From an uncultured Chitinophagaceae bacterium (lineage in GTDB: Bacteria; Bacteroidota; Ignavibacteria; UBA10030; UBA8401), in assembly GCA_964355925.1 (NCBI GenBank), contig CAYHFN010000010.1, positions 19,187-83,186 on the forward strand: 64,000 bases of DNA, read 5' to 3'. The position numbers and the translations under genes are program-made. Under the pieces are notes generated by a model. It worked only from the letters and a program-made list of their open reading frames with translations. It had not been told where the DNA came from and ran no database searches. Below are positions 1 through 64,000 of the stretch, piece after piece (positions within the stretch are counted from its first letter, which is position 1; each line of letters opens with the position of its first letter).

Positions 1-3000
1 GACCTCTTTTCCAAGAACATCATATACTGTTAGACTGACATTGCTGCCGGCTGCCAGCTGATAACTGATTGTCGTTGTTGGATTGAACGGATTTGGATAA
101 TTCTGTTCAAGAAATAATGAATTTGTAATCGAATTATTTTCTGACACTCCGGAAGAACTAGAAAGCATTACCTGAATAGAATTCAAACTAAACAGCCAGT
201 TCGCTTTTTCTGAAGGTGTGTCGGTATTAATTTCGATCCGCAGGATCTGTTTACCTGCTTTCAATGAAACATTAGATATGGTGATCGGTTTCCAGAATTG
301 CCATCCTCCTGTGTTAAGGACCGGTTTTTTTCCGCTGACATCAATATTGTTTATAAGAATACGAAAATTTCCAAACCCGGGAACGGTGGCAACAAATGGA
401 ATAATATCATAATTTCCATCATTTGGAACTTGAATCGTATATTCGAGCCACTCACCAGCCGTCATCCAATATACATCATAGTCACCGCCCCCCGCCGATT
501 CAATATCAACACCTTCCAATGGACGAAAAGCAAGTCCGACATTTTTTGTATCATTGTCGTGATATGCAACTCCTTCTCCTCCATTATCAAAATTTTCTGC
601 TTGAATAAGAGCAGGAACGATGACCGGGATTCCGGAATACGGGGTTCCATTGCCTAGCACGGTTATTTGCACGCTGTCTTTTGTGGATAGAGAAAGCTGG
701 TTTGTCACCGTTAAAGTAACCATATACGTTCCCGGATCCGAAAATGTGTGAACCGTATCTGACGACGATGAAGTTTTCCCATCACCAAATTTCCATGAAT
801 ATGTAAGCGGTGAGCCGTTGCGATCAAAACTTTTACTTCCGGTGAAGGCAATCGATAACGGCATCTTGCCGCGAGTCTTATCCGCGATCAATAATGCAAC
901 GGGAGCATTGATATTGGTAACAGTCGTATTGACCGATCGCATCAACCTCGGCGGAACCTTCATTGCATACCCATCCGAAAAATGAATGGTGGAAGAATCA
1001 GACGAAGCATTATACGCAACGTACGTTTTTTCTCCCGCTGCATTTTTGAAAACGGAGTAAGTGGGGATATCTGCAGTGACGGAAATATCCAGTTGTCCCA
1101 TTTTTTTCAGATTGTTCAACCAATGATAGGTATGTGCTTTTGTTTCTCCATCTTCCGGTGTGTACGATGGATTTGCAAAATACAACGAAAGTGCAGCGCC
1201 GGGATCGGTCAATGATAGATACTGCCACAGAATATCTTTCCAGGTGGCAGGAACACCGCTTAATTCTTTAAGTACTTCATCATAATTTGCTTTCACATAG
1301 ACCGGATGACGTCCCAGATACAACGATCCTCCGTTGAACGGTAGCATATTGATCCCATGAATAAAATCAGGATTATTACCGAACCATGTGGAGTGAACTC
1401 CTTTTCCACCCCACACCATACCTAATGCTTTATATGGATATGCGGCAGGAAAGACCGCATCATCAATATCGAACCAATATTGCTCGATCGCTGTTCGTTC
1501 AGTTGCATAAAGATAAATTCCTAAATCACGTATTTCACTTTGATGAGTAGCAGCTCCCCACAATGTTACAGCAGTTGCGAAATTCATTGACTCAGAGCTG
1601 GACTCTTCATTGTTCCCATCGCCAAAATCTCCGTGTCCTGCTTCCCACGAATGTCCGGCATACGGATCGAATGCTCTCAAGAAAGGAAATCTCAAATCGC
1701 TGCGGTCATAATTATTTCCATCTCTGATCAATAGATCGACCATACCGCCCCAATTCTCTTTTGCTGCCCAGACAGAATCAAACTGTGCAACGATAGCCGC
1801 ACCCATAATTGCATATCCCGCATGAAAATTATGATCGTTGATCTGATTATCCGCTCCAAATTCAGAAGGATATCCTGTTAATGTCTTCCATGTTGTATTG
1901 TATACATAACTTTGTGGTCCGCCCGCCGTGAACCATTCTTCCAATCGTTTTTTTATCTCAGTAAGAAAATAATCACGCGCTGTAACTGCGCCAAGTTGAT
2001 CTGCAATATTCACCAAATGTGCAAAACGCGCAATTGCTTTTCCACTCCAGTACGTTCCCGCCAACTTCCCCGATTCAGGAAGTGTTTCGGTTGTAATCGC
2101 ATTGACCATCGCTAAAAGGTCGGCTCGATTATAATCTCCTTGATCCGGCAGTGCCGGCAATACTCCTTCGAATGTTAATTCGGTTGTAAACTGATTTCCG
2201 TCAAACACTTTCATTTCTCCGGCAACCGATGAATATTTAAAACCGGTCAGCGTTGCAGATGTGTTCAACCATTGATGACGGTACAACGCTGTTAGTGTTT
2301 TATTAAAAGTTCCATTTTTTGATTCTTTTAGTTCTGTTGTATATGTAAATGTGGAAATGAGTTTTGCGGTTGTTTCATTGTATGACCAGGAAATGGTACT
2401 TCCTGTAACAAACGCGTATGCATGCTGACGATAGATTTCAAGCGTTGCAGGTGTGTTGTCGGGAAGCAATGCAACAGAAAAATAGTTCTTTCCATTTAAT
2501 GAAGATTGAAGCGTTGTTGTTCCTGTCCATATTGAACTGTCCGGGGCAAATATTCCAAAATGGCGTCCATCAACGGTCATTCCAATAACACCGTTCTGAT
2601 TAGACCAAATAGTTGGCGTTACACTGGTTACAATAGATGCATTTCCACCCGAAATAGTGAAAAAAGCAAATGGCAGTCCGTGACCCAATGTTGCCTTCAT
2701 TGTTCGTGTTCCATCATCCCAAAGAGCAGTTACTGTCCAATCACCATAATCATCCGCAACTGTTTTGGTAACGTTCAAACCGACAACACCGACAGTGAGT
2801 TGCTGAGAAAATTGGAACTGATAATCTGCCGCCGGATATATTGGCGATGAAGTATAGCCGACCTGTAATCCGTTATTCTTAGCTTTGAAATACAAGGGAT
2901 GTGCATGTAAATTGTTAGAGTTTGCATCTCCAAAGTATGGATAGATCAAACTGCTCCAATAGTCATTCGTTTGAACAGGCTTATTGAACGTAGAGGATAT

Positions 3001-3153
3001 TTTTGGAATAACACTGGCACCCGACGATGTTTGAGGACCTACTGCTCCGAATGGCAGGGTTGTTCCGTAACTTCCCTTCCCGATATTAACTTGGGCAGAA
3101 ACGGTTAATGCAAAGAACATCAAAAGATAGATATTTGAGTACAATGTTTTCAT
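1..3153 (-). CDS. GH81 endo-beta-1,3-glucanase (laminarinase) with PKD and CBM6 modules and a T9SS C-terminal sorting domain; 3' end cut by the window edge
   Basis: Not in the supplied ORF track because there is no in-window stop. My translation of the minus strand from ATG at 3153-3151 stays open for exactly 1051 codons to position 1. Signal peptide MKTLYSNIYLLMFFALTVSAQ. GH81 blocks INDHNFHAGYAIMG and FDPYAGHSWEAGHGDFGDGNNEESSSESMNF. PKD module SWKFGDGKTSSSSDTVHTFSDPGTYMVTLTVTN. CBM6 module IQAENFDNGGEGVAYHDND...GEWLEYTIQVPNDGNYDI. CTD LEQNYPNPFNPTTTISYQLAAGSNVSLTVYDVLGKEV ends at position 1. Confidence 0.85.
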   Translation of the reverse strand, partial: MKTLYSNIYLLMFFALTVSAQVNIGKGSYGTTLPFGAVGPQTSSGASVIPKISSTFNKPVQTNDYWSSLIYPYFGDANSNNLHAHPLYFKAKNNGLQVGYTSSPIYPAADYQFQFSQQLTVGVVGLNVTKTVADDYGDWTVTALWDDGTRTMKATLGHGLPFAFFTISGGNASIVTSVTPTIWSNQNGVIGMTVDGRHFGIFAPDSSIWTGTTTLQSSLNGKNYFSVALLPDNTPATLEIYRQHAYAFVTGSTISWSYNETTAKLISTFTYTTELKESKNGTFNKTLTALYRHQWLNTSATLTGFKYSSVAGEMKVFDGNQFTTELTFEGVLPALPDQGDYNRADLLAMVNAITTETLPESGKLAGTYWSGKAIARFAHLVNIADQLGAVTARDYFLTEIKKRLEEWFTAGGPQSYVYNTTWKTLTGYPSEFGADNQINDHNFHAGYAIMGAAIVAQFDSVWAAKENWGGMVDLLIRDGNNYDRSDLRFPFLRAFDPYAGHSWEAGHGDFGDGNNEESSSESMNFATAVTLWGAATHQSEIRDLGIYLYATERTAIEQYWFDIDDAVFPAAYPYKALGMVWGGKGVHSTWFGNNPDFIHGINMLPFNGGSLYLGRHPVYVKANYDEVLKELSGVPATWKDILWQYLSLTDPGAALSLYFANPSYTPEDGETKAHTYHWLNNLKKMGQLDISVTADIPTYSVFKNAAGEKTYVAYNASSDSSTIHFSDGYAMKVPPRLMRSVNTTVTNINAPVALLIADKTRGKMPLSIAFTGSKSFDRNGSPLTYSWKFGDGKTSSSSDTVHTFSDPGTYMVTLTVTNQLSLSTKDSVQITVLGNGTPYSGIPVIVPALIQAENFDNGGEGVAYHDNDTKNVGLAFRPLEGVDIESAGGGDYDVYWMTAGEWLEYTIQVPNDGNYDIIPFVATVPGFGNFRILINNIDVSGKKPVLNTGGWQFWKPITISNVSLKAGKQILRIEINTDTPSEKANWLFSLNSIQVMLSSSSGVSENNSITNSLFLEQNYPNPFNPTTTISYQLAAGSNVSLTVYDVLGKEV

Positions 3154-3393
3154 TGAAACTTTCTAGTTATTACAGCAGATAATTTATCGTTGGATATTTT
3201 TCTGCCGTTGGTGAATTTCAATATATTAATGTAGTCTTTTCCTGCTTTTGCAACAACTATGACATAGTCTCATAAATAATGATCAAAGGGATAATTACGA
3301 AACCATTCTTTCAAAGGCCATAAATCCTCAATTGAGATTGGAATGATATGACTAAAAGAAGATGGTGATCGTAAAAAACAGCATTGATGATCT

Positions 3394-5868
3394 CTATTTA
3401 ATATCTCCAATTGAAACGATATTTTTCGACGACGTTCCCACCAACACCTGGTACCCGTTCTTCGTTTTTGTCCATTGGTTCTTCACATCGTCGTAATACT
3501 CAAATGCAGAACGGTTCAACTTCATTGTTACTGATTGTTCTTCTCCTGCATTCAATGATACTTTTGCAAATGCTTTTAATTCCTTTTCCGGACGAAGAAC
3601 TTTTGCTTTTGTGTCCTTCACATACAACTGTACCACTTCCGATCCTGCAACCGATCCGGTGTTCTTCACGGAAATAGTGACACTATAATTATCTTTTCCG
3701 TTCGATTTCACTTTCATATTCGAAATTGCAAATGTTGTATACGACATTCCAAATCCGAATGGAAATTCCGGTTCAACATTCTTGGTATCGAAGTATCTGT
3801 AACCGACAAGGATTCCTTCTTTATATTCGACTTCGCCGGGAGTTCCCGGGAAATTTCCGAACGCGGGATAATCTTCCCATTGTTTGGCAATGGTAAACGG
3901 CAATTTACCAGATGGATTCACTTGACCGGTCAGCACTTCGGTGATCGCCTGTGTTCCTTCCTGTCCTGGAAAAAACGCCCAAACAAGTGCAGGTACATTG
4001 GAAAGCCACGGTTGAAGCGTTACCTGCGCTCCGGCATTCAGCACTACGATAGTTTTTGCATTTACTTTTGCAACTGCGTTGATCAGTTCAATTTGATTTT
4101 CAGGAAGGGTGATAAATTGTCGGTCAAATCCTTCTGACTCTTGGTAATGTGAATTGCCGGTGAAGATCACGACAAGATCACTTTTCTTAGCAAGTTCGAT
4201 CGCCGCATTCAATTCATTCTCATTCGGTTTTGTCCAACCAAGGAGCGCGACGGCATCTCCACCGTTTTCGTAATATTCAACGGTAATGTCATAGAATTTC
4301 CCTGCTTCAAGCGAGAATTTTGCTGTGCGTGCTTCGACCGCATGATCGCTCCAATGATCGATCAATAGTTTTCCATTCAAGAATAATTTTATACCATCAT
4401 CGCTTGCAGCTGTAAATTCATACATTCCTGATAATTCTGTTTTTATCCTTCCCTTCCACCGCACAGAAAAATTATCTACCTCAAATCCTTCAGCAGGTTT
4501 TCCGCCGCCCCATCGAAAATCAATGTTCTTATCGATGCGGCGGAGCTTCGGTTCACCTTGTAAATTTTTGTTTGAAAAATATTCTGCATCCAAACCGTTC
4601 CTATTCAATGTATCGTTTGGCAGAAAGAAGAATTGCGGTTCAATCGAAGGGACATCACCGGTCAATCGTGCACCAATTGCATATGAAATTGCTGCCGTGG
4701 GAAAAGCCCGCTTCATTCCCTCCAGAGGTGATTCCGCTGAAAGCGGTACAACCATCGAACTTCCGCCTCCGCCGGTTCGGGCAACTTCTGCGTTCGGTCC
4801 GAGAACAGCAATGGATTTGTATATTGAAGTATTCAAAGGAAGAATATTCTGTTGGTTCTTCAACAAGACAAGCCCTCCTCGCGCAACATCAAGTGCGACT
4901 GCTTTATGCTCGGGCGCATTTGTCATTGGTTTATCTAACTTTTTATCAAAATATCCCATACGGAATATAACACGGAGCATCCGTTTGATCTTATCATCGA
5001 TCGTCAATTCTTTTATTGTTCCATCGCTTATTAACGGAAAAAGTTTTTCTTTACCAAGAAATGCTCCGTCTGGCATTTCCAGATCGAGCCCGTATGTTGC
5101 GACACCTTTAGTACTGTGCACCGCTCCCCAATCAGACATCACGAGACCATCGAACTTCCATTCTTTTTTAAGCACATCATTCAGCAGCATTTCATTTTCA
5201 CTGCAATATGGTCCGTTCAATTTATTATATGCACACATAATCGCTTCGGTCTTTGCTTCCTGCACAGCTGCTTTGAATGCGGGGAAATAAATTTCATATA
5301 ACGCTCGTTTATCAACTTTTGCGTTGATCGTCATTCTGTCGGTTTCCTGATTATTGACAGCAAAATGTTTGGTTGTTGCAACAACTCCTTCGCTTTGCAC
5401 TCCTTGTATATACGAAACAGCGATTCGCGATGTGAGATACGGATCTTCACCGTAACTTTCAAAATTTCTTCCGCCGTGAGGAACGCGGTTGATATTTACA
5501 CAGGGACCGAGGATTGTATTGCGATCTTTTGCTTTAGTCTCTCTTGCCAATGCCCATCCGTACCGATACGCCAGTGATGTATCAAACGTTGCTCCGAGCA
5601 TTATCGATGCTGGAAATGCTGTGGATTGATTCCATCGTACACCAACCGGACCGTCGGTCATTGCCAACTCGGGAATTCCAAGCCGCGCATTTGGTTTAGA
5701 CGCAAAACCGGTTCCACTAAGCATATCCACTTTTTCATCAAGCGTCATTTGTTTTAAAAGATCATTCACTCGATCTTCAATCTTCGCTTTTGGATTTTTA
5801 TAGATCGGGCTTTGCGATGTGGCAAGACATAATACGATAAGCAATAAGAACACTATTTTTGATTTCAT
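3394..5868 (-). CDS. GH3 beta-glucosidase with inserted PA14 domain (secreted/periplasmic)
   Basis: 824-aa ORF with signal peptide MKSKIVFLLLIVLCLATSQ. GH3 blocks MTLDEKVDMLSG and KHFAVNNQE; nucleophile context GLVMSDWGAV. PA14 insert DAEYFSNKNLQGEP...FSVRWKGRI...DDGIKLFLNGKLLIDHW. Fn3-like C-terminal end GSEVVQLYVKD. Confidence 0.9.
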   Translation of the reverse strand: MKSKIVFLLLIVLCLATSQSPIYKNPKAKIEDRVNDLLKQMTLDEKVDMLSGTGFASKPNARLGIPELAMTDGPVGVRWNQSTAFPASIMLGATFDTSLAYRYGWALARETKAKDRNTILGPCVNINRVPHGGRNFESYGEDPYLTSRIAVSYIQGVQSEGVVATTKHFAVNNQETDRMTINAKVDKRALYEIYFPAFKAAVQEAKTEAIMCAYNKLNGPYCSENEMLLNDVLKKEWKFDGLVMSDWGAVHSTKGVATYGLDLEMPDGAFLGKEKLFPLISDGTIKELTIDDKIKRMLRVIFRMGYFDKKLDKPMTNAPEHKAVALDVARGGLVLLKNQQNILPLNTSIYKSIAVLGPNAEVARTGGGGSSMVVPLSAESPLEGMKRAFPTAAISYAIGARLTGDVPSIEPQFFFLPNDTLNRNGLDAEYFSNKNLQGEPKLRRIDKNIDFRWGGGKPAEGFEVDNFSVRWKGRIKTELSGMYEFTAASDDGIKLFLNGKLLIDHWSDHAVEARTAKFSLEAGKFYDITVEYYENGGDAVALLGWTKPNENELNAAIELAKKSDLVVIFTGNSHYQESEGFDRQFITLPENQIELINAVAKVNAKTIVVLNAGAQVTLQPWLSNVPALVWAFFPGQEGTQAITEVLTGQVNPSGKLPFTIAKQWEDYPAFGNFPGTPGEVEYKEGILVGYRYFDTKNVEPEFPFGFGMSYTTFAISNMKVKSNGKDNYSVTISVKNTGSVAGSEVVQLYVKDTKAKVLRPEKELKAFAKVSLNAGEEQSVTMKLNRSAFEYYDDVKNQWTKTKNGYQVLVGTSSKNIVSIGDIK

Positions 5869-5975
5869 TGAAGTACTTTCAGATTAGTTCGGATGTAGTA
5901 TGATAGAATTTGCTTCACACGTTAACCATCATATCTAAGGTCAATGACCATGTAGAGTTGACAATCAACGAACAA

Positions 5976-6857
5976 TTATTTTTCAATCTCACTGAGAATC
6001 ACTTTGCTAAAGTGGTCTGCATTTTTCCAATGATCGTTATTTGCATTTTTCGGAACTGCAACCGATCCAAAAAAATTATCCCTTGTCTTAGGAAATTCAC
6101 TTTGTTCATCGTTGTCACAATATGCCAACGATATTCCCATTTGTTTATTTCCATAAAGTTGAACTCGAGATTTTTCTTTTTCGTTTTGTTGATAGTGGTC
6201 GCTATATACCCTTATCGAAAATTCCCATATATACTCATTACCATTTTTATGAAGAGCAAAATCATTGAAATGATCAGCATAGTTGGCAATTGAATAATTG
6301 TCCCAGCTTTTCCCAGCAAGATCACATGCAACAAAAGATCGAGAAGTATTGTTCTCTCCGGGTGAATCCAGGATCATATGATAAGAAAATGCATTTGCAG
6401 AATTTGCTCCCCATTCCTTTCCAATCTCGCCCTCTCCGTCAAACACATGCAATCCTCCTGAATGATCCTCATCGATAAAAACCTCAAGCATATCGTGATC
6501 ATAATAGAAATCACCTTTTTTGGGATCACTATTATATCGGTATCCATCAACAAAAACATCGTCCGTTATTTTTACAAGAAAATAGAGAAGGTTTGTTTTC
6601 TTTGACCAAAGAATCTTGTATTCGCCGAAAAAATCATCCCGTGCAACAGTATCTCCATACGGAATCCACGTTTGATCGATCGGTTGCCATTGAAGGTTGC
6701 TCCAACAATGATCATTTCGTTTTCCATCAATGGTTGGCAATTCAATTGATTGATAAATGATCAACGTGTCATCTGGTTTTATGGAATGATTATTTTGTGC
6801 ACCACAAACGTTACTGGTGATAATTAGAATGACTATAAGTAAAAATATTTTATTCAT
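5976..6857 (-). CDS. Secreted stand-alone CBM9/DOMON-like carbohydrate-binding protein
   Basis: 293-aa ORF with signal peptide MNKIFLLIVILIITSNVCGAQ. The pattern IELPTIDGKRNDHCWSNLQWQPIDQTW ... LYFLVKITDD ... EVFIDEDHSGG resembles CBM9-like sugar-binding domains. No catalytic motif and no T9SS CTD recognised. Confidence 0.5.
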   Translation of the reverse strand: MNKIFLLIVILIITSNVCGAQNNHSIKPDDTLIIYQSIELPTIDGKRNDHCWSNLQWQPIDQTWIPYGDTVARDDFFGEYKILWSKKTNLLYFLVKITDDVFVDGYRYNSDPKKGDFYYDHDMLEVFIDEDHSGGLHVFDGEGEIGKEWGANSANAFSYHMILDSPGENNTSRSFVACDLAGKSWDNYSIANYADHFNDFALHKNGNEYIWEFSIRVYSDHYQQNEKEKSRVQLYGNKQMGISLAYCDNDEQSEFPKTRDNFFGSVAVPKNANNDHWKNADHFSKVILSEIEK

Positions 6858-7064
6858 AAGGCTGTATTTGTTTTAAAGCTAGAAAAAAGATGGAATTCAC
6901 CGCTAACTATTTAAACAATATGTATGCCATGACCGAATTGCTGTTATCAGAGAAATTCGATGAAAATATTTGATCCGACTTATTGATTTAATAATGCATG
7001 TTATTAAGTTGATAATGAAAAATCGCAAAAAGATTGCCTATTCCAAGATATTGAGTCTGTTTCA

Positions 7065-9116
7065 CTATTTTTTTTTCGGCTGAGAAGATTGGATCTCTTG
7101 AAGCAATCGAGTGGCTCTTTCATTGTTCGGATTTTGCTGAAGCAATCCATTCAACACCCTTTCCGCATAGTCAACTTCATCTAATTTAAAGAGCGCTACA
7201 GCAGAATAAAACTGTGCATCATCAACTTGCGATCTTGTCAACGGTATCTTTGAACCATTTTCTCCTGTGATAGCTTTTGAAAGTTGTTCAATTGCTTTGT
7301 CATATAACTGAACTTCCAAATAATTGATCCCTAATTTTAGATGAACGACCGAATTTTCTTGGAGAGCTAAACTTTTAAGATACGTCGTTTCGGCCAGTTC
7401 GTATTCTTGAACAGTCGATAAAAGATCACCTTTCATTACAAGCGGAAATGGATCCATTGGAGCCATTGCAATCACCGATTCATATTCATTCAGCGCATTG
7501 AAAATGTCTTTTTCGTTGAGATACGCGTCTGCCATTTCGTAGTGCGCTTCACTCCAACGGAGTTTCCCTTTCACAAACTTCAGTGCCACTTGCTGCACAT
7601 TGTTTTGTGGGACCACATCGATATATGGATCATTTGTAAACGGCCAGCGGCGCAGTAATGAGTTCATGGTCATTATGCCAATCTCCAGATCAAGAGCGGT
7701 AATTTTTAATTTATCCACTAAAACACTATCCGGGATTTGATGTTTTGATCGCTGTTGCTCATCAGCAGAGAATGCGGATGATTTTTTGAGTCCTTCTAAC
7801 CATGATTTGGACAGGAACACATATCCGGTAAATGTTGGATGGACATGTTCCCACAATAATGAAACACCTATGATTCTATTCGGTGAATGAGCGCGGAATG
7901 TTGATTCAACGTCAGCTATAGCAATAGTGTTTGATGATGCAATTCTGCGGATAATTGCATTGAATTCTCCGCTTGCCCTGAACCGCAATCCATCATAATC
8001 CCTAGCCTTGCTAAACGCATTGAATGCAGAATCGAATTTTGCAAGCTGCTCGAAGCATTTACCCAAATGGAATTGAGCAATTGCCCAGCCTGAATCAATA
8101 GTGGTAATTTGTTTATATCGACCGATCGCTTCAATGAATTGTTTGTTTTGCTGAAGCACTGTCGCGGATTCAAGCAGAGATTCCATCTCTTTTTTCTTTG
8201 AATCACTCAACGATGGATCGTGAAGTGAAACAAAAGGAGAAAGAGTTCCTTCGTTTGTCACAAGCGTTGAGAGTATGATCGGGATATTATTTTCCTTTGC
8301 AATCTGAACTGTCTGAAAGATGTTCTTTTCATATGATTCAATTGCACCGGAATAGATATTGCTGTGAAATGGAATTGCTTTGTCGTTTGCCAGTTGCTGC
8401 ATCAATGTTCCGGAATAAGCGGTTGAATTTGAACCAAAAAGGAATCGTGAAGCAGAGCTAATGCTTTTTTCTAACAGAAGAAATGTTTTTAGATTTTGCA
8501 GAGATTGATAAAGTCGAATCATCCATCGTTCACTTCCAATGGAATTTGTTGAAGCCGCACCCAGCGCACCGTAAAATTCATTTTGTCCCGAATAGACAAT
8601 GAATGCATCCGGCTGGTAGTGAACCAATTCATCAATAAAATCCAGAACGGTGTAACTATTCGTGCCGGTAAGACCAACGTTGATGACCTCAATATTTTTT
8701 TCCGGAAAGAGGATTTCTAATTGCTTCTGCAGGATCCTTGTAGGCGTTGCATTATATTGATATGGAAATCCGGCAGGAGTCGATTCGCCCAGCACAAATA
8801 CACGGAACGTATTGCTCGATTTGATAATCTCAAAATTACCGGAATATACCTGCGGAACAAAATATTTATCGGGATCAAAATACCGCTTCCCGATGGCAGG
8901 ATTTATGGTATAATATTCGTTTCCGTGAACGACCGTTTTCTTTACTAGATCATTTTCACTTCCATACTGAAATATTCTCAAACCAATTTCAACACATAGT
9001 AGAAGTATAAACGGAAACAGTATTGTTATTAACAGAAAAATACGTTTCTGTTTCGGTGTTAATGATGCAGATTCTCGAATTCTTTCTTTTCGTTCTTTAT
9101 TTGAATGAGATGTCAT
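7065..9116 (-). CDS. Membrane-anchored SGNH/GDSL-like hydrolase fused to C-terminal TPR repeats
   Basis: 683-aa ORF. Basic N-terminus followed by a TM helix (IFLLITILFPFILLLCVEIGL). SGNH-like blocks: FRVFVLGESTPAGFPY (block I Ser), YSGQNEFYG (block III Asn), WEHVHPT (block V His). The C-terminal 330 aa are helical repeats of TPR type (AIAQFHLGKCFEQLAKFDSAFNAFSKA, EAHYEMADAYLNEKDIFNALNEY). Confidence 0.6.
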   Translation of the reverse strand: MTSHSNKERKERIRESASLTPKQKRIFLLITILFPFILLLCVEIGLRIFQYGSENDLVKKTVVHGNEYYTINPAIGKRYFDPDKYFVPQVYSGNFEIIKSSNTFRVFVLGESTPAGFPYQYNATPTRILQKQLEILFPEKNIEVINVGLTGTNSYTVLDFIDELVHYQPDAFIVYSGQNEFYGALGAASTNSIGSERWMIRLYQSLQNLKTFLLLEKSISSASRFLFGSNSTAYSGTLMQQLANDKAIPFHSNIYSGAIESYEKNIFQTVQIAKENNIPIILSTLVTNEGTLSPFVSLHDPSLSDSKKKEMESLLESATVLQQNKQFIEAIGRYKQITTIDSGWAIAQFHLGKCFEQLAKFDSAFNAFSKARDYDGLRFRASGEFNAIIRRIASSNTIAIADVESTFRAHSPNRIIGVSLLWEHVHPTFTGYVFLSKSWLEGLKKSSAFSADEQQRSKHQIPDSVLVDKLKITALDLEIGIMTMNSLLRRWPFTNDPYIDVVPQNNVQQVALKFVKGKLRWSEAHYEMADAYLNEKDIFNALNEYESVIAMAPMDPFPLVMKGDLLSTVQEYELAETTYLKSLALQENSVVHLKLGINYLEVQLYDKAIEQLSKAITGENGSKIPLTRSQVDDAQFYSAVALFKLDEVDYAERVLNGLLQQNPNNERATRLLQEIQSSQPKKK

Positions 9117-9160
9117 TGATCTTGGATTTGTGGAACTATTTGATCGAAGGCTATTATCCG

Positions 9161-11014
9161 TTACGGCAATTGCTTTTCATTCTTTTGGTATTCGTTCATC
9201 CATTCCCAGTTAGGAAATAAAATCGGAGTAGCCGTTATGACTCCGCCAAACCCGATCATTCGGCGAGTGTACATATTTGCCGGTTGAATCGTTACCTGCG
9301 AAAGTTTTTTATACCGAACCTCAACAGTATAATTTTTAGCAAGAGAAGCAACATATGTACTCATCAAACGATTTCGTTTTTTTTCTACTAAATTGTTCCT
9401 AATATTTATGGGAATAGAATCTGCCGTTGGCATATTTATTCCTCCAATTGATCTTTTCCCAAGTACTTTAAAGAGTGAATACCCTTCGTTGGTCTTAACA
9501 GGACCGACAATTGTTCCCGTGTCTGCAATGATTGCTCTCAATGTAATATCAGGATATTTGGTCAACGGTATAAATTGAGAAACACCTGCACGATCTTTCC
9601 ATTCTGCGCGCTTTGAATATGTTCTCGCTAAATCTTCCAGAGGAATACCACGAGAATATTCGCCCCAAACATACATTGCGGTGGTCAGACTATCGCTCAA
9701 TACTTCTTGAACATTCACTTCATACGCGGTTCCTATCCTGGGAAGACTTGAACGCAATCCCTCCAGCAACTCATCATTGGAGACAGAGACCGAATCATTG
9801 ACGCGCCACATCAAAAATCGCGATATCCAATAATTTGACCACGATTGCAGGTCTCGCTGAACTGATTCAGAGTAGTGAAGATTTTGACGATATCCTTCGC
9901 GCGACATCAGTTCGGCTTCAATGATTGTGCGAAGATGATAGTTGAGCGCGCGGACAAATGAATTCTCATCGAGCAACGGAAATCCTAATCGTAGATTTCT
10001 CATTGCTTCAATCGCTTCTCCAAATAACAACGGGCGATCATTAAGTTCAACAAACGATTTCTGAATATCTGAATGGAAATACGTCAACATATGATCAACA
10101 TCTTCAGACATAACACCAAAGAGCCCTTTGTTTACGTGACGAGCAGAATCTTGAATAATTATTGTTCTCAGTTTTTTTGCAAGCGCAAAGAACAACAGTG
10201 AATCAGTTTTTGCCTTTTGCGGAGATAGTATTTTTGCAAAATACCGGCGGGCAACGATATTCTCTTTTCTCTGCCGTATCGTTTCATCAACACGGATCCG
10301 CCGATCGCCGGAATTCATTTTTTCATAGACGGGATTTGCTCCCCGGTCAATAATGAGTGCAACGGTCCAGCCATAGGTACTTGATATGAACGGTTTAGAG
10401 AATTTCTTTTTGCCAATTGCATATACTTCATTTTCAAACAATGTATCTAATCCGCCAAAATTAACCTGCACAGTTTCAACAGCAGTGATAAACGTCGGCC
10501 GGATGGTTGTTGCAATTTTTGTAAGTGAGATATTCTTATTCAACATTTTCACAAGAGAATCACCATCGGATAGACTTTTTACAGCAATGGCAACAATGTG
10601 AAGCTGCCACGCAAATTTAACAAGTCCATCCCGCATCTCACTTTCAGAAATTGTGACCTTCTGTTTCACTTCACGTTTGAATAGTTCATCACGCACGAAC
10701 ATTTTTTCCATTCCGCGGATCTTTAATTCCGTTAGTTCATCCGATCCAACATTTAGTTGTTTACCTTCGATCGCCAGTAAACGTTCCGCAACAAGTGAAT
10801 TCAAAGCTTTTATCTTTGAGGAATCATGTTGATTTGGATTTTCCTTCCCTTCCCACGGCATCAACTCGATCCGTTCGATCAGATCTCGCTCTGTAATCAC
10901 ACTGCTCCCGACACGAGCAAGAGTATCCAATGAAAGCGGTGGTGCGGTTTTCTGCGCATGAAGAAAAATACTGATAAAACATATTATGGAAATGATAAAC
11001 AAACTTTTTTTCAT
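9161..11014 (-). CDS. SurA/PpiD-like periplasmic chaperone with parvulin-type peptidyl-prolyl isomerase module
   Basis: 617-aa ORF with signal peptide MKKSLFIISIICFISIFLHAQ. Long helical SurA-N-like region. Parvulin-like segment near the C-terminus (IVGPVKTNEGYSLFKVLGKR). The stop lies 1 nt from the upstream GH5 gene. Confidence 0.55.
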   Translation of the reverse strand: MKKSLFIISIICFISIFLHAQKTAPPLSLDTLARVGSSVITERDLIERIELMPWEGKENPNQHDSSKIKALNSLVAERLLAIEGKQLNVGSDELTELKIRGMEKMFVRDELFKREVKQKVTISESEMRDGLVKFAWQLHIVAIAVKSLSDGDSLVKMLNKNISLTKIATTIRPTFITAVETVQVNFGGLDTLFENEVYAIGKKKFSKPFISSTYGWTVALIIDRGANPVYEKMNSGDRRIRVDETIRQRKENIVARRYFAKILSPQKAKTDSLLFFALAKKLRTIIIQDSARHVNKGLFGVMSEDVDHMLTYFHSDIQKSFVELNDRPLLFGEAIEAMRNLRLGFPLLDENSFVRALNYHLRTIIEAELMSREGYRQNLHYSESVQRDLQSWSNYWISRFLMWRVNDSVSVSNDELLEGLRSSLPRIGTAYEVNVQEVLSDSLTTAMYVWGEYSRGIPLEDLARTYSKRAEWKDRAGVSQFIPLTKYPDITLRAIIADTGTIVGPVKTNEGYSLFKVLGKRSIGGINMPTADSIPINIRNNLVEKKRNRLMSTYVASLAKNYTVEVRYKKLSQVTIQPANMYTRRMIGFGGVITATPILFPNWEWMNEYQKNEKQLP

Positions 11015-11015
11015 A

Positions 11016-13007
11016 TTATTTTATAACTATAAGTTTTTTTGTTTGTTGAAATTCTCCGGCATGCAATGTATAGAAATAGATCCCTGCGGCAAGATCCGAT
11101 GCAACAAATTTCGCGGAATAACTTCCTGCGGATTTGCGTTCATTCACTATTGTAGCAATTTCTTTTCCAAGAATATCTTTTATGGTGATCGTTACCTGAT
11201 TGCTGACAGGGATTGTATAATTGATGGTTGTTGCAGGATTGAACGGATTCGGATAATTTTGTTCGAGAGTAAATTGTTTTGGAAACGATTGTTCATCGTC
11301 AACAGACATTACACCAACATACGCGATATCGAAATAATTGACATTGAAACCGCCGAAAAAGAATGCTGTCTTTAATATATGGGTTCCTGCAGTCAGATCA
11401 AATTTTCCGATGCTTTGTGTCCCCCACGACTGATATCCACCCGTTGCCAAGACGCTGGCCACAGTAAGAGGACCTCCGTCAACACCAACTCCGATCGATC
11501 CGCCTGTATTAGGTGCTGCAAGGCGTGCTGCGATATTGTATTTACCATCCTGTTGTACGGTGATCGTAAATGTCAAATATTCTCCCGATGCAGTCCACCC
11601 AACATTGTATCCATTGTTGATCGCATCGGTGCATTTTTCAATATCCACACCATCGTTACGAAATGACCAGCCGGTATTCCATGCCGTGAAAGGATTATTA
11701 AAATTTTGAAAATCATTATCTTTATATGCGCCGAGATTTTTTCCTAGATCATAATTCACAGCAAATATCTTTCCAGGGACAGTATTGACCGTAAAAGGTT
11801 TATTCGTCGTCTCAAACGGCTGCCGTATCATCGCATCGACAACGTCGGGACGGAAAATGCAGTTTTGCAATTTCAACCCTTCAGCCATTCCCATCAATCC
11901 TTTCATTGCAACTACTGCGGTAGGCTTTGCTGTTTGTCCTTTCCAATACTTTATCAGAGTTTCATACTCAGGTGTATTAGGAACAGAGTACGGTCCAGCA
12001 ATTGTTTCGAATTTCTTCAACGTCCACCATGACCAGCCGATCTTGTTTGCTTCCATCATTGAGATACAATCTGTGAACCAAGTATTTGAATTTTCTCCGG
12101 ACTCACCGAGCCATAACGGTCTATTTTCGGCAGTACGCAGGGCAAGAAGATAGTTGATCGTTCCAATATCGTTCGTATTCCAGTATTTATGGAAACTATA
12201 GACCAAATTTTTATCCCACGCAGGAGTAAGTCCGCCGAAGTCTGTAGCATACCAATTCCCTTCTGCAAAAATGATATGATTAGTATCAACCTGACGAATT
12301 GCACTTGTGATGGAAAGATAGAGGCTCCGTAATGGAACATTTCCGGTACCAAGATTCCATGCCGGTTCATTGAGAATATCGTAACCGCCGATCCATGGTT
12401 CTTTTGCATAACGTTCAGCAAGTTTTTTCCATAACGCAACGGTGAGAGTTTTATTCGATTCAAGATCCCATAATGAAGGGTACAATAAATTATAGTCACT
12501 GATAGCATTCGCGCTTTGTCCACCGGGAGCTGCGTGAAGATCAAGAATAAGATACATTCTATTGTCACCGCACCATCGCAACAGACTATCCATTACAACA
12601 AATCCGGATTCGATCCATACATCAGGCTGGTTTTGTTTTACGAAGAATTGAAAGTGCATCGGCATGCGGACGGAGTTAAATCCAAGCTGTCCGAGCCGCT
12701 CAATATCTTTTCTCGTAACAAAATTGGATCTAAACGTAGTAAAGAATGTATCGACATTTTGCGGACCGACGACTTCGACAATCTTATTCCGAATCTCCCA
12801 CGCCGCATTTGCAAAATCCGACATGCCGAACATATATCCTTCGGGAACATGCCATCCGCCGAGTCCCATACCTCGCAGGATCACTTCTTCATTTTTTTCA
12901 TTGACGATCTTTGTTCCGGACACTTTCAGATACCCTTGAGCAACACTGATTGAAGAAAATAATACAATGAATATGAATAGTTGAAAAATAGTTATTATGC
13001 TTTTCAT
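11016..13007 (-). CDS. GH5 beta-glucanase with CBM6 and T9SS CTD
   Basis: 663-aa ORF with a signal peptide. GH5 blocks VILRGMGLGGWHVPEGYMF, acid/base YDILNEP and nucleophile WLGESGENSN. CBM6-like NDGVDIEKC...GWTASGEYLTFTITVQQDGKYNIAARLA. CTD LEQNYPNPFNPATTINYTI...KKLIVIK. The ATG overlaps the upstream stop (ATGA at 13004-13007). Confidence 0.85.
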   Translation of the reverse strand: MKSIITIFQLFIFIVLFSSISVAQGYLKVSGTKIVNEKNEEVILRGMGLGGWHVPEGYMFGMSDFANAAWEIRNKIVEVVGPQNVDTFFTTFRSNFVTRKDIERLGQLGFNSVRMPMHFQFFVKQNQPDVWIESGFVVMDSLLRWCGDNRMYLILDLHAAPGGQSANAISDYNLLYPSLWDLESNKTLTVALWKKLAERYAKEPWIGGYDILNEPAWNLGTGNVPLRSLYLSITSAIRQVDTNHIIFAEGNWYATDFGGLTPAWDKNLVYSFHKYWNTNDIGTINYLLALRTAENRPLWLGESGENSNTWFTDCISMMEANKIGWSWWTLKKFETIAGPYSVPNTPEYETLIKYWKGQTAKPTAVVAMKGLMGMAEGLKLQNCIFRPDVVDAMIRQPFETTNKPFTVNTVPGKIFAVNYDLGKNLGAYKDNDFQNFNNPFTAWNTGWSFRNDGVDIEKCTDAINNGYNVGWTASGEYLTFTITVQQDGKYNIAARLAAPNTGGSIGVGVDGGPLTVASVLATGGYQSWGTQSIGKFDLTAGTHILKTAFFFGGFNVNYFDIAYVGVMSVDDEQSFPKQFTLEQNYPNPFNPATTINYTIPVSNQVTITIKDILGKEIATIVNERKSAGSYSAKFVASDLAAGIYFYTLHAGEFQQTKKLIVIK

Positions 13008-15937
13008 TTGAGTATCACCATTTTTTTCTGCGAAGAATATGTTCCCGCATGTAATTGATAGAAATAGATTCCGCTCGATAATTGAAATCTTGTACTTGAA
13101 AATTGATATCGATGAATGCCGGCTCCTTGCTCGTCATCGATCAACGAGGCAACTCTTTTCCCAAGAACATCATAGAGAGTCAGCAGTACATTACTCTTTT
13201 CAGAAAGTTGATATTCGATCACCGTTGTTGGATTGAACGGGTTGGGATAATTTTGTGACAAACTAAATTCAGTCGGGACATTATTTTCTTTCCCTTGTAC
13301 CGATACTACACCTGTACCAAATGCTTCTATTCCGAACCACAATGTTTTTGAAGATGATTGATCGAGTGGAACTGTATACATATTGGGCGAAACAGGATGC
13401 AATAATACTGATTCGGAAACTTGTCCCGTTGCATTCAGTGAGTGTACAATAATAGAGTCCGCCTGCATCACAAGTGAGAGTTGAACATTGAGCGGCTGCA
13501 TCTGCGTCGGTATTTGTCCCCATTTGTCGTGCACTGTTCGAATTCCATCCCAAACCATATTCGTATTTTGAAGTCTGGATGAAATAGTGATTAACGAACG
13601 ACGTGAATATCTCAGTGAATCATCGGTTAGAGAAACCCAAGTAATCGTTCCAAAATCATTTGCGGATTTTACAGTCATCGGTCCGACGGCAACATTGGGA
13701 AACGAATTCAATAATCCGGTAACGCCGGCAAATTTTCCTGATGATGCCGTAAATATTCCATCGGTATTCCAAACCAATTCCTTTGTATCGCTCACGTATG
13801 GATTGACAGGAGCGGAAGGTAATGCGGCAAAATTTGTTGTGCTTGATGCGGAATACGATTCAGTCCGAACGCCGTATTTCAATGCAAGTTGTTTAGGATA
13901 GAATGATAGTCCTTGCCAGCTTCCATCATCAATCATCGGAGCGAGCATAATTGTTTCGGGAGAGAATTGAATCGAAAGCAATTGTTTATAGCGTGAAATA
14001 AATCCATTGCGGTATGCATATGCACATGACGGCATTAGTGACATCATTGCCGAGTTTCGTGAAATGTTGAAGTACCCGTTCTGTTTATCTGTTTCCCAGT
14101 CATCGGATGTGCCGTTATAATCGAAGAACATCAGTCCATCCACATCATGAAACGATGCATACGAAGAAAGGAACAAAACACCTTCCGTTTGATACCGATT
14201 GGGGAACGCATGATTATATTCGCTGATGGTGTACGGTTTATTTTTCATGCCGACACCTGCCATCAGATCGGGAATTGTTCCTCCCGACGTCGATTTTACC
14301 ATCGGTGTATTATTGATAAGCCAATCTGTTGAAGACCATGGTATCGATGGAAATGATGGATGATCCCAATACGAATGATTGTCCATGTAATCCATCGACT
14401 CCTGGGCAGAAAGATCTGCAGAACCGACATTCCAGTTTGTTCCAACGATTGGAACTTTTACACCGAGTGAATCTTTGAGATACGAACGTATCTGAGTATA
14501 AAAGTCTATCTCGATCTTTAGAGTGAATGCAGAAATATCTTTCACTCGTTGCTGCGTAAAACCGCTGCATTCACTGTATTCGATCCTGCGGACATTTCCG
14601 GATTCGATCGATTCGTTCGGAAGAAGTCCCTGCGTACTTGGCTGTGTTACCGAAATCTCATCGAACCAATACGTTCCTTTTTGTCCGCCAACGACAAAGG
14701 CAATCCGAATGTCATTCAGAATTGTTTCCGATGCTCGAATGATGTACGAATAATTTTTCCATTGCGGCGTAAGTTGTATCGACATTCCGCCGTACCACGT
14801 ATACGGACTTGTTTCTTTCGTTATCATCGTCGATATCGTTCGAGTGCTGTCTGAACGCGCAGCAAATTTTACAATGTAAATTGAATCCTTTCGAATCGAT
14901 AATCCAACTTGTTTGAATTGCAAATGCCAATCCGTACCATCCACTTGCGAGACAGTAACTTTTCCGGAAAAATTTCCTTTGTATGCACCGGTAAGGTCAT
15001 TCGATATTGCCGCTTGTGCCGCGCCGTTTTTTTCTATTAACCAATTTGCTGAAATCGATGCATTCTCAAATCCTCCTTCGCGAACCAGTTCAGATGATGT
15101 GCGGTCAACCAAACCGATATTCCAAGCGGTCTGCAATTCAGTGGTTGACGGATATTTTGATTTGAGAAATGAGATCCATAAACTATCCAGCATGTGTATA
15201 TGCCTCATCGCTAATTGTCCGCCGAACGCTTTGGGTTTCAAAACACCATCTCTCCATGAACGATAGAGTGAATTCTCATTCGTTATTTCCATCATCGCCA
15301 TTACCGGATCGTTCGGCAATGATTTTCCTGTATATGGATTGATGTGTGTAAGCAGTTGTTTGGCATACTCTTTATGGAGAGCAATATGCTGCGGGTCAAA
15401 ATAGTTCACGATCTTACTGAATTCTGGAAGCGAATCATAATCCGGCACGTTATCTTGTACACGGAATGTTCTGCTCACATGAAGATTCATATTGATGTAG
15501 ATCCCGTTCTTTTTCATTTCCGCGATCATATTTTCCATACGATCCAGCGTTACGGGATTCAAATGACGGGTATCTTTCCCCGATTCAAAGATGCTTTGCG
15601 CGCTCCATGGATTATCCAAATGATGAAACCGAACAAGATTGAAACCCATTTTACGAAGATGTCCCGCAATGAACCAAGCTTTGGTCTTCGTTGGGAATGC
15701 GGCGTCGGCGGCAAAATTAGTTCCGAAAAATCGAATGGGTTTTTCTTGAACTGAAAAATGTCCATTACCATCAATTGATACAAAATCTTGATCACTGATA
15801 ATTTTGGCTGGAAAGTGAGGCAGAAACATGCTCAAAGCAGTATCCTGGGCCGGGAAAGAAAAATTAAATCCACTGCTGAACGATTGCGAAATCCCCTGCT
15901 GAATAATTACAACAATAATAAACAAGAATTTTTTCAT
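13004..15937 (-). CDS. Large secreted TIM-barrel glycoside hydrolase (cellulase/GH5-superfamily-like) with CBM-like middle region and T9SS CTD
   Basis: 977-aa ORF with a signal peptide. N-terminal region IRFFGTNFAADAAFP...LRKMGFNLVRFHHLDNPW and MEITNENS (NE acid/base context) is typical of clan GH-A barrels. GGFENASISANW suggests a CBM4_9-type module. CTD LSQNYPNPFNPTTVIEYQL...KKMVILK. ATGA overlaps occur at both ends. Confidence 0.55.
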   Translation of the reverse strand: MKKFLFIIVVIIQQGISQSFSSGFNFSFPAQDTALSMFLPHFPAKIISDQDFVSIDGNGHFSVQEKPIRFFGTNFAADAAFPTKTKAWFIAGHLRKMGFNLVRFHHLDNPWSAQSIFESGKDTRHLNPVTLDRMENMIAEMKKNGIYINMNLHVSRTFRVQDNVPDYDSLPEFSKIVNYFDPQHIALHKEYAKQLLTHINPYTGKSLPNDPVMAMMEITNENSLYRSWRDGVLKPKAFGGQLAMRHIHMLDSLWISFLKSKYPSTTELQTAWNIGLVDRTSSELVREGGFENASISANWLIEKNGAAQAAISNDLTGAYKGNFSGKVTVSQVDGTDWHLQFKQVGLSIRKDSIYIVKFAARSDSTRTISTMITKETSPYTWYGGMSIQLTPQWKNYSYIIRASETILNDIRIAFVVGGQKGTYWFDEISVTQPSTQGLLPNESIESGNVRRIEYSECSGFTQQRVKDISAFTLKIEIDFYTQIRSYLKDSLGVKVPIVGTNWNVGSADLSAQESMDYMDNHSYWDHPSFPSIPWSSTDWLINNTPMVKSTSGGTIPDLMAGVGMKNKPYTISEYNHAFPNRYQTEGVLFLSSYASFHDVDGLMFFDYNGTSDDWETDKQNGYFNISRNSAMMSLMPSCAYAYRNGFISRYKQLLSIQFSPETIMLAPMIDDGSWQGLSFYPKQLALKYGVRTESYSASSTTNFAALPSAPVNPYVSDTKELVWNTDGIFTASSGKFAGVTGLLNSFPNVAVGPMTVKSANDFGTITWVSLTDDSLRYSRRSLITISSRLQNTNMVWDGIRTVHDKWGQIPTQMQPLNVQLSLVMQADSIIVHSLNATGQVSESVLLHPVSPNMYTVPLDQSSSKTLWFGIEAFGTGVVSVQGKENNVPTEFSLSQNYPNPFNPTTVIEYQLSEKSNVLLTLYDVLGKRVASLIDDEQGAGIHRYQFSSTRFQLSSGIYFYQLHAGTYSSQKKMVILK

Positions 15938-17607
15938 TTCAATACTATCATCCTTCGAATCTGTGAGAATGTTCCTGAAGAAAGTTTATAAAAATAGACA
16001 CCGCTTGATAATTGGTACCGAGATGATGACAGCGCGATCGAATATGATCCGCGATCTTGTTCTTCATTCACCAACACTGCTGTTTCTTTTCCAAGTAAAT
16101 CATAAAGTTTCAACGAGACAATACCTATATTAGCAATACTGTAATGAATGATCGTGATTGGATTAAACGGATTTGGATAATTTTGGAATAGTGTAAACTC
16201 CGTTGGAGTTTGATTACTGTTCCCCGAAACAGTTAACGGAGAACCTGTCAGTTCAATATCGATCCAGTTCGTCCGGTCTTTGATCCACTTTTTAAGATAC
16301 GTTATTTCATTGGTGTAGCTTCCTCCGACATACACATTGGGCCATACATATGAATTCAATATCGGCCATTTAATAAAATTCCGTTGTTGGGATTCTGAAA
16401 GATGCACAACCAATGAATCGATGAACGTATTGATCTTATTCAACGAGAATTGATTCTTACGCAGATCAATCCATCGTGATTTCACTTTTCCCATAAATAT
16501 TTTGTCTTGGAGCAATCGATTCCACCAGAACGGCGGCTGAAATTGATCGACCGATTTGAATGAATCACTGGAATTAAAATAGGTCAACTGCCATCCATTG
16601 ACCAGAGAAGCATAATAATAATTGCTATTTCCAAAACCATGATTGTAGTCCCAAACAGGTCCAAGAAAAAGTTTATTGTTTTTTGAATCTCTATCTTTAT
16701 ACAAATAAAAGCTCAAGCGAAAACCGTCAACATTTTTTGTCAATTCATTGATTAGAAAATAATCGATCGCTGAGCTTACATCAAGGATCTTTGAATACCC
16801 TTTGACGGTATCGTTATATTCTGGCATCATCATGTTCACTTCAAAGTTAAACATAAAGTTCTTGATGTATGTCTTCTGATCCTCAGTAATATCTTCCGGT
16901 TTTGGATATGTATATTGATATAAGATTTTTTGCTTTGCACCATAGAATGGAGCAAATGTAGAATACCATCCTTCGTTTCCGGTTATATCAAGTTTATCGA
17001 TCTTAAAAATGTAACCACCAGTCAACGCATCGCCGGTAGTGCCGGTAGAATCAAGTTTCGAGATATTCACTCGATTCTTGTCCCGTTTGATCTTTTCAAA
17101 CAGCATATAAACACCCCTGTATTCTCCGTTGATCACAACTTCACAATATCGTGTTCGGCTGGCATATCGTCCGATGGAATTTGAAAGTGAATATGTTATT
17201 ACATCTCTCATCAAAGCCTTGTCATTATATTGCGCCGATAATATCCAATCACTTTCTTCCGGAAAACCCAGCAATGGAACATCGATACTTGAACCGAACG
17301 TATCACGCGTTTCAAATCCATACTGTTTTTTAGGGAACATTTGAGAAGATGAACCTCTTATTTCAATACCGATCTTTCCGTTATAATGATTGAGAGAATC
17401 AGTAAGATTGTTCCTTTTCCCTTCACCATTGTAAATGATCCCCATATCAGCAGTGATCTTCGGGTCATCGACAATGGTCTGTCCGTTGGAATTGATGACA
17501 ACAATGGGAAGATTCGATGATGTAAATGTCTGTGCTACAATTTTTGTTGTTCCAATGCTGCAGAAACAAACAATAAGTAAAACAAATTCACATGCTGGCT
17601 TTTTCAT
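15934..17607 (-). CDS. Secreted CotH kinase-fold family protein with T9SS CTD
   Basis: 557-aa ORF with a signal peptide. CotH-family blocks PKKQYGFE, YCEVVINGEYRGVYMLFEKIKRDKNRVNI and GPVWDYNHGFGN. CTD LFQNYPNPFNPITIIHYSI...RRMIVLK. Confidence 0.75.
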   Translation of the reverse strand: MKKPACEFVLLIVCFCSIGTTKIVAQTFTSSNLPIVVINSNGQTIVDDPKITADMGIIYNGEGKRNNLTDSLNHYNGKIGIEIRGSSSQMFPKKQYGFETRDTFGSSIDVPLLGFPEESDWILSAQYNDKALMRDVITYSLSNSIGRYASRTRYCEVVINGEYRGVYMLFEKIKRDKNRVNISKLDSTGTTGDALTGGYIFKIDKLDITGNEGWYSTFAPFYGAKQKILYQYTYPKPEDITEDQKTYIKNFMFNFEVNMMMPEYNDTVKGYSKILDVSSAIDYFLINELTKNVDGFRLSFYLYKDRDSKNNKLFLGPVWDYNHGFGNSNYYYASLVNGWQLTYFNSSDSFKSVDQFQPPFWWNRLLQDKIFMGKVKSRWIDLRKNQFSLNKINTFIDSLVVHLSESQQRNFIKWPILNSYVWPNVYVGGSYTNEITYLKKWIKDRTNWIDIELTGSPLTVSGNSNQTPTEFTLFQNYPNPFNPITIIHYSIANIGIVSLKLYDLLGKETAVLVNEEQDRGSYSIALSSSRYQLSSGVYFYKLSSGTFSQIRRMIVLK

Positions 17608-17620
17608 GATAATCGTGATG

Positions 17621-20494
17621 CTATTTCACTAAAAGTATCTTTTTAATTGAAATAAAATTTCCTGCCTGCATTCGGCAGAAATACATTCCTGACGGTATAT
17701 GTTCTCCGTTAAATTGTACAGAATATTCACCGGCAAGCTGTTGTCCGTTCACTAACATTGCAATCTCTTTCCCCAACAAATCATATAGTATTAAGGAAAC
17801 CTGTTGATCCGATGGAATTGTAAACCGAATTGTTGTCGTTGGATTGAACGGATTGGGATAATTTTGATACAAAGCAAACGTTTGCACAATTGCTCCAGTG
17901 TTCTGTACACTTGCTGTTGATGCAATGGAAAATATCGGACTAGTTGAAAGAATATTACTATCCAGAACAGAACTAATCTTAATCGTATAGATAGAATCGA
18001 TAGACAATCCTGTTGTTGGAACTTTCCAAATATACCGACCAGTATTTTCAGTACTGTCTTTGATCTTCAATGCTAATGTACCGTTCTTATATAATCTGAT
18101 ATTTACACGCTCGTCAAAATTATTTTCATATTTCAATTGATATGAACTGTTCAGTAAGAATTTTGCATTCAATGTTGGATAGAGAACAGAAATAAAAATG
18201 CCGCTTGTAGTGAATGCTCCTGTTGAAGACCACCCGCTTTTCCCTTGTTCATTGATCGCTTTTGAACGCCAATAATATTTTTTATTCAGTTCGTAACCGC
18301 TCCAAAGTTTATAGGATGAAGTCAGCATTGAATCGTTGAATACAATTGTTGAGAATGTTGAATCCTTCGCTATTTGCAAATGCGAGCCGGTGATGTGTCC
18401 ATCCGTACTCCAGCGGATCAGCACCGGTTTTGTCTGATTCACCAGTGCACTCATCAATGGGGAGACGATCTTCGGCTGCGCAGGATTTGTTATGGTCATC
18501 GGGATCCCGATAATGAATTCACCGAACTTCGTGGTAGTAACGGAGAGCGAACGTTTTGCCGCATTATAGACTGTCGTCAGCGGAATGAACATTCCGGATC
18601 CTTCAAATTCCCTGCCGTAGATGATCATATTGTTCACGTAGGGACTCGGCTGAATGATGGTGCTGTCGATGGTAATATCCGCAGTGAATGAAGTGATCCC
18701 GGACTGTTCGATGACGATCCTTCCGGAATACGTCATCGGAGCAAGTTCGGGGAATTCCATCTTTGCAGGAGAATATGCATACCGTTTTACCATTATAGCA
18801 TTATATCCGAACACTGCATCTGTCAATTTGATGGAGACACCTGTTCTGTTCGTATCTCCTTTGTTGAAAGAGTATTCATTCCCGGGAAGGATCTCTGCTA
18901 TCTGAACTTCGCCGGCAGGCTTCAATGGTGCGTTCCAAACATATTTCAGTGCACGGTAACTCGGCATCTTGTCCAGTGATTCCATTTCGAACAGGATCGA
19001 ATCTTTCGGACTCAGTTCGGTGATCATCGTTTTTCCCACACCGACAAAACTTGCTGAACCCCAGCCAATCACCGTGTTTCCGTTCGGCAAACGTTGCACG
19101 GAACCGCGTGTCGGCGCATACACTTCAGGCATATGATGATACTGCCACACCTGTGTCGCTGTCTTGTTCACCTGATCGATCTTATATTCGACGACGCGCG
19201 AGACCATCGGCACGTGGAGATTTCCATTGTCGAACATGAGAAAATTCCCGTTTGGGAGGCGTTTGAAACCGTGAGCGAAGGTAAAGTAGGCCGGTTTATT
19301 CGCTTCATTCTCTCCAAAGAACGTAAATTGATTGTTCTTTCCTCCCATTCTCCACATGAACTCTCCGGTCACACGGTTTACCTTCACGACCTCACACGTG
19401 TTGCGGAAAGCAAAAAGGAAATTCCCATCCGCATCCATATCATACGCATTCACATGGATGTAGTCGAACGCAGCAGCGGTCTGATTCATGTACGTTTCCG
19501 GGACGGCGATATGATCCCAGCTTCTCCATTGAAAAACAACATTCTTCTGCAGATCGAGTTCCTGAATGATGGAACCGACGATGATCGCATTAGCATTTCC
19601 GCCTGGAATGATCTTGCTGAGATCCATATACTGAATGTCGTACGCATGCAGCACTACATGGCCGTTTGCCAGCATCTGAAATTCATGCGTGTCGGCATCA
19701 TATCCGTTCCCCGCCCGGAAACTGTCCACCGCCGCAAATGAGGTGTCGACCACACGCTGCACGCAGCGGCTTCCGCCGGCATATCCCCAGTCGCTGAACG
19801 GATCTGCATAGGTCAGCAGTCCGTTCGGCTGCACTTTGAAATCATATACGTGTCCCGGTCTGCGCTGATATTTGATCACTTTTCCGGCATTGTCGATCAT
19901 ATAAAAAAAATGACCGACCCCCGCAACATCGTCGGATGTGGTCATGAAGAAATATCCCGGTGACGGGTCATTCACTTTTGTGACTGTGAATTTCGGAAAA
20001 TCGGCCGGGAGCGAATCAGCGGATGAAGACATCGGCTGGAGTTCCATATTCTTTGAAACAGGAGGTTCCGGCCTCTTCACAACATTTCCTTCTTCCGTCA
20101 CCATCAGCGAACGGTAGAGCGGCTCTGCCTGCGGGGTAACTGTAAAGGTGAATTCTTTTACTCCGACATATTTTCCGTTCAATTTCACCGTGACGATCTC
20201 GGACGGATCGAACGGAGTCTTCGCATGGAACAGTATCGTATGTCGGTCATCGGACAGCATGAGAGCACCAGGATGAACTCCTGAATGTGAGCCGGTCACA
20301 CGGACGGATGCCGACGCGAGAGCGGACGCATCCACAGGATCGACGCTGCGGAGTATGATATTCGTCTCGCGCGAATTGAATTGTGAATTCGGAACCGGAG
20401 AGATATAGGAAAGTGATTGCGCCATCATCTGCCTGGAACAGAGCATCGTTATGATGAGTAAATAGTGTAATGATCTCATGATTACTTCTTTCAT
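17621..20494 (-). CDS. Secreted arylsulfotransferase (ASST)-like beta-propeller protein with N-terminal Ig-like, C-terminal Fn3-like modules and T9SS CTD
   Basis: 957-aa ORF; the start may be the internal MRSLHY. ASST/Arylsulfotran_2-type blocks HEFQMLANGHVVLHAYD, FDYIHVNAYDMDADGNFLFAFRN, VVKVNRVTGEFMWRMGGKNNQFTF, HGFKRLPNGNFLMFDNGN and VQRLPNGNTVIGWG. CTD LYQNYPNPFNPTTTIRFTI...KKILLVK. Confidence 0.7.
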   Translation of the reverse strand: MKEVIMRSLHYLLIITMLCSRQMMAQSLSYISPVPNSQFNSRETNIILRSVDPVDASALASASVRVTGSHSGVHPGALMLSDDRHTILFHAKTPFDPSEIVTVKLNGKYVGVKEFTFTVTPQAEPLYRSLMVTEEGNVVKRPEPPVSKNMELQPMSSSADSLPADFPKFTVTKVNDPSPGYFFMTTSDDVAGVGHFFYMIDNAGKVIKYQRRPGHVYDFKVQPNGLLTYADPFSDWGYAGGSRCVQRVVDTSFAAVDSFRAGNGYDADTHEFQMLANGHVVLHAYDIQYMDLSKIIPGGNANAIIVGSIIQELDLQKNVVFQWRSWDHIAVPETYMNQTAAAFDYIHVNAYDMDADGNFLFAFRNTCEVVKVNRVTGEFMWRMGGKNNQFTFFGENEANKPAYFTFAHGFKRLPNGNFLMFDNGNLHVPMVSRVVEYKIDQVNKTATQVWQYHHMPEVYAPTRGSVQRLPNGNTVIGWGSASFVGVGKTMITELSPKDSILFEMESLDKMPSYRALKYVWNAPLKPAGEVQIAEILPGNEYSFNKGDTNRTGVSIKLTDAVFGYNAIMVKRYAYSPAKMEFPELAPMTYSGRIVIEQSGITSFTADITIDSTIIQPSPYVNNMIIYGREFEGSGMFIPLTTVYNAAKRSLSVTTTKFGEFIIGIPMTITNPAQPKIVSPLMSALVNQTKPVLIRWSTDGHITGSHLQIAKDSTFSTIVFNDSMLTSSYKLWSGYELNKKYYWRSKAINEQGKSGWSSTGAFTTSGIFISVLYPTLNAKFLLNSSYQLKYENNFDERVNIRLYKNGTLALKIKDSTENTGRYIWKVPTTGLSIDSIYTIKISSVLDSNILSTSPIFSIASTASVQNTGAIVQTFALYQNYPNPFNPTTTIRFTIPSDQQVSLILYDLLGKEIAMLVNGQQLAGEYSVQFNGEHIPSGMYFCRMQAGNFISIKKILLVK

Positions 20495-22656
20495 TATTTA
20501 AGAACGACCATCCGTTTTGTTGAAGAGAACGTACCGGCCGTGAGGGTGTAGAAATAGATACCGCTTGGTACCTGGTGCTGTATCAGTGAAAATGGAACGC
20601 GATACGTTCCAGATATTTGGTATTGATCGACAAGCTGAACGATCTCTCTTCCGAGAAGGTCATGAATTCTCAATGAAACATTACTGTTTTCGGCAAGGGT
20701 ATAGAAAATGACTGTTTTCGGATTAAATGGATTTGGAAAGTTCTGCAAAAGCGAAAATTCATTTGGTGATTTATCCAAAGTATTTTTTATCGATGCTGCA
20801 ATAATTTGTTTTACGGATACATTATCGATCAGTACATCAATGTCCGATAATCCGCAATTGAATGCGATACGAGCATTATTATCAGATGCATCTTGCATTG
20901 TGAAATCGAATAAAAAGTGTTTTTTCAATGTTGTGAGTGCTATAGAACCGGTTTTACTATAATTGGTGTTTGGCGCTGCAATCATCACAACTTTCGGATC
21001 GATGGGCCGGCTCGCTGCTGCATACGCATCGAATTCAAATCGATATTTCAATCCATTGATCAGCGGAATTCCATCTTGTGACAACTGCACATGCCACGCT
21101 TGAGTGCCGCCATTCCCGATCTGCGCAAGGAATTCTCCGGTACCGCTTACGTACGGTGCACCAACAGCAGGTGATGTAATGGCATAGTTCCATGACGATG
21201 TTCCGCCAGAAAAATCCCCATTGATGACAAGGTTTTCTCCCGGTGCAAAAAATTTGATAATAGTATTTTCTTCGTTTGAAAAAGGACTTTCATTTCCGAA
21301 ACCGTCCTTTGCCGTAACACGAAAATAATACCGCTTTCCATTTTTGAATCCTGTAAGATCGACTGCCGATAACGAAGTCGAATCGATCACATGGGTTGGA
21401 TTCATAACAGTATCGCAATAGAGTATGAAATTATGGTTTGGAGCTTGATCGAACTTGTTGATGAGCAATGTGATCTTATCAATTCCGGATTCAAGGTTAA
21501 GCATTGGGGCTTTTGCTTTTCCTTTCCATGGGAAACGAAACACTCTATAACTATGAGCACTTTTTACAAAATCCAGTTCCATAACTTTTACGCCGGCGGG
21601 TGTCACTTCTGTCAATTTCGGTAATGACCCGTCAGCCCAATTGATCAGTGTATTGCCATTCGGAAGCCGCTGAACATTTCCCATCCACCATGTGTATCGG
21701 TCAGGAACATTGCGATATTGCCAGACGAGTGTTGCAGTCATTGCAATTGTATCTAACACGTACTCAACGGCACGGGAGAACGACGGAACATGAAAATTTC
21801 CATTGTCCATCATTGTATAATGACCATTTCCTAAAGCGCGTACGTCGTGCTGGTACGATGTACCATTGTACGGATCATTGATAAATGTGAATTGATTATG
21901 CTTCCCGCCGAGTCTCCACATAATGGCTCCGGTCTTACGATTGATCTTTGTGATCTCCGAAAGATGGCGGCTCGAAATGACAATGTTACTGTCACTGTCT
22001 ACTGAAATTGCATTCATGTGAATATAATCGATCGATTGCGCAGTCAGGTTTTCATGAACCGCATCGATTATATCAAGATTGTCCCAGCATTTCCATTCAA
22101 ATACAATGGCTCCGCTTGGATTGATTTCCTGTATATTATTTCCGATTACCGTTGCGTTTGTTTTCCCACCGGTCACAAGTTTACTCATATCAATTGTTTT
22201 GTATTCGAGTGCAATCAGCAAAACATTTCCATTAGGAAGTATTTGTAATTCGTGCTCATCAGTTCCAAATCCATTCTTTGCCGTAATCTCTCGTGTAACA
22301 CTGTAGGATGAATCCATTTCGTAAAAACGGTAATACGGATCGGCAAGACGATACGACAACATTCCATTTGGTTGTAATTTAAAGTCACGCGCATTGGCAA
22401 GCATTTTTCTATAAAAAACCGGTGAGCCGTTGTTATCAAGAATTGCAATGTACGGCGCCCCCCCCCAGTTGTTAATGAAAATGAAACCTGAGTCAGGATT
22501 GTTCTTTACAGTGATCTTCACATGAGGATAATCAGAAGGAACTGAAACACCATTAGGAAAAACAAATGCAGTTGTTGAAGGTTTTAGTGTGATCGATTGT
22601 GAACTAAGAATCGAACAACATAATATTGTCAGTAATAATATTGGTAGATTTTTCAT
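20494..22656 (-). CDS. Second secreted ASST-like beta-propeller paralogue with Fn3/CBM-like modules and T9SS CTD
   Basis: 720-aa ORF with a signal peptide. Same propeller blocks as the neighbour: HELQILPNGNVLLIALE, IDYIHMNAISVDSDSNIVISSRH, ITKINRKTGAIMWRLGGKHNQFTF, HDVRALGNGHYTMMDNGN and VQRLPNGNTLINWA. CBM4_9-like NGDFSGGTSSWNY. CTD LLQNFPNPFNPKTVIFYTL...KRMVVLK. The stop shares 1 nt with the ATG of the downstream paralogue. Confidence 0.7.
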   Translation of the reverse strand: MKNLPILLLTILCCSILSSQSITLKPSTTAFVFPNGVSVPSDYPHVKITVKNNPDSGFIFINNWGGAPYIAILDNNGSPVFYRKMLANARDFKLQPNGMLSYRLADPYYRFYEMDSSYSVTREITAKNGFGTDEHELQILPNGNVLLIALEYKTIDMSKLVTGGKTNATVIGNNIQEINPSGAIVFEWKCWDNLDIIDAVHENLTAQSIDYIHMNAISVDSDSNIVISSRHLSEITKINRKTGAIMWRLGGKHNQFTFINDPYNGTSYQHDVRALGNGHYTMMDNGNFHVPSFSRAVEYVLDTIAMTATLVWQYRNVPDRYTWWMGNVQRLPNGNTLINWADGSLPKLTEVTPAGVKVMELDFVKSAHSYRVFRFPWKGKAKAPMLNLESGIDKITLLINKFDQAPNHNFILYCDTVMNPTHVIDSTSLSAVDLTGFKNGKRYYFRVTAKDGFGNESPFSNEENTIIKFFAPGENLVINGDFSGGTSSWNYAITSPAVGAPYVSGTGEFLAQIGNGGTQAWHVQLSQDGIPLINGLKYRFEFDAYAAASRPIDPKVVMIAAPNTNYSKTGSIALTTLKKHFLFDFTMQDASDNNARIAFNCGLSDIDVLIDNVSVKQIIAASIKNTLDKSPNEFSLLQNFPNPFNPKTVIFYTLAENSNVSLRIHDLLGREIVQLVDQYQISGTYRVPFSLIQHQVPSGIYFYTLTAGTFSSTKRMVVLK
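22458..22466 (-). repeat. Homopolymeric G9 tract (C9 on plus strand) inside the ASST-like paralogue 2 coding sequence
   Basis: Plus strand reads gcg ccccccccc agt. Minus strand reads AAC AAC TGG GGG GGG GCG CCG, encoding NNWGGAP (about aa 64-66). It is the longest G/C homopolymer I saw in this AT-rich window. Confidence 0.9.
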
Positions 22657-22713
22657 GAAATAATTGAAACATCGGTTAGTCGTTTTACTAAGTTTTAAAT
22701 TTCTGTTAATTAA

Positions 22714-24279
22714 TTATTCTACTATAAATTTTTGCGTACCCTGTTTCATCTGTATTGTTTTCTTTTCTCGTCCGTCAACTGACACGTTCAGTTCAAACGG
22801 TTTATTGGCAATTACATGAATCTCCGCCGAACTTCCGACACTGATCCGCTTCTGACAGATTAGCGTTGCGGTGATATCGCCAAACTTTAATCGTTCAATT
22901 CCATGCCTATCTATTCTATTAATATTCCAAATCAATTTGTTGTTAGCTCCATCGGGATGTAAACCGATCACATTTTCGAGCAATAACTCTATCGGTCCGC
23001 AGCCCGTCCATCCAACAAAATCTTTTTGCGATGGATTTCCCCGCATCATCAGATCAGGGGAATAATTCTCCCACAACGTACCGGTCTTTTTGTATACAAC
23101 ACACAAGCCGTCCAGATATTTTTCTGCGGCGACAGATGCAAATTCGTTGAAAGAATAATCGGTCTGATTATCGCTTTCGCGACCGAACTTCTCCAATCCT
23201 TTTATGATCATCACATTGGTCGGAGCCCAGACGCCGCCGAGCCAATATTGTCCATCAGGTTTATACTCTTTTTCATCTGCAGCGAGTGACGGGAATGGAA
23301 TTGAACGCCAGAACGATTGAGGATCTTTTAGATGTGCCAGAAGCTGTTTTGCCTGTTTTGCATCTGCGATGCCGGCAAGCATTGGCCAGAATCCTGCAAC
23401 GCATTTCAATTTTTGTTGTACACCATTGTCATCAACATTATAGTAGAATCCATCCTGTTCATTCCACATCAATTGATTGATCCGATGAGAGATATCATTT
23501 GCTGCTGTTTCATATTTTTTTGACTCACCGTTCTGCTTCACTTCCGCACACATAAACGCAAGGTTGCGATAAAACAACACCATCTGCGAAGACATATCAA
23601 CCCAGCCCGATCCTTGCAGCGGCAAATTATCCATTCCCGAGCCGAGTCCGGTATTCCAATACAATCCATGGTTCGTATTCTTTTTTTTGCGATTCTTCTC
23701 CAGCCATTCAGCATATTTTTTAAGAACCGGAAGAACCGATTCAAAACGAGATTTGTCTCCGGTGACTTTGTATGATTCGACTTCCGCCCATGCAAACAAT
23801 GGAGGATTCACGGTATGTTCTCGTCCGACAAAAACATAATCTTTACCATCTGCTTCTTGAATTTCGCGGCAGATGTATCCATTTTCATATTGCCGAGAAT
23901 AAAAATTATCGAGCGATTGGATCGCAGGAAAGATCGAATGTCCGTAACGGGCAAACATCAGCATAAAGATAGTGTCCCATTGAAAAACGCTGGGAGAGAA
24001 TGCCTCATCGATATAATTAGAGACGAACGGCGAACCAAGAGGCGGTTTTTTGAAATGATCGAATGCCAGTGCCCAAGCCTTCCAATACAATTCTAAATAT
24101 TCGGGATTATTTTCAAGGATGGGTGACGGTAGGTCTGCGCGATGATCTTTGAACAATGGAATGGACGAATCTATATATTGTTTTTTGGAAAAGTAAACAC
24201 CTCGTTTTCCGGTATCTTCATATTGAGCAAATGAATACTGAGAGAACGATAACAATATTAATAATACTATTCTTTTCAT
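22714..24279 (-). CDS. Secreted (alpha/alpha)6-barrel glycoside hydrolase, GH63 / trehalase (GH37)-like
   Basis: 521-aa ORF with signal peptide MKRIVLLILLSFSQYSFAQ. Blocks WDTIFMLMFARYGH, NPPLFAWAE, GLGSGMDNLP, FWPMLAGIA, YWLGGVWAPTNVMIIKGL and LWENYSPD resemble six-hairpin glycosidases. The exact family was not determined. Confidence 0.55.
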   Translation of the reverse strand: MKRIVLLILLSFSQYSFAQYEDTGKRGVYFSKKQYIDSSIPLFKDHRADLPSPILENNPEYLELYWKAWALAFDHFKKPPLGSPFVSNYIDEAFSPSVFQWDTIFMLMFARYGHSIFPAIQSLDNFYSRQYENGYICREIQEADGKDYVFVGREHTVNPPLFAWAEVESYKVTGDKSRFESVLPVLKKYAEWLEKNRKKKNTNHGLYWNTGLGSGMDNLPLQGSGWVDMSSQMVLFYRNLAFMCAEVKQNGESKKYETAANDISHRINQLMWNEQDGFYYNVDDNGVQQKLKCVAGFWPMLAGIADAKQAKQLLAHLKDPQSFWRSIPFPSLAADEKEYKPDGQYWLGGVWAPTNVMIIKGLEKFGRESDNQTDYSFNEFASVAAEKYLDGLCVVYKKTGTLWENYSPDLMMRGNPSQKDFVGWTGCGPIELLLENVIGLHPDGANNKLIWNINRIDRHGIERLKFGDITATLICQKRISVGSSAEIHVIANKPFELNVSVDGREKKTIQMKQGTQKFIVE

Positions 24280-25508
24280 TTTTTCTTTGGATCGATTCGT
24301 AATCCCAATGCTTTCATATATCCATCATTCACTATACAATTCGCAAATTTACAGTTCTCCAGATAATCGGCAAATGCTTTATAGACCACTTCCGGAGCCG
24401 GTTTGGCATCGCGGAATTCCTTATACGATGTTCTTGGCTTGTTGACATACGTTATGATCGAATCCCATTCCGCAGTTCGCCTAATTGAAACCATATTGCT
24501 CGGAGCATCCATTTTTTTGTACGGCCAGAAGCACCATCCGAAATTATTCTTCTCATTCAGCCTGCGCCACGAATCGATCCATTGATCGGTATTTTCGCCG
24601 GATTCTCCCATCCAGATAGGAACATTATACTTCTTTGCGAAGTCTGCATATTCTTGAACCATTTCCTGTGTCGTATCACACCAATATTTGTGGTACGTGT
24701 ACACTATTTTTTTATCGAACGGTGCACCGAACACTTTAAAATTATTGTTCCATTGTGCGCCACCTAAAAACATAATGTGGTTTGCATCAACTTCTCGAAC
24801 GGCTGCAACGATCCTTTTATAGAGCGGTTCAAGTTTATCGTTGAAGTGCGATGCATCAAAATATGTAGCGATAGGCTCATTAAGAAAATCATATCCGATC
24901 ACAATTGTTTCGTTTGCATACCGCTTTGCAATTTCCCTCCACAGATCAACAGTGAGCTGCTGCGCTTCCGGACTTTCAAATAAAAAGGGATATCCAAAAC
25001 TGTCATCGATATTATCGCCTGTTTGTCCTCCGGGGGCGCAATGCATATCCAAAATAACATAAAGATTTTCTTCTTTGCTCCATTTGATCACACGATCAAG
25101 CATTTCAAACCCCGGACCGGTAAATCGAGTTTCATGATCTTCTGAAACAAACAATCGATAATTGAATGGGACTCTGATAGAATTCAATCCGCTCTTTTTA
25201 ATGAACGCGATGTCTTCCTTGGTAATATAATTATCGCGGTATAGTTTCCAGAATTTTTTTGCCGCATCTGGTCCCAACAGCTGATTGAATGCTTCGTTGA
25301 TACGATGAGGAGAATTGGTGTTTGTGAATTTGAACATGTATCCTTCCGGTACGAGCCAATTTCCCAGATTGATACCACGAAGCAGGATCGGTTTTCCATC
25401 AGGAGTGACAATATTTTTTCCATCTGTCGTTACAAACGAAGATTGCTGAGAATACATAACCGAAGCAATGATAAGGAAAAAACAAAATTTTAAAATGTTT
25501 TTTTTCAT
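24276..25508 (-). CDS. GH5 beta-glucanase (single-domain, secreted)
   Basis: 410-aa ORF with a signal peptide. Blocks ILLRGINLGNWLVPEGYMF, YDFLNEP (acid/base) and WMGESGENTD (nucleophile). It is a paralogue of the catalytic domain of 11016-13007. ATGA overlaps occur at both ends. Confidence 0.85.
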   Translation of the reverse strand: MKKNILKFCFFLIIASVMYSQQSSFVTTDGKNIVTPDGKPILLRGINLGNWLVPEGYMFKFTNTNSPHRINEAFNQLLGPDAAKKFWKLYRDNYITKEDIAFIKKSGLNSIRVPFNYRLFVSEDHETRFTGPGFEMLDRVIKWSKEENLYVILDMHCAPGGQTGDNIDDSFGYPFLFESPEAQQLTVDLWREIAKRYANETIVIGYDFLNEPIATYFDASHFNDKLEPLYKRIVAAVREVDANHIMFLGGAQWNNNFKVFGAPFDKKIVYTYHKYWCDTTQEMVQEYADFAKKYNVPIWMGESGENTDQWIDSWRRLNEKNNFGWCFWPYKKMDAPSNMVSIRRTAEWDSIITYVNKPRTSYKEFRDAKPAPEVVYKAFADYLENCKFANCIVNDGYMKALGLRIDPKKK

Positions 25509-26332
25509 TGATTTACCTTTTTATACACACGAACATAATCAACAGCCATACGCTGTGGGAAAATTGTGAATGCATCAGGACTTCCGGGCCAATTACCCCC
25601 AACGGCTACATTAAGAAGTATGTGGAAACGTCGATCGAAAGGAGAAGTAGCATTCGCTGCAAAGTAGAGAGTTCCGTCAACATACCACGCCATACTGATC
25701 GAATCCCACACGGTAGTAAACGTATGAAAATCTCCCGCAAATGTTCCGCTTGATAATTTGTACGACCCGCCTTTTTGCAGATGGGGCTGAGTATCGGAAG
25801 CGTAATGGATTGTGCCGTAGACTTTATTTGTTTCGTGACCAAGCAGTTCCATAATATCGATCTCTCCGCTGGCTGGCCACCCGCCGTATTCCCAATCTGT
25901 CGGAAGCATCCATATCGCCGGCCAGATTCCCTGACCGTACGGAAGTTTGGCACGGACATCAAATCGTCCGTACAGCCAGTCTCCCTTGTTCGCAGTTCTC
26001 ATTCGAGCAGATGTGTACAATTTCCCGGAATAACTTTCTTGACGGGCTTCAATTACCAATTTCCCGCTGTCGATATATGAATTTTCAGGACGGGCAGTAT
26101 AGTACTGAAGTTCATTATTCCCACCACCGCTGCCGTTCACTTCATATCCCCATTTTTTCAAATCGACTGCAGTTCCATTGAACTCATCATTCCATACCAA
26201 CGTCCAGCCTGGTATAGATGGAATTGAATCTTGAGGTTTTACAACAGGTTGAACTATTTCAGTTGAATCTTTCTTTGAACAAGAGACAAAAAGAATGCAT
26301 AAAAAACAAAATATTGATAACGATTTATTCAT
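25505..26332 (-). CDS. GH16 laminarinase-type beta-1,3-glucanase, lipoprotein
   Basis: 275-aa ORF with lipobox LFVSC. Blocks WNDEFNG, GGGNNELQYYT and GH16 catalytic motif GWPASGEIDIMELLG. Confidence 0.9.
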   Translation of the reverse strand: MNKSLSIFCFLCILFVSCSKKDSTEIVQPVVKPQDSIPSIPGWTLVWNDEFNGTAVDLKKWGYEVNGSGGGNNELQYYTARPENSYIDSGKLVIEARQESYSGKLYTSARMRTANKGDWLYGRFDVRAKLPYGQGIWPAIWMLPTDWEYGGWPASGEIDIMELLGHETNKVYGTIHYASDTQPHLQKGGSYKLSSGTFAGDFHTFTTVWDSISMAWYVDGTLYFAANATSPFDRRFHILLNVAVGGNWPGSPDAFTIFPQRMAVDYVRVYKKVNQ

Positions 26333-26381
26333 AAAATTATTTTCTCATATCATTCACATTACTGCAACGGCACAATGACAT

Positions 26382-27251
26382 TTATTCGGTTTTTCTATAC
26401 GCTCGCACATAGTCGATTTCCATTCGTTGAGGGAAGATGGAATTGTCGATTCCCTGTGCACCACCCCAATCTCCGCCAATTGCAAGATTTAAAATGAAAT
26501 GGAATCGTTTATCAAACGGCCACGCTTCCCATCCCGTTCCATCGTTGGTAGAAGTAAAATACTTCACACCATCCACAAAAAAATCGATCCGGTCCGAATA
26601 CCAGTCGATCGCGTAGATATGAAATTGTGTAGAGACATTAGCAATGGTAACAGTTCCGGACTTCTGCGTATTGATCTTGAAATAATATTTTTTTGAGTGT
26701 GTGGAACCATGAATCACATTTTGATTGTACCCAACATGCTCCATGATGTCGATCTCGCCGCTTTCAGGCCATCCGCCGTATTCCCAGTCTGACGGAAGCA
26801 TCCAGATCGCCGGCCAGGTTCCTTTGCCAAACGGAAGTTTTGCACGAATCTCAAAATGGCCGTACGTCCAGTCACCCTTGAATTTCGATCTCAATCGGGC
26901 AGACGTATATGGTTTCCCGAAGTATGTTTCTTTCCGTGCTTCGATCACCAATTTGCCGCTGTCAATTCGAGCATTTTGCCGGCGAGCGGTATAGTATTGT
27001 TGTTCATTATTTCCGCCTCCATCACCATTTACTTCAAATTCCCATTTCTTTTGATCGATCATTGAATCGCTGAACTCGTCATTCCAGACCAATGTCCATC
27101 CTGCAACAGGTGGAATCGTATCAAGCACTATTGGAATAGTATCTTTGGATTGAGGTTGAGCTTGTACTATTTCAGATGATTCCGATGTTTTGCATGCAGT
27201 GAATGAAAAACAAAAAACGATGAAACTAAATATCGAAAGAAAATTTATCAT
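26382..27251 (-). CDS. GH16 laminarinase-type beta-1,3-glucanase, lipoprotein (tandem paralogue)
   Basis: 289-aa ORF with lipobox SFTAC. Blocks WNDEFSD, GGGNNEQQYYT and GWPESGEIDIMEHVG. Confidence 0.9.
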   Translation of the reverse strand: MINFLSIFSFIVFCFSFTACKTSESSEIVQAQPQSKDTIPIVLDTIPPVAGWTLVWNDEFSDSMIDQKKWEFEVNGDGGGNNEQQYYTARRQNARIDSGKLVIEARKETYFGKPYTSARLRSKFKGDWTYGHFEIRAKLPFGKGTWPAIWMLPSDWEYGGWPESGEIDIMEHVGYNQNVIHGSTHSKKYYFKINTQKSGTVTIANVSTQFHIYAIDWYSDRIDFFVDGVKYFTSTNDGTGWEAWPFDKRFHFILNLAIGGDWGGAQGIDNSIFPQRMEIDYVRAYRKTE

Positions 27252-27294
27252 AGAAATTGTCCCCTGAACTCCGGAAAATTTTGACCGGACTATA

Positions 27295-28260
27295 TCATTG
27301 TTCTAATTCATTCCACATCAACGCACTCGCACCAAGAACTGCCGTATTCCCTTCCCGCAATCCCGATGGAAGAAGTTTAACTTTGCTCTTAAAGATATTG
27401 AGCATATATTCTTCCATATACCGTTGAGTTGGATTAAATAATATTTCGCCTGCTGCTGAAAGTCCTCCGAAGAGAATGATCGCTTCGGGACTTGTATGGG
27501 TCACTGCGTCAGCAAGTTTTAATCCTAATATTTTTCCTGTTTCTTCGAATGCTACAAGTGCAATCACATCACCGCGCAGAGCAGCTTCGGAAATCATCTT
27601 CGATGTTAGTTGGTTGAAACTAACGTTGCGTAGCTCACTCTCTTCTTTTCTTTCGGCAAGAAGTTCGAACACCGTTCTGCAAATTCCGCCGGCTGAGACA
27701 TATGTTTCCAAACAACCGCGTCGTCCACAACCGCACATTCTTCCGTTCACATCCACAATCACATGACCAATTTCTCCAGCGAAACCGTCGTGTCCGTATA
27801 CGATCTTTCCGTCAACAACAATTCCGCTTCCAAGTCCGGTGCCAAGTGCAATGACGATGAAATCTTTCATTCCTTTTGCTGCGCCAAATTTCATTTCACC
27901 GATCGCAGCAGCATTTGCATCATTCGTGATCGCAACAGGAATTTCGTAATATTGCTGGATCATTTTGACAAGTTCGGTAATACCATCCCATTTCAGGTTC
28001 GGCGGAAATTCCACGGTTCCATTGTAATAATTTGCGTTTGGCGCACCAATTCCGATCCCTTTTAAATCACATGTGTCACCGACTTTATCCAACATTTCTT
28101 TGATCTTTACGTGAAGTCGAGCAACATAAAGATCTGCAGGTTCTGTACCATTAGTCGTCATTGACGATTCAGCAAGAATGCTTCCCGTGCGAGTAACAAA
28201 ACCAAGCACGGTGTTTGTGCCGCCAATGTCTATTCCAAGTGTAACTTCTATGTTTGCCAT
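27295..28260 (-). CDS. ROK-family glucokinase
   Basis: 321-aa ORF. ATP-binding block LGIDIGGTNTV and ROK zinc motif CGCGRRGCLETYVSAGG. Confidence 0.85.
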   Translation of the reverse strand: MANIEVTLGIDIGGTNTVLGFVTRTGSILAESSMTTNGTEPADLYVARLHVKIKEMLDKVGDTCDLKGIGIGAPNANYYNGTVEFPPNLKWDGITELVKMIQQYYEIPVAITNDANAAAIGEMKFGAAKGMKDFIVIALGTGLGSGIVVDGKIVYGHDGFAGEIGHVIVDVNGRMCGCGRRGCLETYVSAGGICRTVFELLAERKEESELRNVSFNQLTSKMISEAALRGDVIALVAFEETGKILGLKLADAVTHTSPEAIILFGGLSAAGEILFNPTQRYMEEYMLNIFKSKVKLLPSGLREGNTAVLGASALMWNELEQ

Positions 28261-28284
28261 CTATATTTAGAATATTTGTGATTG

Positions 28285-29526
28285 TTATGCGTGTTTATGT
28301 CCAGCCCAACCGTAATACATAATATAAAGATAACAAATTGCCGGGAGTATAAATGCGTGTTGGATTCCAAAGTTATCCGCCAACGCCCCTTGTGCAACAG
28401 GTATAATCGCTCCGCCGACAATTGCCATAATCAAAATGCTTGATCCTTGGCTGGTCAATTTTCCAAGTCCATCAATTCCAAGGGTGAAGATTGTCGGGAA
28501 CATTATCGAATTAAAGAGACCGACCGAAAGAATTGTCCACATGGCAAAATGTCCTGTTGTAAAAACTGTGGTAAGAACAAGTGCGCAGGCAATGAGAGAA
28601 GATATTGCAAGAAGTTTTCCAGCGTTGATCTTTTGCATCAGAGCAGAACCAATAAATCGTCCGATCATTGCACCGCCCCAATAGTAGGAAACAAATCCGG
28701 CTGCGGTTGCTTGTGGTAAAGCGGCAATATCAGACTGACCTAGAAAACTCACGAGGAAACTTCCTATGGAAACTTCTCCGCCAACATACACGAAAATTCC
28801 AACCGCGCCGAGAACGAGATGGCGATGTTTCAATGCATCGGATAATTTTCCTGACTTTGCATGATGATCTTCAACAGCAGCGATCACCGGTAATTTTGAT
28901 TTCCAAATCACAATAGCAAGAACAACTAGCGCAATGGCAAGACCGACATACGGCATCTGTACCATGGCCGCTTCTTCTTTCGGAGTTAATCCGGCAACGG
29001 AAGAAAGGATAAGCACTCCGCCGAAATAGGGAGCTACTGTTGTTCCGAGTGAGTTGAATGCCTGTGTTAAATTCAAACGGCTTGAAGCAGTTTCAGATTT
29101 TCCAAGAACCGCAACATATGGATTCGCCGCAACCTGCAACAATGTAATTCCTGAAGCAAGAACGAACAACGCAGTGAGAAATAATGGATACGAAATTGCG
29201 CTTGCTGCAGGATAGAACAATAACGCACCGACACCGGATGTCAGCAGTCCTATCACAATTCCTTTTTGATAACCGACTTTTGCTATGATCGATCCGGAAG
29301 GAATCGACATGATAAAATATGCACCAAAAAATGTGAATTGAATAAGCATGATCTGAGTATAGTTCAGATCGAATACACCTTTTAAATGAGGAATGAGAAT
29401 ATCATTCAAGCAGGTAAGAAAACCCCACATAAAAAATAGCATTGTAACAACAGCAAGTGGAACAGTATAATTTCCTCCCTGCGAAGCGTCGACGTGTGTT
29501 TGATTTGGAGTGCTGATGGATGCCAT
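28285..29526 (-). CDS. MFS sugar transporter, glucose/galactose (FucP/GluP) family
   Basis: 413-aa ORF with about 12 hydrophobic helices. The N-terminus [24 protein letters not shown] is typical of the FucP/GluP subfamily. It lies next to the glucokinase. Confidence 0.8.
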
Positions 29527-29580
29527 AAGATTCCTATAATAAAATGGATAAATTTGTTAATTTACAATCTGTGAAACTGA

Positions 29581-30642
29581 TTAATTATTTTTGTATACCC
29601 GAATCCAATCCACAAACACTGAACACGGGAATAGTGCTTCGGGAATGATCGCTCCGCCGTACGTCTTGGTATCGCTTCCGCCAACGCCTGCACTAAGAAT
29701 GATGAACATCGAACGTTCAAACGGATGCCATTCCGGAAAATGATTGGAGTATTCCGAAAGCATTGTTCTTCTTCCATTCACTGTTTTTACTCCGTCCTTA
29801 TCTTGTCCATCTGCTATTCCATTGTCAAACGCAGCTCCGTCATTAAAATAATGGATGTGATAGATATTATTATCAACAGCAAATTCCATTTTATCAGCGT
29901 GCCACTCTATACTATAGATATGAAATGAACCATTACCAAGAATCGAATCCACCGGTTGAGCTACAAATGTCTCGAACAATGGAGAAGTTATTGGAACCTC
30001 ATTATTTTTAAACGAATAATATGCTCCTTTATGACCATGATTCCATTCTGCAAATTGGTTATTCTCCCACGACCACGCATAGTGAACACTTCCTAAATTA
30101 TGCCGCGGCATAGATCCAACATACTCCATAATATCCACTTCGCCACCTTGCGGCCACATAATAAAACTTTGTCCAACCGGTTTTTCAGCCGGCATCAGCC
30201 AAAATGCGAATCCTTGTCCTTTTGCAAGAACATCTCGCGCCCATATTCGTGCAGAGAGTTTATATCCCGGACCCCACGCAGCTTTTCCACTCGTGGTGAG
30301 CCGTCCGCTAGTGTAATTACGATCGACGTAATATTCTTTTCGAGTAATAATTGCTAAACATCCGCCATCTGCATTGTTAATTCCCTGGATGATATCAACA
30401 TTTTCTTTTCGATTCGTAGCTCTGTCCAATTGTCCCGTTCCAAAATCTCCGTTCACACCAGTACCGGTTTCGTAATTCCATTTGGATAGATCAAGACTAG
30501 CTCCGTTAAATTCATCGCTCCACACCAACGAATCATTGGTCGTAGGATTTGGTTCTTTTTTAACATCGCTGACGGGATCTTTACAAGCGATCAACCAAAT
30601 CGCTATCAAAAAATATACCCCGTTTCTCATAAATTCAATCAC
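29581..30642 (-). CDS. GH16 beta-glucanase, lipoprotein
   Basis: 353-aa ORF with lipobox WLIAC. Blocks WSDEFNG and catalytic motif WPQGGEVDIMEYVG. Confidence 0.85.
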   Translation of the reverse strand: MIEFMRNGVYFLIAIWLIACKDPVSDVKKEPNPTTNDSLVWSDEFNGASLDLSKWNYETGTGVNGDFGTGQLDRATNRKENVDIIQGINNADGGCLAIITRKEYYVDRNYTSGRLTTSGKAAWGPGYKLSARIWARDVLAKGQGFAFWLMPAEKPVGQSFIMWPQGGEVDIMEYVGSMPRHNLGSVHYAWSWENNQFAEWNHGHKGAYYSFKNNEVPITSPLFETFVAQPVDSILGNGSFHIYSIEWHADKMEFAVDNNIYHIHYFNDGAAFDNGIADGQDKDGVKTVNGRRTMLSEYSNHFPEWHPFERSMFIILSAGVGGSDTKTYGGAIIPEALFPCSVFVDWIRVYKNN

Positions 30643-30690
30643 TCAAAATAAACCACCGGATAGTATCATGGTGGCAGTTTCAAAAAAAAA

Positions 30691-32508
30691 TTATTTTGTT
30701 ACTCGAGTGGAAGAGTATGTCAGACCAAATCCGAATGGAAAAAGAGGATCATATTCTTTATCACCGACATTGATCGGAATCTGTTTCATATTCTTCGGCC
30801 AGGAATGTGGAAGTTTTCCGGATATATTAACATCACCGAACAAAACATCTGCAATACCTTGACCTTCCGTACCCGGAAGCCATGCTGCAACAAACGCATT
30901 CGATTTTTCCAACGAACCATTGATGATCATCGGCCGTCCGGAAATGAGAACAACTACCACTGGAATTCCTTTTGCTTTCATTGTTTCGATCACCGCAACA
31001 TCTTCTTTGGATAGACTCAGTTCTTCTCTGTCGCCGAACATTTCAGCATATGGTTCCTCGCCGATCACAACAATTCCGATATCATTGCTGTCAGCTCCGC
31101 TGCCGTCAAGCGAATATGTTACTTTTGTATCTTTTGATACCGTATTTTTGATCGCTGTAAGAATGGTCGTCCCGCCGGAGATCACATTTCCTTTTTTGCT
31201 CTGCCAGTCAATCGTCCAACCGCCACATTGCATACCGATATCATCGGCACCTTTTCCGGCAATATGGAATCGTTTTGCACTTTTTGACAACGGGAGAAGA
31301 TTTTTTTCGTTCTTCAATAACACCAGTGATTGTTGAACTGCTTCGCGTGCTACTTCGCGGTGTGCAGCCGAACCAACTTCGGCAGTGAGTTTCTTATCAG
31401 CATATTTATTTTCAAACAGGCCAAGTTCAAACTTTACGATCAAAATCCTTTTCACCGCATCGTCGATCCTGCTCATCTCGATCTTCTTTTCTTTCACTAA
31501 TTCTTTTGTCAATCGGATGAAATCGATATAAGAGTTATGCTTCCCTGCACCATTCGGGATCATCACCATATCAATTCCTGCGTTGATGGATTGTTCAATG
31601 GTATATTTAAAGTTTGGAGACAACTGATCGATCGCCGCCCAATCCGAAACAATAAATCCTTTGAATTGCAATTCACCTTTTAAAACATCGGTCATCAGAT
31701 ATTTATTCCCGTGCATTTTATTTCCATTCCAACTGTTGTAGGAAGCCATGATGGATTTTGCACCCATCTTGATCGATTCAACATATCCAGGTAGATGGAC
31801 CGTGCGAAGTGTTGCTTCATCCACTTCAGTATTTCCTTGATCTTTACCGTTCGCTGTTCCGCCGTCGCCAACATAATGTTTTACGCATGCAAGCACGGAA
31901 TTTTTATCTGCAAGACTAACACCTTGCATTCCTTTGACATATGCTGCTCCGAGTTCCTTCACCATATCCGGGTCTTCACCGTAACTTTCGTATGTTCTTC
32001 CCCATCGTTCATTTCGAGCAACGGCAACACATGGAGCAAAATCCCATTGGATTCCGGTTCCTTTGATCTCTTTTGCTGTGATCATTCCAACCTTTTCTAC
32101 CAATTGAGCGTTACGTGTTGCTCCCAATCCTACGTTATGCGGGAAAATGACTGCGCCGTCAACATTGTTGTGTCCGTGCACCGCATCAATTCCAAAGATG
32201 AGAGGAATTTTCAATCGTTGTTTCTCTGACAATCCTTGTAGTGAATCATAGCATGCTGCCCAACCCTTGGCAGAAATGTCAACAATTTCAGAACTCCCTC
32301 CCCACAGGATCGAACCAATACTCATAGTAATAATATCCTTCGGTGAATTTTGAAATGCCGTATAATCGATCTGCATCATCTGACCGATCTTTTCTTCAAG
32401 AGTCATTTTTTTAAGAAGTGTTTGAACTTGAGTATCAATATTTTTTGCCGATGGCTGTGATATTGAAAGTGTGAAGAAGCACACGCAAAATGTCAGTACG
32501 AGCTTCAT
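30691..32508 (-). CDS. GH3 exo-beta-glucosidase / exo-1,3-1,4-glucanase type
   Basis: 605-aa ORF with a signal peptide. Blocks [12 protein letters not shown] and KHYVGDGGT; nucleophile context [10 protein letters not shown]. Confidence 0.9.
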
Positions 32509-32564
32509 AATAGAATCCTTTATATGAGTAAATAAGTAATGTTAAATTGTCAAATAGAATTTTG

Positions 32565-34376
32565 TTATTGGATAAGTAGCATCTTTCTCATTGAAGTAAA
32601 TCTGCCGCCATTTACAACACAAAGATATGCACCGGATGATAACGTATTTCCGTTATTATCTTTCGCATTCCATGTAAATGAGTGAACACCACGCTGCATC
32701 ATTCCAAGATTCTTTTCACTCACCAATCGCCCCAGTGTATCGAAGAACCGGATGGAAATATTTTCATCACTTGAAAGAGAGAATGGAATAACTGTCGATC
32801 CATTGAACGGATTCGGGAAATTCTGGCCAATGTTCATTCGTTCCGGAGTTGATTCAATATTCTCGTTGACATCGGTTGGAAGCTGTATGATCGTGATGCC
32901 GTTGACAATTGCATTATCGATCAATGACATAAAGTGGATGTCAAGCAATCCCTCCGTTACCGAAACACTTGGAACAACTTTTTGATATTGAACTCCTTTA
33001 CCAATCTTTGCAAAGAGATCAAGGTTTTTTTCGACAACAACGCCCTGCACAGTAATATCAAACAAACGCTTTCCTGCTGCTGTGAAATAATTTTCCGCCA
33101 TCATAAGAAACACAGCATATTTTCCGTTCGGTACACGGACACGGTATTCAGCCACTCCGTTCAATTCAGATTTGAAGATCATAGGATCACCGGAACCGCT
33201 TGTGGTATTGGTGTTTTGATATTTGTTACCATCCAGATATCCATAATCAAGAAATGAATTCCACATTTGGTCAGAAAGAACATCATTATACGCAGCACCA
33301 CCACAATTTATTTTTATCGGGAACGATAGTTGTTTTGGTTTTGAGATCGTTATACTTTTTCCTGCAAGAGTATTTGCAGGAAAAAATCGATCTTTGATGT
33401 TCATCAATATTACACTCGATAATTTTGAGGTATCATATTCAGAAAGTGTTAACCGAACTGTTTTTTTATCAGAATATAAAACAGCATTTTCGACAATGTT
33501 ATTTTGAACAAGATAATTGGAAAGAGTTACAGCCGAAATGCTGTCCACTTCTTCAAAAAAATATATGACCAGTCCATCTGCTTCGGCACGCGCCGAAATA
33601 ACATTTGGTGCAACATTATCCTGAAACCCTAACGCCGATTCTTTTGTCAGACAGAGGATCATATTTCCATCTTTGAACACAATATTTTCCGGTATAAAAT
33701 CACATTGGTTATCGCCAAATGTATGACTAGCACGATCCCAGCGTGCTGCATCATACGAGTTAAAATCATCCTTCCACTGAAATGTAAAATTATTGTTTGT
33801 TCCGCTAGTTCCGGAATCAGGGGTGAACGATGAATAACTGACAAAATCATAGTAGGCAAACGCCGGTAATGAATTCTCATTCCACACACCTGACCAGTTT
33901 TGGAGCAATACGGATTGGATCCAAATATTCATCATGATCTTTTGCGGATGGATCAGTGTTTGGATCTGTGATCCGGTCTGACGGTATGATTCAGTTCCAT
34001 CTATGAACCATGCAACGTATGATGGTGTCCATTCTATAGCATATGTATGAAAATCCAATGAAGGATTGAACGGCGTTTGTCGTCGTCCAACATGATTTGT
34101 CTGTCCCGGTGTGATGGTATTGTATTGTACATCATCCGAGTATCGTCCCATTATTTCGATATCGATCTCATTCCATTTTTGCGAGTCGAATGGAACCATA
34201 TCGTTATAGGTAAAAAATGACGAGAGCATACCTTCACGTTGCACTGCTTTCATTTTTACCTCAAATCGGCCGTACAGGTAGGATGCTTTCGTTCGATACT
34301 CTCCTCCTTTATAGACCTTTGCGGTAAGGATCGTTGGAAGCAGTATCAGGGCAATAAATACAATTCGTTTTATCAT
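32565..34376 (-). CDS. GH16 (licheninase-type motif) fused to a malectin-like di-glucose-binding domain and T9SS CTD
   Basis: 603-aa ORF with a signal peptide. GH16 motif WNEIDIEIMG. Malectin-like INCGGAAYNDVLSDQMW...GKYAVFLMMAENYFTAAGKRLFDITVQGVVVEKNLDLF. CTD IGQNFPNPFNGSTVIPFSL...RKMLLIQ. Confidence 0.8.
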   Translation of the reverse strand: MIKRIVFIALILLPTILTAKVYKGGEYRTKASYLYGRFEVKMKAVQREGMLSSFFTYNDMVPFDSQKWNEIDIEIMGRYSDDVQYNTITPGQTNHVGRRQTPFNPSLDFHTYAIEWTPSYVAWFIDGTESYRQTGSQIQTLIHPQKIMMNIWIQSVLLQNWSGVWNENSLPAFAYYDFVSYSSFTPDSGTSGTNNNFTFQWKDDFNSYDAARWDRASHTFGDNQCDFIPENIVFKDGNMILCLTKESALGFQDNVAPNVISARAEADGLVIYFFEEVDSISAVTLSNYLVQNNIVENAVLYSDKKTVRLTLSEYDTSKLSSVILMNIKDRFFPANTLAGKSITISKPKQLSFPIKINCGGAAYNDVLSDQMWNSFLDYGYLDGNKYQNTNTTSGSGDPMIFKSELNGVAEYRVRVPNGKYAVFLMMAENYFTAAGKRLFDITVQGVVVEKNLDLFAKIGKGVQYQKVVPSVSVTEGLLDIHFMSLIDNAIVNGITIIQLPTDVNENIESTPERMNIGQNFPNPFNGSTVIPFSLSSDENISIRFFDTLGRLVSEKNLGMMQRGVHSFTWNAKDNNGNTLSSGAYLCVVNGGRFTSMRKMLLIQ

Positions 34377-36694
34377 TTTAAAATTACCATTTTCTTTGTT
34401 TCAACAAACGTTCCAGCCTGTATGGTATAAAAATATACTCCGCTCGAAAGCACTCTTCCGGACAATGTCGCAGTATGGACACCGGCCTCTTGTTGTGTAT
34501 TTACCATTGTAGTAATTTCTTTTCCAAGAACATCAAATACTTTCAGTGACACATAACTATTGATCGGTAATTCATACTTGATCGTCGTTGTCGGATTAAA
34601 TGGATTTGGATAGTTTTGAAAGAGCGAAAATATTTTCGGTATTTGAAGATCTTTTTTTGTTTCAGCACTCGTTATATATTCGCTGTTGTCCACATATTTT
34701 TTATACATCGCTGTCAATTTTAGCATCACCGGTTTAGGATTTGTTCGATCCATCCTCAACAGTCCCATACTTTGATATCCTAACGTTTGTTGGTGAGTGT
34801 ACCAATCGAACGCACACCACCAAGTCACTCCGGCAAGCGGTCCATTGTTCCGTACAATCCCGGTCTGATCGATAGGAGTATATAATGAGAATGCGGCAAA
34901 TGTTGAATCAAATGTTGTCACCTGTTCCTGCTGCGATGCACCGTTTTCACTAGACCAGTAACCATATTCCGTTGCAATGATCGGTTTGTTGGGGTTTGCG
35001 ATCACCGCATCACTGATAAATTTTTTTGTTCCTGCAAACATGGTGCTGCCATGGAATATTCCGAAATACATCGTCCATCCACGCACATCACATTCTTCCT
35101 GCGAAGCATCAGCCGGACCCGGACGATCGGCCGCTGCTGATTGTGTCACCAATCTTCCGTCCGGATAACGTTCATTCAATTCCGATCGAACTGCGCGGTT
35201 GAAAATTGTTCTTCCGGTTACATCTTTGCATTCATTCGAAGTGCTCCACATTGCAATGGATGGGCGATTATAATCGCGAAACACCATTTCGCGGAACATC
35301 TGATGATGAATATGACGTTGATTATTTTGAGTATCCCACGATGCCGCATCATCGAACCACCATACAGGAATTTCCTCCATTACAATCAAACCTAACCGAT
35401 CCGCAACAAGATATGTATAGGGATGATTTGGATAATGTCCTGAACGGAGGTAATTCACATTCATTGATTTTATTGTGCTCAGGTCGGAATAAATGATGCT
35501 TTTAGGAACACTTCTTCCGTAATTCGGATGATCCTCATGCCTTGCAACACCATGAAGGAATGCCGGTTTTTCATTCAGGACAAATTTACTTCCATCGGTC
35601 TTTACCGTCCGGATCCCAAACTGAGTGAAAAATTCATCAAGCACAATTCCGTTTTGCTTTATAATCACTTTCAAAATATAGAGATTTGGTTTCTTGGGCG
35701 ACCAAAGGAGAGGATTTTGAATCGTAAAATTCGTTGTAATTACACCAAGAGAATCTTTCAACACCGATAATGGCAAAGTTGTTGTTCCGGTGATTGGAAC
35801 TTCAACATCGATCAGTTCTGCAGAGATTTCTTTTGTGAGTGAGATAGAATCTTTTTTTGCTTTATAAACTTGGAATGAAACATTAACATCAGATTGAACG
35901 GTAAGTTTGTTTGCTATGATAATATTTGCTTGAACTAACCCGTTGATATTTTTTGAAACCACATCTGCACGAACAACTGAAACCGGATGTGCAAAATCAA
36001 GATACACATCGTGAATGATCCCGGTGTAGTTGAACCAATCGCATGTATAGAACGGAACAATATCTTTCCTCGTCCCCCACGGAAGATTATCAACTCGAAC
36101 TGCAATCACATTCACCGTATCTGTTCGAATGATTCTTGAGACATCAAATGCAAATGGTGTATAGCCCCCTTCATGGTATCCGAGATACGTTCCGTTCACC
36201 CACACATCACAGATATAATTAACAGCATAAAAATTTAATGTCGCTTTTTTTTCTTTTAAGGAATCAGAAACTGAAAATGTGCGTCGATACCACACACCAT
36301 CCTGATAATATTCGGGAGTCTTTTCATTTGCATTCAATTTATTTTCGACACCGGGAAGAAGTTTGTTCTCCCATCCGGAATCGTCAAAGTTCACTGCAAA
36401 CCGGTTGGCCGCTTCGTTGGTAACAAGAGCCAATCCATTGTTAGCCCGGTTATACATTGTGATCGTATGATTTGCCGCAAAACGAAATTTTTTCCAGAGA
36501 CCGCTAAGGGAGATCGTTGGACGCTGTTGTTTTTCAAATGACGGAATAGGAATTCCATTTTGATATGGAATCGCAACCCCACCGATGCTTTTCATAAACA
36601 ACGTAGAATCCAATGTTGGATATTGTGCCAATGATACAATCGGCACAATACACAATATGGAACAGATAAGAAAATATATTCGAGTTTTCATCAT
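34373..36694 (-). CDS. GH2 family glycosidase with T9SS CTD
   Basis: 773-aa ORF with a signal peptide. GH2 sugar-binding block NFYAVNYICDVWVNGTYLGYHEGGYTPFAFDVS. Blocks RSGHYPNHP and acid/base context MWSTSNEC. CTD LFQNYPNPFNPTTTIKYEL...KKMVILK. Confidence 0.8.
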   Translation of the reverse strand: MMKTRIYFLICSILCIVPIVSLAQYPTLDSTLFMKSIGGVAIPYQNGIPIPSFEKQQRPTISLSGLWKKFRFAANHTITMYNRANNGLALVTNEAANRFAVNFDDSGWENKLLPGVENKLNANEKTPEYYQDGVWYRRTFSVSDSLKEKKATLNFYAVNYICDVWVNGTYLGYHEGGYTPFAFDVSRIIRTDTVNVIAVRVDNLPWGTRKDIVPFYTCDWFNYTGIIHDVYLDFAHPVSVVRADVVSKNINGLVQANIIIANKLTVQSDVNVSFQVYKAKKDSISLTKEISAELIDVEVPITGTTTLPLSVLKDSLGVITTNFTIQNPLLWSPKKPNLYILKVIIKQNGIVLDEFFTQFGIRTVKTDGSKFVLNEKPAFLHGVARHEDHPNYGRSVPKSIIYSDLSTIKSMNVNYLRSGHYPNHPYTYLVADRLGLIVMEEIPVWWFDDAASWDTQNNQRHIHHQMFREMVFRDYNRPSIAMWSTSNECKDVTGRTIFNRAVRSELNERYPDGRLVTQSAAADRPGPADASQEECDVRGWTMYFGIFHGSTMFAGTKKFISDAVIANPNKPIIATEYGYWSSENGASQQEQVTTFDSTFAAFSLYTPIDQTGIVRNNGPLAGVTWWCAFDWYTHQQTLGYQSMGLLRMDRTNPKPVMLKLTAMYKKYVDNSEYITSAETKKDLQIPKIFSLFQNYPNPFNPTTTIKYELPINSYVSLKVFDVLGKEITTMVNTQQEAGVHTATLSGRVLSSGVYFYTIQAGTFVETKKMVILK

Positions 36695-36716
36695 GACTAG
36701 TGTGGTTATATGATAT

Positions 36717-38747
36717 TTATTTGATCAAAATCATTTTTCGTGATTCAACAAAGTTTCCGGCCTGTATATTGTAGAGATACAGTCCGCTTGCTAATGCAGA
36801 TGCGTTGAACGTTGCCGAATAATAACCCGCTTCTTGATCTTCATTTACTAATGTCGTCACTTCTCTTCCGATCGAATCAAAAATTTTTAATGATACGTGA
36901 TTGTTCACCGGTAATTGATAACTGATCATTGTTGTTGGATTGAACGGATTTGGATAATTTTGGTACAATTGAAAATCGTTCGGTTGTGGTTCTTCACGCA
37001 TTCCAATTCCCGTACTCACACCTTCAGCTGCAAAATATCCGGCAACAAATACCAACGGTGCATTCCAATTGATCGCAATCTCATTCGATGCATAACTTCC
37101 CTCTTCATCCGTATAGATCATTGCCGGCGGTGTTAATGCAGAAAATTTTGCCTTCAATACAGGGTCACTTCTTCCCTGTTCCGGACCTCCGGCAAGCAAT
37201 CCTGGAACCGGTTCAACAATTCCATCTGCTGATGAAGGACGATGGTGCGGATGCAAAACGTGATGAGCGCCGATCCCTGTTACAAACGAAATATTGTGCG
37301 CATTATTCCCGAGAATATAATTGAGTTGGGCTAGTGCCGCATTCAACATTGACTGATCTTTATTTTCGCGTGATGCAAGGATTAATAATATTGCTTTATT
37401 TAATACGCCGGAATTGCTTCCCCAATCATATTCGCCGGTAGAAAGTGAAACAGAAAATCCGTCATTGGCAATAGAACTAACAAGCGAAGTTGCATAATCT
37501 AAAAGCGATTGACGCAGTGTTATTTTATTTAAATTACTTGCAGACGCTTGTTGTGTGTAAAGATAGGCTAAATGCGCCATCGTTCGAACATTGGGCCACC
37601 CCATCGGCTGAGAAAGCAATGCACCGGAAGCATATCGTGTGGAATAATATGAATTGAATGTTGCTTCCCCTGTTGTTGAAAATAATTCCGCTGCAGCCCA
37701 TAAACGTTCATCGGAATCATTGCCGTCACCATATTCTCCCGTTGCTGTTCCCGATGGATTTTTGAAGCCTCCGGTTGGAACGATGGATGGATGCGCCTGC
37801 AAATATTCCCACGCACGGCGCGAAACCGATAGACAAGAATCGGAAAATTTTTGATCGAACGATTTATAGATGCGTGCTGCTCGCGCAAACACTGCGGCAA
37901 AATCCCCCGTTGCGGTCGTTGATATTTGGTAAATATATCTCGTTCCATTATCAACAGAAGGCATAACAAATCCTTCAAATTGTTCACGCGTCACCTTAAA
38001 ATAAACTCCGCCGCCGGAGTGCTGCATCTTCAACATCCAATTCAATTCATACCGCACTTCATCCAAAATATCAGGAACTGAATTTCCGCTTTCAAATATG
38101 CCGAGATTGTCATTGGAGAATCGTGTCGGGAACATTTCATACGCCATGAGCATTGTCCCGACTGAGATACCGGCATTAACGGTATATTTTCCAAAATCTC
38201 CGGCATCATGCCAGCCGCCGCTGACTGTTCTATATCCTGTTGAATCAGAAGTTGAGTGATATGTTCCGTCATTCCCGTGGCATCCGGCTCGAGCATATAT
38301 CCCTGCAAAAAGTGAATGCAATAATTGGCCGCAACGCTGGAAATAAAACCCCTTTAACGAGGATAGAAATACAGATTGAAATACCGTGTCAGAGATTGAA
38401 AATTCGTATGATTGTTCGGAGGGAGAAACTGAGATATAATATGTTCCCGGTTTTTTGAAGGAAGAAAAATCTCCTTTGTACACTGTTAATCCTGTGGCAG
38501 GGTCGTTCGTTTTAGAAAGGGTGATCTTACCTGAGAAGGAAACCGTGTTAGTACTTTTTTCGACTATCTTAAAACTATCCGCAAGGGTGGTGGTAAAGAA
38601 TATTTTTTGTCCGTTCGGAAAATACCCCGCTTGATTCACCATCACCGACGATGTTGCAATTGGTATCAACAAAAAACAGAGAGTAACAATCTTGAACAAC
38701 AATCGTCGCATCATACAATTAGAAATTGTTGTTACGCAGATCAGCAA
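36717..38747 (-). CDS. GH9 endoglucanase with N-terminal Ig-like (CelD_N) module and T9SS CTD
   Basis: 676-aa ORF; the likely true start is MMRRLLF at about 38714. Blocks VNQAGYFPNGQK (Ig-like module), SGGWHDAGDFGKY, DERLWAAAELF, SFVTGIGAHHVLHPHHR and YASNEIAINWNAPLV. CTD LYQNYPNPFNPTTMISYQL...RKMILIK. Confidence 0.9.
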   Translation of the reverse strand: MLICVTTISNCMMRRLLFKIVTLCFLLIPIATSSVMVNQAGYFPNGQKIFFTTTLADSFKIVEKSTNTVSFSGKITLSKTNDPATGLTVYKGDFSSFKKPGTYYISVSPSEQSYEFSISDTVFQSVFLSSLKGFYFQRCGQLLHSLFAGIYARAGCHGNDGTYHSTSDSTGYRTVSGGWHDAGDFGKYTVNAGISVGTMLMAYEMFPTRFSNDNLGIFESGNSVPDILDEVRYELNWMLKMQHSGGGVYFKVTREQFEGFVMPSVDNGTRYIYQISTTATGDFAAVFARAARIYKSFDQKFSDSCLSVSRRAWEYLQAHPSIVPTGGFKNPSGTATGEYGDGNDSDERLWAAAELFSTTGEATFNSYYSTRYASGALLSQPMGWPNVRTMAHLAYLYTQQASASNLNKITLRQSLLDYATSLVSSIANDGFSVSLSTGEYDWGSNSGVLNKAILLILASRENKDQSMLNAALAQLNYILGNNAHNISFVTGIGAHHVLHPHHRPSSADGIVEPVPGLLAGGPEQGRSDPVLKAKFSALTPPAMIYTDEEGSYASNEIAINWNAPLVFVAGYFAAEGVSTGIGMREEPQPNDFQLYQNYPNPFNPTTMISYQLPVNNHVSLKIFDSIGREVTTLVNEDQEAGYYSATFNASALASGLYLYNIQAGNFVESRKMILIK

Positions 38748-38807
38748 AAATGGTCAAGCTGGGTAGGGCGCAGATTTTAAATAGTTAGGTCATCCTTCTG
38801 CCAACCC

Positions 38808-38843
38808 GAAGTGTCACTTCGTGAAGGCCTCACTTCGTGAGGC
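38808..38843. promoter_or_regulatory. GC-rich tandem/dyad repeat cluster upstream of the GH9 gene
   Basis: The sequence gaagtgtCACTTCGTGAaGGcctCACTTCGTGAGGc contains two direct copies of CACTTCGTGA(A)GG. The second copy forms a 7-bp stem, GCCTCAC-ttc-GTGAGGC. It lies 60-95 nt upstream of the GH9 ORF start and downstream of the PorV-like stop. Confidence 0.35.
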
Positions 38844-38911
38844 GCATCCTTTTCTACGAGATCGTAGATCAAAGCATTGTTTCATTAGAACTAACATTTT
38901 GCGTAACAGAG

Positions 38912-39943
38912 TTAGAAAATGATCCCAACGGAAAACTTTTGGGCATTATTGAGTCGTTGATAATCTTGATACGCATAATCAAATGTTAACTGCGTGTTTC
39001 CGATAAGAGCCTGTTGAATTCCAAATCCAAGAGTGAATCGTTCTTCGGCATTTTCCAAAAAGAGAGATTTATATCCGCCGCGTAAGAAGATATAATCGTT
39101 AAACACGTACTCTCCGCCAAGATCGATACTCTCATAATTGTCACTTGGATGTGATGCGTCCATTGCAACTACTAATCGATTTCCATCGATTGAAAAAACA
39201 TTGTACGCAATTCCTACTTTAAAATTCAATGGAAGGGTCCATTCATCCGTGCGGGCATCGGCAGGAATGTGAGCATTGTTACCGGTGGTAAAAATATCCG
39301 GATCATACAGAACGATGGTATTATTTCCCATCAACCGCATTTTCGATCCAAAATTTGAAATGGACATTCCAAGGGTGATCCCCTCAAACGGTGTTTGGTA
39401 TTTTACTCCCATATCAATAGCAATTGCTGAAGCACTCGTCTTCCAGATTTTTTGGTAGACGAATTTTGGATTGAATCCGATTGAGAATTTATCCGTCAGT
39501 TTTATTGCATACGTTATACCAACCGCTGCATCGCTCACACCAAACATTTCACCGGTTCCCTCAGGTTTATCCACTGTTGTTACACGCATTTCAGGAACGC
39601 TGGAGGATGTAAGATTCAAACCAACCACACCAATATCCCCAAGATTAATCGTTGCCCCGACATAATTGTATTTGATATCGGCGATCCACTGAGTATAGTC
39701 GAACACGATCCTGGTTCCGGTAAGATCGGCTATTCCTGCAGGATTCCAATACATTGCGCTTTGATCATTGGCAACAGCAACAAATGCTGTTCCCATTCCC
39801 AAAGCGCGAGCGCCTTGTGCAATGGAAAGAAAGGGAGCCGCAGTTGTTCCGCGCTTTGATACATTCGAAACAAACTTCTGCGCCGGCATCGTGGATGCAA
39901 TTAAGAACAACACGGTAATAATTTTTGTGATATTCGATTTCAT
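38912..39943 (-). CDS. PorV/PorQ-family outer-membrane beta-barrel protein (T9SS-associated family)
   Basis: 343-aa ORF with a signal peptide. The N-terminal block TTAAPFLSIAQGARALGMGTAFVAVANDQSAMYWNPAGIA matches the PorV-family pattern as I recall it (AVPFL.I..D.R..GMG......D.....WNPA). Alternating beta-strand hydrophobicity throughout, and a terminal aromatic residue (...FSVGIIF). Confidence 0.65.
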   Translation of the reverse strand: MKSNITKIITVLFLIASTMPAQKFVSNVSKRGTTAAPFLSIAQGARALGMGTAFVAVANDQSAMYWNPAGIADLTGTRIVFDYTQWIADIKYNYVGATINLGDIGVVGLNLTSSSVPEMRVTTVDKPEGTGEMFGVSDAAVGITYAIKLTDKFSIGFNPKFVYQKIWKTSASAIAIDMGVKYQTPFEGITLGMSISNFGSKMRLMGNNTIVLYDPDIFTTGNNAHIPADARTDEWTLPLNFKVGIAYNVFSIDGNRLVVAMDASHPSDNYESIDLGGEYVFNDYIFLRGGYKSLFLENAEERFTLGFGIQQALIGNTQLTFDYAYQDYQRLNNAQKFSVGIIF

Positions 39944-39961
39944 AATGACTATCGTTTAGAG

Positions 39962-42900
39962 TTATTTAATAAGTGCAAATTTTCCGATATGTGTTCCCAC
40001 ACCCGGTGCATCGACATGATAGATGTACAGACCATAAGCAACATCTGTTCCGTCTTCGGAGACAAGATTCCATGAAAGTGCACCATTAGCCGCACCCGAT
40101 TCTTTCTCCAACGTTTTCACCAATGCACCGGAAACTGTATAGATGCGAATGGTGCATTTCTGTGGAAGATTGATAAAATCAATTTTGCGGTCACCACGGC
40201 CGGTTGCATAGATCGTCTTTGGTTCCCACGATGCATATCCTACATACGGATTTGGAACAACGCTGATATTGCTTAATTGATTTTTTGCGATGCCAATATC
40301 CGTTCGCGAAGATTTTGTTCTAACAGAAAAATAATCACCGGTAAAGAATGGCTTCTTCGTTTTGAAAATATATTTATCCCCTGCCTGTGGAAACACCGGA
40401 TTACCAAAATAGAAATAGGCTATTTTCCATGGGATCCAAAGATCGACATTGTTGTTCGTGAATTCCAAAACTTTAATGAAATCTCCCGAGCTCAATTTGC
40501 TGTCACCATCATTGTCCTGAATGATAAATTTATTTCGATGCCCGAACGTTGTATTGGTGATCGTGAAGTTAACCGGTATCGGCGGGTACACAACCGGATC
40601 CAGATCTCCGTTCGACGTGTCAGCATTGGCGGCGAAATATTTTATTTCATAATCGCTGGGCCATAATTTGTTAATTGACGGAGCTGAACTGTCCGGTGTG
40701 ACCATAAAGAATATTGAAGGCTTTCCAACGGTCCAGCCCATTGTATCCAAAACGATCTTGGAATCATTCTTTATTGCAAGTGTCATTCCATCAAACGGAG
40801 AACTCGTTTTATCTCCCGAAACGTCGGCAATTTTTACGTCACGCAATACCGTATCAACGGTAGTTCCGATCGTTCGAATAACACTGACAGATTTTGTTCC
40901 ATAGGCTGGAAATTTTCCGCTGGAATCGAATTTGATTTTGTATTCTCTGCCGGTCGCGATAGAATTTGGATTAACAACTTGAATAGTCAATGAACCAGTA
41001 CCAATTCCCTCAGCCACCCGATTTAGACTTCCTTCGATTTGAGGAGGAACATATCCTGATGCCGCTGCATTCGGAATAACTACCGCACAATTGATATCGG
41101 TGAATTTCAATGTTCCGTTTACATCTTCAGTGATGATCTTTGGAGACTCTGTCGGCTGTAATCCTGTTTTGCCGTATTTTGGATCTCCTTGATCGTACGA
41201 AACTATTGCATAATAATATTTTACCCCATTCTTTACATCTTTATCGATGTAGGAATGCTGCAATCCCGTGTTATTACCGCGCCAAAAATGTGCGCCATTG
41301 ATTCCAACAGGATCAGGTCCTTGGATACTGTCAACGACATCATATTGCGCAATCGGTTTCCAATATTTTTTTGCCCCTTTTGAATCAGTGATCGTTTTCA
41401 CATCATTAAATTCTGCTTCTTGACTTCTCATTACCATGTATCCTTCAAAATCTTTTTTTCGTAGGAATCTATCATACGAATTCTCAGACCCATTATCCCA
41501 ATAAAGAAATACCTGTTTATCTCCGGCAACAGCAGTGAGGTGCGGAGTGAGCGGAGGAGCAGAAAAATTATAATAGGCATTATAGATCGCTTGAACTGTC
41601 GTTTTATTGAAAATAACCTGATCAAGATCTTGGCCCATAATCAACGCCATTGAAAATCGTTCACGTGCACCTTTGTTCAACGGAAACGGTCCTGAAGAGA
41701 ACACAATACTGATGTTCGAATTTGTGATCCCTGTATCAACAAATCCTCCGGTCATTTTTCTCCAGAGCACTTCATTGTTCTTCGGCCAAACACCATTCGG
41801 ACCTTTATCAGATAATGGTGTTAATGAAACAGCAGATAAACCAATTTGATCGGATTCATCTTTGTCGGTCTCATCAAAATTAGGTTCGCCATGAGTTGGA
41901 AGTGCATCACCTTCTCCGGCATCAGCTCCTTTGTACTGAGGATCGAACGGTCCAACACCATCTGCACCAAGATCATCATTCAGTGGTTCACCCGGATCCC
42001 ATTGATTGTTCTTATTGATATCTTCATATTTCACCCAATTTTTATTATTATCAATGCCATCATCGCGTTTTTCATCTATTAATCCGTCACCATCATCATC
42101 TATCCCATTTTGCGCATTCCCTGGACTTTCCAAATATGCGTAGGCATAGTATCCTGTTAACCATGTACCAAATTGCGGTTCACCTTTTCCAAGATGATCC
42201 CATGCATAACAGAGATCAAGAGCTGTGCTGTAACTTGCATCATCATTTCCACTGGCAGGTCCGCCGACACCAGGATCAGAGAAAAAGCCAAAACATGTAC
42301 TGTCATATTTTACATCAGACATGTTAACAATATCATAATGCCAGAAAACTACATCTTCGGCAAGCACATGCGACCATTGAAATCCGCGAACTTCAACACG
42401 CAGACCAAGACCGCCCCTATCTGAATCCGAAGCTATTGGATAATATTTATATGGAGGTCGTTTATATTTTCCATCTTTTGAATCATCCATAACAAAGAAT
42501 GTTTCGAAATCAGCATTATTCACTCCTCGTCCAAAATATCCATACCAATATCCGTTCCACTCCGGTGTTTTTCCAAGTGCAGCCGGCCAAACCGGCGGGA
42601 ACGACATTGAATCTCTGTTTACTGCAGGAGTCTTTGTTGGATTTTTTAAATTCATATATCCGGGAAGCGGTTCAAATCCCCAGATCAAACCGGTTACAGG
42701 GTCTTTCGGCATTTCTTCGCGATACGAAGTTTCCAGCGGATGAATGATCTGACTATTTCCCGGAGCTGTTACCCGTGCTGAAACAAGAACCGAAACACCG
42801 TCAAGATATTGATGTCCGGAACCTTTCGGCCATTCAAGCGATGGTGAGTATGGCCATTGCCCTACTTCTCCGTTGCTGAAATATAATGTGCGGACATTAT

Positions 42901-43051
42901 TTCCATCCATTGTTCCCTGCCGGCGAAATTGATATTCCCCTTTTGCATCATCGCGATAACCTTGAATTTGCGGACTCACTTGTGCGTGTAACATAACAAG
43001 TGAAAAACAAACCATTAGAGATAAAGAAAATTTTTTAAACGGAACCTTCAT
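39962..43051 (-). CDS. Large secreted protein of unknown function with an Asp-rich calcium-binding (thrombospondin type-3-like) repeat block and a divergent T9SS/FlgD-Ig-like C-terminal domain
   Basis: 1029-aa ORF with signal peptide MKVPFKKFSLSLMVCFSLVMLHAQ. Acidic block GIDDDGDGLIDEKRDDGIDNNKNW...NDDLGADGVGPFDP...DETDKDESDQIG. C-terminus VVPNPYVG...CTIRIYTVSGALVKTLEKE...LSWNLVSEDGTDVAYGLYIYHVDAPG...GKFALIK. No catalytic motif recognised. Confidence 0.6.
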   Translation of the reverse strand: MKVPFKKFSLSLMVCFSLVMLHAQVSPQIQGYRDDAKGEYQFRRQGTMDGNNVRTLYFSNGEVGQWPYSPSLEWPKGSGHQYLDGVSVLVSARVTAPGNSQIIHPLETSYREEMPKDPVTGLIWGFEPLPGYMNLKNPTKTPAVNRDSMSFPPVWPAALGKTPEWNGYWYGYFGRGVNNADFETFFVMDDSKDGKYKRPPYKYYPIASDSDRGGLGLRVEVRGFQWSHVLAEDVVFWHYDIVNMSDVKYDSTCFGFFSDPGVGGPASGNDDASYSTALDLCYAWDHLGKGEPQFGTWLTGYYAYAYLESPGNAQNGIDDDGDGLIDEKRDDGIDNNKNWVKYEDINKNNQWDPGEPLNDDLGADGVGPFDPQYKGADAGEGDALPTHGEPNFDETDKDESDQIGLSAVSLTPLSDKGPNGVWPKNNEVLWRKMTGGFVDTGITNSNISIVFSSGPFPLNKGARERFSMALIMGQDLDQVIFNKTTVQAIYNAYYNFSAPPLTPHLTAVAGDKQVFLYWDNGSENSYDRFLRKKDFEGYMVMRSQEAEFNDVKTITDSKGAKKYWKPIAQYDVVDSIQGPDPVGINGAHFWRGNNTGLQHSYIDKDVKNGVKYYYAIVSYDQGDPKYGKTGLQPTESPKIITEDVNGTLKFTDINCAVVIPNAAASGYVPPQIEGSLNRVAEGIGTGSLTIQVVNPNSIATGREYKIKFDSSGKFPAYGTKSVSVIRTIGTTVDTVLRDVKIADVSGDKTSSPFDGMTLAIKNDSKIVLDTMGWTVGKPSIFFMVTPDSSAPSINKLWPSDYEIKYFAANADTSNGDLDPVVYPPIPVNFTITNTTFGHRNKFIIQDNDGDSKLSSGDFIKVLEFTNNNVDLWIPWKIAYFYFGNPVFPQAGDKYIFKTKKPFFTGDYFSVRTKSSRTDIGIAKNQLSNISVVPNPYVGYASWEPKTIYATGRGDRKIDFINLPQKCTIRIYTVSGALVKTLEKESGAANGALSWNLVSEDGTDVAYGLYIYHVDAPGVGTHIGKFALIK

Positions 43052-43073
43052 TGTACACTCCTGAACTTATGAT

Positions 43074-45836
43074 CTAAAATCCTAGATTTACCCCAAAACG
43101 CACTTGGCGTGGGTTTGAAAAACTTCCCGGGTTATTTTGATATTCGGCGATGGTATTTACACCAACAATCTTCTGCGCATTTTGTGCGGTAGTCAGATCG
43201 ATGTTTGCTCTTCCGCTCCAAGCATCAACGTTGTTCTCATTTTTCGTATCAAGAACATTATAGATCAGCATGAAGACCGAAAGATTAACATCTCCAAATT
43301 GAAAATTCTTTTCTGCGCGCATATCAAGATTGCTTGTCGACGGTTTTAAAGCGCCATTCTCAAATCGTATCAGTGAGGCACGGGTATCTTCCGTATACGG
43401 GAAACCATTTCCGTATTGGAAAATAAGTCCGACGGTCCAATTTCCAATTTCACCGACCGTTAAGTTTAAATTAAACGTAGAACGCTGATCCCAGTTTAGC
43501 GGAACCAATTGTTTGTTTGTTTCTACCGGCGGATTACTTTGATTGTTATAAAAATTTGAAAGCGGATCAGATGCATCACCTTCGGCAATTTGATATGTGT
43601 AATCTCCGCGCAAGCTGAAATAATCTGCAAAACGTCGATCAAGCGAAATAATCAAACCGCGAATGCTTCCATAATCACGGTTGATGAATCGTCCATATTT
43701 AACACCTTGGGTTGTATTGATGATCTCCATTCCGAGAAGATTTCGGATATCACGGTAATAGATGGTAAAATCAACTCCGATATTTTCAAACAACGATTGC
43801 TGAAGTCCAAGTTCATATGTTGTTGTTCGCTGAGCCTCTAAATCCGGATTTCCCGTTCGTGCGGATAATGTTGCACCGCTTTGCACCAAATAATCTGAAT
43901 TACTGTAAAGATTTTCAAATGTTGGTATCTGGAAAAAATGCCCGTACGAAAAATGGATAATGCCTTGATCGGTGATCGGAAATGAAACTCCTAACCGCGG
44001 ACTGACTTGAATTTTGGCTGTTGCCGATTTTAATGGATATAACTTTCGGACTGAATCAGTTGTTGCTTCTTGCGGTGGCGTTGTAAGATCAACAAGATAT
44101 TTTGAATTCGGATCGAAATAATCTACGCGCAAACCGGCGTTGATGATCATGCTTCCATATTCCATTTTGTCTTGAACATATGCAGAAGCTTCACGCGGTC
44201 GTTTATCATACATTTGGTTTCCGGCAGATCCTAGTTGAGGATACCGTAATGTGGTCAGCGTAATTCCCGCACTGTCTATATCATAGGTGGTGATCCCCGT
44301 TCCATGATTAAATATTTGATGTATTCGTCCTTCTACACCAATTCCGATCTTATGTTCCTTTGAAATTTGCGAGGTTATAGACCATTGACCAATCACCGAT
44401 TGTGTATTTGATTCATATCTGCCGCTGTTCATACCGCCGCTGCGAAACGTATAATTGGTGATGGGACTTCCTTGCGATGGATTTACATAGCGCGGATCAT
44501 TTGGGTTTTCAAAAACATATCCTTTGCCGCGGAAATTATTGACGGAAAATTTTAATGTCTGGAATGTACTTTGCGACGGCACATGACTGATCTGAAATGA
44601 ATTGATCGTGTTGCGCGAATAATTACTCATAATTCCGTCCGGTGTTAACCGATAATTATGATCATAGCCCTTACTGAAATTATCCTCCCAAAAATAACCA
44701 TACGTGAACTTGAATTCAGAAAGTGAATACGTTAATTTTCCATTCAACGAATATTTTCGATATGGATTCATTGAAACAACGGCACCATCACCGGTTTTGA
44801 TCATTGTGTAAATATTTCCGGATTCATCGGATACTTCATTTTTGCCAAGTGGATCTCCATTTTCTTTTACTTGACCTCCAAAAATATCCCGTTTCGCAAT
44901 AATATTATCGCTGATATTGAATATCCGCTTACCAAATAAAAATCCTTGATCGTTGATATATCGTCCGGTAATAAAAAATGTTAAACGATCATCAATTCCG
45001 GTTGGCCCGCTTAAACTCGCTTGAAAATTTTTTGATCGTGAAATATCAAAGTTGTCAAGATTCAAATATGTATCTGTATGGTTCGTATAATGGTCTCCCC
45101 AATAGGAAGAGAACGAACCGGAATAGTTGCTGCTTCCGTCTTGTGTTACGATATTTACAATTCCGGACATTGCCTGCCCGTACTCTGCGTTGAACGTTCC
45201 ACTGATAACTTCCATCTCACGAATGGAAGAATTTTCAGGGGTAAAACCAGCGTTTCCGTTTGCAGGATTATTGATAGGCATACCATCAATTAAATATGCC
45301 ACTTCTCCGTTTCTACCGCCGCGAAAATGCCCACCAACAACACCAGCCTGTAAGTTGATGATTTGGTTGATATTTTCCACCGGCATTACTTTAATTTCAT
45401 CCGACGAAACCGTCACTGAAGACGATGTAAGATCTTTTTGAACAAGCGGACGCTGTGCCTGAATAACTACTTCTTGTCCGATCACTTCTGTTGGAGAAAG
45501 TTTTACATTAATTTCTGTTGTTAGATCTATCTTTACAATAATATTTTTAATTGTGGTGTTTTGATATCCCACGCTTCGTACAACTAACGAATACGTGCCG
45601 GGTGCGATATTCGCGATATAATAATCTCCCTGAAAATCAGAAGCCGCTCCCATTTTCGTCCCTTGGATCATAAGCGAAATGCCGATAAGAGGTTCACCTG
45701 TTTTTTCATCAGTAACTTTGCCCGAAATTTTTCCCGTTTGACCTGCGTTCATTGGCAGAACAAATACCAGCAACGCACCACAGATAATAATAATTTTTTT
45801 CAGGGATCGAGCATACAACAATAATGAATGGTTCAT
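43074..45836 (-). CDS. TonB-dependent outer-membrane receptor with N-terminal carboxypeptidase-regulatory-like domain (SusC-like architecture, no SusD partner)
   Basis: 920-aa ORF. CarboxypepD_reg-like block GKISGKVTDEKTGEPLIGISLMIQGT...GDYYIANIAPGTYSLVVRSVGY. Plug region VMPVENINQIINLQAGVV. Long beta-barrel ending ...QVRFGVNLGF. Confidence 0.85.
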   Translation of the reverse strand: MNHSLLLYARSLKKIIIICGALLVFVLPMNAGQTGKISGKVTDEKTGEPLIGISLMIQGTKMGAASDFQGDYYIANIAPGTYSLVVRSVGYQNTTIKNIIVKIDLTTEINVKLSPTEVIGQEVVIQAQRPLVQKDLTSSSVTVSSDEIKVMPVENINQIINLQAGVVGGHFRGGRNGEVAYLIDGMPINNPANGNAGFTPENSSIREMEVISGTFNAEYGQAMSGIVNIVTQDGSSNYSGSFSSYWGDHYTNHTDTYLNLDNFDISRSKNFQASLSGPTGIDDRLTFFITGRYINDQGFLFGKRIFNISDNIIAKRDIFGGQVKENGDPLGKNEVSDESGNIYTMIKTGDGAVVSMNPYRKYSLNGKLTYSLSEFKFTYGYFWEDNFSKGYDHNYRLTPDGIMSNYSRNTINSFQISHVPSQSTFQTLKFSVNNFRGKGYVFENPNDPRYVNPSQGSPITNYTFRSGGMNSGRYESNTQSVIGQWSITSQISKEHKIGIGVEGRIHQIFNHGTGITTYDIDSAGITLTTLRYPQLGSAGNQMYDKRPREASAYVQDKMEYGSMIINAGLRVDYFDPNSKYLVDLTTPPQEATTDSVRKLYPLKSATAKIQVSPRLGVSFPITDQGIIHFSYGHFFQIPTFENLYSNSDYLVQSGATLSARTGNPDLEAQRTTTYELGLQQSLFENIGVDFTIYYRDIRNLLGMEIINTTQGVKYGRFINRDYGSIRGLIISLDRRFADYFSLRGDYTYQIAEGDASDPLSNFYNNQSNPPVETNKQLVPLNWDQRSTFNLNLTVGEIGNWTVGLIFQYGNGFPYTEDTRASLIRFENGALKPSTSNLDMRAEKNFQFGDVNLSVFMLIYNVLDTKNENNVDAWSGRANIDLTTAQNAQKIVGVNTIAEYQNNPGSFSNPRQVRFGVNLGF

Positions 45837-45858
45837 ATGAATAAATTTTTTTATGATT

Positions 45859-45885
45859 AAACAACAAGGGGGCTTGTTAGCCCCC
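45859..45885 (-). terminator. Intrinsic terminator-like / attenuator hairpin between the 902-aa gene and the TonB receptor gene
   Basis: On the minus strand, GGGGGC-TAACAA-GCCCCC (45885-45868) is followed by TTGTTGTTTAATC. This GC stem is the only GC-rich element in a 65-nt AT-rich spacer. Confidence 0.45.
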
Positions 45886-45901
45886 CTGCAGTGATGAAAA
45901 A

Positions 45902-48610
45902 TTACTTTAAGAACATCATCTTTTTTACTGCGGTGAATGAACCGGATTCAATCTTGTAGATGTACATACCGCTTGCTAAACGTGTTGCATTTAGCTGAAT
46001 TGTATGAGCACCTGCATCTTGAACAGTGTTCACCAGTGTAGCAACTTCACGACCAAGAATATCATATACTTTCAATGATACTAGTCCGGATTTTGCTAAA
46101 CGATAGTTGATCGATGTTGTCGGATTGAAAGGATTCGGATAGTTCTGCGACAATTCATATGAATTGAGAACTCCTGCATCTTCTTTTACGCCAACGGTCG
46201 AAAGATTACCAATCCATGTATGGGTCCAGCGATATTGATGTTCCCATGAATTATCGTCATTCATAGATGAATAGCATAAGATAGCATCACGATCCGTTTT
46301 ACTATCGCGATCATTGATAGAGAAGTCGATCGGAATGCGCATTCCTTCTCTTGGTGATGTAAAGAGACTATCTCCTGATCCTACTTCTTTAAATCGTGTC
46401 CACGGAATCATTGCTTCAACAATATATCCCGCTCCTAGTGCTTTCTTTTTCCATGAATAATTTGCTCCGGGGAACATTACATCTTTTCCACCGTTATCAA
46501 GGAAAATTTTGTTCGAGTTGAATCGAAGATGATAATCCGGGGTTTTTCCATGAGCATAACCGCCATGTTTCTTTCCTCTCCAGTCATAAAGACCGATGAA
46601 AAGATCCGGCGAATCTTGCTGGTAACTGGTTCCTGCTGTATCAACAGAAACGGTATCATCAACAACATCAAATGCCACGTAGAGATTGTTGGCATCAATT
46701 GCAAGATATGCTTTTACGGAAATGTCGAGACTGTCATTCATTTTTCCGTTTGGAGCCATGTGTGCTGTTGGTGTTGCACGGAAAGCATTCAAAACAATTG
46801 GAGAAATAGTTGTCCATTCTCCTGCTGCCAATGCACCGTCTGCTTTAAAGCCAACAGGTGCAGTCTTTGAAATTGTCGGAACACCTTTCGCTTTATTGGT
46901 ATATGGACCGGCAACTGCAACTTTGTTTTTGTTTCCGGAAGCATCTGTTGCCGTTACACCATAATAATAAGTAACATTTTGGTCAGTAACAGGTGCGCGT
47001 AATACGTGTGTTGCGAACTGCGTGCCAAGCGGTAAACCGTAAGGCGGCAGATCTTCAACGATGGAAGAATCCGCATTCGTAAATGTTTTTTCACTCATAT
47101 ACACATCGTATTTTGAAGCTGGTTCATTTGGAACATCTGACCATGTGATCAAGTTAGCAAATGTACCCGGTGTCGCAAGAATTCCGGTAACAGCTAGCGG
47201 AGGTGTTTTATCCGTGCTTCTGAAACCAGACGGAATAATAGAACTTAAAAGAACTTTACCCGAGTGAACAAGAGTAGGCCCATTGGGTTCGCCTGCATCT
47301 TTACTTGCGGAAAATTCGATCTTGATCTGTTTGATCTTGTCAAGATTCATAACACCATCGGAACCATTCACTGCATAGAACCCTGCGTACGGTTTCCCTG
47401 CAAATTCACCCCAACTGCCTGATAGCCCGTTAAGTGGCATTGATACCATCTGCCAGCCTAGCGTTTTACCAATAGAGTCAAGTCTTACATTGGCGCGCGT
47501 AAACCATTCATCTCCGGCTGCTGGCGTAGCTCCCAACACACCTTCACGAAGTACAAATCTGAGAGACATAACATTTTCAACTTTACCTGATGATGATACA
47601 AGCGGATCAACAACTTTTACCCACATATTGATATGGGTATTTCCTGATAGATCCGGTACGATCGATCCGGCAGGTAAATCATATACCATATTTGCAAATC
47701 CTCCCCAACCTTCTGATATGTTGACTTTATATGCAACACTTAATGCCGAAGGAGAAATAAGCGTATCAGCTGTTTCTTTTGCAAATGCAATTCCGCCGAG
47801 AGCTCCCCAGAATCCAGTTTTGTAGTTTGTTGTGTCTTGTGTAAAGTCATTGAATTTATAAATTGGCTGGTATGCATAATCCAACAATTGCATTTTATCC
47901 CAAACAATTTCTCCGCTGGCTGTTGAATCTCCGCCAAGTGGATTGGTTGTCCATTCAAATGTGTAACCAATAATTTTGTCAAGACTCAATTTACCATCGT
48001 TTTGTGTTCCGCTCCATCCGGGAAGGTTAAAACCAAGATCACTTGGTCCGCCTGGTCCGAGATCTTTCAACGGAACGATCAATTGTTTCCATCCTGGTGT
48101 TTGATCGAACACATTGGCAGATTGGAAATACCAATCTTCAACATCGGAGACACCACCGCCCCAATACGTGGAATTTCCACCGGCTTCATGCAATTTCAAA
48201 CGCATTTGAACTGCACCAACAGGAGCAGTAGATTTTGTTAAATTATTGAACCAAACGCTAATGAACTTTGCAGTTCCAAAATTCATATATGTGCTGTCTT
48301 TGTACAATGCACGATATTTTTTTGCATAGTACGAGCTATCTTTTGCACGCGGCATCTTGAATTCAAAGCCGTTGTTTCCGCCATAACCTTCTGTTGCGTG
48401 CAGTTTCCATGATGTTTTGTATGCTTTTGCTCCATGAACAGCATATGCTGTATCATATTGAAGTAAATATGCCTTCTTTGCGCTTGAGTTGAATGTAAGC
48501 GTCATCATGGTATCTTTTATAGTTGATTCAAAACTATTAAAGACCCACTGAGCGGAAAGCGGTAAAGCAAGAACCATGGAAGCTACGAGAAGTAGAATTT
48601 TCTTCTTCAT
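45902..48610 (-). CDS. Surface glycan-binding-type protein: tandem CBM-like beta-sandwich modules, Fn3, CBM9-like module and T9SS CTD
   Basis: 902-aa ORF with signal peptide MKKKILLLVASMVLALPLSAQ. Repeated modules carry E-G-(Y/W)-G-G motifs (HATEGYGGNNGFEF; NISEGWGGFANMVY). Fn3-like LITWSDVPNEPASKYDVYMSE...YYYGVTATDASGN. CBM9-like AYLAIDANNLYVAFDVVDD...DLFIGLYDW...YIVEAMIPW. CTD LSQNYPNPFNPTTSINYRL...KKMMFLK. No catalytic motif seen. Confidence 0.6.
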   Translation of the reverse strand: MKKKILLLVASMVLALPLSAQWVFNSFESTIKDTMMTLTFNSSAKKAYLLQYDTAYAVHGAKAYKTSWKLHATEGYGGNNGFEFKMPRAKDSSYYAKKYRALYKDSTYMNFGTAKFISVWFNNLTKSTAPVGAVQMRLKLHEAGGNSTYWGGGVSDVEDWYFQSANVFDQTPGWKQLIVPLKDLGPGGPSDLGFNLPGWSGTQNDGKLSLDKIIGYTFEWTTNPLGGDSTASGEIVWDKMQLLDYAYQPIYKFNDFTQDTTNYKTGFWGALGGIAFAKETADTLISPSALSVAYKVNISEGWGGFANMVYDLPAGSIVPDLSGNTHINMWVKVVDPLVSSSGKVENVMSLRFVLREGVLGATPAAGDEWFTRANVRLDSIGKTLGWQMVSMPLNGLSGSWGEFAGKPYAGFYAVNGSDGVMNLDKIKQIKIEFSASKDAGEPNGPTLVHSGKVLLSSIIPSGFRSTDKTPPLAVTGILATPGTFANLITWSDVPNEPASKYDVYMSEKTFTNADSSIVEDLPPYGLPLGTQFATHVLRAPVTDQNVTYYYGVTATDASGNKNKVAVAGPYTNKAKGVPTISKTAPVGFKADGALAAGEWTTISPIVLNAFRATPTAHMAPNGKMNDSLDISVKAYLAIDANNLYVAFDVVDDTVSVDTAGTSYQQDSPDLFIGLYDWRGKKHGGYAHGKTPDYHLRFNSNKIFLDNGGKDVMFPGANYSWKKKALGAGYIVEAMIPWTRFKEVGSGDSLFTSPREGMRIPIDFSINDRDSKTDRDAILCYSSMNDDNSWEHQYRWTHTWIGNLSTVGVKEDAGVLNSYELSQNYPNPFNPTTSINYRLAKSGLVSLKVYDILGREVATLVNTVQDAGAHTIQLNATRLASGMYIYKIESGSFTAVKKMMFLK

Positions 48611-48677
48611 ATATTTCCCTTTGTATATTGTGAATTGATTGGTGGATTAGTGGATTGTATTGCAAAACTGTACATTG

Positions 48678-50090
48678 TTATACTGCTACCGATCTTTTTG
48701 AAAACTTCCGTTCCATAATTATGGAAATTCCGATCGATAAAACTATCGATAAAAAAAATATGGCGGTTGCTGCCCCATACGGAGTTGTCATAAAAGGTGA
48801 AAGAATATCCGCTCCACTGTACGTCAACAGTGTAATGATACTCCCTGCCGACATTCCCCCGACAACGCCGAATGTGATTCCGCTTTTAAAAATATTATTC
48901 GTGAAAATATAAACGGTGAACGCACCTACGATCGAGGCTGCTAACCATGAAAGATATTGTACATAAACCAACAATGTTATCGCTCCAAATAATTGAGCAA
49001 AAGGAATATAAAGAATTGTGAGAAGTGCAGAAAGCACAATGACAAGCCGAGCAACAAGTACATGTTTTTCGTCAACGCTCTGCTGAACCTGATCATGAAA
49101 GAACTGCACGACAACTATTGTTGCAATGTTTTGAAATGAATGTGAAAAAGCTGAAACCATCACCGAAACAACTCCCAGCACAAAAAAGAATGCCAGCAAT
49201 TCATTGTTCACCAGCATTGTTGCTGCTGCTGCTGATTCTAACGGAATTGTTTCGCCGAAACTTTTCGTCGGAAAGACAACAAGCGCGATCACGATCAAAG
49301 AAAATGAAGCGAACATTGCACCATTGGAATTTCGCTGTTCGTTTTGTTTCCCCTGAAGATGAAACGCGCTGTTATCGATCCACCACATCCACCATGTGAT
49401 AATTGAGAATCCGATAAACCCTATGATCCAATTCGTTTCAACAAAATTATTGTTTTGAAAATACTGAGCGCCTTCCGTAAAGAGCATTTGCAAGAACATC
49501 AACGGAGCCGAAACTGATCCTCCCAGAACCATTATGACCAGCATCGATGCAATAACTGCAACGCCAAACATTGCATTTGCGTAGACAACAACTTTTTTCC
49601 CTCCAATGAGTGTTGTTATACCTGCTACGCCAATTAAAAACACTAACAAAAAATGATACGAACCGCCAAAAAACTGAGCGATGATTTTTTCTCCAAGATA
49701 TAATAGAGCAAATGGTTGAATGATCACAAAAAAGATAATTGCAGCAAAAAATAGAAATATTTTCAAATTTGCCGAAAGCAATTCCATAAATCGATTAATA
49801 ATCTCAGATTTATTTTTGATAAAAAGAAGCGGTAGCAATACAGAAAAAATTAACGAAAGTATAATGAGTATTGTCGGAACAGAAAGTGATAAAATCGGCA
49901 GCAGTAAAATCCAAAACTGAAAGATTGAACCGGTAAACAGGGATAGGGCGGAAACGATCCAAATTGAATTTTTCCCGCCATTTAAAAAAATCGAATCTCC
50001 TTCTCCCGAATTACGTGAAAAATAAATGCTAACGGAAGCAACAATTCCGACAAATATATAGAGAAAGCTATTATAATGCGATATTTGCAT
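48678..50090 (-). CDS. Polytopic inner-membrane permease, distantly sodium:solute-symporter-like
   Basis: 470-aa ORF with about 12-13 hydrophobic helices. The N-terminus FSRNSGEGDSIFLNGGKNSIWIVSALSLFTGSI loosely resembles the SSF start (DYFLAGR.L.....G.SL.A...S). It is the first gene after the sigma54 promoter. Confidence 0.4.
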   Translation of the reverse strand: MQISHYNSFLYIFVGIVASVSIYFSRNSGEGDSIFLNGGKNSIWIVSALSLFTGSIFQFWILLLPILSLSVPTILIILSLIFSVLLPLLFIKNKSEIINRFMELLSANLKIFLFFAAIIFFVIIQPFALLYLGEKIIAQFFGGSYHFLLVFLIGVAGITTLIGGKKVVVYANAMFGVAVIASMLVIMVLGGSVSAPLMFLQMLFTEGAQYFQNNNFVETNWIIGFIGFSIITWWMWWIDNSAFHLQGKQNEQRNSNGAMFASFSLIVIALVVFPTKSFGETIPLESAAAATMLVNNELLAFFFVLGVVSVMVSAFSHSFQNIATIVVVQFFHDQVQQSVDEKHVLVARLVIVLSALLTILYIPFAQLFGAITLLVYVQYLSWLAASIVGAFTVYIFTNNIFKSGITFGVVGGMSAGSIITLLTYSGADILSPFMTTPYGAATAIFFLSIVLSIGISIIMERKFSKRSVAV

Positions 50091-50110
50091 AGTAAGGTTT
50101 TATATAACTG

Positions 50111-50126
50111 TGCACATAATATGCCA
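50111..50126 (-). promoter_or_regulatory. Sigma54 (-24/-12) promoter upstream of the permease gene
   Basis: The minus strand reads tt-TGGCAT-attat-GTGCA, against the consensus TGGCAC-N5-TTGCA. GG and GC are at the canonical 10-nt spacing, with 2 mismatches overall. The -12 element ends 21 nt upstream of the ATG at 50090. A sigma54-dependent activator is encoded immediately upstream. Confidence 0.7.
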
Positions 50127-50236
50127 AATAACTATGGCGTTTTTTTGAGAGAATAACGAAGAATCTGCTGGAAAAGGGATATACGGTTATTAAATTGATA
50201 ATTTACAACTTACTAAAATGATAACAGACCAGACAA

Positions 50237-50438
50237 GCTATGCTGTCAATTTAAGGAAACACTACGACTCAGTTTCGACAATTATGTCTCGGGATGGCAT
50301 TGCCACTGAGCGAATGGCGCCTTAGCGCCATGAGTCGAAGTCCCATTTTTTTGGGATTCCGTCAAAAATGGATTCGAAGATCGGAACATTATCGAAACGT
50401 TGCTCAGTGTGACTATCTATTAAACTGACAGCATTAGC
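50237..50438. repeat. About 200-nt imperfect long inverted repeat / structured element with a GC-rich central hairpin
   Basis: The left arm gctaTGCTGTCAaTTTAA (50237-50254) pairs with TTAAAcTGACAGCAttagc (50420-50438). Inner complementary segments are cactgagc (50304-50311) with gctcagtg (50402-50409), and gtttcga (50272-50278) with tcgaaac (50392-50398). The central hairpin is ATGGCGC-ctta-GCGCCAT (50314-50331), followed by TCCCA-T6-TGGGA. Confidence 0.6.
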
Positions 50439-50465
50439 ACAAGCAAGTATTACTAGAGACTTCTG

Positions 50466-50484
50466 AAAAAGTCATTGCAATGAC
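50466..50484 (-). terminator. Rho-independent terminator after the response-regulator gene
   Basis: The minus strand reads GTCATTGCAATGAC (a perfect 14-nt palindrome, 50484-50471) followed by TTTTTC. It starts 30 nt after the stop at 50514. Confidence 0.55.
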
Positions 50485-50513
50485 ATTGCTCAAGAGTTTT
50501 TCAAATGTCTCTA

Positions 50514-52013
50514 CTATTTAATTCCAAGCTCTTTACACATTCTATGGTAATTCGGAGGTGCAAGTCCAAGTTTTTTTGATGCTTCAGCATCGGATGATGA
50601 ACTGGATCGAATATATTCTATATAGCGCTGCCGTACAATTCGTTCTAGATCTCGCAAAATTAAGGGCTCCTGTAATTCGGAAAGATTGAGGATTCCTCCT
50701 CCTGAAGAAGATTGCTGTCCAACTTGTAATCCCACTGCTTTTTGCATTAACTCTTTTGTGATGATTTTTTCGTCCAAAAACAACAATCGCTGCATCACAT
50801 TTTTTAATTCACGAACATTTCCCTTCCACGGTGCAAACTGCAAAATGGACATTGCTTCCGGAACAATGATAGGTTTTACACGACCCATATCTGTACTGAA
50901 TTGCTGGAGAAAATATTCGGATAACATTGGAACATCGTCAGGTCGTTCATGAAGAGGAGGCGCAAAGACGGGAATGACATTCAATCGATAATAGAGGTCT
51001 TCGCGGAATCGTTTTTCTTCAACTTCTTTTTCCAGATTTTTATTGGTTGCGGCGATCAATCGAACATCCACTTTAATCGGTTCTCGTCTGCCGATCTTTT
51101 CCAATTCCCCTTCTTGAATAACGCGCAACAATTTCACCTGAGCATTCAACGGAAGTTCACCGATCTCATCAAGGAAAACCGTTCCATGATTTGCCAACTC
51201 AAACAACCCAAGTTTGGCGCTCGTTGCACCGGTAAACGAGCCTTTTTCATAACCAAATAATTCGCTTTCAATAAGTTCACTCGGAATACTTCCGCAATTG
51301 ATCGGCACAAAATTCTCCAATCGCCGTTTGCTTCTGTTATGAATGTTTACTGCTACCAGTTCTTTTCCAGTGCCCGATGATCCGGAGATGAGTACACTGG
51401 CATCGCTTTCCGCACATTTTTCAATTTGATGTCGTAATGTAATGATTGACGGAGAGTTCCCGATGATCGGTTTTTGCGAAAGAGTTTCTTCGATTGATCG
51501 AAGAATTTTTAAATTTGCCTTCGATTGTTTTTTTTCCAACACACGTTTTTGATACGCATTTATGATCGACAGAAGAAAATCCGTCGGCTGGTAGATATAT
51601 TCTTCTATATCACCGGGATATTTTGTGCAATACCAAAAAGCACCGGCCATCATTAAGCTGTTTGCAAAATCATAATCCGCAAGATTCATTGTCATTTTTG
51701 TAATGACGATGATCTGCAATGTTGGATCAATTTTTTTAATTTCCAGGATCAACTGCTCACCCATCAATCCACCGGCAATTTGAAAATCCATAATGACAAC
51801 ATCAAAAGCATCTTTCTCCGCAGCCAACGCATCGAGAGCAAGCCTGCCATTCGAGATCACCGTGCGAATATTGATCGTTTTCGAAAATGGCTTTATGGTA
51901 TTGCGCACTCTGCGTACATCATATTCTTCATCTTCAATCAATAATATGTTGATCATTTTTTCAGGGAACATAATTATACCATCATCGTTGGTATGCTGAA
52001 TGTAAACATACAT
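50514..52013 (-). CDS. Sigma54-dependent two-component response regulator (REC + AAA+ enhancer-binding domain + Fis-type HTH)
   Basis: 499-aa ORF. The more likely start is MFPEK at 51971, 2 nt after the kinase stop. REC domain INILLIEDEE...FDVVIMDFQ. Walker A GSSGTGKE. GAFTGA-loop variant EKGSFTGA. Walker B FLDEIGEL. C-terminal HTH EASKKLGLAPPNYHRMCKELGI. Confidence 0.9.
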   Translation of the reverse strand: MYVYIQHTNDDGIIMFPEKMINILLIEDEEYDVRRVRNTIKPFSKTINIRTVISNGRLALDALAAEKDAFDVVIMDFQIAGGLMGEQLILEIKKIDPTLQIIVITKMTMNLADYDFANSLMMAGAFWYCTKYPGDIEEYIYQPTDFLLSIINAYQKRVLEKKQSKANLKILRSIEETLSQKPIIGNSPSIITLRHQIEKCAESDASVLISGSSGTGKELVAVNIHNRSKRRLENFVPINCGSIPSELIESELFGYEKGSFTGATSAKLGLFELANHGTVFLDEIGELPLNAQVKLLRVIQEGELEKIGRREPIKVDVRLIAATNKNLEKEVEEKRFREDLYYRLNVIPVFAPPLHERPDDVPMLSEYFLQQFSTDMGRVKPIIVPEAMSILQFAPWKGNVRELKNVMQRLLFLDEKIITKELMQKAVGLQVGQQSSSGGGILNLSELQEPLILRDLERIVRQRYIEYIRSSSSSDAEASKKLGLAPPNYHRMCKELGIK

Positions 52014-53473
52014 CCACCGCCGGAAAGATTTTCCACATCAAGGTCCCATCCCAATCGCTGCCGGGTAATTTCATACGCAATATAACATCCGTATCCGGCA
52101 TGATGCTCGTTACCTACCCGCTTTGTCGATGTATGTTCTAAAAATATTCGTTTCATTCCGTCACTGTTCTTTTCCAATAACCACGGTTCAATGCCGGAAC
52201 CATTGTCCATAATTCGAACAAAACATTCTTCGGTTTGCACATTAAATTCTGTCTTGATCGTCACAATAACCGCATTATTTCCCGCATGATCGATACAGTT
52301 TTGTATGATCGGTTCAAACACTTCCCAAATCACATATTCATTTATATTCACAATCGGAAGCTTCTTATCGAAATCCAATGTATATCGTACCATTTCACTG
52401 GCAGATGATATACGTTGGAATACATTCTCCACCAGAAATGAAAGAACCTGATTGAGATCGGTCTTAAAGATCTGGCTGCGAATTGTTTGTACCGGAGGAT
52501 CGTACCATTTCATATCGTAAATGACACGCGCAATAAAATTTGCATATTTACTTATTCGATTTTTTATCAGTTCAATATTGCTCTCTGTCAGCACGCGCAT
52601 ATCTTCTTTGATAAATCCCATCACTTTTTCTGCTTTGTGATGCGTATGATAAATGCGTTTCGTGAACATGAGTTCGTTTTGAATGTTGATCTGTTCCGAT
52701 AGATGACGTTTTTGTTCTTCAAACAATAATTCCTGTGCCCGGTTTCGTTCTCGCAATGTGTAAGTGGAAATGAAGAACATTGCAAGCAATCCAAAAAATA
52801 TTAACGCAGTGTACGTTATCGCGGTTTCGTCATAGGTCGCGATCATTTCATTCGTAATAACAGTAAAATCCGGCTTGTTCTTCATATAGATTGCACCGGC
52901 AAACTCACCACGAGGAACGAACGGAACAAAAATATGGAATATCTGTTTATCGGCAACAATTGTTTGAATCCGTTCGCGGGAACGAAACTCTTCACGCATT
53001 GATGTATACATTGTTATGGCATCTGAATGATTCCATTGCGAAACAGGAATATTCTTCAATCCTCCGAATATGTATGAGTACAGCGCCTGCCCGTCATCAA
53101 TTGCAACGATCGATGAATCAATCTTCACCAAAAGACAAATCTCCTGAACATTTTGATGTAAATACTGCTGACTTAAAATAATATTCAAATTCCCGACGAT
53201 CTTATTGATCTCCGGCTGCGGCAGCGCTTGATTTTTTGTTTTTGCTTCTAGTAACAGCTCAAGCGATGTTGTGGTGAGATTTGCAAGCCGCTCAGCGGAA
53301 TCCTGTTGATACCATTCCTGTGTTCTGAAAAGAATTTTTTGCATCGATATTTTATGAACGAATGAAATCACCGTTTGGAAAACGATCAATACAAAAAATA
53401 AGACCGTCAAATGTCGAATTTCAAATCGATATTGCCGTGCACTCGACCATATTTTCTTAAAAGAGTTCGTCAT
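51974..53473 (-). CDS. Membrane sensor histidine kinase with periplasmic sensor domain and atypical DHp region
   Basis: 499-aa ORF. Two TM helices (LTVLFFVLIVFQTVISFV and ALIFFGLLAMFFISTY) bracket an extracytoplasmic domain of about 190 aa. HATPase_c blocks IIQNCIDHAG (N box), IMDNGSGIEP (G1) and GYGCYIAYEI (G2). The candidate phospho-His region is RIYHTHHKAEK, not a canonical HE..NPL box. Confidence 0.7.
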   Translation of the reverse strand: MTNSFKKIWSSARQYRFEIRHLTVLFFVLIVFQTVISFVHKISMQKILFRTQEWYQQDSAERLANLTTTSLELLLEAKTKNQALPQPEINKIVGNLNIILSQQYLHQNVQEICLLVKIDSSIVAIDDGQALYSYIFGGLKNIPVSQWNHSDAITMYTSMREEFRSRERIQTIVADKQIFHIFVPFVPRGEFAGAIYMKNKPDFTVITNEMIATYDETAITYTALIFFGLLAMFFISTYTLRERNRAQELLFEEQKRHLSEQINIQNELMFTKRIYHTHHKAEKVMGFIKEDMRVLTESNIELIKNRISKYANFIARVIYDMKWYDPPVQTIRSQIFKTDLNQVLSFLVENVFQRISSASEMVRYTLDFDKKLPIVNINEYVIWEVFEPIIQNCIDHAGNNAVIVTIKTEFNVQTEECFVRIMDNGSGIEPWLLEKNSDGMKRIFLEHTSTKRVGNEHHAGYGCYIAYEITRQRLGWDLDVENLSGGGCMFTFSIPTMMV

Positions 53474-53492
53474 ACTATATCTTCTAATGAAA

Positions 53493-54812
53493 CTACTTGA
53501 TTAACACTTCATTTGAATTGATCATCGAAGATGCTTTCGTCAATGCTTCGTCAACGGTCATTTCTTTTTTAAGCGCAAGATGTACATGATGCGAAACGAT
53601 ATCGGCAATCTTTGTATAATCGACAAGGAACGGACGATGAAAACCGCGTTCAATCAATTTGCGGTAAAAGATAAGCTTAGGATACTTTTTTAAATATACT
53701 GAATCTGCATACACGTCGCGATTCACCGGAATATAATCTCCCTGTTCGAACAATATCTTTTTTGCTTCTTCCGTTTGAAGAAAACGGACAAACTCGATCG
53801 CTGCTTCTTTCTTTGTTGAAAATTTTGATACCATCAAATTCCAACCCCCGTACACCGATGTAATTTTATGTCCAGTAAAATGCGGAAGCGATGCGCGGCC
53901 AACATACTCAAATTTGCTGGTATCTTTATAGAGCATGCGGTAATTTTCTACAAAATTTGACCAGCCGCGTACGAACATTGCATTGTTAGTAAGCCAATAT
54001 TCATAACTTTTGTTCTCATCAAATTGAGTAACTATGGCAGGTGATATTTTTTCGGTATAAATAAAATCTACAAGCATTTGTAACGCCCGACGTGCAGTGG
54101 GCGTGTTAAGGTTTATCTTGTTTCCACGAAAATAATTTTCATCGAGCGACGCAAGGATCTCAAAATAATTGCAGTTTAAACCTTCATAATCATTTCCCTG
54201 AAAAATATAGAACGGCTCTCCGATCATCCTTAATCGTTTTTGCAATGCAATCAATTCTTCCCATGTTATTGAATTTTGCAGACGTTGTTCTATCTGTTTT
54301 GCATCTGGAAGTTTAGCAAGAAGATCTTTTCGATAATACATCATTCCAATATCGATATAGAGTGGCATCGCAACCAATTTATTCTCACTTAAACACGATT
54401 GGAGAGTCGGAGAAAGGATATTTGATTTATCTTTTTCCGAAAAATATTTGTCAAGCGGCTCACTCCATTTTGCAAATCGAGCCGTCCAAATATAATCGAC
54501 GGTAAAAACATCTAGACGATCGCTTTTACTGCGCAATGAACGCGCCAGTAATTCTTTTCTCTCATTCGTTGTGAATTTACTGAAAGGAAGATTCACCGGA
54601 ATTACTTCGATACGCCCCTGGTGCAGTTGATTAAAACGTTTGATCACTGCTTCATGCGCAGGAGAAATATGATCTGCAAAATAGACCTTTTGCACATTGG
54701 TTTCCTGAAACAAAAACGATTGATCCCAAAAATTGATCGATATATAATACACTGCAGTAACAATACCAAAGATTCCTGCAACGAGCCAAAAGAGTTTTAC
54801 AAAGTTCTTCAT
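53493..54812 (-). CDS. Extracellular solute-binding protein (ABC family-1 type, sugar-binding) lacking cognate permease/ATPase genes; probable kinase co-sensor
   Basis: 439-aa ORF with an N-terminal anchor/signal (LFWLVAGIFGIVTAVYYI). The overall pattern is that of type-1 SBPs (KVYFADHISPAHEAVIKRFNQ..., DVFTVDYIWTARF, AMPLYIDIGMMYYRKDLL, GGWNLMVSKFSTKKEAAIEFVRFL). Its stop lies 19 nt upstream of the kinase start codon. Confidence 0.65.
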   Translation of the reverse strand: MKNFVKLFWLVAGIFGIVTAVYYISINFWDQSFLFQETNVQKVYFADHISPAHEAVIKRFNQLHQGRIEVIPVNLPFSKFTTNERKELLARSLRSKSDRLDVFTVDYIWTARFAKWSEPLDKYFSEKDKSNILSPTLQSCLSENKLVAMPLYIDIGMMYYRKDLLAKLPDAKQIEQRLQNSITWEELIALQKRLRMIGEPFYIFQGNDYEGLNCNYFEILASLDENYFRGNKINLNTPTARRALQMLVDFIYTEKISPAIVTQFDENKSYEYWLTNNAMFVRGWSNFVENYRMLYKDTSKFEYVGRASLPHFTGHKITSVYGGWNLMVSKFSTKKEAAIEFVRFLQTEEAKKILFEQGDYIPVNRDVYADSVYLKKYPKLIFYRKLIERGFHRPFLVDYTKIADIVSHHVHLALKKEMTVDEALTKASSMINSNEVLIK

Positions 54813-54837
54813 AATGATATAAAATAGAGGAAGACCA

Positions 54838-54880
54838 TTGGAAATGCAAGGAACAACAATGCATATTTATGCAATTCCAA
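54838..54880. promoter_or_regulatory. Nested dyad symmetry upstream of the solute-binding-protein gene (operator or terminator-like hairpin of the upstream HTH gene)
   Basis: The outer arms are TTGGAAaTGCA (54838-54848) and TGCAaTTCCAA (54870-54880). The inner palindrome is TGCATA-tt-TATGCA (54860-54873). The element lies 26-68 nt upstream of the ATG at 54812. Confidence 0.4.
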
Positions 54881-54982
54881 TAATGGAATATGTTCGTATA
54901 AGATCCAATCGTACATCGTAGGAATTGTTCGGAAAGATCGATGTGTTAATTTTTTAGTGTTGAGAAGAGGAAATTGCGGGGA

Positions 54983-55240
54983 TTATTTTCCTGCGGCGAC
55001 CGCTAACGTTCTTTTTATTGATCGAATAAATCGGCTGTTTACAGAATCAAGGAATTTCATGGAAATATTATATTTCACAGCGAATTCAGACAGATTACCG
55101 GTGCTGAATTTTTTAATCCCATCTTCACTATTGGAATATTGCAGTTTTCCCGAATCTGCCCAGCGATGCACTGAAGCAACATTCACTCCAAGTGATTCGG
55201 CAATCTCTTCAACAGTATAATATTTTAATTCATGGCTCAT
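54983..55240 (-). CDS. Small helix-turn-helix DNA-binding protein (excisionase/MerR-superfamily HTH_17-like)
   Basis: 85-aa ORF. YTVEEIAESLGVNVASVHRWADSGKL is a typical HTH_17 motif. Confidence 0.5.
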   Translation of the reverse strand: MSHELKYYTVEEIAESLGVNVASVHRWADSGKLQYSNSEDGIKKFSTGNLSEFAVKYNISMKFLDSVNSRFIRSIKRTLAVAAGK

Positions 55241-55495
55241 AAATTAGCAAAAATCCTTTGTTTTCATACTTAACCAAACTCTTCGTTTCTTGAGGATGCA
55301 AAATGGATATAAGTTGTTATAAATGAAAGGGTTGTTAGAATATTCTAATAAGCCATCACCATTATTAACATTATTTGGGTCACTATGAAAATAATTATAC
55401 ACCTAAAATCTCACCTATTTAATTGATATAGGTTTTATTCTATACTATATTGTGGCAAATGTTGCTTTACAGATTCTCATAAACTGTTTAGAATT

Positions 55496-56434
55496 ATGTT
55501 AAAAAGAAAATCTAAATCCATAGCAAAATCAGTAACAGAACGTACTTCGTCTGGCCTGCCTGCAAAGTTACAAAAAGCAGAACTTTTTCTAAAAACGATT
55601 TTGGACCAAAAATTCAATCAATTTGGCGTCGACTTACGTGAAGAATTTGATCGACAGGTTACGACCGTAAATTCTGAACTTCGAGATGTAATCTTTAGAG
55701 AAAGAAATGAACGAAAAAAAGCTAATAGATTGATTATTGGGTTTCTTTCTATTGTATTGATTCTATTGATTGGAAATATCTTTTTTATCCTAAATACTAC
55801 CGAATCTAGCGTAAAATCTGCGGTGACTAAAGAGTTTACTCTTTTTGAAGCAAAGAATCGTGAGAACACACGATCGCTGTTTGTTCCAATTCAACAAACG
55901 GTTGAAAAAAATTTAACGAAGGTTTCTTCTGAACTTTCCTTAAGCCGCGGATATATAGACGTGTTTGCGTTGGAAGGTTTGGCTCGTAATGGTTCGAAAG
56001 CTGCATTTGAAGAATTAGTAAAAACAGTTAACAGGGGTGGTTCGAAAGGTGCCTTTGCTGAAAACAAGCTAAATGAACTAAAGAATTATTATTCAATTCT
56101 TGCTGAACCAAAAAGACAAAATATTACTTTAGGTGACCTTTCTGTAACCAAGAGCGGGCAAATAACTTCTACTGAATCTCTTTCGATCATTGAATTGATC
56201 TATGTGCTAAATTCACCAAACGCTACACTTCCGCAAGTACATCAAATTCTTACGCTGTTGTGGGACCAAAATTTAGCCCGCGACCATGAGAGTGAATTAC
56301 TGAGTATACTGCAAAATTCACAGAATCTGCCTGCGTCAATAGCAATCTGTTCCATTCTTCAAAAGAACTTTGGAAATCGCGCGACAATGTATGATTTTGC
56401 AAAATGGAAGGCGTTTCTTGAATCCCGAATGTAA
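55496..56434 (+). CDS. Hypothetical single-pass membrane protein
   Basis: 312-aa ORF with one TM helix (LIIGFLSIVLILLIGNIFFIL). No recognisable motif. It is the first plus-strand gene after the strand switch. Confidence 0.4.
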   Translation: MLKRKSKSIAKSVTERTSSGLPAKLQKAELFLKTILDQKFNQFGVDLREEFDRQVTTVNSELRDVIFRERNERKKANRLIIGFLSIVLILLIGNIFFILNTTESSVKSAVTKEFTLFEAKNRENTRSLFVPIQQTVEKNLTKVSSELSLSRGYIDVFALEGLARNGSKAAFEELVKTVNRGGSKGAFAENKLNELKNYYSILAEPKRQNITLGDLSVTKSGQITSTESLSIIELIYVLNSPNATLPQVHQILTLLWDQNLARDHESELLSILQNSQNLPASIAICSILQKNFGNRATMYDFAKWKAFLESRM

Positions 56435-56493
56435 GTTGTATTCAAAATACCATTGAAGTATATTATAGTTGAAAATAATTTTACTTCTACTAT

Positions 56494-58659
56494 TTGGCAT
56501 TTTGCCGGTACCAATTTTTAATGACCTTTCTTAACCCTTTCGTTCTGTTTGGACTTGCAGCGGCTGCAATTCCCATCCTCATTCATCTGTTTAACATTCG
56601 CAAGCTCAACACGATTGAATTCAGCACGCTGAAATTCCTTAAAGAGCTTCAAAAGAATAAAATGAGGAAGATCAAAGTACGGCAATGGCTGTTGCTTGCT
56701 TTGCGCACATTGTTGATCCTGCTCATCGTTCTCGCTTTTTCTCGTCCTGCACTAAAGGGAAGTTTTGGATCGCTTTCAACACGCGCAAAATCAACGATTG
56801 TCATTCTCTTGGATAATTCGGCAAGCATGGAATTGAACAACGAGCACGGGAAATTCTTAACACAAGGTCAAACTCAAGCGTTAAAGATCGTATCGCTGGT
56901 ACAGGATAATGATGATGTTTTTTTTATCCGTCTATCAGATCTGCCAAACGCTACAACGGAAGAACCTACTCACGATATTAAAAAAATAGAATCGCTTATT
57001 CGCGAAACGGAGATCAGTTTCAACTATCGAACAATCGAAGATGGTCTTCATCTTTCTTCCCGCCTGCTTTCACAATCAAAGAATTTCAACAAAGAGGTCT
57101 ATGTCATTACCGATGGACAAGCAACAACATTTTCTTCAGGAAAAGAACGATTACATTTTCGAGAGCCGTTGTTTGAACCGAACGTAAAGATATTTTATTC
57201 GTCACTATCCAAACGGCAGATCAACAATGTAGCGATTGAACGAATCATTGTTCCGCCATCGCTATTTCAAACCGGAAAACCCTTTGTTCTGAATGTTGAA
57301 ATAAAGAATTATGGAACTTCATCAATCATTAATCATCTTGTCGGTATCACTGTTAGAAATAATCGTGTAATGCAAAAAAGTATCTCGCTTAATGGCGGTG
57401 AACGCGGCACGTTGGAATTCAGTGTTACTCCTTCTCATTCCGGATTTATCACGGGTTTTGCGGAATTAGAAGATGATCTGTTCGAATCAGATAATCGTTT
57501 TTTCTTTTCCGTGAACATTCCCAGACAGATACGGCTGACAATTATTTCAAAAGAAGAAAAATATTCACGCTATATTTCCGCCGCATTGTCAGTATCCGGT
57601 ACTTCAAATAATTCTTCGCCAATCATTATTACTAAATATTCTCCTGCTCAATTAACAACAACAGTACTATCAAATAATGATATTCTGGTCCTTTCGGGAA
57701 TAAATGATTTGCCAATTTCTCAGCATGCTATAATTCAGCAATATGTCTCAAATGGTGGAAATATTATCTTCTTTCCCTCTACCGATACCAATATCACATC
57801 GTATAACTATTTACGACCAATGGGTTTGGAAGAAATGCAGATTTCCAGATCTTCCACAACATTTGAAAAAATAGATTTTCAGTTTCCTATCTTTCAAGGC
57901 ATGTTTGAACAAGGTCTGCAGCAAAAGAAAACTGCCATTGAAACGCCGCAAATATCCATTGCACTTAATGCGAGAAATGAGACAAATCTGCGGACTATTA
58001 TCAATCTTTCCAATGGAAAGAATTTTCTGTGGATGCGTGAACTTGGACGCGGCAGGATCCTTGGATTTTCTGTTCCCGCAATTGCTGAGTGGTCTGATTT
58101 TCCTTTAAAAGGCATATTTGTTCCGCTGCTGTATCAATCTGTCTTATATCTTTCTTCACCGGTCAGCGGAAATGAACAGTTGCAATATGTGGTCGGAGAA
58201 AAAATCGAATTTAATTCATTCCAATTGAAAAAAGGAAAAATGATCTCTCCTTCCACACTTCAATTATACGATACTGAAAATCGTACAATGCCGTTGACCG
58301 CATATAATAAAATTACGAATGAAGGAATTTCACATTCGATCTTTTCATTCGATAATCCGATAAAAGCAGGGATATATTCCGTACTTTCACTGAACGATAC
58401 AATGTTGACGATGCCGATCAATCTCCGTCGAGAAGAATCAAATAGTGTGCTCGCAACAGAAGATGAATGTGATACACTGCTTCGTCAAATGGGAATTGCA
58501 GATGGATCGATAAACCAACTGCTGCTTGAATCAGAGATTGTTGAAACTGTTTTACAAAGCAGATTTGGAATAGAGCTTTGGCGTTATTTTTTATTCGCCG
58601 CTCTTTTTATTGCACTTTTTGAAATGTTCATTGCTCGCGAACCAAAATCAATGAGGTAA
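56494..58659 (+). CDS. BatA-type N-terminal double-transmembrane / vWA-domain protein
   Basis: 721-aa ORF; the likely true start is MTFLNP at 56521. The N-terminal motif FLNPFVLFGLAAAAIPILIHLFN is characteristic of BatA-type proteins. vWA MIDAS motif ILLDNSASM. C-terminal TM helix LWRYFLFAALFIALFEMFIA. Confidence 0.7.
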   Translation: MAFCRYQFLMTFLNPFVLFGLAAAAIPILIHLFNIRKLNTIEFSTLKFLKELQKNKMRKIKVRQWLLLALRTLLILLIVLAFSRPALKGSFGSLSTRAKSTIVILLDNSASMELNNEHGKFLTQGQTQALKIVSLVQDNDDVFFIRLSDLPNATTEEPTHDIKKIESLIRETEISFNYRTIEDGLHLSSRLLSQSKNFNKEVYVITDGQATTFSSGKERLHFREPLFEPNVKIFYSSLSKRQINNVAIERIIVPPSLFQTGKPFVLNVEIKNYGTSSIINHLVGITVRNNRVMQKSISLNGGERGTLEFSVTPSHSGFITGFAELEDDLFESDNRFFFSVNIPRQIRLTIISKEEKYSRYISAALSVSGTSNNSSPIIITKYSPAQLTTTVLSNNDILVLSGINDLPISQHAIIQQYVSNGGNIIFFPSTDTNITSYNYLRPMGLEEMQISRSSTTFEKIDFQFPIFQGMFEQGLQQKKTAIETPQISIALNARNETNLRTIINLSNGKNFLWMRELGRGRILGFSVPAIAEWSDFPLKGIFVPLLYQSVLYLSSPVSGNEQLQYVVGEKIEFNSFQLKKGKMISPSTLQLYDTENRTMPLTAYNKITNEGISHSIFSFDNPIKAGIYSVLSLNDTMLTMPINLRREESNSVLATEDECDTLLRQMGIADGSINQLLLESEIVETVLQSRFGIELWRYFLFAALFIALFEMFIAREPKSMR

Positions 58660-58704
58660 CAATCGTTGATTAAACAGTTTATTTAAAAAGGATTCTATAA
58701 AATA

Positions 58705-59982
58705 ATGATGATCGATCTCGTAAAAGAAAAACGTGAACGCGCAATTGTTGTCGGGGTTGCTACGCGTAACACAACAAAACAACAAGAAGAAGAATATCTT
58801 GATGAACTTGTTCTGCTTGCAGACACTGCCGGCGCTGATGTTATTCATAAGATCCTACAGGTAAAAGACAAATACGATTCCGCATATTATATCGGCAAAG
58901 GAAAAGTTGAATTGCTTGCGCAAATGTGCAAGGATGATAATGTCTCGTTGGTGATCTTTGATGACGACCTTACGCCTGCTCAAGTTCGAAATCTCGAAGA
59001 AACGATCGAGAGAAAGATCCTCGATCGCAGCGGATTGATCTTAGACATTTTTGCATCGCGTGCAAAGACCAATGAAGCAAAAACTCAAGTTGAACTTGCG
59101 CAATTAAACTATATGCTTCCCCGCCTTACTCGAATGTGGACTCATCTATCGAAACAATACGGCGGCATTGGCACGAAAGGTCCGGGAGAAACTCAGATTG
59201 AAACCGACCGCCGAATGATCCGCGAAAAAATAGCAACGCTGAAGGAAAAGTTAGAAAAGATCGCAACACAAAGAACGACTCAGCGCAAAGGAAGAAAAGA
59301 ATTCTACAATATCTCACTTGTTGGCTATACAAATGTTGGTAAATCAACATTGCTTAACACACTTTCCGACTCAAACGTATTTGTCGAAAATCGTTTGTTT
59401 GCTACCCTCGATCCCACAACTCGATTGGTTGCGTTAGATACATCTACAAGCGCAATGTTGACCGATACTGTCGGTTTTATTCGAAAACTCCCTCATCATT
59501 TAGTGGCATCTTTTAAAAGTACACTTGAAGAAGTTATTGAAGCCGATATTCTTCTTCATGTAATCGATCTGTCACACCCGCAAATGGAAGAACAGATTGA
59601 GGTTGTTAAAAATACAATTGCAGATCTCGGCATTGCAAATAAAACGGTGATCTATGTGTTCAACAAAATTGATTCCATCGAGGACAGAAGTATTATTAGA
59701 AATCTGCAGTTAAAATATGAACCGTCTGTTTTCATCTCTGCTCATCGCGGGATCAATATTCTTGGACTAAAAGAAATGCTCCTCTCAATGATCCATTCGG
59801 AATTCACTGAAATGACATTCACGGTATCCAATTTAGATTACAAAACAATTTCTCTCCTTCACGATCTTGCTGAAATTACCGAACAGAAATACGAAGAGAA
59901 TGATATCATTATCACTGCAAAAGTCAGCGATAAAACAAAAGAACGAGTCGAAAAAATTATAGAAAGTTTGAAAAGAAAGTAG
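58705..59982 (+). CDS. hflX: GTPase HflX
   Basis: 425-aa ORF. HflX N-terminal domain RAIVVGV...EEYLDELVLLADTAGA. G1 motif GYTNVGKSTLLN, G3 motif DTVGF and G4 motif NKID. Confidence 0.9.
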   Translation: MMIDLVKEKRERAIVVGVATRNTTKQQEEEYLDELVLLADTAGADVIHKILQVKDKYDSAYYIGKGKVELLAQMCKDDNVSLVIFDDDLTPAQVRNLEETIERKILDRSGLILDIFASRAKTNEAKTQVELAQLNYMLPRLTRMWTHLSKQYGGIGTKGPGETQIETDRRMIREKIATLKEKLEKIATQRTTQRKGRKEFYNISLVGYTNVGKSTLLNTLSDSNVFVENRLFATLDPTTRLVALDTSTSAMLTDTVGFIRKLPHHLVASFKSTLEEVIEADILLHVIDLSHPQMEEQIEVVKNTIADLGIANKTVIYVFNKIDSIEDRSIIRNLQLKYEPSVFISAHRGINILGLKEMLLSMIHSEFTEMTFTVSNLDYKTISLLHDLAEITEQKYEENDIIITAKVSDKTKERVEKIIESLKRK

Positions 59983-60019
59983 ATTTTCCGGCCGTATTTT
60001 TTTATTTTAGTGTAACCTT

Positions 60020-60091
60020 TGCCCCATCGTCTAACGGCTAAGACAGCAGACTCTGACTCTGCTTATCGAGGTTCGAATCCTTGTGGGGCAG
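60020..60091 (+). tRNA. tRNA-Gln (anticodon CUG)
   Basis: Folded by hand into a cloverleaf. Acceptor stem TGCCCCA/TGGGGCA, with the U1-A72 pair and G73 discriminator typical of bacterial tRNA-Gln. D stem GTCT/AGAC with a GG-containing loop. Anticodon stem GCAGA/TCTGC with loop CT-CTG-AC. T arm CGAGG-TTCGAAT-CCTTG. CCA is not encoded. Confidence 0.95.
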
Positions 60092-60092
60092 C
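60064..60092 (+). repeat. Direct repeat copy 1 (3' part of tRNA-Gln), att-like
   Basis: tatcgaggttcgaatccttgtggggcagc is repeated identically (29/29) at 60795-60823. Confidence 0.9.
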
Positions 60093-60794
60093 AACTTGAC
60101 TTAGCAAATTTAGAGATATATCGAACATAAAGTGTGACCTGAACCTGAACGGACTATGATTTATTAAAAATATAAGAATATCTTGAATACCAAAACTACC
60201 AAAGCCCCAAACAATAAAGATCCCCGCACCTCCTAAAGCCAAGGAATTCAGGTTTCATTAATATTAGAGAATGTAAAGATCTATTTATCCGCAGTAATTG
60301 TTTGTCTACGAAAAATAAAGCTAAGTCATACAATGGAGTAACCTTGTGGTTTATCACACGCTCCTCACAAAAACAGGATTGAACATGAAAAAAAAATGGC
60401 TTTTTAAAATTTTATTAATATTGGTTCTATGTTTTATTCTAGCACCATCCCAGAATAAACCTATACAAAAACTGTTGCCATTCGAGGCGTTCAACTATTA
60501 CGAAAATCACAAAATAGATAAGGCGGACACATTTTTATATTCCTCCATTCTTCCTGGATTTGGTTATTTCTCGGTTGATGAAAAAACAACTGCGCTCATA
60601 TATTTCGGTAGTGAATTAGCATTAACAGTGGCTCTTTTAAGCTCTAAAAATAAAGACGATATACGCCTTTTTGGATTTGGCCTTTTGGCTTTTCGAATAT
60701 TTGAATTTAAAGGTTTGTCATCCAGTGTCGACTATTTCAACGAGAAACTTCGATACCAAATTGAGGCGAAGATTAAATTACAATAAAAAAATCC
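60093..60794 (+). mobile_element. Putative remnant of a tRNA-Gln-integrated element (702-bp insert bounded by 29-bp direct repeats; no integrase)
   Basis: The insert is flanked by exact duplicates of the tRNA 3' end. The intact tRNA is on the left, and the orphan 3' fragment on the right still carries the strong terminator. The insert contains only one small ORF. Confidence 0.35.
60385..60786 (+). CDS. Small secreted/membrane protein (LPGxG-motif, DUF5683-like) inside the tRNA-flanked insert
   Basis: The track ORF is 60346-60786; the likely start is MKKKWLFKILLILVLCFILA at 60385. Hydrophobic segments carry the motif SSILPGFGYF. Confidence 0.5.
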   Translation: MKKKWLFKILLILVLCFILAPSQNKPIQKLLPFEAFNYYENHKIDKADTFLYSSILPGFGYFSVDEKTTALIYFGSELALTVALLSSKNKDDIRLFGFGLLAFRIFEFKGLSSSVDYFNEKLRYQIEAKIKLQ

Positions 60795-60823
60795 TATCGA
60801 GGTTCGAATCCTTGTGGGGCAGC
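60795..60823 (+). repeat. Direct repeat copy 2 (orphan tRNA-Gln 3' fragment), att-like
   Basis: Identical 29-mer to 60064-60092. There is no upstream tRNA body. The terminator hairpin follows directly. Confidence 0.9.
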
Positions 60824-60829
60824 CAAAAA

Positions 60830-60860
60830 ACCGCACATATCTCCAATGCGGTTTTTCTTT
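60830..60860 (+). terminator. Rho-independent terminator (probably the original tRNA-Gln terminator)
   Basis: An A-run precedes ACCGCA-catatctccaa-TGCGGT, which is followed by TTTTCTTT. Confidence 0.7.
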
Positions 60861-60953
60861 GAATAGTCTGTTACCTATCTCAGTTAACAATAATAAAAAC
60901 TTCTTGATTAAGTCTCATAATGCGGTTAATTTATAATCACGAAAAGGAAGAAT

Positions 60954-61712
60954 ATGAAAACACCGCTTACCGTTCTGATCATAGATGATGAGGTTGCATT
61001 CTCAAATATTCTCTGTCTGGAACTTGAGTCAGATGGTAATTATAAAGTAAAGACTGCAAGTTCTGGAGAATTAGGAATTTCATTGCTCGGTTCCGATCAA
61101 TTTGATGTTGTTCTGCTCGACTATCATTTAGGGACTATGACCGGTCTGCAAGTACTGCAATGGATGCACGATCAAAAATTAGAAATACCGGTTGTTATGC
61201 TCACCGCCGCAGGTACGGAAGAGATCGCTGTCAACGCAATGAAACTTGGAGCGTATGATTATATCCGAAAAGAACGTCTCGAACTCAACCATCTCCCAAT
61301 TGTAATCAACGGTGTGTACGAACGATATCTGTTCCGTCAAGATGTAAAAATGCGCGAATTGGAAAAGATAGAAGATGAAAAACAAAAAGCATCAGTTCAA
61401 ATGTTTCAAACAACCGTTCGAACGATTGCTCATCATGTGAACAATGCTCTTGCGATTATTATGCTTCGATCATCATCATACGAACGCATGGTAAAGAAAA
61501 CTCTCGACGTAGAAGCCGCAAATCAATTCATTCAAATGATCAGCGACCTGAAAGGACAGGCGTCAGTTATTGGGTCAGTTGTTCGTTCTCTTGTTGAACT
61601 TTCAAACGTTGTCTATACAAACTACGCCACTGATCAAAACATTATTGATATACGTCAGGAATTAGAGAAGAATCTTAAGTTGATAAAAGATCAGGAAAAA
61701 CTTACCCTATAA
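60954..61712 (+). CDS. Response-regulator receiver protein with C-terminal DHp-like helical domain (no ATPase or DNA-binding domain)
   Basis: 252-aa ORF. REC domain VLIIDDEV...FDVVLLDYHLG...PVVMLTA...GAYDYIRK. The C-terminal half is helical with an H-box-like motif, TIAHHVNNALAIIM. Confidence 0.7.
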   Translation: MKTPLTVLIIDDEVAFSNILCLELESDGNYKVKTASSGELGISLLGSDQFDVVLLDYHLGTMTGLQVLQWMHDQKLEIPVVMLTAAGTEEIAVNAMKLGAYDYIRKERLELNHLPIVINGVYERYLFRQDVKMRELEKIEDEKQKASVQMFQTTVRTIAHHVNNALAIIMLRSSSYERMVKKTLDVEAANQFIQMISDLKGQASVIGSVVRSLVELSNVVYTNYATDQNIIDIRQELEKNLKLIKDQEKLTL

Positions 61713-61753
61713 TTTCCACTGAACTGCCAGTTAATACCTCGCTTTGTCATTCC

Positions 61754-61782
61754 TTGACAACTGCTCAAACTATTCGTATTTT
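61754..61782 (+). promoter_or_regulatory. Candidate sigma70-type promoter of hrcA-grpE-dnaJ
   Basis: TTGACA (61754-61759), a 17-nt spacer, then TATTTT (61777-61782). It lies about 55 nt upstream of the hrcA ATG at 61836. Confidence 0.35.
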
Positions 61783-61835
61783 TAAGGAAATAATGCATTT
61801 TTTTGTCTTTCAATCAGGAAGTTGCTGCCAGAAGA

Positions 61836-62870
61836 ATGAATACACTGAACGACAGAGAAAAAACAATTCTCCATAATATAGTCCATAGTTATATCCAAAC
61901 CGCGATTCCGGTAGGCTCTCGTTTCATTTCCAAACGCAATGACATTGGGTTAAGTGCTGCAACGATTCGGAATGTTATGTCTGATTTAGAAACATTGGGA
62001 TATCTTGGTCATCCGCACACATCGGCGGGCAGAATTCCAACGGACAAAGGATATCGCTTCTATGTGAACGAATTGATGGAGATCGATCAATTAAGTGAGC
62101 TTGAGCAAGCGTCCATTCAATCACAGTTTCATGGGAATATTGAAACGGATGAAATATTGAAGATTGCCTCAAAAATTTTGGGGACAATATCGCATCAGCT
62201 CAGCGTTGTCACCGCTCCGCAAATGACATCGGGCGTGTTTGAAAAATTAGAATTGATGCAGATCTCGAGCACGCGGCTGTTGGTGATCATTTCCATCGGG
62301 TCCGGATTAGTAAAGACCATTATGATGGAAATTCATTCCGAAATTGCCAAGACAAAATTAGATGATGTGGCAAGATTAATGAATGAACGATTGAGCGGTT
62401 TAACGCTGAAGGAAATTCGAGATACTTTCGTTGAACGGGTCAAAGAATATCAGCATGAGGAATCTGGATTGATCCGGCTGTTCATCGAATCTGTCGATAA
62501 ATTATTTGATGAGAATCGCAGGGACAAGATCCATATTGGCGGAACAACAAACATTCTTTCTCAGCCCGAATTTGAAAATGCAAAAAATTTTAAAAGTGTT
62601 ATTGAACTGATGGAGAATGAAGATATTATCATTCACATTTTGGAAACAAGGGATATTAAGAACGGAGCCGCCAATGTTACCATTGGTGAAGAGACAAAGA
62701 TCGAGCACTTAAAAGATTTCAGTGTTGTTACAAAAACGTACAACGTCGGAGATGTTTCGGGAACGATCGGTGTACTGGGTCCGAAAAGAATGGAATATTC
62801 AAAGATGATCCCGCTTGTTGATTTTGTTGCATCAACGATATCGAATCTTTTTGAACGAAAAGTAAAATAG
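61836..62870 (+). CDS. hrcA: Heat-inducible transcription repressor HrcA
   Basis: The track ORF begins at a TTG at 61803; the ATG at 61836 (MNTLNDREKTILHNIVHSYIQTAIPVGSRFIS) fits the usual HrcA N-terminus. Winged-helix block SAATIRNVMSDLETLGYLGHPHTSAGRIPTDKGYRFYV. GrpE and DnaJ genes follow. Confidence 0.9.
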   Translation: MNTLNDREKTILHNIVHSYIQTAIPVGSRFISKRNDIGLSAATIRNVMSDLETLGYLGHPHTSAGRIPTDKGYRFYVNELMEIDQLSELEQASIQSQFHGNIETDEILKIASKILGTISHQLSVVTAPQMTSGVFEKLELMQISSTRLLVIISIGSGLVKTIMMEIHSEIAKTKLDDVARLMNERLSGLTLKEIRDTFVERVKEYQHEESGLIRLFIESVDKLFDENRRDKIHIGGTTNILSQPEFENAKNFKSVIELMENEDIIIHILETRDIKNGAANVTIGEETKIEHLKDFSVVTKTYNVGDVSGTIGVLGPKRMEYSKMIPLVDFVASTISNLFERKVK

Positions 62871-62948
62871 AACCGGCTATTCAAAATTTTTTATTGCAAT
62901 ACGCAGAACAATACTCGTTATTTATTTACTGACACACAAAAAGGAAGT

Positions 62949-63545
62949 ATGGAAGAGCAAAACTCAGAACCAATTACAAATGAACAGCAGAAAACATCAA
63001 ACCAAGAAGCTCCGCAGCAAGAATTACCAGTAAAATCTGAACTGGATATTGCAAAGGAAAAAATTTTAGAGCTTGAATCAGCAGTGTTAACATACAAAGA
63101 CCAGCTCCTTCGCAAAGCTGCTGAATTTGAGAACTTCAAACGACGTATCGAACAGAATTCCATCAATTTTGCAAAATATGCAAGTGAAAATATCATCCTG
63201 GAGCTTCTGCCGATCATCGATGACCTTTCCCGTTCGCTAAAAAGCGGTAAAGACAAATCAGAAAATGATCCGTTCTATAAAGGAATTGAATTGATCTTCT
63301 CAAAATTCAATAAGATTCTGGAACTGCAGGGTGTAAAAGTAATGGAATCGATCGGAAAAGAATTCAATGTAGATTTTCATGACGTGATGATGCAGATTCC
63401 ACGTTCCGATGTCGCTCCGCATATCATTGTAGATGAGATCGAAAAAGGATATTTCTTGAATGACAAGGTGATCCGTCATGCAAAAGTTATAGTAGCAACA
63501 TCACTGACAGATGCAATTGAACAATCAGGGGAAGTGAAAAATTAA
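62949..63545 (+). CDS. grpE: Nucleotide exchange factor GrpE
   Basis: 198-aa ORF. Blocks [26 protein letters not shown] and HDVMMQIP...[20 protein letters not shown]. Confidence 0.9.
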
Positions 63546-63547
63546 GT

Positions 63548-64000
63548 ATGGCAGCTAAACGAGATTATTATGAAGTGCTTGGAGTGCAACGTACTGCTTC
63601 CGCTGATGAGATAAAAAAATCGTATCGAAAACTCGCACTGCAGTTTCACCCGGACCGAAATCCGAACAACAAAGATGCTGAAGATAAATTCAAAGAAGCC
63701 ACTGAAGCATACGAGGTACTTTCGGATCAGCCGAAGCGACAACGCTATGATCAATTCGGTCATCAAGGTATGCGCGGCGGTGCCGACTATCAAAGTTACA
63801 ACGACGTCAACGATATTTTCTCACATTTTGGCGATATCTTCGGCGGAGGCGGTTCGATATTTGAAGAAATGTTTGGCGGACAGCAACGACGCCGTGGTCC
63901 GCGTTCTACGGGCGATCCTGGTTCCGATCTTCGCATCCGATTGAAATTAACGTTGGAAGAGATCGGAGCCGGCGTTGAGAAAAAAGTCAAGATAAAAAAA
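63548..64000 (+). CDS. dnaJ: Molecular chaperone DnaJ (5' part; continues beyond the window)
   Basis: Not in the track because there is no stop in the window. My translation from ATG 63548 gives [60 protein letters not shown] (J domain with HPD), then a G/F-rich linker [17 protein letters not shown]. The frame is open for 151 codons to position 64000. Confidence 0.95.

Follow-up and report, generated by a model that had tools for sequence, protein, structure and literature searches.

Surface-targeted CotH kinase-fold and arylsulfotransferase-like proteins as candidate accessory transferases in a beta-glucan utilization array of an Ignavibacteria-like bacterium

The window analyzed here, a stretch of 64,000 nucleotides, appears to hold a large T9SS-linked beta-1,3/beta-1,4-glucan utilization array of an Ignavibacteria-like bacterium, with a TonB receptor and without SusD, and within this array lie genes for a CotH kinase-fold protein and two arylsulfotransferase (ASST)-like propellers. 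These three catalytically intact, non-glycosidase cargo proteins would be expressed along with the glucanases and sent to the cell surface. The reading that we favor, which in our judgment is evenly poised between right and wrong, is that they serve as surface-displayed accessory transferases acting at the beta-glucan surface, with the ASST genes forming a cassette whose partnership with CotH is not obligatory. The features on which this argument draws are as follows.

Minus strand throughout, about 25 genes: the array, with GH81, four GH16, GH3, GH5, GH9 and GH2 genes, a TonB receptor and a PorV-like protein
43074-45836: TonB receptor of the array, followed by a gene for a 1029-aa protein without a Pfam match and then by the PorV-like gene
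22714..24279, minus strand: GH63/MGH1-like hydrolase (Pfam), at the upstream edge of a variable slot holding the ASST pair
20494..22656, minus strand: ASST-like 2 (ASST2), 720 aa, with signal peptide, propeller, fn3-like region, CBM4_9 and T9SS type A CTD
21847..22254, minus strand: ASST2 catalytic residues H135, H213, N215, R230 and H270, from a profile alignment to 3elq
20854..21234, minus strand: CBM4_9 module of ASST2 (PF02018, 2.3e-14)
17621..20494, minus strand: ASST-like 1 (ASST1), 957 aa, probably 952 aa with its start at nt 20479 (Met6)
19271..19687, minus strand: ASST1 catalytic residues H270, H347, N349, R364 and H408 (957-aa numbering), from alignments with codon positions checked
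15934..17607, minus strand: CotH kinase-fold protein, 557 aa, with signal peptide, CotH domain (aa 81-449) and T9SS type A CTD (aa 477-555)
16648..16734, minus strand: CotH active-site motifs N292-V-D294-G-F-R-L-S299 and W-D320-Y-N322, from an alignment to B. cereus CotH
13004..15937, minus strand: 977-aa downstream neighbor, with a sub-threshold GH5-like region, CBM4_9 and CTD, its start overlapping the CotH stop (ATGA)
11016..13007, minus strand: GH5, CBM6 and CTD gene (Pfam), the commonest conserved neighbor of CotH-CTD genes

The hydrolase genes of the array comprise GH81, four GH16, two GH3, two to three GH5, GH9, GH2 and a GH63-like gene. An earlier note had placed the three non-glycosidase genes inside this hydrolase operon, and this setting was confirmed, the open reading frames lying exactly at the coordinates given above on the minus strand. 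Direct reading of the sequence likewise bore out the 13-nt gap between ASST1 and CotH and the ATGA overlaps that join CotH to the 977-aa gene and the latter to the GH5-CBM6 gene. The 1-nt overlap described between ASST2 and ASST1 can indeed be read as a TAATG junction, but the true spacing is probably a 14-nt gap, because both the public ASST1 gene call and 79%-identical homologues begin at Met6. Such tight spacing is the operon norm in the array, where intergenic distances range from -4 to 207 nt across 25 genes, and is nothing particular to this trio. It is this gene spacing that suggests co-transcription of the array: a sequence scan found no intergenic terminator-like sites above chance, and a promoter scan, for which a sigma-70 consensus inappropriate for this bacterial group was used, likewise returned nothing above chance. 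The locus differs from a canonical SusC/SusD PUL in that no window ORF of at least 200 aa matched the SusD family.

Profile searches with PF08757, PF05935 and PF14269, which the earlier note had recommended, confirmed all of the folds above gathering score. For ASST2, the matches (PF05935, 5e-33, 115 bits; PF14269, 2e-25, 90 bits) define a Cpz4-like six-bladed sulfotransferase propeller at about aa 30-385, followed by the fn3-like region (about aa 424-461), the CBM4_9 module (aa 475-601) and the CTD (aa 640-718). Its best match in the PDB was Cpz4 (9kf4, 1.7e-36), the six-bladed fold being supported here by sequence only. In the alignment to E. coli ASST, for which the 3elq chain numbering was verified residue by residue, H135, H213, N215, R230 and H270 correspond to His252, His356, Asn358, Arg374 and sulfo-His436, respectively; all five residues, the codon positions of which were checked, are invariant in 33 homologues. 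E. coli Thr501 is not conserved, its equivalent in ASST2 being Met325. Among solved structures the CBM of ASST2 most closely resembles 1gui (E 7e-10), the CBM4-2 of T. maritima Lam16A, which binds laminarin, other CBM4 structures following only at E >= 0.02, and a CBM4_9 module is present in all 120 of the listed homologues, with an architecture identical to that of ASST2. An argument linking ASST2 to the 977-aa protein through a shared CBM was dropped because BLASTP detected no similarity between their CBM4_9 modules.

The second propeller protein, ASST1, also matched both families above gathering score (PF05935, 2.5e-25, 90 bits; PF14269, 5e-21, 76 bits), and is composed of a signal peptide, a Big_5-like Ig domain, a disordered linker, the propeller (about aa 165-525), a beta-sandwich, an fn3 domain, a Kre9-like Ig domain and the CTD (aa 879-954). 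Its AF2 model (pLDDT 82.8) was matched by Foldseek to Cpz4 (9kf4, E 6e-27, TMt 0.68) and to E. coli ASST (3ets, 7e-17), as befits a six-bladed beta-propeller. H408 is equivalent to the sulfo-His and stands with the coordinating set H270, H347, N349 and R364; the three histidines do not vary across 34 homologues, in which N349 and R364 reach at least 90% conservation. The position of E. coli Thr501 is occupied by Arg in ASST1 and by Gln in Cpz4. Both propellers thus keep the His/His/Asn/Arg/His set in alignments to 3elq, answering the question that the earlier note had raised about the catalytic residues, and a reading of the ASST-like proteins as degenerate propellers was rejected, the five core residues being invariant or at least 90% conserved.

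These data bear on the suggestion that the folds were recruited for glycan-directed chemistry. For ASST2 it finds concrete support in the CBM4_9 found throughout the listed homologues, in its nearest structure 1gui, and in the report that the hydroxyl sulfated by Cpz4 belongs to a sugar and not to a phenol (PMC13426309); recruitment would not have come about through loss of chemistry, because the catalytic residues are intact. The more specific proposal that sulfated glucans are de-decorated fares poorly: it was down-weighted because no sulfatase or other sulfate-related gene was found in the window, the predicted substrates are neutral beta-glucans, and aryl sulfates are the only donors reported in the ASST literature (PMC13426309).

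The CotH protein matches PF08757 at 2.4e-60 (205 bits against a cutoff of 23.8) over profile positions 1-322 of 322. In Foldseek searches with the AF2 model (pLDDT 80), B. cereus CotH (5jda/5jd9) was the best match (E 2.6e-14, TMt 0.75) and the sole one at E <= 0.001, with the remaining matches confined to Ig/CTD-like stretches of about 90 residues. D294 and D320, the codon positions of which were checked, align with D224 and D247 of the B. cereus chain, and the 23-residue spacing between the latter pair equals that between D228 and D251 of B. subtilis; the residue mapping combines this conserved spacing with D228 and D251 as cited in PMC7821199. D228 is catalytic and D251 metal-binding in B. 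subtilis, and mutation of these Asp residues inactivates Bacillus CotH (PMC7821199). No variation at D294, S299 or D320 was seen in 32 homologues. Conservation extends to K93 and K94, which are at most possible equivalents of the ATP-binding Lys of B. cereus, because sequence and profile alignments with 5jd9 stop short of the N-lobe. Of the catalytic residues about which the earlier note had asked, then, both Asp are kept but Ser299 replaces the catalytic-loop Asn (N229 in B. cereus, five residues past the catalytic Asp), with Ser at this position in 71 of 77 orthologues. This replacement, together with the ATP-binding Lys left unmapped by the alignments, counts against the favored reading, which would have CotH still bind nucleotide and move phosphate, or a related group, onto a target at the polysaccharide/enzyme interface.

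The same replacement could mean altered or lost kinase chemistry, and ATP is lacking in the extracellular space. It might thus be proposed that CotH, and possibly the propellers, act without catalysis as binding or scaffold proteins, by analogy with the Mucorales CotH invasins and the fungal cellulosomal CotH; cellulosomal CotH proteins have been speculated to bind plant cell walls. We regard this as decidedly improbable. Even in homologues with as little as about 40-50% identity, the CotH Asp pair and the five residues of the sulfo-His set in both propellers remain invariant or conserved to at least 90%, and a role as mere binders is disfavored because catalytic conservation to this depth is not expected of them. 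In addition, ASST2 already possesses a dedicated binding module.

With regard to location, the attribution of signal peptides and a T9SS CTD to all three proteins was borne out. The CTD, found at the extreme C-terminus in each case, matches PF18962 and TIGR04183 (type A sorting domain) and resembles solved T9SS substrates (8glj/8glk), while the signal peptides were judged by eye as an N-terminal K/R followed by a hydrophobic stretch, with the AF2 models of CotH and ASST1 showing a helix at residues 2-17. These predicted tags suggest a surface location for ASST2, ASST1 and CotH. The CTD motif is present in 10 genes of the array, and many co-secreted proteins are therefore potential targets should the transferases act on proteins, CotH phosphorylating and the ASSTs Tyr-sulfating T9SS cargo or surface proteins so as to tune glucanase assembly, stability or adhesion. 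Ser/Thr phosphorylation of coat proteins is the only demonstrated CotH activity, bacterial aryl sulfotransferases sulfate tyrosine-containing peptides in vitro (PMC13426309), and a structural or regulatory part has been suggested for CotH in reviews of cellulosomes. We nevertheless hold a protein-directed function to be quite unlikely, as no CotB/CotG-like Ser/Lys/Arg-rich repeat protein was found in the array (maximum 12 S/T per 30-residue window) and the obligatory CBM4_9 of ASST2 argues for a glycan address; the supply of ATP and aryl sulfate donors is as much a problem for this explanation as for the one we prefer.

Whether the gene order is peculiar to this genome was addressed by comparison with related loci, referred to by L numbers. 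The order GH63-like, ASST2, ASST1, CotH, GH5-CBM6 is not unique to the window genome: it recurs in L007 and L171, in L008 without CotH, and in L012 as the portion comprising an ASST1-like gene, CotH and a 977-aa-like gene. The last of these, a same-size (980-aa) ORF, comes after CotH in L012 only, and tblastn matched the 977-aa protein in one of 80 CotH loci. GH5-CBM6 adjoins CotH in L001, L003, L007, L171 and L019 and is carried by 7 of 87 immediate neighbors. Across Ignavibacteria, KSB1 and Cytophagia-labelled MAGs, CotH adjoins either GH5-CBM6 or GH16-malectin, and the arrangement GH16-malectin, CotH, GDSL-TPR is recurrent.

CotH-CTD proteins occur in at least 587 GTDB species of the Ignavibacteria, KSB1, Calditrichota, Neomarinimicrobiota, Cytophagia and Rhodothermales. 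Of 80 CotH loci, 21 have a GH16 gene no more than 10 kb away, versus 0 of 76 random T9SS-cargo loci, and 25 have a gene of any GH family of the window operon at that distance, versus 4 of the 76 (Fisher p = 2e-5), figures to be read with the knowledge that the controls come from a different collection with shorter loci and that the CotH loci are phylogenetically related to each other. The 76 controls are non-ASST loci from a metagenome contig scan with the ASST2 alignment, in which one of two automatically chosen peptide patterns corresponded to the generic CTD motif; the true ASST loci in that scan were L091-L094 alone. CotH-CTD is thus enriched beside GH16, GH5 and GH3 genes across phyla, though most copies are elsewhere: about 70% of the loci have none of the operon's GH families within 10 kb. 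The co-occurrence with glucanases that the earlier note had proposed to survey stands for CotH as an enrichment, but not as a rule, and the ASST genes often stand alone. Its treatment of the three genes as one module did not hold, since CotH is found apart from the ASST pair and the pair apart from CotH, mostly outside glucan loci, and the three are not an obligate unit.

Rather, the ASST pair is a two-gene cassette, separate from CotH and often stand-alone, that occupies a variable slot of the locus. ASST2 and ASST1 are adjacent in the window, L007, L008, L009, L010, L171 and L173, with at least 10 more pairs sharing a contig, and ASST genes are stand-alone in about half of independent contexts (L009, L010, L173, L174). 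The slot is preceded by the GH63/MGH1-like gene in L001, L003, L007, L008 and L171 also, and between that gene and CotH it holds a second CotH in L001 and a 947-aa protein in L003. Moreover, ASST1 is by its GC3 a recombinant mosaic (0.50-0.62 in the first 2.1 kb versus 0.29-0.42 elsewhere), and the cassette may have entered the slot through recombination. Such variable cargo, the mosaic makeup of ASST1, the unrelated neighbors of stand-alone pairs and triples (L009, L010, L173) and the phenolic nature of ASST substrates in vitro (PMC13426309) are what might be expected of a mobile unit hitch-hiking in a permissive slot, its real job being unrelated to glucan, as in phenolic sulfate turnover, detoxification or sulfur scavenging. 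This we consider unlikely, given that the cassette is kept in the same slot at CotH identities of 59-70% (L007 and L171; ASST1 in L012), that an ASST-CBM4_9 gene has been independently placed at the end of another array, TBDR-PorV-GH9-GH16 (L172), and that the CBM of ASST2 resembles a beta-1,3-glucan binder.

Under the preferred reading of accessory transferases at the beta-glucan surface, ASST2 and ASST1 would constitute a conserved cassette of Cpz4-type, PAPS-independent sulfuryl transferases with a sulfo-histidine intermediate, tethered to beta-glucan by the CBM4_9 of ASST2, with aryl sulfates as sulfuryl donors and, as acceptors, hydroxyls on the glycan, on oligosaccharides derived from it or on matrix-bound phenolics. 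In FCB-group genomes CotH-CTD would be an accessory conserved in loci of this kind, and its partnership across several phyla points to a putative accessory chemistry in polysaccharide breakdown. What counts against this reading, besides the many CotH-CTD loci without the operon's GH families and the stand-alone ASST contexts, is that no supply of ATP or aryl sulfate outside the cell is known for these enzymes, nor any benefit in charging the predicted substrates (laminarin, curdlan and mixed-linkage glucan), which are neutral. A bolder extension, in our view a long shot, is that FCB bacteria display a new class of carbohydrate-active transferases, with CBM-tethered Cpz4-like His-sulfotransferases and CotH phosphotransferases charging beta-glucans or their oligosaccharides from donors other than cytosolic PAPS and ATP. 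Were this true, charging might loosen insoluble glucan, mark or privatize oligosaccharides for the TonB receptor of the locus, or block the enzymes of competitors, and the same logic would cover the long-unexplained CotH of bacterial and fungal cellulosomes.

It is usual to interpret glycan-foraging loci in terms of hydrolases, binders and transporters; in the present case, two transferase folds whose active sites are intact have repeatedly been built in. Bacterial aryl sulfotransferases have had no natural substrate identified in 40 years, according to a 2026 review (PMC13426309), and the ASST-CBM4_9 fusions supply a candidate address, the beta-glucan surface. Should they sulfate sugars without PAPS, they would be useful biocatalysts. 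A search of the literature for links between CotH or ASST and T9SS, PULs, laminarin or Ignavibacteria yielded nothing pertinent.

Among the known systems closest to the window CotH are the cellulosomal CotH proteins, which include C. thermocellum CseP/Cthe_0044 and Cthe_0239, R. cellulolyticum Ccel_1101 and the dockerin-CotH of anaerobic fungi, and whose function is undefined. Extracellular CotH in cellulosomes is an already recognized puzzle. In both systems an exported CotH is linked to an extracellular apparatus for polysaccharide degradation, alongside GH5, GH9 and GH16 enzymes, and paralogues beside CotH-CTD carry LTD and Fn3-associated modules, as in Cthe_0239. In contrast, Pfam found no dockerin module in the window protein, which bears a T9SS type A CTD instead (the comparison being by description, not by sequence), and CotH-CTD hosts are Gram-negatives of the FCB group, with the gene inside a TonB-receptor-linked beta-glucan locus. 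CotH-CTD may thus be the Gram-negative, T9SS-tagged counterpart of the dockerin-tagged proteins. That CotH has been joined to such systems by three unrelated means (dockerins of bacteria, dockerins of fungi and the T9SS CTD) is a strong argument for a real function in polysaccharide deconstruction, and the CotH-CTD proteins offer simple, soluble, single-domain Gram-negative versions for testing.

Bacillus CotH (B. cereus 5JD9/5JDA; B. subtilis) shares with the window protein its fold (TMt 0.75) and the equivalents of catalytic D228 and metal-binding D251. It differs in that the window protein, at 18% identity, is secreted by a non-sporulating lineage, has Ser for the catalytic-loop Asn, carries about 80 extra N-terminal residues and a CTD, and has no CotB/CotG-like substrate nearby. 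Secretory-pathway glycan kinases of the Fam20/PKL type, such as the xylose kinase Fam20B and POMK, are kinase-fold enzymes that phosphorylate sugars outside the cytosol, in the ATP-supplied Golgi/ER lumen; none of the CotH proteins is known to act as a glycan kinase.

Among sulfotransferases, the ASST of E. coli CFT073 (3ELQ/3ETS) shares with the window proteins the six-bladed propeller and the conserved His252, His356, Asn358, Arg374 and sulfo-His436, but is distant (E 1e-13 with a profile), is periplasmic, as they would not be, has a Thr501 that they do not conserve, and has partners, DsbL/DsbI, that are absent from the window. Cpz4, of Streptomyces caprazamycin biosynthesis (PDB 9KF4/9KF6), is a 472-aa single-domain actinomycete antibiotic enzyme, whereas the window proteins, at 720 and 957 aa, are T9SS cargo that includes CBM4_9 and Ig/fn3 domains, and their vicinity holds no donor-making genes (type III PKS, PAPS-dependent sulfotransferase). 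Cpz4 is nonetheless the best solved match to both propellers (E 1e-35 to 1e-52), and its conserved His/His-x-Asn/Arg/His motifs align with those of the window proteins.

Two arylsulfotransferase-like propeller proteins, ASST2 and ASST1, and a CotH kinase-fold protein are encoded consecutively amid glucanase genes, and each carries a T9SS C-terminal sorting domain (CTD), classed in all three as a 'type A sorting domain' (NCBIfam):

20494-22656, minus strand: ASST-like 2 (ASST2), 720 aa; PF05935 (5e-33) and PF14269 (2e-25), a weak fn3-like stretch, CBM4_9 (2e-14) and T9SS CTD
17621-20494, minus strand: ASST-like 1 (ASST1), 957 aa; propeller (2.5e-25 and 5e-21) and CTD
15934-17607, minus strand: CotH protein, 557 aa; full-length CotH domain (2.4e-60) and CTD

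The observation made on these genes in the earlier note is confirmed, its interpretation is partly supported, and the junctions that it described between the genes are present in the sequence. The 1-nt overlap of ASST2 with ASST1 can indeed be read but is probably a 14-nt gap, because the public gene call and close homologues use the second of the two in-frame ASST1 ATGs at window 20479-20494 (Met6, giving 952 aa).

The three genes are embedded in an array in which about 25 genes share one strand, with gaps of -4 to 207 nt between them, and which in order of transcription comprises:

Unknown 470-aa protein, then CBM9-CTD
TonB receptor, unknown 1029-aa protein, PorV-like protein
GH9-CTD, GH2-CTD, GH16-malectin-CTD, GH3, GH16
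MFS transporter, ROK kinase
GH16, GH16, GH5, GH63/MGH1-like hydrolase
ASST2, ASST1, CotH
977-aa GH5-like/CBM4_9-CTD protein, GH5-CBM6-CTD
PPIase-like protein, GDSL-TPR, CBM9, GH3-PA14
1-3162, minus strand, cut by the left end of the window: GH81-PKD-CBM6-CTD, with signal peptide, GH81 (5e-61), PKD, CBM6 and T9SS CTD motif

The array is a beta-1,3/beta-1,4-glucan system, and the GH81 gene confirms the beta-1,3-glucan focus of the locus. Neither SusD nor a sulfatase was found in the window array. The closest relatives are MAGs labelled Ignavibacteriae or Bacteroidota. Directly upstream of the array, across a 423-nt gap, lie genes for a sigma-54 activator/response regulator, a histidine kinase and an extracellular solute-binding protein (window 50514-54812), which likely provide sensing and regulation for the glucan locus. 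The succession of TonB receptor, 1029-aa protein (no Pfam match) and PorV-like barrel (window 38912-45836) has a counterpart preceding GH9 and GH16 in another genome (locus L172). Since PorV and a PPIase are T9SS translocon partners in solved complexes, going by the title of structure entry 8gl8, the locus, whose PPIase-like protein is encoded at window 9161-11014, may carry its own T9SS cargo-handling paralogues. In the 977-aa protein (window 13004-15937, between CotH and GH5-CBM6), GH5 is matched only below threshold (E 4e-4, aa 66-165), alongside a CBM4_9 and a CTD, and the roughly 480 residues between CBM and CTD match no family.

Repurposing of the two folds by loss of their chemistry, one reading of the recruitment proposed in the earlier note, is contradicted by intact catalytic residues in both ASSTs and an intact Asp pair in CotH. 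A profile of 11 propellers was aligned to E. coli ASST, with chain numbering verified residue by residue (H252, H356, N358, R374 and H436, plus the H436N mutant entry); the counterparts are H135, H213, N215, R230 and H270 in ASST2, and H270, H347, N349, R364 and H408 in ASST1. Across 33 homologues of ASST2 and 34 of ASST1, down to ~38-45% identity, every one of these positions is invariant or at least 90% conserved. The sole active-site residue without a counterpart in either protein, Thr501 of E. coli ASST, is also absent from Streptomyces Cpz4 (9KF4/9KF6), to which both proteins are far closer than to the E. coli enzyme (phmmer E ~1e-35, profile 1e-52, Foldseek 6e-27 with TMt 0.68). The preferred sulfation site of Cpz4 is a sugar-moiety hydroxyl, and aryl sulfates are the sole donors that ASTs accept (2026 review, PMC13426309). 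For CotH, an AF2 model (pLDDT 80) has B. cereus CotH as its sole confident match over the kinase-fold domain (TMt 0.75). Mutation of D228 and D251 inactivates B. subtilis CotH, according to PMC7821199; these residues correspond to D294 and D320 of the window protein, invariant in 32 homologues, and an invariant Ser299 stands where B. cereus CotH has the catalytic-loop Asn. Sequence alignment matched no residue of the window protein to the ATP-binding Lys. Set beside these active sites, a purely binding or scaffolding role for the ASSTs and CotH appears quite improbable.

The ASST genes behave as a cassette of their own. The propeller-CBM4_9-CTD layout of ASST2 is common to all 120 of the matches listed, and the Ig-propeller-Ig-CTD layout of ASST1 is likewise conserved among homologues. 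The two genes adjoin in 7 of the 9 contexts that were looked at, and no fewer than 10 other pairs lie on a common contig. Because ASST genes occur in only 2-3 of 80 CotH loci, ASST2, ASST1 and CotH do not form a unit. Three loci (L009, L010, L173) have an ASST pair or triple standing alone amid unrelated genes, and ASST1 occurs without its partner in L174. Such contexts would suit an ASST cassette that is a hitch-hiker acting on phenolic sulfates, a reading that we hold to be unlikely and that has to be weighed against the CBM fused to ASST2: its best match is the laminarin-binding CBM4-2 of T. maritima Lam16A (1gui, E 7e-10), versus E >= 0.02 for cellulose-type CBM4 structures. Moreover, an ASST-CBM4_9 gene closes a TBDR-1037aa-PorV-GH9-GH16-malectin array in L172, which is an independent recruitment.

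ASST1 is itself a compositional mosaic, set apart by its 5' 2.1 kb (window 18400-20494). GC3 is 0.50-0.62 in the first seven 300-nt blocks, 0.29-0.36 in the last two and 0.29-0.42 in all 24 other array genes; residues 1-700 are 83-84% identical to proteins P0242-P0244 and residues 701-957 63-65%, while P0247 shows the reverse pattern (69% and 77%). Together, the GC3 step and the split identity suggest that the N-terminal part was recently replaced by recombination, with a higher-GC relative as the putative source. A 215-aa TTG ORF antisense within the GC-rich part (window 19094-19741, plus strand) is in all likelihood no gene but a side effect of the higher GC content there.

The arrangement recurs across lineages. 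The order GH63-like, ASST2, ASST1, CotH, GH5-CBM6 is found again in two loci (L007, L171), so that it is not unique to this genome, the case that the earlier note had named as pointing to chance insertion. A third locus (L008) keeps this order with CotH missing, and L012 has the portion ASST1-like, CotH, 977-aa-like. In L001 a second CotH, of 811 aa, fills the slot that separates the GH63-like gene from CotH; in L003 the slot is taken by an unannotated 947-aa CTD protein. A 980-aa ORF, the same size as the 977-aa protein, follows CotH in L012 only, and a tblastn match to that protein was obtained in 1 of 80 CotH loci.

At least 587 GTDB species have relatives of the CotH protein with a CTD; they belong to Ignavibacteria, KSB1, Calditrichota, Neomarinimicrobiota, Cytophagia, Rhodothermales and Chitinophagales. 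When 80 such loci (+-10 kb) were set against 76 random T9SS-cargo loci, a GH16 gene lay within 10 kb in 21/80 versus 0/76, and any GH family of the window operon in 25/80 versus 4/76 (Fisher p = 2e-5), a crude comparison in that the controls are a different collection with shorter loci and the CotH loci come from related lineages. This enrichment agrees with a Pfam census of immediate neighbours (n=87: GH5+CBM6 7, second CotH 6, GH16 4, LTD 4); the majority of CotH-CTD genes do not adjoin these GH families. Recurrent neighbourhoods include GH16-malectin-CTD, CotH-CTD, GDSL-lipase/TPR in two KSB1 genomes (L005/L006, 8146-13770) and in L020 (2022-7551), a 'Cytophagia' MAG, and GH5-CBM6, CotH, sodium:solute symporter in an Ignavibacterium album MAG. 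The window has all three of the gene types of the first neighbourhood, but scattered, with GH16-malectin at 32565-34376 and GDSL-TPR at 7065-9116.

We infer that the ASST pair, tethered to beta-glucan, would transfer sulfuryl groups through a sulfo-His, plausibly to sugar hydroxyls by analogy with Cpz4, and that CotH would carry out nucleotide-dependent transfer at the same interface. The main weaknesses of the mechanism are that we know of no extracellular ATP or aryl-sulfate donors, that the predicted substrates are neutral and that many family members lie outside glycan loci. A further rival reading, modification of proteins by the ASSTs and CotH, we regard as unlikely.

A literature search returned no paper tying CotH or ASST to T9SS, PULs, laminarin or Ignavibacteria. 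As such proteins are routinely auto-annotated as 'CotH kinase family protein' and 'aryl-sulfate sulfotransferase', it is the context and architecture that are new here, and not the folds. The findings bear on extracellular CotH and on what bacterial aryl sulfotransferases do in nature, both of them orphan activities of long standing. Bigger CotH paralogues directly upstream of CotH-CTD (L001, 7544-9979; L016, 6722-10267; L065, 6646-9345) carry CHB_HEX_C/Fn3-associated modules (L001, L016), LTD (L016) and a CTD by Pfam, the L065 paralogue being assigned by its CotH active-site motif only, and their architecture echoes C. thermocellum Cthe_0239 (LTD-LTD-Fn3-CotH). CotH proteins with dockerin are established, unexplained parts of bacterial and fungal cellulosomes; in the window protein, by contrast, the T9SS tag represents a third, independent attachment of CotH to an extracellular glycan-degrading system.

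What the first reader, a model, noticed from the sequence alone, without database searches (positions are those of the whole stretch)
38912..48610. SusD-less TonB-receptor cassette flanked by T9SS cargo and a private PorV/PorQ-like barrel: candidate undescribed glycan capture/import module
Four consecutive minus-strand genes sit directly after the sigma54-driven permease and ahead of about 14 glycoside hydrolases. In order they are:
- a 902-aa non-catalytic multi-CBM/Fn3/CBM9 protein with a T9SS CTD;
- a 920-aa TonB-dependent receptor with SusC-like architecture (CarboxypepD_reg domain, plug, barrel);
- a 1029-aa secreted protein of unknown function with an Asp-rich Ca-binding repeat block and a divergent CTD;
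- a 343-aa PorV/PorQ-family outer-membrane barrel.
In Bacteroidota PULs the receptor is always paired with a SusD lipoprotein plus lipid-anchored surface glycan-binding proteins. Nothing SusD-like (a helical lipoprotein of about 550 aa) exists anywhere in these 64 kb. Here the binding proteins appear to be anchored through the T9SS, and a PorV paralogue is encoded inside the locus. PorV is known as the shuttle that carries CTD cargo from the T9SS translocon. In Flavobacterium, type-B CTD cargo needs an adjacent dedicated PorP/SprF-like barrel, so a cargo-plus-private-barrel pair next to a TonB receptor is a coherent inference. I do not know of it being characterised.
Basis: partly seen in the sequence, partly recalled or inferred. 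Interest (0 to 1): 0.8.

Follow-up and report, generated by a model that had tools for sequence, protein, structure and literature searches.

The report
TonB receptor with T9SS-anchored partner
A β-glucan-degrading gene cluster from an uncultured Ignavibacteria-like bacterium holds a strictly conserved, undescribed trio of genes: an outer-membrane TonB-dependent importer, a large secreted protein of unknown family, and that protein's own PorV-like barrel, which together probably do the job that SusC/SusD does in Bacteroides.

Summary
The 343-aa protein is a PorV/PorQ-family barrel (NF033709, 223 bits against a cut-off of 90), but it does not reach the cut-offs for PorV, PorQ or PorV2. The 920-aa protein is a TonB receptor with a SusC-style N-terminus that fails the SusC family model. 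The 902-aa protein carries CBM9 and a type-A T9SS sorting domain (CTD). The 1029-aa protein ("X") matches no Pfam, NCBIfam or PDB sequence family. No SusD is encoded in the window.

The conserved unit is the trio receptor→X→barrel, not all four genes. It keeps the same order, with gaps of about 15-20 bp, in nearly all of about 170 loci examined. These come from Ignavibacteria and from assemblies labelled KSB1, Marinimicrobia and Caldithrix. The trio sits in β-glucan loci and, as paralogues, in α-glucan loci beside CBM20/CBM48 T9SS cargo and sugar regulators.

X is predicted to have a galactose-mutarotase-like supersandwich head with an Asp-rich insert, an Fn3-like domain, two variable β-sandwiches and a divergent but unusually conserved CTD.

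Best reading (confidence 0.6): the T9SS exports X, its private barrel holds it beside the receptor, and it captures glycan there as a SusD analogue. This rests on comparative genomics and structure prediction only. I found no publication describing it.

The parts
43074..45836 (-). TonB-dependent receptor, 920 aa. It has a signal peptide, a CarboxypepD_reg-like N-terminal extension (37-125), a putative TonB box (EVVIQA), a plug and a barrel. First gene of the conserved trio.
   Evidence: Pfam domains. TIGR04056 SusC is not met. A family profile matches generic TonB receptors in the PDB and matches SusC only over the N-terminal extension and plug. It lies directly upstream of X in nearly all loci, with a median gap of 16-21 bp.
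39962..43051 (-). Protein X, 1029 aa, of an undescribed family. Parts: signal peptide (cleavage ..LHA|QV, no lipobox); supersandwich head (24-500) with an Asp-rich insert (311-405); Fn3-like domain (501-665); two variable β-sandwiches (666-925); divergent T9SS CTD (926-1029).
   Evidence: No Pfam, NCBIfam or PDB sequence hit. AlphaFold models: pLDDT 81.7 for the full chain and 85.4 (pTM 0.89) for the head. Foldseek matches the head to the N-terminal supersandwich of GH94/GH149/GH116/GH15-like enzymes. Large family: 610 clusters (at 50% identity) at E<=1e-30.
38912..39943 (-). PorV/PorQ-family outer-membrane β-barrel, 343 aa. It is the dedicated partner of X and the third gene of the trio.
   Evidence: NF033709 at 223.5 bits, below the PorV, PorQ and PorV2 equivalog cut-offs, with no PorP/SprF hit. 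Best PDB match is PorV 6h3i_F. It lies directly downstream of X, with a median gap of 13-14 bp. Barrels from distant trios score the same way.
45902..48610 (-). Accessory T9SS cargo, 902 aa. It has two related N-terminal modules of unknown family, an Ig/Fn3-like region, CBM9 (619-795) and a type-A CTD (824-899). It is a likely surface glycan-binding protein.
   Evidence: Present upstream of the trio in 59 of 84 orthologous loci. CBM20/CBM48/X25 + CTD proteins take the equivalent place in α-glucan loci.
45864..45889 (-). Strong terminator-like hairpin (11 pairs, 7 of them G-C) between the CBM9 gene and the receptor gene.
   Evidence: It may lower expression of the trio relative to the CBM9 protein. 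Function not tested.
48678..50090 (-). Polytopic inner-membrane permease, 470 aa, with a weak sodium/solute symporter signal.
   Evidence: NCBIfam TIGR00813 at 24 bits. Hydropathy shows about 11-13 hydrophobic segments. An SSF transporter occupies this position in Ignavibacterium sp..
50111..50126 (-). σ54-like -24/-12 element, TGGCAT-N5-GTGCA, 21-36 bp upstream of the permease start codon.
   Evidence: There is one mismatch to the consensus. The motif count in the whole window is not above chance, so only its position supports it.
50514..54812 (-). Regulatory genes: σ54-dependent response regulator (50514-52013), histidine kinase (51974-53473) and periplasmic solute-binding protein (53493-54812).
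   Evidence: Pfam. The kinase and regulator are co-located with the trio in 28-30 of 84 orthologous loci.
1..38747 (-). β-glucan degradation and uptake genes. Most carry type-A CTDs: GH9, GH2, GH16+malectin, GH3, GH16 x3, MFS transporter, ROK kinase, GH5 x3, a GH63-like protein, two ASST-like proteins, CotH, a rotamase, a TPR/GDSL protein, a standalone CBM9 protein, GH3+PA14, and GH81+PKD+CBM6 (which runs off the window).
   Evidence: Pfam. GH16, GH3, GH5, GH9 and GH2 neighbours recur in the orthologous loci.

Best explanation
The receptor, X and the PorV-like barrel encode one outer-membrane nutrient-uptake unit, used here for β-glucan fragments.

Steps shown by the data: the three genes are co-inherited in fixed order with gaps of about 15-20 bp. 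X has a Sec signal peptide without a lipobox and a divergent T9SS sorting domain. The barrel belongs to the PorV/PorQ family.

Steps inferred:
1. The solute-binding protein, kinase and σ54 activator switch on the operon.
2. The T9SS exports the locus's CTD-tagged hydrolases and the CBM9 protein to the cell surface.
3. The T9SS also exports X. Its conserved CTD is not cleaved and stays docked in its private PorV/PorQ-family barrel. This mirrors PorU-PorV, PorZ-PorQ and type-B cargo with PorP/SprF.
4. The barrel places X beside or over the TonB receptor. X's calcium-stabilised supersandwich head then captures oligosaccharides released by surface GH16/GH81/GH5/GH9 enzymes and passes them to the receptor. 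In function this makes X an analogue of SusD or of surface glycan-binding proteins.
5. TonB-driven import follows. CTD-less GH3 and GH16 enzymes complete hydrolysis in the periplasm, the MFS or 470-aa permease takes up the products, and the ROK kinase phosphorylates the glucose.
For: Synteny: the receptor→X→barrel order holds in 73 of 77 orthologous loci and 48 of 55 distant loci under a strict gap rule. Nearly all exceptions are artefacts of over-extended ORF calls, and two loci have the order permuted but all three genes present.

Taxonomic range: the trio is present in loci from assemblies labelled KSB1, Marinimicrobia and Caldithrix. Two trios occur on a single contig in L085 and in L092.

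Co-diversification: pairwise distances of the three proteins correlate. X-receptor r = 0.975 (all loci) and 0.861 (distant loci); X-barrel r = 0.932 and 0.764; a Mantel test gave 0 of 500 permutations as high.

Glycan context changes with the paralogue. Here the neighbours are GH16/GH3/GH81. Elsewhere they are GH13, GH31, CBM20/CBM48/X25 CTD proteins, LacI or TrmB regulators and sugar ABC transporters.

CTD conservation: X's CTD is more conserved than the rest of X (60 vs 49% over all loci; 70% among orthologues; 52% family-wide). The CTDs of enzyme cargo in the same loci are less conserved than their catalytic parts (37-52 vs 50-63%). This fits a retained, partner-binding domain.

Other structural hints: the X CTD faintly resembles the retained CTDs of PorU and PorZ. 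The head has a carbohydrate-associated supersandwich fold.

Precedents: cognate barrels that hold uncleaved CTDs and set the cargo's destination (PMC10202324, PMC9143113, PMC12618676), and a FadL/PorV-like barrel that docks on another barrel as a platform for surface proteins (BamG, PMC12578637).
Against: No experiment or complex prediction shows that X, the barrel and the receptor touch each other.

The supersandwich match is partial (TM about 0.35-0.39 normalised to the query). That fold also occurs in proteins that do not bind glycans, such as the YidC P1 domain.

The head and the Asp-rich insert stay conserved across paralogues that sit in loci for different glycans. This suggests a structural or protein-docking role rather than substrate recognition, which may instead reside in the variable 666-925 region or in the separate CBM-bearing cargo.

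X's CTD does not reach the threshold of the type-A models.

Some distant trios sit beside FG-GAP, GDSL or β-lactamase-family genes rather than CAZymes. The module may therefore not be glycan-specific.
Confidence: 0.6

Rival explanations
1. X and its PorV-like barrel form a surface-anchored pair that acts independently of the receptor. Examples would be an adhesin, a free-standing glycan-binding protein, or a scaffold that organises the CTD-tagged enzymes. On this view the receptor is only co-regulated with them.
For: The cargo-plus-cognate-barrel logic is established without any receptor (PMC9143113, PMC12618676). X has a long multi-domain β architecture resembling Fn3/Ig arrays. Its Asp-rich calcium-type motifs could mediate protein-protein contacts.
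Against: The receptor is immediately upstream in essentially every locus with room to see it, with a 16-21 bp gap, and it co-diversifies with X even more tightly than the barrel does (r = 0.975 and 0.861). Simple co-regulation would not preserve this adjacency across phylum-level lineages and different glycan loci.
Confidence: 0.2
2. X is a new surface enzyme, for example a glycan-processing or mutarotase-like activity built on the supersandwich fold. It would prepare the substrate for the receptor rather than merely bind it.
For: Many acidic, aromatic, His and Arg residues in the head are invariant in 96 orthologues. The fold is shared with galactose and hexose-phosphate mutarotases and with domains of many glycoside hydrolases and phosphorylases.
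Against: In the matching enzymes the supersandwich is the non-catalytic N-terminal domain, and X has no (α/α)6 or other catalytic domain. The conserved motifs persist in paralogues from α-glucan and β-glucan loci, which argues against one substrate-specific chemistry.
Confidence: 0.1
3. The trio is an export or biogenesis device rather than an importer. Either an Oar-type TonB-dependent protein secretes X, or the trio is a locus-specific T9SS attachment complex for the neighbouring cargo.
For: Receptors of several distant trios hit PF25183 (OMP_b-brl_4), which I recall as the Oar-like barrel model (the recollection is not checked). A PpiC-type rotamase, a possible chaperone, recurs next to trios. 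X weakly resembles PorU and PorZ at its C-terminus.
Against: X carries its own T9SS signal, so it does not need a receptor-based exporter. X has no peptidase-like domain. Many paralogous trios exist, two on one contig, each in a nutrient-type locus with sugar regulators and inner-membrane sugar transporters. That pattern fits uptake.
Confidence: 0.05

Closest known systems
SusC/SusD core of Bacteroidota polysaccharide utilisation loci (the 'utilisome')
   Same: A TonB-dependent transporter with a carboxypeptidase-regulatory-like N-terminal extension is encoded next to a large surface partner. It sits inside a regulated CAZyme locus with extra surface glycan-binding proteins, and it is reused in paralogous loci for different glycans.
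   Different: The receptor fails the SusC/RagA model (66.6 bits against a cut-off of 368). The partner is an all-β protein of about 110 kDa with a T9SS CTD, not a helical TPR lipoprotein of about 65 kDa. A third gene, a PorV-like barrel, is obligatory. Surface display would use the T9SS rather than lipoprotein export.
[quoted passage not shown]
   Same: The cargo gene is followed immediately by its private β-barrel. Stoichiometric pairing is implied. The barrel is thought to hold the uncleaved CTD and fix the cargo's final location (PMC9143113, PMC12618676).
   Different: Here the barrel is PorV/PorQ family (NF033709), not PorP/SprF (no TIGR03519 hit). The CTD is a divergent type-A-like β-sandwich, not type B (no TIGR04131 hit). 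The third partner is a TonB receptor, not a peptidoglycan-binding PorE.
PorU-PorV and PorZ-PorQ pairs of the T9SS attachment complex
   Same: Large proteins whose CTDs are retained and bound to a PorV/PorQ-family barrel. X's C-terminus gives faint hits to exactly these CTDs, and Foldseek lists PorZ and PorU.
   Different: PorU and PorZ are housekeeping secretion components, described as one set in the systems studied (from memory, not tested here). X and its barrel occur as many paralogues inside nutrient loci. X has no peptidase or β-propeller domains.
BamG in the Bacteroidota BAM complex (PMC12578637)
   Same: A 14-stranded barrel of the FadL/PorV superfamily docks on another large barrel and serves as the platform for extracellular proteins.
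   Different: The machine (BamA) and the partners (lipoproteins) are different. The window's barrel hits the BamG model only weakly (27.7 bits against a cut-off of 250).
SusD-less TonB receptor/CAZyme loci of Proteobacteria (the Xanthomonas 'CUT' loci cited in PMC13543919; the name is from memory)
   Same: Receptor, CAZymes, inner-membrane transporter and regulator are clustered without SusD.
   Different: I know of no dedicated surface partner or PorV-like barrel in those loci, and the T9SS is not reported in those phyla (from memory, not tested here).

Membership tests
PorV/PorQ family (NCBIfam NF033709) | Full-length match above the curated cut-off (90 bits) | tested here: met
   223.5 bits over residues 33-341, model positions 1-324 of 326. 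Barrels of distant trios score 192-231 bits.
T9SS PorV proper (NF033710), PorQ proper (NF033711), PorV2 (NF052325) | Score above the equivalog cut-off (250, 220 and 325 bits) | tested here: not met
   86.1, 92.3 and 74.1 bits. It is a separate branch of the family, not the housekeeping shuttle.
PorP/SprF family (TIGR03519) | HMM match | tested here: not met
   No hit at E<=0.01 in the NCBIfam scan.
FadL/OMPP1/TodX (Pfam PF03349) | Score above the gathering threshold (29.7 bits) | tested here: not met
   26.1 bits over the N-terminal third only. PorV (PF19572) scores 36.7, above its threshold of 27.
SusC/RagA TonB-linked outer membrane protein (TIGR04056) | Full-length match above 368 bits | tested here: not met
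   66.6 bits over residues 36-161 only. Receptors of other trios score 53-74 bits. The family profile matches solved SusC structures only over the N-terminal extension and plug.
TonB-dependent receptor (generic) | Plug domain, 22-strand barrel domain, TonB box and C-terminal aromatic residue | tested here: met
   PF07715 at 30.1 bits and PF00593 at 87.9 bits. The family consensus has a conserved EEVVV motif after the N-terminal extension. The protein ends in ...NLGF. That the motif is a functional TonB box is inferred.
SusD-like lipoprotein (PF07980, PF12741, PF12771, PF14322) | Any such gene near the receptor | tested here: not met
   No SusD family among the Pfam hits of all ORFs of at least 180 aa in the window, nor in the gene tables of related loci.
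T9SS type-A CTD (TIGR04183 / PF18962), applied to protein X | HMM match above threshold; seven-strand Ig-like β-sandwich at the extreme C-terminus | tested here: inconclusive
   No TIGR04183 or PF18962 hit. FlgD_ig scores 16.7 bits, below 27. hhalign against the window's CTDs gives probability 52% and E = 1.5e-4. There are faint PorU/PorZ CTD hits. The model has seven strands across 930-1027. PNPY, IYTxxGxLV and GxYIYHV...K motifs are visible.
T9SS type-A CTD, applied to the 902-aa protein and the neighbouring enzymes | HMM match above threshold | tested here: met
   TIGR04183 at 47.6 bits (cut-off 23) for the 902-aa protein. PF18962 hits above its threshold in nine window proteins in all: the 902-aa protein, GH9, GH2, GH16+malectin, the two ASST-like proteins, CotH and two GH5 proteins. 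The GH81 CTD is cut by the window edge and scores only 19.3 bits, below 27.
T9SS type-B CTD (TIGR04131) | HMM match in X | tested here: not met
   No hit.
Canonical PUL as defined in PULDB | Adjacent susC-like and susD-like gene pair | tested here: not met
   Neither a SusC-family receptor nor a SusD is present.
Galactose mutarotase-like supersandwich fold (head of X) | Structural superposition with solved members | tested here: inconclusive
   Foldseek probability 1.00 and E down to 1e-7 against the N-terminal domains of GH15-like, GH94, GH149 and GH116 enzymes. TM is only 0.30-0.39 and sequence identity 7-10%. The query is a predicted model (pLDDT 85).

The most novel reading that the evidence does not exclude
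Several FCB-group lineages outside Bacteroidia (Ignavibacteria, KSB1, Marinimicrobia, Calditrichota) build their glycan importers in a different way from Bacteroides. [quoted passage not shown] On this reading the T9SS and its shuttle-barrel family are used to assemble nutrient-uptake machines, not only to display enzymes and adhesins. The trio would be a second, independent 'utilisome' architecture.
Probability: 0.4. Interest if true: 0.85.

Novelty: new variant of a known kind. Interest (0 to 1): 0.78.

Why it matters
Glycan uptake by TonB-dependent transporters is understood structurally only for SusCD in Bacteroidia. How the many SusD-poor relatives that degrade polysaccharides in sediments, soils, hot springs, wastewater and the ocean load their transporters is unknown.

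A fixed receptor/X/PorV-like trio found in hundreds of genomes gives a concrete, testable candidate. At least 610 protein clusters (at 50% identity) match X at E<=1e-30.

If the model holds, it would have four consequences:
- It would extend the role of PorV-family barrels from secretion shuttles to structural parts of importers.
- It would give a genomic marker for finding PUL-like loci where susC/susD searches fail.
- It would assign a role to a large family now annotated only as 'hypothetical protein'.
- Culturable carriers exist (Melioribacter roseus, Rosettibacter primus, Ignavibacterium album), so it can be tested directly.

Tried and rejected
Searches on X that gave nothing useful:
- Pfam and NCBIfam on whole X and on six sub-domains.
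- A PDB search with a profile of 96 sequences, which gave only a chance hit.
- Whole-chain Foldseek, which was dominated by generic Fn3/Ig arrays (TM <= 0.2). I therefore re-predicted the head alone.

Ideas considered and rejected:
- X as PorU, PorZ or another core T9SS part. Rejected because X has many paralogues, two on one contig, no peptidase or propeller domain, and a nutrient-locus context.
- The barrel as FadL. Rejected on scores.
- The Asp-rich block as thrombospondin type-3 repeats. No Pfam hit even at E<=5, so calcium binding remains an inference from DxDxDG-type motifs and from the ordered but non-regular model.

Weak or limited results:
- The σ54 motif search is not significant over the window (13 found, 8.4 expected). 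Only its position supports it.
- The σ70 promoter scan was at chance level.
- Nine literature searches found no description of the trio. The library holds open-access papers only, so this is not proof of absence.

Things I could not do:
- Count paralogues per genome, because the genome scan keeps only the best 80 loci.
- Run a complex prediction.
- Obtain taxonomy for the metagenome loci.

Full report
**Observation**

The gaps between them are 18, 22 and 65 bp.

The 343-aa protein matches the NCBIfam PorV/PorQ family model over its full length (NF033709, 223.5 bits, cut-off 90). It stays far below the equivalog cut-offs for PorQ, PorV and PorV2, and it gives no PorP/SprF hit. Pfam PorV passes its threshold and FadL/Toluene_X does not. 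The only meaningful PDB sequence match is Flavobacterium johnsoniae PorV.

The 920-aa protein has a CarboxypepD_reg-like N-terminal extension, a plug and a TonB barrel. The SusC/RagA model reaches only 66.6 of the 368 bits required and covers only the N-terminus. A profile of 36 such receptors matches solved SusC proteins only over the extension and plug, and otherwise matches generic receptors such as Cir and FepA.

The 902-aa protein has CBM9 and a type-A T9SS sorting domain. Its first 470 residues have no family hit and consist of two weakly related modules (E = 8e-5).

X has no Pfam, NCBIfam or PDB sequence relative, whether searched whole or in pieces.

No SusD-like protein is encoded anywhere in the window.

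**Context**

The surrounding locus is a β-glucan utilisation cluster. Upstream lie a solute-binding protein, a histidine kinase and a σ54-dependent response regulator. After a 423-bp gap comes a σ54-like -24/-12 element (50111-50126), 21-36 bp before a polytopic 470-aa permease.

Downstream are 13 GH-family proteins: GH9, GH2, four GH16, two GH3, three GH5, one GH63-like and one GH81. There are also an MFS transporter and a ROK kinase. Nine proteins in the window, counting the 902-aa protein, carry a type-A CTD above the Pfam threshold, and the GH81 CTD is cut off by the window edge (19.3 bits, below 27).

A strong terminator-like hairpin (45864-45889) separates the CBM9 gene from the receptor gene.

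Identical copies of this stretch occur on three metagenome contigs. The nearest genomes are Ignavibacteria-type assemblies.

**The conserved unit is a trio**

X belongs to a large family in which every named member is called 'hypothetical protein'. A word-indexed search gave more than 3,900 hits. An exhaustive HMMER search of 1.84 billion cluster representatives gave 4,730 clusters (at 50% identity) at E<=1e-3 and 610 at E<=1e-30. RefSeq also names the orthologues 'hypothetical protein'.

A scan of one genome per species found 372 loci. The best 80 are all Ignavibacteria-type and include Ignavibacterium album, Melioribacter roseus and the isolate Rosettibacter primus.

Among those loci plus four fetched by exact look-up, tblastn found the barrel in 83 of 84 and the receptor in 77 of 84. 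The order and strand were always receptor→X→barrel, and the missing cases lie at contig ends. The CBM9 protein was present in only 59 loci. GH16, GH3, GH5, GH9 and GH2 genes were almost always nearby.

Distant family members (32-49% identical to the query used for them) were fetched from metagenomes and by look-up. They show the same trio. With iterated HMMs and a strict adjacency rule, 73 of 77 orthologous and 48 of 55 distant copies with sequence on both sides have the full trio. Nearly all exceptions are ORF calls that I over-extended. Two loci have the order receptor→barrel→X, and only two lack a detectable barrel. Median gaps are 16-21 bp and 13-14 bp.

Barrels of distant trios score just like the one in the window (192-231 bits on NF033709, below all equivalog cut-offs). 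Their receptors likewise fail the SusC model.

The trio also occurs in assemblies labelled candidate division KSB1, Marinimicrobia and Caldithrix. Two trios can lie on one contig.

Pairwise distances of the three proteins are strongly correlated (r = 0.76-0.98; Mantel test 0 of 500 permutations as high). The trio is therefore inherited and duplicated as a unit. Part of this correlation simply reflects shared species history.

**Context of the paralogues**

I took the genes flanking distant trios and scanned them against Pfam.
- Of 76 downstream neighbours, 28 carry a T9SS CTD, 12 CBM20, 7-8 CBM48-type modules, 6 the X25 starch-binding domain and 6 an α-amylase domain. GH94 and GH43 also appear.
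- Of 80 upstream neighbours, 15 are PpiC-type rotamases, 10-12 are LacI-type sugar regulators and 10 are α-amylases. GH31 also appears.

This sample is biased towards the α-glucan subfamily, because a member of that subfamily was the query.

One fully read example is GH13 – rotamase – receptor – X – barrel – CBM20/CTD protein – sugar ABC transporter – TrmB – GH13/CTD.

The trio is thus reused in loci for different glycans, each with its own CBM-bearing T9SS cargo. This is the way SusCD pairs are reused in Bacteroidota PULs. Some trios sit beside FG-GAP, GDSL or β-lactamase-family genes instead, so glycans may not be the only substrates.

**Anatomy of X**

The AlphaFold models are usable: pLDDT 81.7 and pTM 0.75 for the full chain, and pLDDT 85.4 and pTM 0.89 for residues 24-505.

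X is almost entirely β-strand. Its parts are:
- a head (24-500) interrupted by an ordered, non-regular Asp-rich insert (311-405) with DxDxDG-type motifs;
- an Fn3-like domain (501-665);
- two β-sandwiches (666-925);
- a seven-strand C-terminal β-sandwich (926-1029).

Foldseek matches the head, at probability 1.00 but TM of only 0.30-0.39, to the N-terminal supersandwich domains of dextran dextrinase, GH94 phosphorylases, a GH149 β-1,3-oligosaccharide phosphorylase and a GH116 β-glucosidase. It also matches the YidC periplasmic domain, more weakly. The fold is therefore associated with carbohydrates but does not prove binding.

The C-terminal domain is a divergent T9SS signal. It gives faint matches to the C-termini of PorU and PorZ and a weak FlgD_ig hit. 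hhalign against the window's nine type-A CTDs gives E = 1.5e-4. The PNPY, IYTxxGxLV and YIYHV...K motifs are recognisable.

X has a signal peptide without a lipobox.

Per-domain identity to the window protein, orthologues then family-wide, is as follows:
- head: 65-67% and 31-35%;
- Asp-rich insert: 73% and 57%;
- Fn3-like domain: 71% and 42%;
- variable region: 42% and 23%;
- CTD: 70% and 52%.

In the enzyme cargo of the same loci the CTD is less conserved than the catalytic part (37-52% vs 50-63%). In X it is more conserved than the rest (60% vs 49%). That is what one expects of a CTD that is kept and binds a specific partner.

**Mechanism**

Established T9SS knowledge gives the template. 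PorU and PorZ keep their CTDs and sit on PorV and PorQ. Type-B cargo is encoded directly upstream of a cognate PorP/SprF-like barrel that is made in matching amounts, anchors the cargo and decides where it ends up (PMC10202324, PMC9143113, PMC12618676). In the Bacteroidota BAM complex, the FadL/PorV-like barrel BamG docks on BamA and carries a dome of surface proteins (PMC12578637).

By analogy I propose that X is exported by the T9SS, stays bound through its CTD to its private PorV/PorQ-family barrel, and is thereby positioned at the receptor. There it would capture oligosaccharides made by the surface GH16/GH81/GH5/GH9 enzymes and feed them to the TonB-driven transporter. Periplasmic GH3 and GH16 enzymes, the permeases and the ROK kinase would complete the pathway.

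What is shown: gene content, family membership, synteny, co-diversification, domain conservation and predicted folds. What is inferred: the physical complex, CTD retention, glycan binding and import. I give this reading 0.6.

The rivals are: an X-barrel pair that works independently of the receptor (0.2), X as an enzyme (0.1), and an export or biogenesis device (0.05).

**Comparison and novelty**

In function the trio resembles SusCD. It is not a member of that system, because both the SusC and the SusD tests fail.

In its cargo-plus-private-barrel logic it resembles type-B CTD/PorP-SprF operons and the PorU-PorV and PorZ-PorQ pairs. It differs from them in barrel subfamily, in CTD type and in having a TonB receptor as the third partner.

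Loci that combine a receptor with CAZymes but lack SusD are ordinary outside Bacteroidia. The absence of SusD is therefore not the surprise. The obligatory X-barrel pair is.

Nine full-text searches found no description of the arrangement. They covered the Melioribacter and Caldithrix genome papers, T9SS reviews and a September 2026 review of glycoside transporters that never mentions T9SS or PorV. A 2023 study noted only that susCD genes are scarce in Ignavibacteriales CAZyme clusters.

I rate this a new variant of a known kind, namely TonB-dependent glycan uptake loci, assembled from known superfamilies in an undescribed way. Interest is 0.78. The finding is widespread, coherent and directly testable in culturable carriers, but so far it rests on computation alone.

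Noticed in passing
window 9161-11014 (-) and 7065-9116 (-); L173, L085, L090 and other loci: A PpiC-type rotamase of about 560-620 aa and a TPR + GDSL-lipase-like protein recur next to trios. The rotamase is 15 of 80 upstream neighbours. GDSL appears in 8 and TPR in 6 of 76 downstream neighbours. tblastn finds homologues of the window's TPR/GDSL protein in 17 distant loci. In KSB1 locus L173 the order is LacI-rotamase-receptor-X-barrel-CBM/CTD-FG-GAP/CTD-TPR/GDSL. These may be further parts of the system, for example a periplasmic chaperone.
   Followed up: partly
window 17621-20494 (-) and 20494-22656 (-): Two arylsulfotransferase-like (ASST β-propeller) proteins, one of them with CBM4_9 and both with type-A CTDs, sit in the middle of a β-glucan locus. 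This is an odd family for such a locus and they may be unrecognised glycan-active enzymes.
   Followed up: no
window 15934-17607 (-): A CotH kinase-like protein with a T9SS CTD lies inside the locus. Homologues are present in 15 of 84 orthologous loci, usually next to GH5+CBM6. A secreted CotH in a glycan locus is unexplained.
   Followed up: partly
window 45864-45889 (-): A strong G+C-rich hairpin (11 pairs) sits in the 65-bp gap between the CBM9 gene and the receptor gene. It could act as an attenuator or as an mRNA-stability element that sets the ratio of CBM9 protein to trio.
   Followed up: no
window: N-termini of 39962-43051, 45902-48610, 38912-39943 and 1-3153 (all -): The predicted signal peptides all appear to be cleaved just before a glutamine (LHA|QV, LSA|QW, MPA|QK, VSA|QV). 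This is the 'Q-rule' reported as specific to Bacteroidetes and not shared by the whole FCB group (PMC5837995). Here it appears in an Ignavibacteria-like organism.
   Followed up: no
L123 5956-13657 and L125 2-6836: Two metagenome loci carry the trio in the permuted order receptor→barrel→X. The three genes stay together even when rearranged.
   Followed up: partly
L085 5304-21096 and L092 1-15503: Two separate trios lie within about 20 kb on one contig. In L092 they are on opposite strands. In L085 a rotamase and an FG-GAP/CTD protein lie between them. This shows that paralogous trios coexist in one genome.
   Followed up: partly
window 1-3153 (-) and 5976-6857 (-): A GH81 + PKD + CBM6 + CTD endo-β-1,3-glucanase-type protein runs off the left edge of the window. 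A standalone 293-aa CBM9 protein without a CTD lies nearby, and it has no homologue in any of the 175 related loci.
   Followed up: partly
L010 (CAYPEM010000023.1) and L014; L016 (JBLMZA010000101.1): The closest genome matches to the window (92% and 71% identity for X) are labelled 'uncultured Chitinophagaceae'. Another relative is labelled Acidobacteriota. Their gene content and neighbours look Ignavibacteria-like, so these bins are probably mislabelled or contaminated.
   Followed up: no
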